Shown piece after piece: positions 1 through 64,000 of a stretch of 64,000 nucleotides of DNA (position 1 is the stretch's first letter; each line of letters opens with the position of its first letter). This DNA comes from Haplodiscus bocki (Eukaryota): NCBI GenBank assembly GCA_965655095.1, contig OZ296648.1, positions 110,174,001-110,238,000 of the forward strand, in the 5' to 3' direction. The position numbers were made by a program, and so were the translations under genes. Below the pieces are notes generated by a model. The model was not told the DNA's origin. It was given only the letters and a program-made list of their open reading frames with translations, and searched no databases.

Positions 1-1240
1 AGTGCTTTTGAGTTTTTCTGTCTACAAGGGATCGCTGTTATCAAGGAACCTAGATAACAAAATGACGAGAAATTCCCGCTAAGTGGTAAACAACCACTGC
101 AAGGAAACAGCAACGGTAAACAAGTAGCAAGTGACAAGACGACGGTTGAATGGTGGTTAAGAGAGCGTGAATTATTTATCGCGTTGATTGTCACGGTATG
201 TATGATACCAGGTGTTTCACATACATAATACAGGTATATTACATTACATGTGTCTGTTTCAGTAAAACCTCTCATGGTAGAGTGCACCATGTACGTTGTC
301 AGTCTGGGTCCAGTCAGCGAAGTCGATATGGTAAGTGTGGCAGGATGGACGGGGGGGGGGGGAGGGGGATCAAAATAGATTAGCGGTCGATGGGCGTAGA
401 TTACACGTGTCAATCTAATTCTCACAAAGTGAACAGCCAGTCGCCCAAATCTGACTCACATGCTAACTACTTTTGCGGCACTTTCTCACAAATTCAGTTC
501 CTCCATTCGACAACTTTTGAACCATAATCTTAATTAATGTAATACTACACTCCTCTCAAGTTCAAAAAATAAACCTGATTCATTACAAGAGCCATCAAAA
601 TTTACTACAATTTCAAGAAATTAGGAAAACTTGATCACATGTTAGTTTCAACTGAATGCATTTCAGAAAACTTTTCCATCTTCAGCAAAAAATTCAAGAA
701 AACTAAAGAACTTTTATTTAGCAAAGGAAACAAAAACATCAGCGAAACGGCAGTGTGAAAAATAAACGAGGACTGTTCGAATTGCCTTTTAGCGCGATAG
801 AAGTTTATTTGCGCAAATTCATATCGCATTGCTTGACGTGAATCGAATGAACCCACCCATGGACAGCCAAAACTTAACTGACCATACTTTCTATAACAGT
901 TTGATTTTCGGAAAGATTTTTTTCAGTTATATAAACCAAATGAACATTTACAAATCGGCATAGATTTTTTTTACCTAAATTTTTCTTGTGGTTGAAATTT
1001 TTAAGGAAAAGTTGTACAATTATCAGAAATTTATTTCGTTTCAAAAACATGCGTGAAACAATCAGAATTTTTGACCCGGTCAGCATTTTGCAATCAAAGA
1101 ACGCCCAAAACCTTTATTTCAATATTTCACTTGCTTATTCTTAAAGCATCGTGAGAGGTGGAATCTTCAAGATTGCTCACAGTTCACGAGATGTATCTTA
1201 AAAAAAATGGATTGGAATGGCAGTGGGCGTTTGGTTTCAG

Positions 1241-1461
1241 ACGTTCAAACTTGGGATTTACTTCCGACAATACTGGAGGGATCCGAGACTCTCTTTCAAC
1301 TCGACGTTGAAGCAGATAGTTCTGTCACAAGATCTACTGGAGGCTCTCTGGTTGCCCGACTCATTCTTCCAAACAGAAACGGAGAGCTACATCCACGAAG
1401 TGACAAAGCCTAACGTCTTCTTCAGACTGCACGATGATGGCTACATACTCATGAGTACTCG
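1241..1461 (+). CDS. Cys-loop ligand-gated anion channel subunit, internal exon (loops D/A/E)
   Basis: YFRQYWRDPRLSF...LWLPDSFF...NVFFRLHDDGYILMSTR; tttcag| acceptor at 1240, cg|gt donor at 1462, phase 2 matches the next exon. Upstream exons not identified. Confidence 0.9.
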
Positions 1462-1981
1462 GTGCACACATTTCACTAATAGCATCAATAAACCCATACA
1501 TTTCTTAATAGGTCACGAAAAGGCGCGCACAAACTTCTGCGCTCCCAAAGCAATTGATGTTTGTGAACAAACTGCCAACTTTGATAATGTCAAGATGAAC
1601 TTGATACTTTAACATATTGATCCGAGCTGGAGATGTCAATTTAGATGATTGGTAGACGAGATTGGGCGACGTTGAGAAAGTTCGGATGTTTGTTGACCAA
1701 TAACAGCGAATTTTGAAAATTGAAAAAAGGTCGGAACGGTGAGAAAAAGCTGTTAATGGGTATGGTACAAACTGAATTCACTGAAGAGCCCATCTTTTAG
1801 AGCGAGTATTTCGATAGAAAAAATATAAAACCAGTATTGGCAAAAAAACGATAATTAAGATGTAACGTTGACGTAAGCAAACATTTTCGACTCTACCTCT
1901 GGCAAGAAAACCTTCTGCACTCAAGCTCGAAACAATGTTAGATTCAAGCTTTTAGAAGGAAAAACAATGAAATTTTTTCAG

Positions 1982-2217
1982 AGTCACAGTGACATCACGC
2001 TGTCCAATGGATTTAAGACTGTTTCCCATGGACACGCAGGAATGCGAACTTCGAATTGCTTCTTGGGGATTCACAAAAACGGACTTGCAGTACGAGTGGA
2101 AGCGAGACAACAAAAATCCCGAAAACCCGCCCATACATCTTGCAGACGACATAACTCTATCCAACTTCAAGGTAGTCAACTACCAATGGAATAGCTACAT
2201 TAGGAATCTATCAACCG
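1982..2217 (+). CDS. Cys-loop channel exon (Cys-loop, loop B, loop F)
   Basis: CPMDLRLFPMDTQEC Cys-loop; ttttcag| acceptor, g|gtaagt donor. Confidence 0.93.
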
Positions 2218-2558
2218 GTAAGTACTTTACTGAAGTTAGTAATTAACATGAAGTTGAAATTATTCGCAACAAACGATCTCAACAGCTTTTGACCCGCAGA
2301 TGTTGACCACCCTAAAGTTTTAATTTCAGAGCATCAGATGAATTTAGACGGTTTCTATATTCCATATATTTCAGCTGAATAATTTAGTGATTTAGCATTG
2401 AAATTTATCCAATTCAAATCAAATTGTCTACGCAAAGAATTTGCAAGTGACTAAAATCTTCCTAAGACCTCGGATTTTCCTGCCAATATCCCGCAGGAAG
2501 CTGCTTCAGACGCATTTCGCTTAATTGCTGCGTGTAGATATTTGAATGTTTTGTCTAG

Positions 2559-2935
2559 GAGAGTGGGACACACTGGCGGTGACATTTCGCTTCGGGAGGA
2601 ACACTTTGTACTTCATAATCCAGATGTACATCCCGTCCACTCTCATTGTGATGGTTTCCTGGGTCTCGTTCTGGGTGGGCAGGGCTTCAGTTCCAGCCAG
2701 AGCCGCCCTCGGCATCACCACCGTTCTCACTCTGCTCACTCTCATCTCCTCCACTAACGCCAACATGCCCAAAATCAGCTACATGAAGGCCATCGATGTC
2801 TACTTCGCCGGCTGTTTCTTATTCGTTTTTGCCAGCTTAGTCGAATTTGCGGCAGTGTGCTACTTGGACAAATCAAAAAACCCGCCAACTAAGCCAATCT
2901 CAAGCAGACGTTCCTCAAAACCTATCAACACTCTA
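2559..2935 (+). CDS. Cys-loop channel exon (loop C end, M1-M3)
   Basis: YFIIQMYIPSTLIVMVSWVSFW, PARAALGITTVLT (anion-type M2), PKISYMKAIDVY, FVFASLVEFA; tctag| acceptor, cta|gtgagt donor. Confidence 0.95.
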
Positions 2936-4375
2936 GTGAGTATTTAAGCTGTTAAATGATACTCCTTTGAAAATTAAATGATACAAAATGTGATATTTTT
3001 AGCTTTCGTAAAATAATGTTTATATTATGATAAATCATTAGTTAATTGGAAGAATTATTAGCTCTGGAATCTACTTCAAAAACTGTAAACTTTCTTTTCA
3101 AAACATTTTCAAACTCAAAATTGGACGATTGGCGGCAAGTTTACTTAAAAAATCTCACATAGCGAGTGAATTATTTTTTTCCATATTGAACTACATGAGG
3201 AACATAAAAATCACCAACATACCCATACCCCTTTGCATAACACAAAAAGATCCCCCAGCGAATGTTTTGAGACTTACGGGAAAAGCCGACTTCTGTCTGC
3301 TGCTTCTAAAATTATTCCGGAGTCGAGCTTTCGAGATTTTTACTGGGATATTTACCGCCCCCAGAAGAAAAATGTTAATACCACCCGGTTAATCTATACC
3401 AGTGGTTGCAAAATTGGTATACTTTTAGAAAATAAATTTGGTTGAGCTCATTGCTAAGTAAGTAGTTAGACTTACTAGCAAGATAGTTTGGGCCGAGTTT
3501 CAAAATTCGGTCCGAATCTGGTTTTCGGTCCCAACTTGCCTCTGGTCCGAATTGTAGAACCTTTTTCATTAATGCAGTTTTCCAAAATATCCCTGTGGTA
3601 GCCGGCGTCTTCTTTTTCTTCGTCTTTAACCAATTTTGACAAAATTGGAAAACGGGATATTTAGTCTTTGATCTAAATTGTAGCATCAACGTACCATACA
3701 ACAGGAAGAATAAAAATGTTTCTAAGCAAAAAAAATCAAATGGAAGCATAGATATCCGCAAATTTGTTGAATTTCTCTCCACATAAAGAGTCACCGTCAA
3801 AGTCACTAATGAAACGAAAATTCCCACGGTATCTGAGGACAGAACCCCATCCTCAACGGGTTATTGAGCGCCCCGCATAGTTCACCAAATTTCGTATTTA
3901 CAAGTTAATGCTGAAGCCAATGACTTGTACAAGTATGCAATTTCATTTCAACCACAGAGGTTCTCGAGTGTAACATCAGCCAATCAGATTCAAGAATCTA
4001 TTACTTTCATTCTACTTCGGAGCTTTTCTTAATAGAGATGGAGACAATTGCAAGGGCTTTCCAACTTGAAGCGATCCAATTTCAACAGCGTAGACACTTT
4101 TCGCTTCAAAAACCTTATAAAGTTCCTAAGCAAGGTTAAACGTACCACTACCATCAAAGAAATTATATAGCCAAAAAGCCCAAGCCTCGAAAAAATTTAC
4201 TCGATACCACGATCGCGTGAACCAGAAGTTTTTGAAAACACTACTACCAAAATTTTTTTTAATATTCCGGTCCGGTGCACGTTCCCAAAGTTTAACACAA
4301 AGACATACAGCAATATTTGTGATTATTCACCATTCAGAAAAATCAGTTACGCGAAAGCCTGAGCAAATGCATACC

Positions 4376-4421
4376 AGAAGTAAGGGATGGGGGGGTTACC
4401 GCACAGTTTCACCCTCCCAAC
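4376..4421 (+). repeat. P1 left TIR
   Basis: agaagtaagggatgggggggttaccgcacagtttcaccctcccaac, reverse complement of 12631-12676 with few mismatches. Confidence 0.92.
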
Positions 4422-4772
4422 AGTATTATAGCGATTCAATGTTCACATTACAAATTAGTGAAACAACTTTGCGATCAAAGTTCAATATCTCACTCCAATT
4501 TCATTGTTAACTTAACAAACATGAAGTTCGTATGAGCAAACATCTTGTTATATAAATTGGTAACTATATACCAATGCAAAACGTCACGAAAATCACCCTA
4601 AAATCGGGAGTTTTCGAGACTCACTAAACAACAAACACTAATGTAAAACCCACCGCCGTCTCTAAGGTCCACCGAAAGTTTCAGTCCTAGCTCAACAACA
4701 GCAGGGCGAAGCTTTCATCAACAGGCATTACGAGCACAGTAGGCGGTCAAGTAGGATAATTCCGATGAATCG

Positions 4773-5700
4773 ATGAAAAATTCCATCTTTCGATGGAGTC
4801 AAAGATAACAATCATACAAACTTACATTTATAGAGACCAAGCAACATTCTCTGACGAAATATATTTGAAATGGGTTGGTCGCAGTCCCACGACTAACGCA
4901 AATGACTACCGTGTTCAGAGAAAAACCACAGATCTCTCGGCTTGATGATGAAACCAGAACACTAGAGAACAAAACCTCTTCACAAACTGTGTGCAAGGTA
5001 ATGCCTGAAGTGACACCTTCCAGCTTGTCCAAGGAACTGGAGATTCCAGTGTGTTCTGAGAATGCTCAGTATGTCAGCAGACAACACTTCGGAAGCGAAA
5101 AAAACTTTGGATATTTGCAAGACGTGTGTTCCACACTGCCATTGAATCATCATAATAATGTGGTTTATAATCCTAGCAACACAGAAGCAGAGAGTCTGCT
5201 GAAGCAAACTACTATCCTGGTTTTGTCAAACATACAGAACAGAATCAACATGTTAAAAAATTGACTGTTTCATATCCAGAGAACTTTCTAAACGCCGAAG
5301 CGAAGAGTGCGTCAGTCTTCGTCAGATGAGAAAAGATGCAATCTCTGGTCAATCAGAAAATATAGAGGAGTAGAGTTGTCAGTTCAATACCATTTTGGAG
5401 TTTCACAGGCACAACTCACTAGGAACATGCGTTGATAAAGACAGCGTTTAGCGTCTTTTAGCAGCTTTTGCAACTCGACCAATCAAACGGGCCTTTCAAA
5501 GAGACAATCTCATATAATGACCTTTTACAGAAAAGATTTGGGCAAATGTTCTCGTCTGAACAGTCACACGTTGGATATTAATTTGGGTGTGATCAATGAA
5601 CATTGCAGGTGTTTCGACTGCCTGAATCAACCTCTTGAACATATAGAAGCGACGCCTGAAGAGAACAGCGTCTACACTTCAAAACTCTTTTTTGTTTAAG
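4773..5700 (+). pseudogene. P1 left-end ORF remnant with HUH-like motif (homolog of 26116-26560)
   Basis: Frameshifted pieces QYVSRQH, LDICKTCVPHCH* (PHCH at 5131-5142) and KLTVSYPENFLNAE align to EYTIGRH, EDICSEIAQPHIH and NVTYPEIRLKVE in P2. Boundaries approximate. Confidence 0.55.
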
Positions 5701-5942
5701 ATGAAGACAATTGTTGACACATCGTTCCTGGACAAGTTTTTTTGATAAATCAATTCCGTAAAAGTTATGTTATAATTCAAACGCTTGTTCTTCATAACAC
5801 AATTAAATTTTCGTGTTCCCAATTGTTGTCGTCTTTGGAAATTTGCGAAAACTTTTTAAGAACTACCAATTGGTTTCCGAAGAATGACACAACTAAAAAT
5901 GCTTTCCTCACCATCTAATTTTAAATAGATGAAACTAATGAC

Positions 5943-6229
5943 ATGCACGAAGTGAAGTTCCAGGCACCTTTCGGAGGAACAAGTGGACCGGGTGATAGTT
6001 GCCTCCAGATTTACTTCATTTCTCCCAAAATTTTCCGCATGCATGCCATCTTTAATGACGCCCAAGGTTACATGGGGAATGCCAACATTAAAGGACCTGG
6101 TTACGTTTACGCAATGACGAGTGGAAAACACTTCAAAAACAACATGCTTTTTGGTCATTTGTCAGGTTAGTTAGCCTGGAGTTTCGTTAAAATTTTCAAA
6201 GCGGAATACTTTCGAAATTGCCTGTTCTG
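5943..6229 (+). pseudogene. P1 small GPG/HD protein, putative PLA2-like
   Basis: SGPGDS...FRMHAIFNDAQGYM...GPGYVYA...MLFGHLSG; homologous to 27606-27857. Confidence 0.5.
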
Positions 6230-6658
6230 ACACACTTTTATTTGTTCAGTTTCCAAAATCAGTCGCTTCTGCGTCATAATTCTCTTTATTCACATCTGTA
6301 ATCGTGACTGACAACGCCTCACTTTCTTTCAGTGGATACTATAGTGATATTCAATTGGATCAACAACGAGAACCGGATCGAGCGGATGAAGCAAACTTTT
6401 CACAGAGTAACGTGAACCGAATATTTTTTGACGATACAAATCAGGAGAGACCGCCCTTCAATTTCAGTCTGCAGCGGCGAAGACTCTTGAATAGTCAGAG
6501 TTTTTTTCTGTGATTCTAATACATTTTAAAATCAATCTGATTCTACTGATTTTTTGAACAACCTTCCTTATACTTTGTGAGGCACAGAGCAGATTTGCTT
6601 CTAGTGTACTCGAGGTACTGTCAATTTTTCTGGGTCACATTTTACCTGCCCCAAGACA

Positions 6659-7330
6659 ATGAAAAAGCGAATTAGTAATGAACCACATTGCTTCGTTTCC
6701 GTTTTGGGACCCGCAGAGTCAAGGAAGACGAGACTAATTGGTCGGAGATTCTCAATCAAGAAAAAGTCTTCTCACCTCACTCTGCCAAAATCCTAAACTT
6801 CTTCATAACACAACCAGCCCCACTACGGGACTGTTATGAGCAAATGTAAAGATAAACATACTGAAATTGAATTTCTTCAAGATTTCGATTGGAAGGCGTT
6901 GGAGAAGGCATAAACTGAAAAGAAGCGAACCCTTTTGGTGATCGACGACTCATTCAGAGAAGCCTCAGAAAGCAAGGAATTTGTAGCACTGGTCATTGCT
7001 CGTGGAAATCGCAATTTACATTCGATGGTTTTGTGACACAACTTTTTGCAAAGGACAAAAAAGTTCAGAAACGATTGATTTGAGTGACACAGAATATTTT
7101 GAACAGCGCGAGAGATTCATTAAATTGGAGTTTCGGGTCGTCAATTGAGCGAGCGTCAACTCAAGAGAAGCATGTAAAAGAGCCACACAGGAGCTTTTTG
7201 GTCAACTAAAGACTGATCTGGACGTCGCAAAGAGCAAGGCGCTGAGATACTGTACAAATTGCTTGGATGACGAACCATCTATAGTTTACTGCGCCAAAGA
7301 CCAGCTGCACCTAAAACAAAAAAAAAATGA
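6659..7330 (+). pseudogene. P1 A32/FtsK-like packaging ATPase, degenerate
   Basis: MKKRISNEPHCFVSVLGPAESRKT (decayed Walker A), LLVIDD (Walker B); homologous to 28415-29120. Confidence 0.8.
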
Positions 7331-8129
7331 GTTTCAAAACATTTACAGTTAAATTGCTCAAGAAATTCCCGAAAAAGCTGAAAAAATGTTTCGTTTTGAA
7401 TGTTCCAAAAATAACAGTACAATTACTTTGTGACTGCATCTTCAATGTGAGTAAAGGCTCATTAAAGTCAGATTAGAGAGAAAAAACTTATGGCGGGAAA
7501 AGTAAACTCTTGTTTTTCTGTGCAAAAAGAAACGTTTCTGTGAAACAAAAACGTCAGTTACTTGATTCTTCCGAGGGGGCTGCGATTGCTGAAAGTAATC
7601 CTGCCATCAGTTTTGAGTCATTTGAGATCCCACCATGATAACAAACGGCTGAGTTGGAGAGTATATTCTTCAGACTAATGACGAATACGCTTTCTCAAAA
7701 CAACAGCAAGAATATGAACAAGATTAACAGAAAAACTCCAATTCCCGCGAGAAAAGAGACTCCCGGCTCAAATTCCTGCGATATCGGATGCGAGATTGGC
7801 TCATGCAATAGTTGACGAAAAGACCGAAATTAGGCTCTTCGACAAAGAACAAGCACTGGTCGCACAGATTAACCTTAGCTCCAGGTTGCAGGAAAAAAGC
7901 CTTAGTCTCAATCTACTTTACCGCGAGATAAACCTGATCTTCTTCAAAATTACGCACCCGATCGCAATCTAGGCTTTCTACTACAGTCAGGAATAACTGG
8001 CGGTAAAATTGAAGGGTCTCGAAAGCAATCCAGCACAACGAGCGTGTTAGTATTGACAACAACAATCAAAATATCTTCCTTGATTAATAAGATACTTTCA
8101 TTGCTGCAACGGAATTCTCCGTTAAAAGA

Positions 8130-8260
8130 AATAAAATTCACGGAGGAACTATTCACGATTGTAAACATACCAACAACGATTACACCGATGTATATTTTGA
8201 AGGACAGCATTAACGATAAAATTTAAGGTAAATTTTACGAGCCTGAACTGGTAAAGCGCC
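8130..8260 (+). pseudogene. P1 integrase C-terminal remnant (catalytic core deleted)
   Basis: IKFTEELFTIVNIPTTITPMYILKD...GKFYEPEL matches IQFTEEVFTI...PPTYTIKD...GKFYEAGL of the P2 integrase. Confidence 0.75.
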
Positions 8261-8304
8261 ACCACCACAACTTCGAACAGCAGATTAGGACATCAGCAGC
8301 AAAA

Positions 8305-9380
8305 ATGAATCAACATCATCCATCATCGTCATCATTCGGCGACAGAAGGCCCTATAGTGATGAGTTTACGTTGAAAATGATTTCAAACGCATCGATGAAA
8401 ATAGTACCCGAGAACAAGTTGTCGTGCTTCATAACCCTCCTTCAGACAACTTTGGCACCGTCAGGATATTGGCAGGTTGTTATCTTGGAAATATCCTGAC
8501 CGGCTTTGCTGAGCAATGTTACAAAAGGTCCGATAACTGTTTCGAAACTTGTACCACCACATGAATCATTAGCAGGTGATGATGACGACGACCTTTACCT
8601 TGCCAGAAGACTCTCAATGTGGACGCCTCGACAATTAAGCAACAAGCACAACACACAAAGACTTTACACCACTCGAGAGATGCGTCTTATCAAACATGGT
8701 TGTTACTCAACAATTGACCCAACTATGAAGAAATCTTCAAAAGTACGTTGAACAAGAGACTCAAACCAAAATGATCAACCGTTCCGTCAGCAGGAAACAA
8801 CAACAGTAAAGAGCAAGGATCACCAGTTCCTCCGCCCGCAATTTCATGGACAGTACAGAAGGCAATCTTAGAGCTTCATGTGAAGTTCGCCGGAAAAGTA
8901 GAAACTGATGGCGTGGTTGTTCAGGCATTCTAATAAGATTTGAAAAACATTCTGGGGACAACCACAATTATAGGCTGTGAGTGGAAATGGAACGCGAAAA
9001 ACATCTGCTGAAAAAGCTCAGAGTGGAAGAAGCTGTTTATCAAACTTAAAACTTTACACTGAAAAGTTTCAATCAATGGCCTGTTGATCTGAATGCTGGG
9101 AGTCAAACCACGTTTCTGTATTGCAACCTCGTTCAAAATGAAACTGTCGGTGACGTACAACCTGCAATGTTGCGATCGATTCCTCCAGATAGTCACTATT
9201 CCTCCACGTCGTCCCGCATCCATCGTGCTCATCGGAGTTTCTGAAAATGGCAGTTGAAACGTATCCGTAACTCACAAACTCAGTCAATCACACTGACTCT
9301 GGCCAAAGAAATGGGAGAAAAAATGCGAGTTCTCAGCTGTGGTCGTAAAAGCATCACATTCGCATTTGTCAATACTATGT
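8305..9380 (+). pseudogene. P1 minor capsid protein (penton), degenerate
   Basis: EFTLKMISNASMKIVPENKLSCFITLL...GYWQVVILEIS and a C-terminal LVQNETVGDVQPAMLRSIP. Confidence 0.8.
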
Positions 9381-9573
9381 TAATTTGTAAAACAGCATCA
9401 TCAACATCATCCTAAAGAGTCATTTGTAAACCAGTTGCAGTATTAAACATCCTGTTGTTGCAGTTTCTTTCGTGTTCATTTTTAGTGACAGAATCTGTTG
9501 TGCGGGTACAGCAGAAGTCCTCTCTCACTCACACAGCACCATGATTGAGGACGAAAGCGACGATCACAGCCAT

Positions 9574-10051
9574 TATGGACGTCCACTACGAGTCTTGAAT
9601 AGCAAGCTTCTATGGGAGCGGCGCCGCACATGCTCAACCATTTAGTGGTCCAGCACGACAAATGGGAGCCGGGGGTGGCTGCGGTGCTTTTGCTGTTCGC
9701 ATGCGAGGTGTGGCAATTCCGGTTGTTCGAAAGTACATATTGCTTGTAGCCAAACAAGTCGGCAAAAGTGTACTCGAAGCAATTGCTCATGTTCTCGCCG
9801 AAAGAAAAAGACCTAGTCGGGAAATGCTCACAAACAATGCCCAAAAAATAGCCATTTTCATTGCCGCATGGAGCTCTAAAATTCTCCAACACCACAACAA
9901 AGGCTTGAAAAACAACCAATGTGCGGACGGGGCATCGCGGCGGGCGGTGTCCAGGCGTACCGCTGACCTCCGGGCTGCCGGCGCCCAGTCAAGCGGCATC
10001 CGGGCTGCCGGAGAGCAGTCGGGTGGCTCCACAGATTTTAGCACAAAATAA
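9574..10051 (+). pseudogene. P1 conserved small basic protein upstream of hexon
   Basis: FSGPARQMGAGG...RMRGVAIPVVRKYILLVAKQVGK; homolog of P2 32491-32859. Confidence 0.65.
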
Positions 10052-10169
10052 CAGCTGTTGCTAGCCAGAGATAACGCAACAGAACTTCATCATCATCATC
10101 GAAGAGATTCATCATTCCACAAACAAACCCGGCAAAGAGAAGTCAGTCCGGCATTTTGTCTGAAATTCA

Positions 10170-11528
10170 AAATTCTGCTGCTGCTGATAGCGACAACAAC
10201 CTCCAAGACCAGTGAGAACCTGGCTACAACGGCGACATTTTCAGGACGCGCAATGGAATCGCAAGCCGGGTTACCCACAGTGCTTTGGATTACTTTGAAA
10301 AACTCAATGTTCTCTTCAACTAGGAAGGCTCTTACGATCAAGAAACTTTTCCACGTGTCGGCTGCCGAAGTCTGCAATTTGATTTTTTTTTGTGGCAGCG
10401 GACGCAAAAAAACTTGACTAATTTGAATCGTACTCTTTTGAGTGCCAAAGTTGGTGTCCACGAAGAAGACGGCAAAACTCGCTCGAAAGTCAATGATCAA
10501 AATGTAGTTTTTTCAAACAACACGTTTCACACTTTGTTTCCACGCGCTGAATTGCAGCTGAATGGCACCCCATTTTACACGGCAACAACTGCTGTGCATT
10601 TAGCCTTTGTTGAAACTGAACTAACGACTGACAGTGCGGGTGAAGCAAATTGGGTGAAATGCCAGCGAAATAACTACTGAGCTGAATAAAATGATAAAAC
10701 TCAAGCATTCAATGAACTATATGCCGAGTTCGATCAGAAAAAGATCAGATAAAGGAACTGTATGGACCACTTGCGCCTCTTCCGGTCGCCCAACAATACC
10801 GTACTTTGTACGTGAAGAACAGACGATGAGATGAGAGCGATCGATGGCAAAGTAGCAGTCGCCATCGAACGGGCTTCACTTTTTCAGAAAATTTGGTTGT
10901 TGCTACACATAGTGTTAAATTGTCAACAGAAGAGGCTGCAGTGAAAACTGCTGTCATCTCTCCCTATATCGAAAGCTTAGCGAAAAGTTTCATTATTGAA
11001 GCTGGATAAAATTGTTTCGTGTAGGAGAATGTGTTTGGGACCGAGCTAATCCGACGATTGACTTGGTGTAAGGTCAAAAATTCCCTATTTCGCAGCACAC
11101 CCATCAACAATTCACCGTTCGTCTACCAAAAGGTTACAAAAGAGTGTGTCAAAATTCGACGTGGACATGGCGTTCTCTAACAGGGACGACCCTAGATGCG
11201 AGCAAGAGCGTTAGGCTTCATTACAACACAATTACGGCTCATGGGTTTAACAAAACTGGGAAAGGAACAAATTTGGAAGACTCTGAAGACAACCATTTTT
11301 TCCTTGTTTGCGACCTAACATCAACCGAAGAGGCTAACAAATGCTTTACATTGTTTCCTGAGCTCAACGGGGCTGGCCTGACCACGAATGTGTTCTTCTT
11401 CAAAGCTTTTGAAAACGCAATTGAGTTCTCTCTTTGGAGAACGATTCAGTCAAGTATTTGTTGATTCTGCTCAGAGAATTTCCAAAAATTCATTGCTTGA
11501 CTTATTGGTGGTAGGTGTTGATGGTTAA
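10170..11528 (+). pseudogene. P1 major capsid protein (double jelly-roll hexon), degenerate
   Basis: THSALDYFEK, FSNNTFHTLF...LNG, AFVETELT, FFLVCDLTS...LFPELNG, GERFSQVF; multiple stops and frameshifts. Confidence 0.85.
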
Positions 11529-12020
11529 TAGCTCCCCGGCGAAGATAGCGAGAAACTGTGGCTCCACATTGCACGCTTTTCGGGGAGTTTGATCAACCGA
11601 CAATTTTCCCAAATGCAGTTGGCGGATGAAAGGCAGGAAGTCTGGCCAATATTGCGCAATGGAGCAAAAGCTGCATGCAAGTTGACAGAGTTCAAAGATT
11701 CAACTCTTCACTCACAAACCACCTTGGTCAGCACTTGTTTCTTTTGTGGCAAATACAAATTGAAGACGAGAATTAGGGAATTTTCGTGGGGGATTGCTCG
11801 GGGAGAGCTTTGTCATTTTATCGTCAGTTTCACAGCAGACTGCTGCAGCTTTATCCAAAAGAGAAAAGTGGAAGCTGTTTTGAGACAAACAAACTACCGT
11901 TGCAAAACTCTCATTCGAATCTTTGCGGTCTTTTTCTGTACTTGGTGCATTACTTGGTCAAAAAAATCTTTTAACATTTTCAAATTGAACAACAATTATA
12001 TTGCCAACCACCGAAATTGA
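11520..12020 (+). pseudogene. P1 adenain-like cysteine protease, degenerate
   Basis: GDCSGRALSFY...PLQNSHSNLCGLF (Q..C motif), same position as in P2. Confidence 0.7.
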
Positions 12021-12630
12021 TGTACGTTTTTCAACCTACTTTTTACCGGTGCTCAATTTATATACAGAATCTTTTGGTAATTGATAAAGGAATTGAAGAT
12101 TTTTCGACACATTTCTTTTTCGCTTGACGAAACATCAAGTGATAATACTCAATCAATCATCTCAAAGTTTTGCTCATTTCGATGATTGGAAAAATAAAGT
12201 GTCAATTTCGATGGTTGTAAGAAACAGAACAACCCAAGTACAAGTCAAAAAGCTAGTACTTCAGAAACGATGAGAAACACGTTAAAGTTTCCCCAGTACC
12301 TTAAGTTTCCATGAAATGCTGTGTTTTCATGTGGAGCAGCATTTTTCGGAAATAATGTAGAACAATTTTATAGAAGCGACATAGTCAATCAATTTCTTCG
12401 GATCGAATGCGTTCAGACATGGCATGTTGTTCAATAAGACGTTGATTCAGGTTGAGCAGAAAGTAATACTTTCATCAAAGTTATGAAATTCATCCGATAG
12501 TTGAGGTAGAAGCGAAATCTTGACAATGTTTGACCAGCTGTCGAAGTTGTCATGAATCTAAATCGAGCAATCGCCTTGTACTAATAATGTAGAATGAACC
12601 AGCCGACTTTGAATAGTTTAATGGCTTTCT

Positions 12631-12676
12631 AGTAGGGAGGATGAAACTGTGCGGTAACCCCCCATCCCTTACGTCT
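12631..12676 (-). repeat. P1 right TIR
   Basis: Reverse complement agacgtaagggatggggggttaccgcacagtttcatcctccctac. Confidence 0.92.
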
Positions 12677-26115: not shown

Positions 26116-26560
26116 ATGACAAGTATCTTCCGTCAAGTTCCCAGTAACTTTTCTTATGATATTTTACTGCGAAGAGGATTTTGAAGGAGACCCAATTCCA
26201 CCACCTTCAAAGATAGCAAAAACATACGCCGAAACGAATGGAATCGAATTACCAAGAACGCTGACTAAGTTCCTGAAAACGTCCGCAGCTTCGACAAACT
26301 TTGAATACACTATAGGACGTCATGCACATGGCTGTGAAGATATATGCTCAGAGATAGCGCAGCCACATATTCATTTGCTGTCCTACATCAAGAGTTTTGT
26401 TGGACCCGAAAAGTATTTTAAAAACACACTAGCAATAACCCTCGGGAATAAAAGTGGACTAAAGGAGTGTAAAGTCATGCTGTGCAACGTCACGTATCCT
26501 GAAATCCGTTTGAAGGTGGAAATGACGAAATCATCAAAACACTCTTCGAATTTATGGTGA
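26116..26560 (+). pseudogene. P2 left-end ORF with HUH-like motif, 3'-truncated by a duplication
   Basis: ATG at 26116, then a frameshift into ORF 26156-26560 containing YTIGRH...QPHIHLL. Confidence 0.55.
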
Positions 26561-26569
26561 GAGGCGGAG

Positions 26570-27605
26570 AAAATGTCATTCTGAAAAAGAGTCCCACCAA
26601 GAGAAGTCGGTCTGACATATTAGCCAAAATCAACTTTAGTTGATGGTATAATAATGACAAGAAGGACTTATCGGAGTTAGCGCGATGGCAACGAGTAACA
26701 ACAACAACAACAACAACAATGCAACAGATTGATTCAGTCCATCCACAGAGATTGCCAATCCGCTGACACATAGTGCGCTTGATTTTTTCGAGAGACCAAG
26801 TGTTTCGGTTAATTACGAAGGCTCTTTTGATCGAGAAGATTTTCCCCATGTGGGCTGCCGCGGACCCGTTGGATTTTTTTGTAACCGCAGGAAACAAGAA
26901 CTGTATCGATTTGATCCACATTTGCCTATCGCTAGAAGTGTGCCTATACCAACCTGAGGCCCAGAAAAAGTCAAACCAGATGTAGAGCTGAAATTCGCAA
27001 ACAACATGTTACATTCTTTGTTTTCAGACGTAGGGAGGTTACTGAATGGGAAATTTCTAGCAGCAACAACAACTATCATCACTTAGCATTTATTGAAACC
27101 GACTTGACCACAGACATTGCCAGTTAATTAACGCGGGCCCCCTGTCAAGGTTAGAGGTATAGAGCGAATGACAAGGCAAACGCAGAAACAAAAAGGAAGG
27201 AGCTGAACGATTTCAGAAAGGGCGAAGAATTCAATCTTGAGTTGTATGGAGCACCACACTCAAACTTTTTGGACTGTGAGCGGCTTTTGCTGCCGGGTGT
27301 TAAACTCTATTTGCGCTTTTACCGATCACCAAACAATTGCGCAGTCTAGAGCGTGGGAACGTGGGAGGCAGCAGACATCAAACGAGTTGACCAGACACCG
27401 TGAGCAGTAGTAATTGAAAGAGCCTCTTTGTTTGTCAAAAAAGTTTTCTTGTTCGAAGCTGTCAAAGTCAGCATTGAAAGAGCCTTGAAAAAAAGCACAG
27501 CAGTTTATCCATATATTGAAAGTCTAAACAAAAGTTTCATCATTCAGGCTGGACAAAATTGTTTTGTCAAGGAAAATATTTTCGAAACCGAACCTGTGCG
27601 GAGAT
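26570..27605 (+). repeat. Ectopic duplicate of the hexon 5' region (copy of 32951-33983)
   Basis: Near-identical sequence including the same stops and frameshifts. Confidence 0.95.
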
Positions 27606-27857
27606 CTCATAGGCCCCGGTGAAACCAAATTGGATCACTTCTTCAAATGCTCTAAAAAATTTCGGCTTCATGCAATTTTCCATGATGCGTTTGGGTTCAT
27701 GAGAAGTACTTACAATGTTGGTCCGGCTTACGTTTACGCACTATCCGAGAAATCATTTTTCGAAAACAGTATGCTTCTCGGACATATCACTGGCCTCACC
27801 AATTGGATTGTACTGAAACTCTACAAGAACTCGATTTACCAAGAGTTTTCGGTTTAA
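27606..27857 (+). pseudogene. P2 GPG/HD protein, putative PLA2-like, 5'-truncated
   Basis: LIGPGETKLDHFF...FRLHAIFHDAFGFM...GPAYVYA...MLLGHITG. Confidence 0.55.
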
Positions 27858-28414
27858 TCATTTCTACTTCAGCTTCCACAGATGTCAATCGTGCTTTTTT
27901 ACGTCGAGACATCATCTCCATTCCCATTTCTAATACTACAATCCTCACTGGTCGAGTTAATCCCAAAACAACTTTGGTCTGTTTAGAGCAAGCAACACTT
28001 CCCACCTCGAAAAATCGATACAAACTAAATCGAATCAATTTGGATCTGACTGAACTTCAACGGCTTCACCAAATTCTCAGTGTTTTATTATATTTGGCGG
28101 GTTATCAGTCTAGCCTTGATCAAAAAGTATGACAACACGCGTCAGCACTGACGATTTTCCTGATTCGATCAACATTGAAAACGTTATTTTTGATCAGTAA
28201 ATGAAAGAAAGATCCCCTTTCGAAGCTAACTTATGCTGTCTCAAAAGGATTACATGCAACAGAGCGTTTTTCATTTTGACATTGCACTGTTCAATCATTT
28301 TTGTCGTGGTTTCATTCAGTATTGGTTTCTTGACTTTCAGTTCTCAAACTATCATTCCGGAGTCCTAGCATTACTGTCGGCTTGCATTGGATACATCATT
28401 CCGGATCCGAAAGC

Positions 28415-29120
28415 ATGAACAAAAAAATTAATACCGATCCACATTGCTTCATATCGGTCATTGGTCCTGGTGGATGCCGAAAAACTAAGCTGGTTTTTCA
28501 ATTAATTCTCAATCAAAAGATCATATTCAGACCTTGTTTCGAGAAACTTCTGTACTTTTATAAGCATTTCCAATCTGATTACGAAACGCTTTTGTTGGGA
28601 TGTACGCAGGAAAAACTACCAATTGAGTTTCATCAAGGACTTCAATGGGCAGCAGTGGACAGGAGCGAGGCCGAGCGAGAAGCTGAGAACACTAGTAGCT
28701 ATTGACGACATGTATCAAGATACTTGTGAAGATGGAATGTTTCTCAACTTGGTTGTTGCCGGAAGACATCGAAATATACATCTGATGACTCTGAGACATA
28801 ACATCTACCAACCCGCCAAAAATTCGAAAACGATTGATCTCAACGTAACGCAGATGATTCATTTCGAAAGTCCTCGAGATGTCGAACAAATTGGAGTGTT
28901 GGGTTGACAACTGGGCGACAGAAAAGTCTTTTTAGAGGCGTATAAAAGAGCTACGCGAAAACCTTTTGGTCATTTATTCATAGATTTGGATCCAGAAACA
29001 GACCAAAAATTGAAACACTTTCCAAACTGTAACGGCTCCCAGCCTAGTGTTTTTTATATCTCTACAACTCAAACAAAAGCGATATTGAATGATTAGTCAA
29101 CGCGACTTTTATACTCTTGA
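28415..29120 (+). pseudogene. P2 A32/FtsK-like packaging ATPase
   Basis: ISVIGPGGCRKT (Walker A), LVAIDD (Walker B), GRHRNIH...HN, SPRD; frameshifts. Confidence 0.9.
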
Positions 29121-29415
29121 GCTTTTCAGTAAAACTAAACCAATTTTGAAACAATCTTTTCTTTTACACTGTCCCACTGAGCTGATTAAGCAACTGTCTG
29201 TTTAATGTTGTACATGGTGGAAATAGAATGACTGCGAACGTATTGGTGAAAAAACTGAAGAGGTATCAGTCCAATATTGAAACCCTTTGTGGAAAGAAAT
29301 GTAGGATTAGGAGAAAGCGTCAACTTCTAGCTACCAAGAATGCTATCAAGCTTCTGAAGCTCATCGAGCCTTCTGTTCTCAATTATTTGAGGAAACGACT
29401 CGACATCAAAGTAGC

Positions 29416-30076
29416 ATGAAAGAATTTGTGTTGATAACGTTGGACGAATCCACGTCTCTCCTTTCCTCCAGAAATTCAATCAACCAGGAAAAAAATTGGG
29501 TTCGGAATCAAAGGACACACTGGTACAAGGCACCAAATCAGAAGACATCAGGAACTCTCAAATTGATACGCAAGACAAGAGTAATCCCGAGACCGACGAC
29601 AAAAAACTTTGCACCCAATTATCTTGAATTCTACACTTACACAGGCGCAAAGTCCGAAAGACGCAACTCGCGATGACACGCTAGCCGACCAAACCAAAAC
29701 AATAGAGAAGACTGACAAAATAGTCATCGATTTATTGTCCTCGGGACTTTCTGGAGGCAACGTTGAGAGGGCAAGGCAAATCCTCCAGAAGGTTGATAAA
29801 TGCAGTGTCGTATCGATCGATGGTAACTCCGGTCGATTGATGCTTCAAGACCGAGATCTCGGTCTGACGATTTTTGACTTTTTGAATGACTTACAAACAA
29901 CCACAAAGAACTTGAACGAAGGAACGCTAGATGTAGTGAGACGGTTGAAACTGCCAAAATTTTTACTCGCAAACACACATGCAAAGCGCGTAGCAACAGA
30001 AGTGGCGGCGTATGACAGCAATGACAAAAAGGAAATTGGAAGTTGTTCTACAGCGAAGTGGCTGCGACTATACTGA
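29416..30076 (+). pseudogene. P2 uncharacterised conserved Polinton ORF
   Basis: MKEFVLI... and LLSSGLSGGNVERARQIL...; homolog FLLQSGITGGKIEGSR in P1 near 7975. Confidence 0.5.
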
Positions 30077-30153
30077 GCGGATGTGATACTTGTTGGAAAT
30101 TCATTTACCACAACGCATTCTTTCTTAAATAGTTGATTGTTTCGGACACAATA

Positions 30154-31341
30154 ATGAGGCACAGAAAAAGTGGTGGGAACTCAAAAGTCAAAGGGAAACT
30201 AAAACACCACTGTGGCAATTGCGCCAAGGTGTTGGGTGAAGGTTCACGTCAGAAACCTCCGATATGGTGCAACATTTGTGGTTGGGTACACTTCACCTGC
30301 AGTGGCCTTAAACGCATCGATGACTACAAAAAATACGCAGACTTTGCTCATAATGTGCGCTGACACAAAAAATTGTCAATCCCACAGCGGAGTACTTAGC
30401 CTACAGCAAAATACATACATTGTATACATCTTGCAACAATCCGGCTGCGTTTGCCGGTAGGAATGCTCTCAAGAAAACGTCGAATAGCAGTTACCGACAA
30501 GTTGACAATTATCTAAATTCCACCGAGACTTACACCAAATTTAAACAAACCAAAAACCGCTTTCCTAGATTGAAGGTTCAGAGTTTACGATTAAATGAAA
30601 TTTGGTCCATTGATTCGGCAGATATGCAAAATTTTTCTCGATACAACCATGGAATCAATTTCATTTTTGTCACGGTAGACACACTGAGCCGTTTTGTTTG
30701 GGCGTTACCATTCAAAAAAAAGACTGCCGCAGATTATAAAGATGCATTGCAGAAAAACATGGAATCACTTCGTTCAAAAAGAGTCAGTTCGAAGACAGTG
30801 ATGATGATGAAACCTATGTTTTGTCGGTCCAAGCCATATACTCTGCCGAAACCGGAGATTTGGGTGGCTAAAGGTCAAGAGTTCGCCGGCGAATTTTCTC
30901 ATTTTTGCGGAGAAATTGACATTTGTCTGTATTCAACACATAGTGAAACCAAATCGGCGTTTGCGGAAAGAAACATCCGATCTGTGAAGGCAATAATTTT
31001 CAAATTTCTGCACGAAAACAACACAGATACGTATATTGAAAATTTGCAGCAATTCGTAAATGTGATTAATTGCAGAGTGAATCGGATCACAAAGTTAGCG
31101 TTATTTGATTTCACCTCAGTGTTGCAATCAAATTCGCCAACCCAAATACAAAATGGGCCAGGAAGTGAGAACAAAACGAAAAAATGAAATATTTCATCGG
31201 GGTTACCGAATTCAGTTTACAGAGGAGGTGTTCACCATTGCCGCAGTTCAAACACGTAACCCGCCCACATACACCATAAAAGACGCCAACAATCAGTTGA
31301 CTCAGGGCAAATTTTACGAAGCCGGATTGACTCCCTTCTAA
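30154..31341 (+). pseudogene. P2 retroviral-type (rve) integrase with N-terminal PHD finger
   Basis: PHD CGNC...WCNICGWVHFTC...CS*C; integrase WSIDSADM, VTVDTLSRF, WVAKGQEF, KSAFAERNIRS, GKFYE; frameshifts. Confidence 0.9.
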
Positions 31342-31381
31342 AATTAGTTTCCAGTTTGTTCCAGAGGAAAACACAAATCAA

Positions 31382-32326
31382 ATGCCATTCAGGGAATTCA
31401 CTATAAAATTGGTATCTAACGCATCTATGACCGCATTTCCCGAAAACACATTGTCCCAGTTCACAACTCTTTTACCTCCACAACTTAACCTCTCTCGTTT
31501 TTGGGAAATGGCACTGGCCAAAATTGCATGTCCCGCGGCAATTCAAAACATAACATACGACCAGTTCAAGTATCGCGTCGCAGCGGAAAAATCACAAAAT
31601 TATGGCTGTTGCGATAGCTCGGAAAATCGAAAAAGAAAACTAAACGAAAGGCCCTACGGAAAGGTTAGAATGTACCAGCCACCAATATGATCTTTTCAGG
31701 AGACGTTTGTCGAAAACATTACAAATAACAAACCTCGTGTCTATCTTAGCGTTGATCAAATTTTGCATTCGATTTGCAAGAAAATTTTCGTAAGAACCGT
31801 AGGCGACAAGTTTCCCATCTCGTGGAAACCCGATGCCCCCTCAGAAACTCTGAAAGTTTACTATGAAGGCAACCAGCAAGAGTGTATGTTCTTGGAAACC
31901 ATATCCCAAGACTTGCAGAACGTTTTGGGCATGAAAACACTCATTGACTGCTCTGAAAACGACAAATCAACAAAAGAAGGCAACAATAGGCGAGTTATAT
32001 CAAAGACCGTAGGAAAGTTTCTAACAGACCTCAGTGGTGGCTGCAACATATTTTTTCTGTATTGCGATTTGGTGCAAAATAAAATGTTGGGAGATAGCCG
32101 TACTGCCTTGCTGAGAGCTATTCCACTGACAGAACGATCAATTACTGGGAACCATCAAAAGCAGAATTATCGGACATTTAACAGCATTCAATGGCGCCGC
32201 ATCGTAAAGTCTAGCATAGAGTCTATTTCAGTATCGCTTCGCAACGAAACTGCTCAATGGGTTCCGTTTGTCAGTCGCGGTTTAACTAACCGTACTTTAC
32301 ACTTCCGACAACGCATAGAGCAATAG
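31382..32326 (+). pseudogene. P2 minor capsid protein (penton)
   Basis: FTIKLVSNASMTAFPENTLSQFTTLLP...WEMAL; FLYCDLVQ..LGDSRTALLRAIP...TLHFR. Confidence 0.88.
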
Positions 32327-32490
32327 GCTAGAAATCACTCTATTCCATCACCATACTTGTTGTCGCCAACCAAAACGTGTCAGTACCAAGACCATCATCA
32401 TCATTATTTTGCAAAGCTAATCAATAAAACAGTCGCAAAAAAGTGTTACTGGTTACTTCTGCTACTAAATCTACTATTACTAATTCTCAA

Positions 32491-32859
32491 ATGGATGCTC
32501 ATTATGAGTTTCGAATTTGACAGGAACATCAGCCATCAACATTCCACGGACCAGTGCGACAGTTTGGCTCTGGTGGAATGGACGCGTTTGCCATGCGAAT
32601 GGGCCGAGTGGCGATGCCTTTGATAAAAAAATATGTTTTGCCCCTGGCCAAAGAGTTTGGCAGAAATTTGGTCTCTTCCTTTGTTCCCGAATTGGCGAAC
32701 ATTGTTTCTGGCAAGAAGAGAATTCTTAAAGCTGTCCGAGAAGTTTTGAAAAATTCAGCCAGCAAAAGCATCGCCAAGGCTACCGAGACGGGCCGCGTCG
32801 CCGAGGCGGGCGCCGGAGTGGTTGCCGCCAGTACCGGCGGAGCGGTGGGCGGGCGCTGA
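32491..32859 (+). pseudogene. P2 conserved small basic/amphipathic protein before hexon
   Basis: FHGPVRQFGSGG...RVAMPLIKKYVLPLAKEFGRNLV; position and motif typical of Polinton virion-associated small proteins. Confidence 0.7.
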
Positions 32860-33065
32860 AACGCTGCGCGCGGCCGGCTAGAAAACGTTCAACAAGTGTC
32901 AAAACTTCACCAGTCCATGTTGTCGTGCCCCACCACCCTTCTGCCACAAAAAAATGTCATTCTGAAAAAGAGTCCCACCAAGAGAAGTCGGTCTGACATA
33001 TTAGCCAAAATCAACTTTAGTTGATGGTATAATAATGATAAGAAGGACTTATCGGAGTTAGCACG

Positions 33066-34434
33066 ATGGCAACGAGTAACAACAACAACAACAACAATGC
33101 AACAGATTTATTCAGTCCATCCACAGAGATTGCCAATCCGCTGACACATAGTGCGCTTGATTTTTTCGAGAGACCAAGTGTTTCGGTTAATTACGAAGGC
33201 TCTTTTGATCGAGAAGATTTTCCCCATGTGGGCTGCCGCGGACCCGTTGGATTTTTTTGTAACCGCAGGAAACAAGAACTGTATCGATTTGATCCACATT
33301 TGCCTATCGCTAGAAGTGTGCCTATACCAACCTGAGGCCCAGAAAAAGTCAAACCAGATGTAGAGCTGAAATTCGCAAACAACATGTTACATTCTTTGTT
33401 TTCAGACGTAGGGAGGTTACTGAATGGGAAATTTCTAGCAGCAACAACAACTATCATCACTTAGCATTTATTGAAACCGACTTGACCACAGACATTGCCA
33501 GTTAATTAACGCGGGCCCCCTGTCAAGGTTAGAGGTATAGAGCGAATGACAAGGCAAACGCAGAAACAAAAAGGAAGGAGCTGAACGATTTCAGAAAGGG
33601 CGAAGAATTCAATCTTGAGTTGTATGGAGCACCACACTCAAACTTTTTGGACTGTGAGCGGCTTTTGCTGCCGGGTGTTAAACTCTATTTGCGCTTTTAC
33701 CGATCACCAAACAATTGCGCAGTCTAGAGCGTGGGAACGTGGGAGGCAGCAGACATCAAACGAGTTGACCAGACACCGTGAGCAGTAGTAATTGAAAGAG
33801 CCTCTTTGTTTGTCAAAAAAGTTTTCTTGTTCGAAGCTGTCAAAGTCAGCATTGAAAGAGCCTTGAAAAAAAGCACAGCAGTTTATCCATATATTGAAAG
33901 TCTAAACAAAAGTTTCATTATTCCGGCTGGAAAAAATTGTTTTGTCAAGGAAAATATTTTCGGCACCGAACCTGTGCGGAGATTAACTCTATGTATGGTC
34001 AGAAACAAGTTTTTTCGCGGATCAACAATTGAATGCAGGCCTCTCCAATACAGAAAGTTTCAATTGAGTAAAATTGAAAATCAGCAGGGCAAAGGCGTTC
34101 CAATTGCCTGAACACCTATTGACACGACCGAAAACTCGTTTGTTTTACTACATAATTTGTGCTCTTGGTTTCACAGAAGGTGGCAAAAGTATACAAATGA
34201 GTGATTTTGAAGAAAATCACTACTTTCTAGTATTCGATTTGGCTTCGTCGAGAGAAGCCGGTAAGGCCCTCACCTTATTTCCAGAGCTTACAGGAACCAG
34301 TATTACATTGAAGTTGAGCTTTACAGAAGCCCTGACTCATCCCGTAGAATTATTTTTAGTTGGTGAACGCTTCAGCCAAATCTTCATTAGACGCCACGCG
34401 CAGCAATTCCAAAAACAGTCTGATCAATGGATAA
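33066..34434 (+). pseudogene. P2 major capsid protein (hexon)
   Basis: THSALDFFERP, FANNMLHSLFS, AFIETDLT, DCERLLLPGV, YFLVFDLAS, GERFSQIF; several stops. Confidence 0.92.
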
Positions 34435-35050
34435 GATATTCCTAGCTGAAGTAGCCCAAACTTGTTGTGCTTCTTCGAGGGCAAAACTTAGCGGAGTATG
34501 GTCAGCCGACAATTTTGGATTGCTTTTCTCCTTGCCGCCACCACATCGACAAAAATTCACGAAGCAGCAAAATAAACAAGAAAAGAGCGAACACCATTAA
34601 TTTCTACATGTTCAAACTTATGATATTGTAAACACGTCGAGTGCTGGAGTACATTGGCTTCTCTTGCTTCTTTTATATGATCAACACTAACAACAACAAC
34701 AACAACAACAGAGCAACTGTCGAGAGCCAGGATGTTGCTTTTCTGTGTTTGGGATCCGTTGGGCCATCCCGTAGAACTCTATCAATTATTTGATCACTTG
34801 ATAAAAATTTAGAAAAAAAACAGAAATTAAAAAAATTCGCGACGTTAAATTACCAATCCAGTCTCCACATTCAAACACTTGTGGTCTCTATTGCCTCTAC
34901 ATCCCGCATCATTTGATTCAAAAAATTGAACAAAGATCTGTACGTTACTGCGACTTCGATTGTTTCATTTTGTCTGTTTTTCAACCACTAAAGAACTTAC
35001 AGTACATAGATTTGGTTTTATTTTGTAATGAACACTGTAATACTAACCTG
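34427..35050 (+). pseudogene. P2 adenain (peptidase C5-like) protease
   Basis: GVWSADNF, IVNTSSAGVHWL (His), WDPLG (Asp), IQSPHSNTCGLYC (Gln/Cys). Confidence 0.85.
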
Positions 35051-35629
35051 TAAATAAAATAGATAATTCAAAAAAATCTATTCTTTCGAACCTTTTCGAG
35101 CCACAGAAACAGTATTGGTTAATATCCAGTGCTGTAATATTAAAGCGTAGAAGAATTAGTGGATTCTTCAAAGTCAAAAAAGGGACAATTGATGTTTGTG
35201 TTTCAACGCTGCTGTTCATCTCCACTACTCTCATAAATATCTGTGAGGTTATCGGAATCGCAAACGTCGATGTGTCCATGTCGGCAATTTCGTCCTCAGA
35301 GCGAGGAATAAAACCGGGATCAATTGAAGCTGAAAAATATCAATACAGTCAACAACATTTAAAACTTTCCCAAAGAATCTGGGATGCAGAAGTAAAAAAA
35401 AAACAACCGTAACTGTCCATTGTAAACATTGAGTGCATTAAAAGGTCGTCCGCATCAGCGTCAAGTATTTGATTCTCGTCGGCGTCCTCATTTTCCGAAA
35501 GCACGCGATTTTCGTGACACAATGTTGGGTTAACTGAAAAAAAATCTTGATATCAGTCAGAAAAACTAAACAAAACGGCTAAGTGATTAAATAGAGGCTA
35601 TATACAGTTTTTTGTCCGCAATTTAGTTA

Positions 35630-38600
35630 CTAAACTAGACGGAACAAGTGAAACAAGCGAAAGTGATTACATTTTTGCTGGAGGCTCGAATGACCATACG
35701 CCAAAGACTTTATGCCACAGTCCAGAAAAAATCGTTTGTCATCAAAGGCACTGAGAGCAACCTTATTCACTTGAGCGACAAGTAGTTGAGTCAGCGATCT
35801 CATCTGGGTCATTTTCTTGTGAATGCTAGTGCCAGAGGATAAAACATGTTGGAACAAATCATGGTTCCCCGAGCGCTGAACACCTTCGGCACTCTGCTTG
35901 ACAACACCACTGAACTTGATACTATAAAGTTTTGATCTGAGGCAAACAACTTCTTCCAGTATAAGGCCATTAAGCTCATCTTTCATTGTCAAAGGACCTA
36001 TTTTTACTTGTCGGGTCACAAAGTTTGTGATTCTTCGGGTATTCAGACAGGTCCAGTAGATAGCAAAGTTTTTCATATCGATATACAAATGATCGGCTTC
36101 TATACGATACAGTAGTGAGTCGGTGTCCTTATACACAACAGTCAATGAATCGCCATATCAGGGTTTCACTTCAGAGTAGTGGAATTTATATAAAATGAGC
36201 TTTGACAAGTCCAAAATTGAAGCTCCAACTGCCGTAGGTTTGTTCCATACAATTGAAGTATTTGTGAAGTGCACGGATACTAGATCTTGATTGATGATGT
36301 TGAATGACTTGAAGTTGGGTTTGAAGGTGACTTCTTGGCCTGCATCTCATTCACGACGAACTTGATGACGCGTCGATTCCTGAGATTCTCCATAGTTTTC
36401 CCGAAACACGCATTGGACATTAACTTGTAGAAGTTTTTCTCGAACGCTGAGGTTGCGCCATTCCTTATTGAAGTGTCTTTAGATATGTATTTTCCTAGCC
36501 AACTGCTTTGTTTGAACTGCAACATTTTATGGAGAGCTTTTACCTGTAAACCTTGCTGAACACAAAATTGTAAATTTCGGAAATGGCAAACATAGTTCAG
36601 TTTGTCGGAAAAAGTTGCCACTAGTTTAGCAGTACTAGAAGGTTTTAAACCAAAGGACAAGGCATAGGATGACAGCCAATCCGGATTAATTTGAAGTTTT
36701 TGGGGCGCGAGGGGTAGATCGTTGTGCAAAGAATGAAGATAGGAAGGATAATGTAAGTCTATTTCAACCATATATCCAATATCACCGAAAGGGTCAGCAG
36801 AAAGAATATCATTCAGGGTGAGGTCAGATCTCCAAACGTAATCGACCAGAGGAAGCGGTTGCTCCATAGTTCCAGCATACAAAGATGTTACATCGAAGAA
36901 AGCCCCAAACAATGACTCTTCATTTGCTTTATAGTTTTGTATATACTTGTTGTTTGCGCTGAAGGTCCGAAGCGCACCTATTCCATTGATGCCACCGCGA
37001 ATAGCATTTTCACAGAACAAGAGCATATCGATGTCCGGAAGTAACTCGATTTGGACTTTCGTTGTGATCAACATCGCCTCCCAACTTAGATTGGGAGCAG
37101 AGAAAAAATGAACAGGATCAAGCTCGTAGACTGACATACAAACATTTCGAAACGTCTCAAAAATATCAGCTAGGAGATAGACATCAAGGGTCAGGTAAAT
37201 GTCGCGGTACTCTCCGAAAGTTGTACAGGAGAAAAGATGGCAAATTTCAATCGCTGTTTGGTAGTCTTTTGCAACGATATCTATTTTACCCGAGAGACTA
37301 TTTTATGGAGATAACACTTTATGGAGACAACTGCAACACTTCATGGAGAGCTTTTACCTGCAGACCTTGCTGAACACAAAATTGTAAATTCCGGAAATGG
37401 CAAACATAGTTCAGTTTGTCGGAAAAAGTTGCCACTAGTTTAGCAGTACTAGAAGGTTTTAACCCAAAGGACAAGGCATAGGATGACAGCCAATCCGGAT
37501 TAATTTGAAGTATTTGGGGCGCGCGGGGTAGATCGTTGTGCAAAGAATGAAGGTAGGAAGGATTATGTAAGTCTTTTTCAACCATATATCCAATATCACC
37601 GAAAGGGTCAGCAGAAAGAATATCATTCAGGGTGAGGTCAGATCTCCAAACGTAATCGCCCAGAGGAAGCGGTCGCTCTATAGTTCCAGCATACAAAGAT
37701 GTTACATCGAAGAAAGCCCCAAACACTGACTCTTCATTTGCTTTATAGTTTTGCATATACTTGTTGTTTGCGCTGAAGGTCCGATGCGCACCTATTCCAT
37801 TGATGCCACCGCGAATAGCATTTTCACAGAACAAGAGCATATCGATGTCCGGAAGTAACTCGATTTGGACTTTCGTTGTGATCAACATCGCCTCCCAACT
37901 TAGATTGGGAGCAGAGAAAAAATGAACAGGATCAAGCTCGTAGACTGACATACAAACATTTCGAAACGTCTCAAAAATATCAGATAGGAGGTAGACATCA
38001 AGAATCAGGTAAATGTCATGGTACTCTCCGAAAGTTGTACAGGAGAAAAGATGGTAAATTTCAATCGATGTTTGGTGGTCTTTTGCAACGATATCTAATT
38101 TACCCGAGAGACTATTTTTCCAATCATTTCCAAGAGGAGGAAATGAGGCCGAAAATTTTGTTAGACTACCAAGATAACACAAGAGGAAGGCTGATTTAAC
38201 ATTAGGTGTTGGAAAGTTTTCGTCCGACAAATAGCTGAATTTTGATCGTAAATGCTTTAGATCATCCAATTCCATCGTTTTAGCTAGGTCATCTAGTCCT
38301 TGGGACATGAACTGGAAACTGTCCAAGAATCGTGCTTCACTGTAGATAGGCTCTTTGATGTCTTGTTTTGTAGTGTACTCCGATGTTTGAATTTTTATAC
38401 TGAAAGATATAAAAGTGTCTCCGGTACGTGCTATTGCTGAAAAGACTTCATTGGGTCGTAAGTGAAGGTATTTCAGGATGTGATGCGCATCATACCTAGC
38501 CACGTTGTGGAAGAAAACAGGCAAGAACGTAACGGTCCCTGCTTTTAAATATCATTTCGAGTGAGCGAGTCCATACACCTCGCCTGTGGCATGATTATGA

Positions 38601-40226
38601 TGGACGACCGCATCACTTTCAATTTCGCTTTTGCATAAACATTTCTTCGCACTGGACCGTAGAAGCTGCTCCCGTTCTTTTGTGCCCAAGACTTTCTTTA
38701 GATCAGGATATTTTTGATTTTCTCCATCACAAAATTTCAACCATCTTCTGAGGCAATCAACCAGTTTGTTGATATTGTTCTCCCCACAATAAAAAGACTC
38801 TTTGACAACACTATTTGATCGGGAGTCAACAGGTACTGCACCATAGCTGGCTGCAAATTGATTATCGATAACGATTGTGGGCCGACCTTTGCTTTTTTGC
38901 TCGGGGACCAGCAAGGCTTCCAAATCAGCGTACACAGTAAAGGTGCAACGCTGTGTTTTCTGCCAATCGCAGAACTTTATAATTTCGTTTCCGGAGAGGG
39001 CACTTCAATTCGTAAAGGTGTATTCTCGGAACACACTCTGGTGTGATTGTTGAAATTTTTTTTTCAACACGGATTGCATGCAGTTCGCACAAAATTTCGT
39101 TCTAGTTCCCTTCATGCTCTTCTTATAGGATCCACACATTTGGTGCATGAAGTTTTAAAAGTCGGTGATGAGACAATAGTGGGACGTTTCTGCGTTAGTC
39201 AACAGCACAAGGTTGATATTCTTCCGAACATTTTCTCTCCTCTTCCTCCAATAGCACGTAGTGAGAACGGCATCTTCGCGGTAACGGAACACTGCAATGG
39301 AAAGATTATTACCGTGCTCAAATTTAGGAATGTGCTCGATTTTCATTGGCATGTGGTTCGGATCGGATATCAGTTCAGGCAGACGGCTCGAGTAATTACT
39401 TGCACGGCATCGTTTATGTGTCACTGGGAACAAGGCTGCAGCAACACAGTAGAGGAAACAAAAGTCGTCGCATACGTTTTTGATATTCAGTAAACTTTTC
39501 TTCAGTTTCTCCATTTTCGGAGGTGTTGGAAAAAATGACGAACCAGAGAGGGCTCTGCCTTTGCAAACTTTCAAGTCAACATTAATCAGCTTTTGAACTA
39601 CCCATCCAGATCCACCTGAACAAAATATACTGATTTGGCCAATTACTTGCTCAATAGTGTCAAACCAATGATCATCATCAATTAGGCCGACAACACGCAA
39701 TAGGCTAGAATTGAAGTACGGAGTAACACTTTGTTCATCGAGGGGTTTCATCAATTGCACATAAACCCACTCTCGAATGTCCCTGCCCCTGAATTTTTTC
39801 AAAAAAAAGTTTTCAGATCATCCTTGTTATCCAGCAGAAAGTCGAAAGGATCAACAAGATCTTCTGCGGGGGCTTTTCGAGAAATTTGGAAATGAGAATT
39901 CATAGCAGCGCTTTCATGAAGTAATAAAACCGGAGTTCTAAATGGACCGCTGTGGACGTCTTTATTTTCCAACTCCAGATGAAAAAATCATTATGATTCT
40001 TTAATGATGATTGCGAACCAAAAACTTGAGCGCAAATTTTACATTGGAATTTCGATTGAAAACTTGTGAAATGAGCGCAAAGGTCTGAAAAGATTGTTGT
40101 TGAGACGCGTAAAAATTTGATGACAGTGCCCGCATTCGAAGTTGCAAGGGACCGGGTTTTTTTTGTGGACCAATCGGACATGTTTTCAAAGTTGTCGTTT
40201 TGTGTCGAGTCCTTTATTACAACCAT
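35630..40226 (-). pseudogene. P2 protein-primed family B DNA polymerase with N-terminal C2H2 fingers and EndoVII-like insert
   Basis: YADLEA (ExoI), HHNHATGEVYGLAHSK (EndoVII/HNH), FFHNVARYDAH (ExoII), FLDS, DVTSLY (motif A), KLMSNACFGK (B), YKDTDS (C), GSGW, C2H2 CKICAQVFGSQSSLKNH; contains an ~0.8-kb tandem duplication. Confidence 0.95.
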
Positions 40227-43200
40227 TACAGCTCAGCTTTTTTGGAAAGATTTCTAACAGTCCCACCGAAAGGGAGATAATCGAAGAGCTGATATTGTTG
40301 CTGAACACAGTACCAGTTGGGATGGAAACATTTCTAAACCATTTTCACCTAGGGTGGAAACATGAAAGCAACGTAGATGGACTTTTAGATTTTTCTGCGT
40401 TTCCATCCCAACAAAATTCTTCGATAGTTGGGCTTTCTAAAAAACTCTCCAACAATGAACTTGCTGATACAGTAAGTATTAAAAGTTTGGGACAAATGAA
40501 TTAAGAAATGTTTTATCTTATCAAATACCTAATCACCCGCCCGTCAAGCCAAGAGACCTCTACTCATCAGGGCGATATCCCAAAAAAGCGAGAGACCAAA
40601 TTTATAACCAACACATTTCACACAAGAAGGCACAAAGTAACCAGATAGCTATCAGTACAATTGAACTTTTCCTCAACATCAATAGACTTACCATCAAAAT
40701 GTCCATCGCAAGACAGTAAAAGTCGGTGTTCAGCCGGCGATAAGTTTTATCTAACAGCAGCGAGTTATCAAAAGGGAGACCAAACTCAACTAAAGTCATT
40801 CTCAAACTAGCTTAGGCAACAAAGAGACATCTAATTTCTTTCCATAATTTTTTAAAACTTCTGCTTCATAATCGCCATGGCTGAAAACAATGAAAACTTC
40901 TCAACAATGATACTGCACGAACCGCGAGAGCTGAGGGTGCGGATGTTTGCCGGAAAAGCCCATTTGGCTTTGACGAAGAAGCATTTCGACGAATTTGGCG
41001 AAATGTCCGATACAGGCAGGCAAGATATGGTAATCAAAGGCCGACATTTCACAAAGTTGACCCAACTCAACTGGACAAGAATACTCTTCAGCTTGCTGGG
41101 GAACAACATCGCCCCCACGAGACGTCTTGGTGCCGCTGAGAGCAAACGAGGATTCAGGACTATCGAATGATTCTCGATTTCAGTAAATCATTCTCAACGA
41201 GCAAAATTAGTATTAACTTATTAATATGACCACTCATTGGAATCTGGATGTACTAACTATGTTTGTTAGATTTGCAATGGAGATGAATGTTTGCGAGACA
41301 ATTAGAAGTTTTAATTTGGATATTTGTTTCAGCTACGAATACAGATTTCCGTGTGTCAGTGTACGTATATAATTCAAATGTACACATTCGAAAGGTCGTG
41401 TACATTACACTGCGAAAATACGAGACGAACAAACAGAATGGGACATTCGAAAGAGACGGGGAGGGCATAACGATACACCACTGTGAAATAATGGAAATTG
41501 TCATGGATTATAATAGATATCTAGATCGTATCCAGCATAACCCAAGACTTTCTTCAGATCAGGATATTTTTGATTTTCTCCATCACAAAATTTCAACCAT
41601 CTTCTGAGGCAATCAACCAGTTTGTTGATATTGTTCTCACCACAATAAAAAGACTCTTTGACAACACCATTTGATCGGGAGTCAACAGGTACTGCACCAT
41701 AGCTGGCTGGAAATTGATTATCGATAACGATTGTGGGTCGACCTTTGCTTTTTTGCTCGGGGACCAGCAAGGCTTCCAAATCAACGTACACAGTAAAGGT
41801 GCAACGCTGTGTTTTCTGCCAATCGCAGAACTTTATAATTTCGTTTCCGGAGAGGGCATTTCAATTCGTAAAGGTGTATTCTCGGAACACACTCTGGTGT
41901 GATTGTTGAAATTTTTTTTTCAACACGGATTGCATGCAGTTCGCACAAAATTTCGTTCTAGTTCCCTTCATGCTCTTCTTATAGGATCCACACATTTGGT
42001 GCATGAAGTTTTAAAAGTCGGTGATGAGACAATAGTGGGACGTTTCTGCGTTAGTCAACAGCACAAGGTTGATATTCTTCCGAACATTTTCTCTCCTCTT
42101 CCTCCAATAGCACGTAGTGAGAACGGCATCTTCGCGGTAACGGAACACTGCAATGGAAAGATTATTACCGTGCTCAAATTTAGGAATGTGCTCGATTTTC
42201 ATTGGCATGTGGTTCGGATCGGATATCAGTTCAGGCAGACGGCTCGAGTAATTACTTGCACGGCATCGTTTATGTGTCACTGGGAACAAGGCTGCAGCAA
42301 CACAGTAGAGGAAACAAAAGTCGTCGCATACGTTTTTGATATTCAGTAAACTTTTCTTCAGTTTCTCCATTTTCGGAGGTGTTGGAAAAAATGACGAACC
42401 AGAGAGGGCTCTGCCTTTGCAAACTTTCAAGTCAACATTAATCAGCTTTTGAACTACCCATCCAGATCCACCTGAACAAAATATACTGATTTGGCCAATT
42501 ACTTGCTCAATAGTGTCAAACCAATGATCATCATCAATTAGGCCGACAACACGCAATAGGCTAGAATTGAAGTACGGAGTAACACTTTGTTCATCGAGGG
42601 GTTTCATCAATTGCACATAAACCCACTCTCGAATGTCCCTGCCCCTGAATTTTTTCAAAAAAAAGTTTTCAGATCATCCTTGTTATCCAGCAGAAAGTCG
42701 AAAGGATCAACAAGATCTTCTGCGGGGGCTTTGCGAGAAATTTGGAAATGAGAATTCATAGCAGCGCTTTCATGAAGTAATAAAACCGGAGTTCTAAATG
42801 GACCGCTGTGGACGTCTTTATTTTCCAACTCCAGATGAAAAAATCATTATGATTCTTTAATGATGATTGCGAACCAAAAACTTGAGCGCAAATTTTACAT
42901 TGGAATTTCGAATGAAAACTTGTGAAATGAGCGCAAAGGTCTGAAAAGATTGTTGTTGAGACGCGTAAAAATTTGATGACAGTGCCCGCATTCGAAGTTG
43001 CAAGGGACCGGGTTTTTTTTGTGGACCAATCGGACATGTTTTCAAAGTTGTCGTTTTGTGTCGAGTCCTTTATTACAACCATTACAGCTCAGCTTTTTTG
43101 GAAAGATTTCTAACAGTCCCACCGAAAGGGAGATAATCGAAGAGCTGATATTGTTGCTGAACACAGTACCAGTTGGGATGGAAACATTTCTAAACCATTT

Positions 43201-44392
43201 TCACCTAGGGTGGAAACATGAAAGCAACGTAGATGGACTTTTAGATTTTTCTGCGTTTCCATCCCAACAAAATTCTTCGATAGTTGGGCTTTCTAAAAAA
43301 CTCTCCAACAATGAACTTGCTGATACAGTAAGTATTAAAAGTTTGGGACAAATGAATTAAGAAATGTTTTATCTTATCAAATACCTAATCACCCGCCCGT
43401 CAAGCCAAGAGACCTCTACTCATCAGGGCGATATCCCAAAAAAGCGAGAGACCAAATTTATAACCAACACATTTCACACAAGAAGGCACAAAGTAACCAG
43501 ATAGCTATCAGTACAATTGAACTTTTCCTCAACATCAATAGACTTACCATCAAAATGTCCATCGCAAGACAGTAAAAGTCGGTGTTCAGCCGGCGATAAG
43601 TTTTATCTAACAGCAGCGAGTTATCAAAAGGGAGACCAAACTCAACTAAAGTCATTCCCAAACTAGCTTAGGCAACAAAGAGACATCTAATTTCTTTCCA
43701 TAATTTTTTAAAACTTCTGCTTCATAATCGCCATGGCTGAAAACAATGAAAACTTCTCAACGATACTGCACGAAGCGCGAGAGCTGAGGGTGCGGATGTT
43801 TGCCGGAAAAGCCCATTTGGCTTTGACGAAGAAGCATTTCGACGAATTTGGCGAAATGTCGGATACAGGCAGGCAAGATATGGTAATCAAAGGCCGACAT
43901 TTCACAAAGTTGACCCAACTCAACTGGACAAGAATACTCTTCAGCTTGCTGGGGAACAACATCGCCCCACGAGACGTCTTGGTGCCGCTGAGAGCAAACG
44001 AGGATTCAGGACTATCGAATGATTCTCGATTTCAGTAAATCATTCTCAACGAGCAAAATTAGTATTAACTTATTAATATGACCACTCATTGGAATCTGGA
44101 TGTACTAACTATGTTTGTTAGATTTGCAATGGAGATGAATGTTTGCGAGACAATTAGAAGTTTTAATTTGGATATTTGTTTCAGCTACGAATACAGATTT
44201 CCGTGTGTCAGTGTACGTATATAATTCAAATGTACACATTCGAAAGGCCGTGTACATTACACTGCGAAAATACGAGACGAACAAACAGAATGGGACATTC
44301 GAAAGAGACGGGGAGGGCATAACGATACACCACTGTGAAATAAGGGAAATTTTCATGGATTATAATAGATATCTAGATCGTATCCAGCATAA
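38685..44392. repeat. Tandem duplication, ~2856-bp unit (38685-41540 and 41541-44392)
   Basis: Duplicated ORFs in the track; junction ...cagcataa|cccaagact at 41540/41541. Confidence 0.95.
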
Positions 44393-44570
44393 CCAACCGC
44401 AACAAGGTTCTTCAAGTTCAACTAAACAACTATCAAAAATTGCATGCAAGAGGGAAGCGGCTGAAGAGAACATCACCGATGAAGAAGAAGCGCCTCTGTC
44501 TCGCTTCAAGTCAGCGAAACGAGCATTCGCAAAGTCAGAGACAGAAGTCGTCTCTCTTGGACGACAGTGA
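43733..44570 (+). pseudogene. P2 tandem PC4-like ssDNA-binding ORFs (partial copy at 40877-41540)
   Basis: LRVRMFAGKAHLAL...DEFGEM..GR and FRVSVYVY...VYITLRKY...GITI resemble the PC4 fold pattern. Confidence 0.45.
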
Positions 44571-45251
44571 ATGAACAATTCAATCAAGTGTATTGTTAGA
44601 AGTTCCACTATTGATAATTCTGATTATAATGAAGTTGGTTAATGGTCTATACATATAATCTCCATTACATTTTAAAAATACCGAATATGAATTTATAAGG
44701 TAAAACTGTCTTTTTCTGGCGAAAAAATTCGAAATAGCAAAAGTTATTGTCGAAAAATTGAAAGAAGAGCCGTTGAACTGAAAAGGGATTGCAAAAAATT
44801 AATGAGAACAAAAGTAGTATTTTATGACATAGCTTGGTTTTGATGCTCTGAAATGCAATGAGTTGAATTTCAATTTAGTTTCGAAGCTGAAATTCGAAAA
44901 AAAGACTCAATGGATGCGAAAATGAAACAGGCAGAAAAATTCAGAAAATCAAAACCCCTTCCAATTTTGCTTCAGAAACGCGCCAACTCTAGCGCGCCGA
45001 ACCATTTGGTCCAGAATTCGCGACTTACATGAAATCCCAGTGGAATAAACCACCAGGCTACAGGCACCATTGATGTGAAATGAAACTAACCGATTATATA
45101 TACAGCTCATAAGTAAAATAGCGTATGAAGGAAAATAAATGAACTGCAATCACAAAGAATATTTTATGGCTTATGTAGCGGCTATATAAACTTTAAGTAT
45201 TCACACAGTATTTGGTTTGTAATACTATATCAAGGAGAAAAGAAATTAAAC

Positions 45252-45360
45252 ACTGTGACCATGAAATTGTTCTACAGAGATAGAATAGGAACATCGAATT
45301 GCTATAATACTGTAGGGAGCACGAAAGTGTTCGGTAACCCCCCCCCCAACCTATACTACT
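45252..45360 (-). repeat. P2 right TIR
   Basis: Reverse complement of the left TIR, ending ...ccccaacctatactact. Confidence 0.95.
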
Positions 45361-45637
45361 CCCGTGCCAGCTTTACAAGGGAGAAGTTGCGGTTATATGA
45401 AGGTGAATCAACGATAGCAATTTTTATCTGGCTTCAGCGAACGATTACTGATTTTCTATCTATTATTGATAGCGATCACACCTCTGTTACCCAGCGACCA
45501 TTGCCCAGCAGAAACGGCTTCATTCCTCATACAGTACTTAGGCGTAGCCCGTGTGAACGTATTGCATCTCATACAAATTCAGCTCCTATATTAATTACCA
45601 CATACCCCATTCTGTTACCTTTCAGATATACAAGATA

Positions 45638-45921
45638 CAGTAGTGTCAGAAGAGAAAGGAACCTTTATTTGTGGATTAATAATGGGACGCTACATATACT
45701 TGCGTAACTATAAAAAAACTACTGAAAATCACACTTCATGTTCGAAACAGTTCTTCCGAATTTTATCTAGTTTACAATGGTTTTTTTGAAACTTCTAGGA
45801 TCATTATTAAGAAAGTTAGGAGATTTTGCAACCCTATGTAGTTTTTTATAGTTACGCAAGTATATGTAGCGTCCCATTATTAATTCACAAATAAAGGTTC
45901 CACTCTTTTCTGACACTACTG
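45638..45921. mobile_element. Tc1/mariner-type MITE
   Basis: ~85-bp near-perfect TIRs beginning cagtagtgtcagaa, flanked by TA on both sides. Confidence 0.88.
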
Positions 45922-46384
45922 TACCGTCAACGTATGTTCAACATTCATTTCCAAATTTATGTAGTATACCAACCAATATCATTTGTAATGTACTCCAGTT
46001 GATTTAGTAAATCAAAATAATTAAAATCTTCCAAGTAGTCCCATTTTTGTTCAACAGTTGCAGCCGGATTGGTTCTAGACAGTGCTAACATTTAAGATTC
46101 TGTAGGAATAGGAGGGGATGCGGGGGGGGGGGGGGGAGGGAGGGCTTGGTGCGTTGAAAACAGCCGACCTGGCAGGCGTTTGCTGTGATTGCAGAGGCCA
46201 GGTGTGTTTGCAGGGAAATTCATTAGTAAATAATCCCACGACCGAGTCCCGTTAATCTCACTTAAATGCATGAATGAAAAGCAGCTTAACGGAACAAACA
46301 CAATACTGACTGCCGTCAAACTCCACAAAAAGTTCTTCTCATAGAGGTCCACATTGTTGAAACTTATCCAGTTGAGCATCTCAA

Positions 46385-49300
46385 CTTCTTCTTCTTCTTT
46401 TCACCATGACCGTTGCAATCTTAGGTTCCATCTTCCATTTTCTTCCACTTCTCTTTGTCATTTGCTTTTAGTTCTGCAGTTCTCATATCCTTTATTTTCA
46501 TTTTCTCGAATACAATCGAAGTCCAATTTGTTCTTCTTTTTCCTCTTCCTTTCTTTTCATTAACAATCATCGTCATTTTCTTAAGATCTTTTCCTGCAGA
46601 TTCTCTAAGTATGTGTCCCAGGTATCTGATTTTCCTTTTAATAACTGATTGCAGGAGTTCAGGCTTTTCAATTTTAATTTTTAGAAGAACTTCTTCATTT
46701 GAGACATAGTCGCTCCAGCTGATCTTTAATATTCGTCTGTAGCACCAGAATTCAAAGGCTGTAATTTTCTTTTGAAGCGATTTCGTCAGTGCAAAGCATT
46801 GCGATCCGTATCTCAATATAGACCATATTTGAGTTTTTAGTAGTCGCAGTTTCGTCTTGAGTCTAATGTTTCGCAGGAGTTCTTTGTGTCTCCAGAAGGC
46901 TTGCTTAGATTTCGCAATATTGGCCCGGACATCTACGTCATGTTTCATCGTCTCATTTATCCATATTCCCAAGTACTGAAAATTACTGACTTGTTCTAAC
47001 TTGTCATCACCAATTTGTATATCTATTTTTTGAGTTACATTGTCTGTCACAACCATGCATTTGGTTTTCCTTGGATTTATTTCAATCGACCACTTCTGCA
47101 GGTTGCTTTTTATTCAGAGTGTCATTCAGTTCCTTCTCGCTCTCGGCCATTATAACTGTGTCATCTGCGTAACTAATTTTGTATATTTTCTTTTTCTCAT
47201 ATATTTCGATCCCGTTTTTGATCTTGCAGCTTCTAAAGGCCTCTTCGGCGTAGATATTAAACAGAATGGGTGAAAGGATACGCCCTTGCCTGACGCCTCG
47301 TTTTATTTTTATTTCGTGTTCTCGCTCACTGTCGTTTCGCATGAATGATCGTTGTTTGTTGTATATTTCGCAAATCAGACGAATTTCGGCTTGTTTCACT
47401 CCTTTCTTCTTGAGGACGTCAATGAGCATTTTGTGTTCAACTCTGTCAAAGGCTTTTGTAAAGTCAATAAAGCAGAGGTAAGTACTTTTCCCATGATTTA
47501 TTCTGTTAATCAGGATCGTTTTTAGAGCTGTAATACTTTCCACAGTTCCAACCTTTGGTCTAAAACCAAATTGTAGTGGATCTAGTTGCCTGTTAATTTT
47601 AGTGCTAATCCGATTGTACACTGTTTTACATAAGATTTTCACTGTGTGAGGTATAAGCGCAATTGTTCTGTGCTCTTCACATTTTTTTTGGGATTTCCAC
47701 AAAGATTGATTCGAACCACTCTTCCGGAATTTCTTCTTCTTGCTGATAGATTCGATGAATTAGTTGGCAGACTTGTGACAGTGTTCTGTTACCACCATAC
47801 TTCAGAAATTCTATAGGAATGCCGTCACTTCCCGGGATTTGTTGTTGCTGATTCCGCTTGCCGCATTAAAGATTTCCACAAGAGATATTTCATCGTTTTC
47901 AGTCGTCTTAAATTCTGGTCTTTCAAGCTTGCTGTCATATAGCTCTTCCATGTTTTCTTTCCATCGTTTGTTTATCTTGTCTTTTTCGCATAAAAGGGAT
48001 CCATTTTTATCGGCTATTGCTTTGTTCTGTTTAGGTTTTTCTTTTGGTGCAAGTTGTCTGACAAGTTGATACATTTTCATAGTCTCGTTTCTATTTTCAA
48101 GGTCTTCAACCTCTCGGCATTTTTGTTCTATTTCTTCATCTTTTGCTTCGCGACACTTTCTGCGTATTGTCTTCGTAAGTTCTTTCACTGCTCGTTGGTC
48201 ATTTTCGTTCCGTCGCTGATTCATTAGTTCAATTATTTCATCAGTCATCCAATTATTCCTCTTGTTTCGTTTCTTTTTCGGTATGCAGTTATTCGCAGCT
48301 TTTGTTAGTCTCTGCTTTATATCCACCCAAGTATTTTCACCTGTGATTTCTTGTTCTTCCACATACTTCCTGAACTGGTGTTTGTTTTCTGCCTGTCTTA
48401 GCCAGCCAACGTCGATGTGGTCTTCCCTCTTCGGTTTCTTGATTCTTTGCATGTGTATTTTCAAAGTCCCGATTACTGGATCGTGATCAGATAGCTTGTC
48501 AACTTTGTGTATGACTTTACACTTCCGCAAGGATTTTTCGTACTTTTTGTTTATGGTAATATAATCAATCAGACTCTGTCCTTTTCCACTATCGCTTTTC
48601 CACGTGTAGTTTTTTTTTGATGCTCAAGAACGTGTTCTTTGCTACAAGTTTATGTTTCTCACAGAATTCTACAAACGATCTTCCGTTTCTATTGATTTCG
48701 TTGTTTCCATATTTTCCAGTTATACCATTGATCTCGTTACAGCTAATTCTGCCGTTAAAATCTCCCATAATCACAACTTGCCTGTTCTTTCCTGTGTTCA
48801 GTTGCGTCATTACTTTTTCAACTTTTCCGTAGCACTTCTCTACCTCTTCTTTTTTTGCTGATATGTCGGGTATGTACACTTGGATCAGAACTGCGCAATT
48901 TCGACCCTTGTCCAGGTTGATTCCAATTACATTTGGTCCTTCTGATGCTACATTTATAACTCGCTGGTCCAGCTTATCGCAAATTAGGAAGCCAACTCCT
49001 TTTCGTCCTTTATCATCACAGTCACTTGCATACAGCTTGTACGTTCTTTGATTCGTTTTTGTAGGCCGTAGGGTGTAAGTGTTGGCCTTTATATATGTTT
49101 CAGCTAATCCCATCACGTCGATGTTGAGACGGTCCATTTCTTCGCATAGCATCTGCTGTTTTCCTGTTTCTTTCAAGCTTCTGATATTCCATGTAGCAAT
49201 TTTAAGTTTCTTTGTTTGAGGTTTTCGCTTGTTAACGACCTGAGGAGCCTCATCTCTCCCCCTGCCGGACGAGGTTCTGTTACCAGTCCCATTGACGTCG

Positions 49301-49440
49301 TTGTTTAAATTTTGTGTTGTGGATTGCATGTTGAAGATGGTTTACCATTGCTGCATTGGCCGTTCCTCACGATACGCGAGGCCCGTTGCCCAGGGAATCC
49401 CATCGTGGAGGGTGCAGTTGGCTTTTATTCCCCAACCAAA
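46385..49440 (-). mobile_element. RTE-like non-LTR retrotransposon (APE endonuclease + RT), frameshifted
   Basis: IATWNIRS, MGDFNG, SDHDPV; QFGFR, FIDFTKAFD, GVRQG, YADD; (GAA)n tail at 46385-46400; single-ORF layout; no clear TSD found. Confidence 0.92.
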
Positions 49441-52400
49441 TGCAGCTCAACCAAATGCAAAAATAATACAATTTTCATCCTATTTCAACGTCAAACACAA
49501 AGTATACAGACTTCACAAACACTAGCTCGAGCTGTAATCTCAAATATCCATGTGCTAGGGACCTTCTTTGAAAACACAATGATCAACGGCATAAACAAGA
49601 TTCATTCCTTAATTTATTAATCAAAGCTATCGCCCGAAAAAAAATCTGGAAAGTTTTGATTTTGTCATTCATTTCTCATGTTGTAACATTCAGTTTAAAT
49701 CAACTTTAAGTAGCCATACAATTGGAAATCAACAGTTTTCGATCCGCGAATTTCAACTTCCAGCAAACTCGAAACCCATACAAGCCTGCGCTATTCGTAG
49801 GGGTATTTGATGTTTCAGAACAATTAATATTTGAGAAGAGTTACCAGGACTCCAGTCTTGAAAAGCCGAGAGCGGCAAAGTCTGCGTCCCCAATAAGACT
49901 CAAATTACTCATAGAATGGGAACTTTTGATGTTTGAAAACTTCAATTTTTTCGGAAAGATGTGCCGAAACCAATGCGCAATGCCTGTTACGAAAAAATTT
50001 TGCGCCGAAGGCCCAAATTCTTCTTTCAAAAAACACACGATCGATCGTTCCCCAAAAAATTTATTTGTTTTGAATCTTGAAATTTATTGAATTACCCGAA
50101 TGTGGGATATCACGAAAGTTTTTTGGAATTTGCTCTTCGGAAAATTTTTGAAGAAATTATATCACCAATGATTTGATCTACGGATATCTGCCTGTACGAA
50201 AAAAAATCAACTTTCGTATAAGCATTTTGAAGAAGTTTGGAACGTTCTACTTATGAAAATGTGTATGGTATTTATTCTGCAGGTACACTGAGTAAAAATA
50301 TGCAAGGTTCGAACACAGAGTCAGGTCTGTCATCTTAAAAAAACAAAAGGTTACTATAGTTGGTCTTGTTAGTATAACTAAAAACATCACTATAAATGCG
50401 TAAGTTCATCGTTTAAACTGTAATTTTGACCGGATGTATGATCGAAAAAGTCCAACAGGAAGTTCTTGTTTGAAAAGTTTTCCAAGTGTTCAAAGTGGTG
50501 CCTTCTTTTCCTTTGTACACTATTTTTTTTGTCGGCACTGGTGATGTACAATTACAGGATCATTTGAAGGATAGCTTAAATCATCCTTAAAAATTTCATC
50601 AACTTTTATAAGAAAAATTATAACTATTTTTATGTAAAAATTTCTGTTGAGTTTTTTTGACAAAAAATGAAAAAGTCAAATTTTCATTTTTATATGCCGA
50701 ATCAACTATAAAAGTTGACGCCGTGATGAAAAACTGATCGAAAACTTTGACAGACATAGCCGATATAATGCTGATCTGATCAACTCAGTTTTGCGAATTT
50801 ATTCTGAAAAAAATGAAAATTCAAGAGATTCCTTCAAATTTTCAGATTTCCTTCAAATCAAAAAAAGGCTTTCAAATAAAAATGTAAATCACTGGTCGGC
50901 ACTTTCGAAGAAAATCTGCAAAATTTTGGTTAAATCAATAAACAATGGACTTACAGAGTAAATAGAGGTACCCTGAGAAAGCTCATTGAAAAGCCTGTCA
51001 GATGTTTAATTTGTTTGCTCAAAATGCTAATAAAATCATGAGGAAATTCCGCTAGAAACTGTCAAATCTTATCTATGTATCACGTATGGCTCCTAAGCAC
51101 AAACATTTCCAGTTTTTTCGCGAATTTCTCAACAATAATACAAGAGAAAAGTTCATGTACATATTTTTGTTCGCTTGGATCTTTCCCAAAACTTTTTACT
51201 TTTACACTTTTCGAAAAATGAACTCTCAAATATTGAACGTCGAAAAACGAGATCAACATTTATATTTGTTATCTTTAAACATGCATTTCTTTTTTTTTCA
51301 GTACCAAATTATTAAAAATTCTTTCAGTTTTGGACAACAATCCCATTATTGAATCCAGCCACCAATCGGAGGAGACTCAGGGGCATCTTTTGAGCACAAT
51401 ATTTACCCGAAAATACTTTTTCCAGTTTGCAAAAATGTCAAAAATCTGTCAAATAATTAATTTTCAACAAAAATATCATCTTTAGAACTTCTCTAATATT
51501 GGTCCTAGGATTTTCAAACAAAGACCATTGTTGTAATCTACGTTCAAATTCTGAAACTTTTGTACATGAGATTTCTCTCTGAAGTGATTAGTTTGCAAAT
51601 TCGAGTGCTCAAAAGTGACGCAAAATGCACGCTCAGTCGCATTTCTTTTTGACACTATTGCAATGACTCCGTTTCTCTTTGTGAACATCACATCGCAATC
51701 AAATGGGCAACGCATATAATATCGCAGGTTGATTAGGTACTGAAGGTTCACCCCATGCTTTTTTCCGCACTGTGACACAAAAGCTTTTAGCCAGGATAGA
51801 AGACACCCCTTCTGATGTATCTAGAATTTTCAGAACACCAAAGGTCCCCAGTACGACAATTTTCGACACTGAGACAAAATTTCCGACCAAAAATGAATTT
51901 CCTCGATTCTTTTTCTGCTCGACCAATGGGAAATGACTTGGAGGTGATGGTCTCGGCTTGCCCATTCCTTCATTTGAAATGGATACTGCAATGATAACTT
52001 GTGATTATTTTTTGATGAAAGATCTGTGGCTCTTCCACCTCGGTTCTGAGCCCTGATGATAATGATGCACCAAGACGTATAAAACATTGAAGACTCAATT
52101 TTAACTATTAGCCGCAACATTTAGGTAAACATAAAATAATGATTACGTTGTGACAATTTAGAGCGAAGTTTACAAAGAAAAACCACATCCGCTTTACAAT
52201 GAAGAATAAATGTAAATTAAATAGGATAAGGATTTCAAAGACAGACGAAAGATTAAAGGGCAGGTATTTGGGGTTCGGTAGGGGTAACTGCCTAACCTGG
52301 GAGAAAACAGGAAAAAAATGCGACCTCACAGGGATCTGACCTTACTCGGATCGAAAGGCGTGGTACTTATGTCATGGAAAATTACATTCCAAAATTGCTT

Positions 52401-53331
52401 TGGTCAACAACAGTGCTTTTTGCGCACAACCGAAGAAAAAGAATTTTTGATAATAATCGGACACGTGTAAAAACCTTGCTGGATTTCGGCTCGTTTCTTC
52501 TTTTGAGCTGTCCGGAAAGAAGTTTGATTAGATTATAATGGGACTGAGGATGGATGAGGGACGCCCATTAAATTGCAATTATTAGAGCTCAGGTGAACAT
52601 TGGTCAAAGACAAGCTTTTCATGTTGCATGGACATCATTCTTCAAGTGCATCAGTATCAGAAACAGAAAACTTCGTAGCATCTTCAAAGTTCCCAAGGCA
52701 AAATTTCTTCGGGAAGACTTCTTCGTCGGCGACACTTCCCCGCATAGTCGTTAAAGCACGCATGAATGATTCGTGAATTATTGAACGAATTATTCGATAC
52801 TCGTATTTCATCAAAATCGGCAGCAGGCTCGTCCGTACTTGGTAAGCAGGTTTGAGTATGCCAAAGATTCAATTCATTTGTCCCGGAAAGGCGTTATCGA
52901 CAAAATAGCGCCCATTCTGCCATCATTTGCAAATATAGGCAAAACATTTTCGACAATACGTTGCTCACAAAACCATTAATGACGATGTTTCAAAATCTAT
53001 CAAAGTCCTAACTTTTCTTTTTGTCCTAAATTTTTAATCAAAACTTCGAATAATTTCTCTTTTGACCATCAGTTCTTGTCGGAACAGCTCAACAATTACT
53101 CCACTTATTATTTTCAACGATAACCATTTGGTTAAAGCATTTCGGTGAAAACCATTTCAGTTTTGACAACCCCGAGCTGATGTTTGATCAAAACATTGAC
53201 AAGTTAGGAAATCTCAAAAACATTTTCAAGTCGCGTATGAATATCGCTCGCCGCTTGTTTTCACATTTTGGCGAAAGTTCGGCCATCCACATCCAACGTT
53301 TTTAAGCATTTGCGTGTCCAAATTCAAAGTA

Positions 53332-55104
53332 CCGTATGTACCCGTGTATAATACGCACTTTTTTCGTGAAATTAACCTTCAAATTTGCGATGCGTATTAT
53401 AAACGGGTCGCAATGTTTGGTCACATTCTAATTAGCATACTGTAAACAAGAAGACAAAAGCTTGGCTGTGAATGGTTTTTATTTACTTTAGCAAAATAAC
53501 GAATGAAAAGTTTACAATTTCGATCCGTGAATAAATTACATGGAGTATTTAAACGAAACAGCTGATTAAAAACATTACTCCATCAAAACGTCAACATGGC
53601 AACGAAACTTACCGCTACAAAACGACAAAGTTACACTGTATCAGAGAAGTTAAGAATCGTCAACTTTGCTGAGCAGAATGGAAATCGTGCTGCTGAACGT
53701 GAATTCGGTGTTTCCGAAAGCAACGTCCGACTCTGGCGAAAAAGTAAAGAAAACCTGGAGAAGATGCCACGATTGAAACGTGCTAATCGCGGAAAGCCAG
53801 CTACATGGCCTGAACTGGAAGTCGATCTGCTGTCCTGGATTACGGAGAAACGAAACAACGGCCTTGCCATTTTGCCATCGCTAGTGAGGCTGAAAGCCCT
53901 TGAACTTGCCAAGCACAAGAAATACCAGATTCCCGAAGGGCATTTCAAGGCTGGAAATAATTGGTGCCAAAACTTCATGAAAAGGAACGGTCTGTCACTT
54001 CGACAGAAAACAACCCTGGCTCAGCGTCTCCCAGATGACTATGAAGAGAAGATTGTCAGGTTCCATCGCTACATCATCGATCGACGCAAAGAACACAACT
54101 ATCCACTACACCTCATCGCTAACATGGATGAAACTCCACTTACATTTGACATGCCACCAAACCGCACCATCAACAGCATCGGCAAGACCGTGAAAATTCG
54201 TACCACGGGAAACGAGAAGAATCGGGTCACGGTCGTGTTGGCGTGTGCTGGAGACGACACTAAACTTGAGCCCATGGTGATCTTCAAGCGAAAAACTTTG
54301 CCTAAGATGAACAACAAGCGCGGCGTCGCCGTTTCTGCACAGGAAAAAGGCTGGATGGATGCAGACCAAATGAAGATCTGGATCGAGAAAGTATGGCGTT
54401 CGCGACTCGGTGGCCTGGGGAGGAGGCGAAGCCTGCTTGTTTATGACGTGTTTGAGGCTCACGTGACAGAAAGCGTGAAAGCGGCGCTTGCGAGAGAGAA
54501 CACGAATCTTGCTGTTATTCCTGGCGGATTAACTTCGTTTCTTCAGCCAGTGGATGTTTCCCTAAACAAGCCGTTCAAAGACAATGTTAGGAAGGGATGG
54601 ATGCAATGGATGGCCGATGGAATCCATGAATTCACTGCGGGCGGACGACAAACGAAACCGTCAGAGGAGTTGATCTGTTCGTGCATTTCGGAAGCGTGGC
54701 ATGAGATTCCAAGAGAAATGATCGTTGCCTCTTTCCTGAAGTGTGGCATATCGAACAATTTAGATGGATCTGAAGATGATTTAGTTTACGAGCCAAGCGA
54801 GGACAGTGCGGCAGAACTTGATGATTCTGCGATCAGTGAACTTTTCGAATCAGACTCCGAGTCGGAGTTCGAAGGCTTTGTTGTTTGAACTTGCGAGTTT
54901 TCTTATTGACATTGAACACTACCCACTTTGTACTACACCACATCGAATTATAGATAAGAAAAACGCATTTAGTTGTAAAATGTTTTCATGTTCATCTGAT
55001 TTAGCCTTCACTTTTGGTTCTCAAATCTTTTTTTTTTGCAAATAATGGTAAAAAATTAGGGTGCGTATTACACATGGGCATGCATCATACACGGGTAAAT
55101 ACGG
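53332..55104 (+). mobile_element. pogo-superfamily DNA transposon, apparently intact
   Basis: TIRs ccgtat(g/t)tacccgtgtat, TA target duplication on both sides, single uninterrupted transposase ORF. Confidence 0.95.
53596..54888 (+). CDS. pogo transposase (BrkDBD-like + CENP-B HTH + DDE_1), 430 aa
   Basis: NMDETP, LVYDVFEAH, LQPVDVSLNKPFK; acidic C-terminal tail. Confidence 0.95.
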   Translation: MATKLTATKRQSYTVSEKLRIVNFAEQNGNRAAEREFGVSESNVRLWRKSKENLEKMPRLKRANRGKPATWPELEVDLLSWITEKRNNGLAILPSLVRLKALELAKHKKYQIPEGHFKAGNNWCQNFMKRNGLSLRQKTTLAQRLPDDYEEKIVRFHRYIIDRRKEHNYPLHLIANMDETPLTFDMPPNRTINSIGKTVKIRTTGNEKNRVTVVLACAGDDTKLEPMVIFKRKTLPKMNNKRGVAVSAQEKGWMDADQMKIWIEKVWRSRLGGLGRRRSLLVYDVFEAHVTESVKAALARENTNLAVIPGGLTSFLQPVDVSLNKPFKDNVRKGWMQWMADGIHEFTAGGRQTKPSEELICSCISEAWHEIPREMIVASFLKCGISNNLDGSEDDLVYEPSEDSAAELDDSAISELFESDSESEFEGFVV

Positions 55105-56209
55105 TACATGGAATGGCTTTTCAATGGTTAAAAATATAGATACGTTCAGAATGGTTCAATCAAAACGGTTAAAATTTTCACAATGGTTAAACCGTTGGTA
55201 GAAACAATGATAAAAAGTTGTAAAATTATTCAACAATGTTAGAGTTTGCAACTTTTCAGATTAGATTAAAATATTTACCGACACTGATTTCTGGGAGCAA
55301 ATCGGTCGAATTGTCCCTTTCGCTCCCCGTTCATTAGTTTCCGTCGTAATGTATGTTACGAAGGGAAAACCATTCTCAGTACGTTCTTTTTCACCGGTGT
55401 TTTGCCAATTCTCGCTGCATCAACTGCGAAAATTTGGAAAATTCGAAGATTTGAAAAAAATGGGCCAAAATGTTCCCCTGGACACGTAGAATGTAGTTTT
55501 GACATAACCAACCGAAAAATTTTCGCTCAAAGTCCGAAAAAAATCTTAAATTTAAAAAACATTCCTGTGGACACGTAGAATTCAGTTTATGAACAACAGA
55601 TTCTTTAAAAAGGCCCAGAAAATTTATATATCATTCCAAAATACAGAGGCGAAGCTGACCTTTGCAACACTTGCGCAAACAGAATACTAGTGAACAAATC
55701 GAACGAGTATAATTGACTTTTCAAGGTTCCACGGTACAACGAAAGCTACTGATGAAAACATTTAATCGAAACTTAATTAACTCAGTTTAATCTTATAAAC
55801 TTAATTACAAGTGCAAGAAGTACGAACTGTCTGAGCAGTTAGTTCGCTTGATAATTGAAATAAGTCGGCACGCTGGAAAACAGGCCAGGTGAATAAATTT
55901 TTGCAACTTGTCTACTCTGAGTCGACAATATTTTGTCGATTTTTTTTGTCTCACAGTACCAAAAAATTTCGTCGTGGAACCCTTCTGTGTTTGAGAAAGT
56001 TTATGGGATCAAAAAATTTTATGCCTAAGAAAGGGTATCACGATTTTCTGTCGACATGTTTTTTGTCTCACAGTACCGAATAACATTTCGTAGAGGATCC
56101 CGTCTGTGTTTCAGAAAGCATCTGGTATCGAATAACTTTATGGATCAAGGGGGGGGGGGGGGAGTATCACGATTTTCTGTCGTAATAATTAAGTTAAAAA
56201 ATGTAGATG

Positions 56210-56500
56210 AAGGCTGGGTTTCGAACCCGTACCTACCACTTCAAAACCCTGTTGTTCTACCCACTGTGCCATGGGAACCATTGGAATTTCTGACAAATGT
56301 CACTGAAGTCATAAAAATATTTGGCACGACAGAGACCCGAACCCAGACCTACCGATTTAGATTTCTGTTGTCCTGCCCACTGTGCCATGGGAACCATTGG
56401 AATGAAATTTCTGACAAATGTCCATGAAATCATAAAAATATTTGGCACGACAGAGACTCGAACCAGTGCTTGAGAAACTTGTTGTCCCAACCCCACTGCT
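56210..56500 (-). repeat. Tandem tRNA-like (SINE-head) repeats, ~118-bp period, 2.5-3 copies
   Basis: Minus strand ggttcccatggcacagtggg (A box) ... ggttcga (B box) ...gtcgtgcca, repeated. Confidence 0.6.
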
Positions 56501-57180
56501 GTCATTTATTTTTGAATAAAAAGAGTTGGCAATTTTGGTCTGAAAAAAAAAGAAATAACAACCCTACTGAATGAATAATTTTTCTTGCATCTTACATATG
56601 CGGCAAAAATAACAAGCTTAATGCCCAACAAGAGGGCACCCCCAATATGGTAAAGTTTTGAGAACTAAAAACAATAAAATGTCACTCCCCGAACTGTTCA
56701 TCATTCAAACTGAACAAAGGTGTTTTGGCTCAGCGAAACAGAAGCTCGCTTCTTATCGCGACGTTTGCGTTCTGTAGAATCAAATATTTCTTTATACAAG
56801 CAGCCTATAACTTCTGGTTGCACAAACCCTTCCGTTACTACGGTTGCCAACCAACAAGTTTCGTTTTATTCTTTCATTCTTGGTAAAACTTTTCTCTGAC
56901 AAAAGAGTTGAAACTTGATAAATCAATTCGAAAATAACTTTTTGAATCAAATAGTTAATAAGGGTTATTAAGTAACGTATTTATATATGGATAAAAATTT
57001 GATTGTACAAAATAACGAAACGAAACACACAAAAATATTGGAGATAACAACGTTGACTCTAATAAAATACAGAGCATATGGATGATATAAATAAACATGT
57101 AGCAACTTGAGTCAAGATGAAAATTTAGCAACGTCTTTGAGTTAAGCACACTTCATGAGTTTGAATTTGACTTGCTGATA

Positions 57181-59199
57181 TCATCGTTGAGTCGAAAGCA
57201 ATGGCAAAAATTTGATGGGATCAGCTCTGATACACTGCACGATGAGCAACGAATCGCGCGCACTTTTCAAGTCAAGACAACCAAAGCTGTACAGGTTGTA
57301 TATGTGCAAGATCAGGCAACCTGTGAAAGGCAAATCCAGTTGCTGCGCGGACATTCGCCCGATAACGTCCCTGAGAAACGACCTGAGAATGAGTTGCACC
57401 TGACTGTCCCCTGTAACATGATTGAATGCCATCCGGTGATTATTCCATAACTTCATCACACGTTTTTCTTCCTCTGAAACGTCTACAAATTCATCCAACA
57501 ATCCACCCAAATACTCATTCTGCCACTCCAAACTGCAAGGCTCTTCGTCAGAGTCAATATTCTGCTGGTACTCCGGCATAAGCAGCCCAGTTTTGCTTCT
57601 GAAACAAGTCTTCCTATTTTTCACTTGGCTAGGCTTCAAATACTGATTCAATTGCTCCACGGTCAAATTGTTCACATCGAATAATAAATTGGGCGGCTTC
57701 GTTGTTTTGTGGTAGCTTCGGAATGTAAAAGATGCCAGTTCTGCATTGACTGAAAGCTTTGATAAAGAAACATTGATTACCCAGGTGAAAAAATCATCAT
57801 CTTTTCGAGCCACCCTGTAATTGTACATTGGATGACATAGATGGAAGTGAATTAGTAACAAATTGATACTAGATTCACGCACTCCGCACCATGGACAGCT
57901 ACCGCTTCGGGAACTAACAAATTTGTGATTAGTTTTATGAGGAAATCTAAAAATGATAAAAAGCTTTTGGTCATCGACGGCGTTACTTTGTTCATATGTA
58001 AGAGAAAATAGCTGCGGTTGTTTACCAGCTTGAGGGGATACCAGTTTGAGATGTTGGCCGTTTTTGGCAAGTTTCTTGGACCTGCCTGGTGAAGCTGGCG
58101 AGTAAAAATTGCTAGAATTACCTGAGTTACAGCTAGGCACAACATCGACTCCAACGTGGAACTTCAGAGCTCCGATCGCAGAGGAAATGTAACTGTGGAT
58201 AGCACAAGAAGTATTCTCATTTTCTGAGGAGCTCCCGTTTGACTGCGAGCCTGGCAAACAGAGCCCATTTAAAGGGTCGCACACGGCTGTCGAGGAATTA
58301 AGAAGCATTTCAAATTCGGTTTCAGTAGTAGCACCCTTTTCGATGTTAGTTTTGTTAAGTACATCTTTCAAGGCAAGATCCCATGAGAAACTTTTACTAG
58401 TTATGTAGTTTTTGATTCCGTTAGGAGAGGTTCCGTTTTTGCCGTTTCTAGTAATAGAATGTAGGACTAAAGTTGCTCGTAGAAAAAAACTGTTTGTACT
58501 TTCAATGGCAGGTAGCTTTATTGGAATTGCGAGACATTTAGCCGCCCCATTTTTAACAGGCGTACTTCCATTTAAGGAAATTTTCAGAGACCCAACATTC
58601 TGAAGATCCGTAGCTATGGATTTGTTGTAAATGAGTAGATTTAGTTTTCCGCCACTGTAATGTGCGTTAGTAGTCATTCTTTTCGAGTCTGCATCTAGTC
58701 CATTTTGTAAACCACTTTCAGCAAAACCTTCATTGAATGTGATTCCATGATATGTAAATCTAAGTACAACTTGAATGTAATTCATCGGCGATGATTGCTT
58801 CTGCGATTCAGAAGCAAGTTTCTGGCAAATAAATTCGATGCCAGCACTATTTTCTCTTTTATTGACAGCATTTGTGCTCCGGAATCCTTTCTTGTAAGAA
58901 AGATTCCTCGTGAGAAAAATTGGTGAAGCCCTGTGACGTAAACGTAAGATTCTGTACAGTTGGCAAGCTGCAATTTCTCCTTTTTCATTAGAGCAGATAT
59001 TTCCAATTCCTCCGTTCATTGCCTCTTGTTGTTTCTCACCTTTCTCATTATCATTGTGCAGCATTTTTACTGAGGAGGCGGACGCCGTTATAACACATCT
59101 AGCTTTCTCAACAACACTGCTTTTCATTTTCGCGCATGCTTGTTTTTGTACAAAAACGGAGGCCCCATTCTCTTGAATATCACAGGCCTTTCTTTTCAT
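57181..59199 (-). CDS. SUZ12: Polycomb protein SUZ12 (PRC2 subunit), single coding exon
   Basis: LYRILRLRHRASPIFLTRNLSY (ZnB region), CPWC...HFHLCH zinc finger, VEFS box DSDEE...W...LDEFVDVSEEEKRVMKLWN. Confidence 0.9.
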   Translation of the reverse strand: MKRKACDIQENGASVFVQKQACAKMKSSVVEKARCVITASASSVKMLHNDNEKGEKQQEAMNGGIGNICSNEKGEIAACQLYRILRLRHRASPIFLTRNLSYKKGFRSTNAVNKRENSAGIEFICQKLASESQKQSSPMNYIQVVLRFTYHGITFNEGFAESGLQNGLDADSKRMTTNAHYSGGKLNLLIYNKSIATDLQNVGSLKISLNGSTPVKNGAAKCLAIPIKLPAIESTNSFFLRATLVLHSITRNGKNGTSPNGIKNYITSKSFSWDLALKDVLNKTNIEKGATTETEFEMLLNSSTAVCDPLNGLCLPGSQSNGSSSENENTSCAIHSYISSAIGALKFHVGVDVVPSCNSGNSSNFYSPASPGRSKKLAKNGQHLKLVSPQAGKQPQLFSLTYEQSNAVDDQKLFIIFRFPHKTNHKFVSSRSGSCPWCGVRESSINLLLIHFHLCHPMYNYRVARKDDDFFTWVINVSLSKLSVNAELASFTFRSYHKTTKPPNLLFDVNNLTVEQLNQYLKPSQVKNRKTCFRSKTGLLMPEYQQNIDSDEEPCSLEWQNEYLGGLLDEFVDVSEEEKRVMKLWNNHRMAFNHVTGDSQVQLILRSFLRDVIGRMSAQQLDLPFTGCLILHIYNLYSFGCLDLKSARDSLLIVQCIRADPIKFLPLLSTQR

Positions 59200-59407
59200 A
59201 TTTGTAGCGCACTGCCACTGCTAGCTATTGCTTCAATTAATCCGCCGTCCGAAGACGGTACAATACAATTGCTTGCCAATCTGAAAAAAAAACGATTTCA
59301 ATTATTAACCATTGTTTACCGCATGTCAAAAACTCATTCAGGACGGAAGAATTTTTGAGAAAATTTTCAATACTTCTTCAACGAACTAGCATATACAAAA
59401 TCAACTT

Positions 59408-59807
59408 TCATTTGATCAAATTAGCGAGAGATTTCACACTTTCGCATCTTGAAGCAGCTTTGTTGTTGATCTTTTTGAAAGTGCGTGTCAAAAAATCTCC
59501 ATTGCCCAGCTCAAAATACTTGGGGTAGTCACTTGAATTGCCTTTCTGAGCTAGTCGGTTAACTGTCGTCTCCCATTTGATCGGCGACTTCAGCTGCTTC
59601 CACAGTAATAACTTGACGGCTCTTCCATTGCCTGTTTCAAAATCGCGTTTTCTGAAGCGAGACCCCGTCACATTGCTGTAGACACTGGCTGTCCACTTTT
59701 TAGGGTCTTCGAACACTACCTTATTCAACGCCTCTGCATAAATATCCATGGCCGGGCCCATTAGACGAGTATTGAAACCACCCATGTTGCTCAAAGGGCG
59801 AATGTTC
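59408..59807 (-). CDS. MCAT: Malonyl-CoA:ACP transacylase-like, last exon
   Basis: GGFNTRLMGPA, VYSNVTG, QLKSPIKWETT, YPKYFELGNG; tttcag| acceptor in phase 2. Confidence 0.8.
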
Positions 59808-61207
59808 CTGAAATGGCACGACACTTTGAAGGAAAAGAACACACCGTATTTCTATGTTGACATAAAAATAGTATACTAATGAAAATCAATAATAAATGAT
59901 CGAAAAGATAACAAGACGCCGGCATATTTTTTGCCTAATATGCACATATTTTTAAACTTATGGTAAAGAGCAATATATATATCTTTTCCACTTATTTTAC
60001 CGATAAAATTATTGGCAAAACTTGTCCGAAAAAACAGCCATACCCATCGAATATTTTTCTTCCATATTTCATAACATGGCGCGAAGAAAATCTTCAAAAA
60101 TTAATGTTTAGCTCCCATGAATGCATGAATGTAACAGCAGCATTTCATGAAATTCCTTAGAAAAGTTCTAATTTGGCCAATCCGATTGATTCATTTGAAA
60201 TCAGTCATTGCACACATATGAAAGAAAATTCATACACACACATGAAAGGGAAATGTGAATAAGCAGTGCCGTCAACAATCAAATTTATTAGTTGAAGGCT
60301 TTACAAGAAATTCTTGAAGCCACCCAAGGTGCCGTAAAGAAGCTCTAACCAAAGTCACAACTTCCGAGGAAATTACTCTTGCGCGTGAATAAAATAGGAG
60401 GCGTCTTCATATTACGGGTTTTGCAAGCAAATGAAGCATGGCCCAATCGGCTCTAAGGGATAGAAAATCGATTTCAATTGCGATTAAGTGTTCAAAGAAG
60501 GTGCGACAGAAAACAAATTTGTCACACAAGTTTTCACAATTTGCCGCTCACGTTTCCCCTTGAGAGTCCATTTTGAAACAAGTATTCAAGCCGAAAGTTT
60601 TAGGTAAAGAGCAAGAGATAGGCACGAAATAGAATTTGCTTTTCAAAGTAGGAAAAACTTCAAGAAAAACTAAATACAATCAATTTCCTTTTTAATTTGT
60701 AAAAAACACTCAAAACACTTACTGATACATTCATGAGTAATTCAGCGTGTTTTGTTCCTTGGTCTTAAAAAGGAAGAAGCCCAACTTTCAAGCAAAATTT
60801 GGTAAAGACACGTCTCGAATATTGTTCAAATACTTCTTTCATTATGAAATCCAACCTATCAATCTCATACTCTTCCAATATCGATCGTTTAAATCTTAAT
60901 TGTAAATTTAGTTGTTCGGCACATTTCGGGTTTTTCAGAAGTTCATACACACTTTGCGCACATTTTTCGTAACCCAGTGTATATATAACACGGTGACTAA
61001 AACCCATACATCAAAGTTTTGGTCAATAATCCCCGTTATTTCAACAAATTTTATAAATGGAATTTTTTGTCAACAATATTGAACATATAATTTGTGAAAA
61101 AAACTCATGGATCTTTTTGTTATCCATTTTGAATTCCATATGAATTAAAAGTTAACAATTTGTGGGAAAAAGAAAAAGTCGAAAAGTTATGTTACTTGTT
61201 GTCTCAC

Positions 61208-61473
61208 CTCAAGTGAAACTCTTTCTTCAACGAATGTATGTGTTTGAGACAACGCATGTGCCCTCCAATGATTTTGGAGCATTGAAAAACATGCGCAGCC
61301 ACACTGCAAACAGGTTGTTCCAAGCCAGTTAGCCCCCCAAAAGATTCCAGAGCAGCACATAGTTGACCAAAATTAGTGCTACGGCCTCCTTCCACGAACA
61401 CAAGTCCACCTTCTTGCATTAAGGACGCTTCGTGCATCGCTTCACCTCTAGCCTCTACAAAATACATGAAAAC
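61208..61473 (-). CDS. MCAT: MCAT-like penultimate exon
   Basis: VEARGEAMHEAS...GLEQPVCSVAAHVF...IIGGH..CL; tttag| acceptor and ag|gtgaga donor splice in frame to 59807. Upstream exons not found. Confidence 0.8.
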
Positions 61474-61599
61474 CTAAACATAAAAGTTGCATTCTCGTTT
61501 GATGGCATATTAATACGAGACCCACAAAAATCGGTCGACTGAAAACTCGTTACAAAGCCAAAACGCACGTTTTACTTCAAATCACATATCACAACAACA

Positions 61600-62480
61600 G
61601 TAATTGCTTTAAGAAGCATCTACCAGCATATCAACTGAAGAGGTACATACAAAAAACAGCCGCCCAAGTCGGATAGGACTCCGGAAAATATTGACATTTT
61701 TCTCACTTGCGCACTCTGAATTGCTAGTATGATGCTCCGTATGGTCCCTCCTGTACTCCCACGCAGCTTTGCTGCGTTTTGAAAAAAAAATTTCAAATGC
61801 CTCACGAAATTCCTTATTTCGGACGAGGGCGCAAAATTTCGTAATAATAAGCGTCGGAAAGATGAAAACAGTGTAACACTATAAGTACTTCGTAAAATTT
61901 TAAGTTTCCGAAGCCCTGAGAACCAGAAAGGAGCGCGTATCAGACTAAAAATATTACTTGAACCGAGAAGCTCTCTTGAAGTACCAACAGAGTATGATGA
62001 TCAACAAAGCGCCGAAACAAAAGAACGGAAACGCCTAGCGAAGTACAACAAGCGATCGGAAAAATAGTATCGAATGAAAGTGTGGGCAAAGTCTCCAATG
62101 AGAGTGTTAAATTTGATCCCGGATTTGTGTCTTGTCAAAAGAGCTTTGTTCTGTTTTGCCAATATTAACAACCTGTCTTGTGTTACGCTGCTTGAATCCT
62201 TCCACAATCTAATTCAGAACACAAGCTCAAGTGATGGAAAGATACATATTGGCAAACTTTGCCAGCTGAAAAAAATGTTTGTTGAGCTAGTATCGGAAAA
62301 ATTGACGGTGAATTAATTCATTTATCGCCTTACCCAGAAGGAACCCGTTTGCGAAAACTTAAAACGCTACGGGTCAAGAGACACCAACAAGGGCTGAAAG
62401 AAAGCGTTAACAATGTTCCAGTCCCACTGGACAATGTTACTATTGTGCTGCAATCTGTTGATGCCCTTAAATTAGTGAGT
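61600..62480 (-). pseudogene. Possible degenerate Rictor-like fragments
   Basis: RLQHNSNIVQWDWNIV and LLTRHKSGIKF resemble, from memory, Rictor middle-region segments in the right order; interrupted by stops. Confidence 0.25.
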
Positions 62481-63149
62481 TGAAGTAAAAAAGCAAGCTA
62501 CAATTCAAAACTGATGATTCACATGGTCTGGCGAGAGTCGACAAAATAGATCAAGCGCTGCGGAAACTTATGCAAATCAACAGTCTGTATAAAGGAACTT
62601 TATTGTCCTTGCCGAACGCATTCACGGAGACTTTTCTTGTCCTAGCCGAAAACAGAAAAATGAGGGCTGTTCTTGACAAGCAAATTGCTGTTGACGGATG
62701 CAACTTGAAGCTTCGATGAAAACGCCGATATTCTATCGATATGTCCCTGTCGACGGTCAGAAAACGAAACCATTGAACGAGTGGATGGTTCAGTGCAAAC
62801 GCATCCATCAGCAAAATTCATTGGCATTCGAAATGCTTACTGCCGTTACAGTCTGCATTGTTTTCATATTTAACTTTATTTTCTAAGAACCACATGTCCA
62901 GAAAAGAAAAAAGGAATAACCACATCTTTGCTAGTCGCAATCCATCGGCTCAAAAGCAGCGCAAATACTGGCTAATAAACACCTAAAAAATCACAGGATT
63001 TTTGGTTCAAAGCATCTGTTCCAGGTACTCCTGCATACTGGAAAACTTTTTCGTACGAGTTGCTGGCTCGCCTCGAGCAACAGATTCCCCAGTTTTGGCA
63101 AACGTTTTCTTGTGCTCATTTGGAATGAACGGATTTTTGAAAATACTAA

Positions 63150-64000
63150 TCAGCAGAAAAAAGTGCAGGGGGCGAAATCCGAAAATGTCCGGTGAAGAGA
63201 AATGCAAGACTTTGAACGGCAATCACGATATGGATGCTAGAGTCTTCCAACACCAGCTGGAGAAGTATTTTGAGATTATTTTGAAGTCACTGCAGAATAT
63301 AATCGAAGGAAGACTGAAATTTTATGGTATCAAAATTGAGTTTTACATCCGTGGCTCGCCACATGCTCACATGTCGTTATGGGCGGAGCCAGATTTGAAA
63401 TTAACGAAACAGAACAATGGAACTGTGTAAAGTATATCGACACCGTGGTGTTAGCTGAGATTGCTAATGGCCAATAAATTGCTGCTCTCATCAGACGTTA
63501 TTACCAACATGCCAGAAACATTATACGTTTTGTCAATTCATTTTTCCTAATGTTCCTACAGATAAACCAATCAAGGCCTGTCGTACATCACCTGTTGCAG
63601 TAATGAATAGTGAGGCAGTAATGAAAAAAGTTGCTTCGAAAACCAGAAAGCATCTTACGTAAAGCTTCAACCAAATCTCTGTTAATCAATGAAGCTGATC
63701 CAACAGTTCACGATTATCGTCTTCGAAAAAGAATTTCTTATCAGTACTATCGGGTTCTCTCAATTACGCAAGAAGCGTATTTTATGACAAATTCAAACCC
63801 AACGTGAACTCAGTCAGTGTCAATTCCTGTAACACTGTGCTTGCGAAAGATTTCGGATCTAGCATGGTTTTGTCACCCGTTTTCAACACCAATACACACG
63901 TTTATAATTGCGTTCTTACATTAGCAAAGAAGAAACAGCTGTGCCTCCAGCAATGAAAACTCCTGTATAAGAATTGAGAAAAGGTGATTGGGCTTATAAT
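63150..64000 (+). mobile_element. Helitron/Helentron Rep remnant, degenerate, runs off the window
   Basis: ARVFQHQL...KIEFYIRGSPHAHMSLW (Rep HUH motif), then YIDTVV, YQH and CQFIFP fragments. Confidence 0.8.

Follow-up and report, generated by a model that had tools for sequence, protein, structure and literature searches.

Two decayed Polintons, P2 and P1, lie in the 64,000-nt stretch of Haplodiscus bocki DNA analyzed here (the window), and in each of them an HUH-like gene, present as a broken copy, comes first after the left terminal repeat. A sequence-only reading had proposed that this gene encodes a captured HUH nuclease domain or else an unrelated metal-binding fold, which raises the question of whether its protein cuts DNA, binds it, or derives from HUH proteins at all. 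The HUH/Rep-like fold and the conservation of the histidines support the HUH part of the first proposal; the designation as a nuclease does not stand as worded, the YxxK signature being absent. The gene is a real, conserved and apparently undescribed accessory gene of a Polinton lineage, and the interpretation of its product likely shifts from nuclease to binder.

The Host Elements

Both elements display the AG...CT-ended terminal inverted repeats and the 6-bp target duplication that are the hallmark of Polintons/Mavericks, the duplication being perfect in P2 and preserved at 5/6 positions in P1 (Table 1). According to the available text of PMC8097293, the AGTAGT end motif is the commonest among vertebrate Mavericks. 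A Pfam search of P2 revealed two PF03175 matches to pPolB above the cut-off (E 3e-14 and 1e-10, at 36280-38551); an ATPase match (Pox_A32, E 0.004) and an integrase match (rve, E 0.009) are weak and fall below it. P1 consists of remnants collinear with P2, in which no pPolB was seen. With both ends and a target duplication, it is a deleted or non-autonomous element. In two sequencing runs of organism A, contig depth is in the tens outside the element but in the hundreds or thousands within it; because of this jump, a closely related family is taken to be highly repeated in that organism.

The polymerase region of P2 contains near-identical tandem duplications (36515-38118, 790 nt, 96.6%; 38685-44394, 2858 nt, 99.3%). 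Found in addition to the 1036-nt copy at 26570, these duplications are either recent rearrangements or assembly artefacts. Two adjacent small ORFs are found by the right end of the element (43712-44038 and 44139-44570), with second copies at 40856-41170 and 41287-41607. By motif, the first pair is presumed to resemble PC4-like single-strand binding domains, an identity that Pfam and PDB searches left unconfirmed.

Directly outside the right end of P2 there is an imperfect palindrome of ~290 nt (75%; 45636-45923), and a diverged tandem repeat of ~155 nt lies upstream of the element (24310-24966). The window also holds a SUZ12 homologue with a VEFS box and a zinc domain in one uninterrupted 679-codon frame (57181-59220, minus strand), a Tc5/pogo-type DDE_1 transposase in an open 440-codon frame (53566-54888, plus strand), a frameshifted LINE with endonuclease and reverse transcriptase (46421-49341, minus strand), and an assembly gap of 180 N (20799-20978).

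The HUH-Like Gene in P2 and P1

In P2, the frame of the gene changes near 26150 and near 26538, and its 3' half is replaced by a copy of 32951-33983. Judging by motif, the latter is the probable major capsid gene region; it has no Pfam match. The remaining P2 gene is 84% identical over residues 13-142 to P0001, an intact relative of 282 aa. Contigs from other sequencing runs carry different letters at both breaks, and one of them runs past 26572 with other sequence; the lesions thus seem confined to the P2 copy. The order of terminal sequence and HUH-like gene found in P2 and P1 is repeated in an independent contig (L001).

The P1 gene matches the relative P0043 (34% identity, E 3e-34, tblastn), and the family HMM recognizes it in two frames; a direct match between the P1 and P2 genes was not obtained. 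The earlier proposal that one gene stands at the left end of both Polintons is thus borne out, and the motifs it described in P2 are present (EYTIGRH, 26303-26323; PHIHLL, 26363-26380; VTYPE, 26489-26503). Its P1 string was stitched from more than one frame: the letters of PHCH do exist at 5131-5142, in a frame different from that of QYVSRQH. The homologous frame of P1 reads VCSTLPLNHHNNVVY versus ICQTLPSNHHHTLLF in P0043; it has the form C-x6-H-H-N, in which Asn takes the place of the second His in this decayed copy, and the statement that PHxH persists in P1 is therefore incorrect. Because PHxH occurs four times in the six frames of the 64-kb window, the off-frame PHCH is regarded as a coincidence or an echo of the neighboring frame, not as conservation. 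A conserved Cys six residues before the HxH is absent from the earlier description.

Codon comparison indicates that the gene is conserved under purifying selection, with a dN/dS of 0.13 between P2 and contig L002 over 76 in-frame codons. The dN/dS of 0.82 between L001 and P2 (dS 0.075) is read as recent decay. A value of 0.37 for L001 and L002 was dropped, since that comparison takes in out-of-frame sequence.

Table 1. Positions in the window of the two Polintons, their HUH-like genes and associated features; fractions refer to the 23 relatives described in the text.
Feature	Position	Strand	Details
Polinton P1 (decayed)	4376..12676		8.3 kb; target duplication CATACC/CATACT (5 of 6 positions)
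P1 HUH-like gene, full-length, broken	4902..~5730	+	Frameshifts and stops; tblastn with P0043, P0047, P0053, P0036
P1 metal-site region	5085..5156	+	His 5085-5087; Cys 5127-5129; HxH position 5148-5156 is H-H-N
P1 VSYPE	5267..5281	+	tblastn alignment
P1 C-terminal H...CxCxxC	5562..5621	+	Putative second zinc site
Polinton P2 (decayed)	25683..45360		Ends 5'-AGTAGT...ACTACT-3'; perfect 6-bp target duplication CCCGTG
P2 left terminal inverted repeat	25683..25789		Pairs with 45252-45360; self-blastn 88% over 113 nt
Left-terminal non-coding stretch conserved between P1 and P2	25683..25928		76% over 245 nt
P2 HUH-like gene, 5' half	26116..26572	+	Family residues 1 to ~153; ATG at 26116, 433 nt inside left end; 3' half missing
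P2 His70, end of strand β2	26321..26323	+	Equivalent to RepB His39 in hhalign register; 21/23
P2 Cys78, six residues N-terminal to HxH	26345..26347	+	Putative fourth metal ligand; 22/23
P2 HxH (His85-x-His87), start of strand β3	26366..26374	+	Equivalent to RepB His55/His57; 23/23 and 21/23
P2 (S/T)YPE...E, start of helix α3	26492..26521	+	Tyr128 clade-specific
Copy of 32951-33983	26570..27605	+	1036 bp; 98.9% identity; replaces 3' half of P2 gene

Family and Conservation

Searches for relatives returned 202 proteins, none of them named and many representing fragments of decayed copies. The family is so far narrow and comprises only unnamed ENA, Logan and JGI records. Its intact members are two-domain proteins of ~250-335 aa (typically ~280 aa). 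Pfam and PHROGs searches with the HUH-like protein gave no meaningful family, PDB sequence searches gave nothing significant, and scans of the IMG/VR viral contigs found no relatives. A metagenome scan produced 297 pattern matches that led to three loci, of which L001 and L002 are real and short and L003 is marginal. Among the sequencing runs listed as containing the gene, none was an RNA run; rows with a small share were left out of account for habitat.

No SF3 helicase fusion was detected among the intact relatives, which end at ~250-335 aa, in searches that could miss distant fusions. When phmmer was run with no length limit, one of 82 matches was longer, a protein of 511 aa with five short repeats of residues 16-68. 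A search for longer proteins found five, of 271-283 aa.

Conservation was counted in 23 chosen near full-length relatives that are 17-73% identical to P0001. The core motif of the intact relatives is H-x(7-16)-C-x6-HxH, and its four metal-site residues are nearly invariant (Table 1), in agreement with the expectation that both His of the HxH are conserved across the family. In a larger alignment of 81 rows (78 of the 121 sequences passing the coverage filter among 158, plus 3), the counts over the rows spanning each site were His70 in 39/45, Cys78 in 40/45, His85 in 41/47 and His87 in 36/47. The residue between the two His, Ile in P2, is F/L/Y/C in 10/23 relatives, Gln in 11/23 and His in 2/23. 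The C-terminal domain carries a second cluster, H...CxCxxC (His230, 21/23; Cys245, 23/23; Cys247, 21/23; Cys250, 23/23). A clade of nine members (support 95/97), with pairwise identities of 31-91%, takes in relatives of both P1 and P2.

Predicted Fold

The AlphaFold model of P0001, computed with 81 sequences, has an overall pLDDT of 75, with values mostly between 80 and 95 in the N-domain and of 51-69 in a loop at residues ~21-40. Its strands span residues 12-21, 63-70, 85-92, 116-126 and 145-147; the helices cover 48-60, 98-112 and 129-139. The predicted topology over the N-terminal ~160 residues, β1-α-β2-β3-α-β4-α-β5, corresponds to the order of Rep-type HUH domains.

A VIA structure search of 48,161 chains with this model placed Rep-type domains in all of the top five positions, with Z values of 6.4-6.7: pMV158 RepB (Z 6.7, rmsd 3.2, 106 aligned), AAV5 Rep (Z 6.7, rmsd 4.5, 136 aligned), the RepB OBD (Z 6.5, rmsd 3.4, 108 aligned), BPV (papillomavirus) E1 (Z 6.4, rmsd 3.8, 106 aligned) and SV40 LT (Z 6.4, rmsd 3.8, 104 aligned). 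Rep, NS1, E1 and LT domains account for 16 of the best 50 rows, with generic ferredoxin/ACT folds mixed in from rank 6 (Z 6.3) and all Z values below 8; on realignment, the AAV2 OBD reached Z 7.2 (rmsd 4.3, 123 aligned). Foldseek against the PDB returned RepB at rank 1 with E 3.1e-3, no match falling below 0.001. BFVD contributed 10 matches with E<=0.001, and most of those that have a name are NS and Rep proteins of parvoviruses. The five-stranded Rep-like fold looked for on the basis of the earlier reading thus has moderate support from the model and the structure searches.

Two sequence-based approaches point in the same direction. ESM features of the relative P0036 led to PF01719 Rep_OBD at 0.89, which serves as a lead only. 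A profile of 12 RepB-family proteins mapped to 3dkx, a target picked only after the fold search, was aligned with hhalign, which puts H70/H85/H87 on H39/H55/H57 of the RepB family at low probabilities (1.5-15%); the N-domain score was 25.2, and none of 60 column shuffles scored above 18.8. A separate ESM lead, from the truncated P2 ORF to clusters of capsid fragments (0.94; recognition 1859, under the 2300 mark), was set aside because the full-length relative and the three fold searches point to Rep.

From these data, HUH ancestry of the protein is highly probable. The alternative is that an unrelated ferredoxin-like metal-binding fold has converged on H...HxH, as would be consistent with the Z values, with the ACT, S6 and TiaS folds that follow closely behind, with the lack of Pfam, PHROG or PDB sequence matches, and with a Gln or His at the U position in 13/23 relatives. 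Such convergence is nonetheless very unlikely: Rep-type domains come out on top in three structure searches as well as in a language-model search, the His positions are in register with the end of β2 and the start of β3 of RepB, and the Rep matches extend through helix α3 and strand β5.

The C-terminal domain folded alone reached a pLDDT of 61.6 and a best Z of 3.4, and its model found no BFVD match under E 0.37; these values do not speak for a new fold. Prediction of a homodimer with zinc gave a score of 0.00, with the alignment unused and the fold of the partner uncertain. The BFVD matches also include proteins labeled NS2, from an ambidensovirus (rank 1) and from IHHNV (rank 12). These model-based matches hint at a possible Rep-like fold in densoviral NS2 as well, of which a literature search found no published account. 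In the RefSeq record of plasmid pE194 (L004:1259-1859), Rep is annotated as two overlapping pieces.

The Metal Site and the Missing Tyrosine

The metal ligands of RepB, in the available text of PMC5030251, are His39, Asp42, His55 and His57, and its nucleophile is Tyr99, in helix α3 and in the motif UxxYUxK. The Polinton family has both His of motif II on strand β3, and the third ligand, His70, lies at the end of β2 in register with RepB. Because the C-x6-HxH spacing is fixed, the alignment suggests that Cys78 is the fourth ligand of a His3Cys zinc site.

Motif III, by contrast, is absent. Not one of the 23 relatives has a Tyr at positions 130-138, where the UxxYUxK or YxxK tyrosine of helix α3 would lie, and no Tyr column anywhere exceeds 12/23, so the YxxK anticipated after the HUH was not found. 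A relaxase-class catalytic Tyr (or His) preceding the His triad is likewise missing, the conserved His all lying within two clusters. The candidate nucleophile positions 132-136 hold C/F/T/A/S, K/R/N, or E/Q. The equivalent of the RepB Tyr is position 132 in the global hhalign alignment and position 136 by the hydrophobic pattern L/F133-x-x-E/Q136-U137, where Glu is found in 12 relatives, Gln in 10 and Lys in one. Because motif III was tested and is lacking, the protein is not classed as an HUH endonuclease. Neither does it show the loss of all three HUH motifs of the E1/LT type, as the motif II His are kept. By its fold and its metal motif, the protein is HUH-derived; its mode of action is probably that of an origin-binding domain.

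A non-canonical nuclease is a somewhat unlikely description of this family. We also judge it unlikely that the protein is an HUH enzyme of changed chemistry, with a cysteine-gated His3 site and a displaced Tyr or water, that nicks or holds the single-stranded ends of the element and so provides the missing step in releasing the integrated Polinton for protein-primed replication. In one form of such an enzyme, Tyr128 of the clade would attack a phosphate held by the His3 metal and nick terminal single strands in excision or end processing, the other clades being inactivated. Eight residues are indeed invariant in the nine clade members (Arg68, His70, Cys78, His85, Tyr128, Pro129, Glu130 and Glu136), Tyr128 is found in 45/58 rows of the larger, clade-heavy alignment, and position 132, to which hhalign assigns the RepB catalytic Tyr, is one helical turn away. 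But Tyr128, in the (S/T)YPE sequence at the start of helix α3, occurs in 9/23 relatives and is invariant only in the clade of the window; the other 14/23 have a helix-capping residue there (Ser, Thr, Asp, Glu or Asn), with the His/Cys set unchanged. In addition, no motif III Lys/His follows Tyr128 in register, the helix pattern UxxYU (available text of PMC5030251) maps the Tyr site further off, to ~134-136, and the 6-bp duplication at Polinton ends is typical of integrase, not of HUH transposition. We consider a nickase of this kind quite unlikely.

Alternatively, a nuclease could dispense with tyrosine, the His3 metal activating water (or another nucleophile) and Cys78 acting as a removable fourth ligand by analogy with the cysteine switch. 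This would accord with the retention of the metal triad across the whole family, with the Glu or Gln at position 136 in 22/23, and with the title of PDB entry 3wrn (MVM NS1), which names unusual Zn coordination in the active site. A literature search found no published account of the MVM NS1 zinc site. Such an activity is highly improbable, given that Gln136 (10/23) cannot serve as a general base, that a zinc site with four protein ligands is normally closed, and that no spare conserved His, Ser or Asp lies near the site in the alignment.

The Left-Terminal DNA

The DNA of the HUH-like gene aligns between P1 and P2 no better than shuffles, unlike the adjoining 245 nt of left-terminal non-coding sequence. 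Because this stretch retains its identity while the gene DNA does not, we infer that it contains a constrained cis-element. As judged from sequence, it is a candidate origin/promoter region and a candidate target of the protein. Within it, a 21-nt stretch is identical in P1 (4521-4541), P2 (25829-25849) and L001; it falls outside the portion that the right repeat also has and is a candidate promoter or binding site. A repeat search of both left ends revealed no iteron array and no strong hairpin.

Proposed Function

We tentatively prefer a reading in which the product is an HUH-derived, probably non-nicking two-zinc DNA-binding protein that acts on the ends or the promoter of the element. The gene would go back to a Rep encoded by a rolling-circle virus or plasmid; tyrosine transesterification would have been lost in a protein-primed replicon with no need for it. 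The His3+Cys site would hold a structural or DNA-phosphate-binding zinc, and the domain would act in the manner of papillomavirus E1 and SV40 LT, whose origin-binding domains do not cut. Its position as the first gene suggests early expression from a terminal promoter. The protein may then bind the conserved terminal DNA of its own element, as a double strand or as a displaced single strand, and this binding may help the terminal protein/pPolB to initiate or may regulate terminal transcription.

A Rep domain without transesterification is the simplest reading because protein priming needs no nick and the 6-bp duplication denotes integrase-type insertion. The HUH domains of papilloma- and polyomaviruses provide a precedent for a switch from an enzymatic to a structural role (PMC6668415, available text). 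Several findings count against the binder: the modest Z values, the low hhalign probabilities and the divergent ESM lead of the truncated P2 ORF; the invariance of Tyr128, Glu136 and Arg68 in the clade of the window; and the lack of an iteron-like repeat array in the left end. The retention of the His triad across 17-25% identity, where the E1/LT domains lost all three motifs (PMC6668415), also goes beyond the obvious needs of a purely structural role.

The same domain could instead be a scaffold that binds proteins or host chromatin, as an early host-modulating or transcription factor, and not the ends of the element. The inward position of the gene at the left end resembles that of adenoviral early regulators, and the C-terminal zinc cluster and the termini devoid of a repeat array are compatible with such a role. 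Adintoviruses, moreover, carry zinc-motif accessory genes (PMC8502044, available text). The conserved residues cluster on the DNA-binding face of Rep (H70, H85 and H87, with R68 in the clade), and the adjoining terminal DNA is unusually conserved; both observations argue against a host-directed scaffold, which we regard as distinctly doubtful.

Implications

HUH nicking and protein priming are alternative ways of starting replication, of which bidnaviruses and mriyaviruses each kept one. A Polinton lineage with pPolB and integrase that keeps an HUH-derived gene under purifying selection is a combination that we did not find described. If the protein is a binder, it would be a candidate origin-recognition factor of Polintons and an independent transition of the E1/large-T type at an intermediate stage, in which the metal site survives but the tyrosine is gone. 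If it is a cutter, it would represent new HUH chemistry and bear on how Polintons leave the chromosome. In either case, the gene offers a small, soluble protein and a defined candidate substrate of 245 nt for direct testing.

A search of openly accessible papers found no description of an HUH-like gene in pPolB Polintons; the unnamed Adintoc families in the supplements of PMC8502044, or Repbase, could include the protein without labeling it as HUH. The term "HUH" does not occur in the available text of a structural survey of Polinton replication proteins (PMC11161782), nor does "endonuclease" in that of the adintovirus paper (PMC8502044). PMC11296320 and PMC11071296 mention HUH only in other contexts in their available text.

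Comparison with Known Systems

The best or joint-best structural match is pMV158 RepB (Rep_2/Rep_OBD, PF01719), which is also ranked first by Foldseek. Both proteins have a His at the end of β2, the HUH on β3 and a fourth ligand on the β2-β3 loop (Asp42 in RepB; PMC5030251, available text), and both stand alone, with a helical C-terminal domain and no helicase. The Polinton protein differs in lacking the UxxYUxK tyrosine and in its loop ligand, a Cys six residues before the HxH in place of an Asp three residues after the first His. It also has an H...CxCxxC cluster in the C-terminal domain, and its gene resides in a eukaryotic pPolB element.

Likeness to parvoviral Rep/NS1 (AAV2/5 Rep, MVM NS1, B19 NS1) extends up to the Z of 7.2 obtained with AAV2. 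By analogy, the setting is comparable, as parvoviral Rep/NS1 proteins work on the termini of linear genomes in animals. In contrast to them, the Polinton system has no motif III Tyr, no SF3 helicase and no strong terminal hairpin at the left end. The origin-binding domains of papillomavirus E1 and polyomavirus large T (Z 6.0-6.4) likewise combine the HUH fold with the absence of a catalytic Tyr, and this analogy makes them the likely functional counterpart, binding without cutting. In E1 and LT, none of the three motifs survives and the domain is joined to an SF3 helicase (PMC6668415, available text), whereas the Polinton family keeps the His triad and stands alone.

Mriyaviruses and some Zora/VC218 polinton-like viruses also have an HUH gene in a mid-sized double-jelly-roll DNA virus (available text of PMC11253617; bioRxiv 10.64898/2026.06.19.733378). 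The mriyavirus proteins have intact motifs II and III and are predicted to be active, in viruses with no DNA polymerase (PMC11253617, available text); the Polinton, by contrast, has pPolB and integrase and has lost motif III. In bidnaviruses, parvoviral and Polinton genes meet as they do here. According to the available text of PMC4061559, the acquisition of pPolB cost bidnaviruses their HUH domain but not the helicase, whereas the Polinton keeps an HUH-like domain without the helicase.
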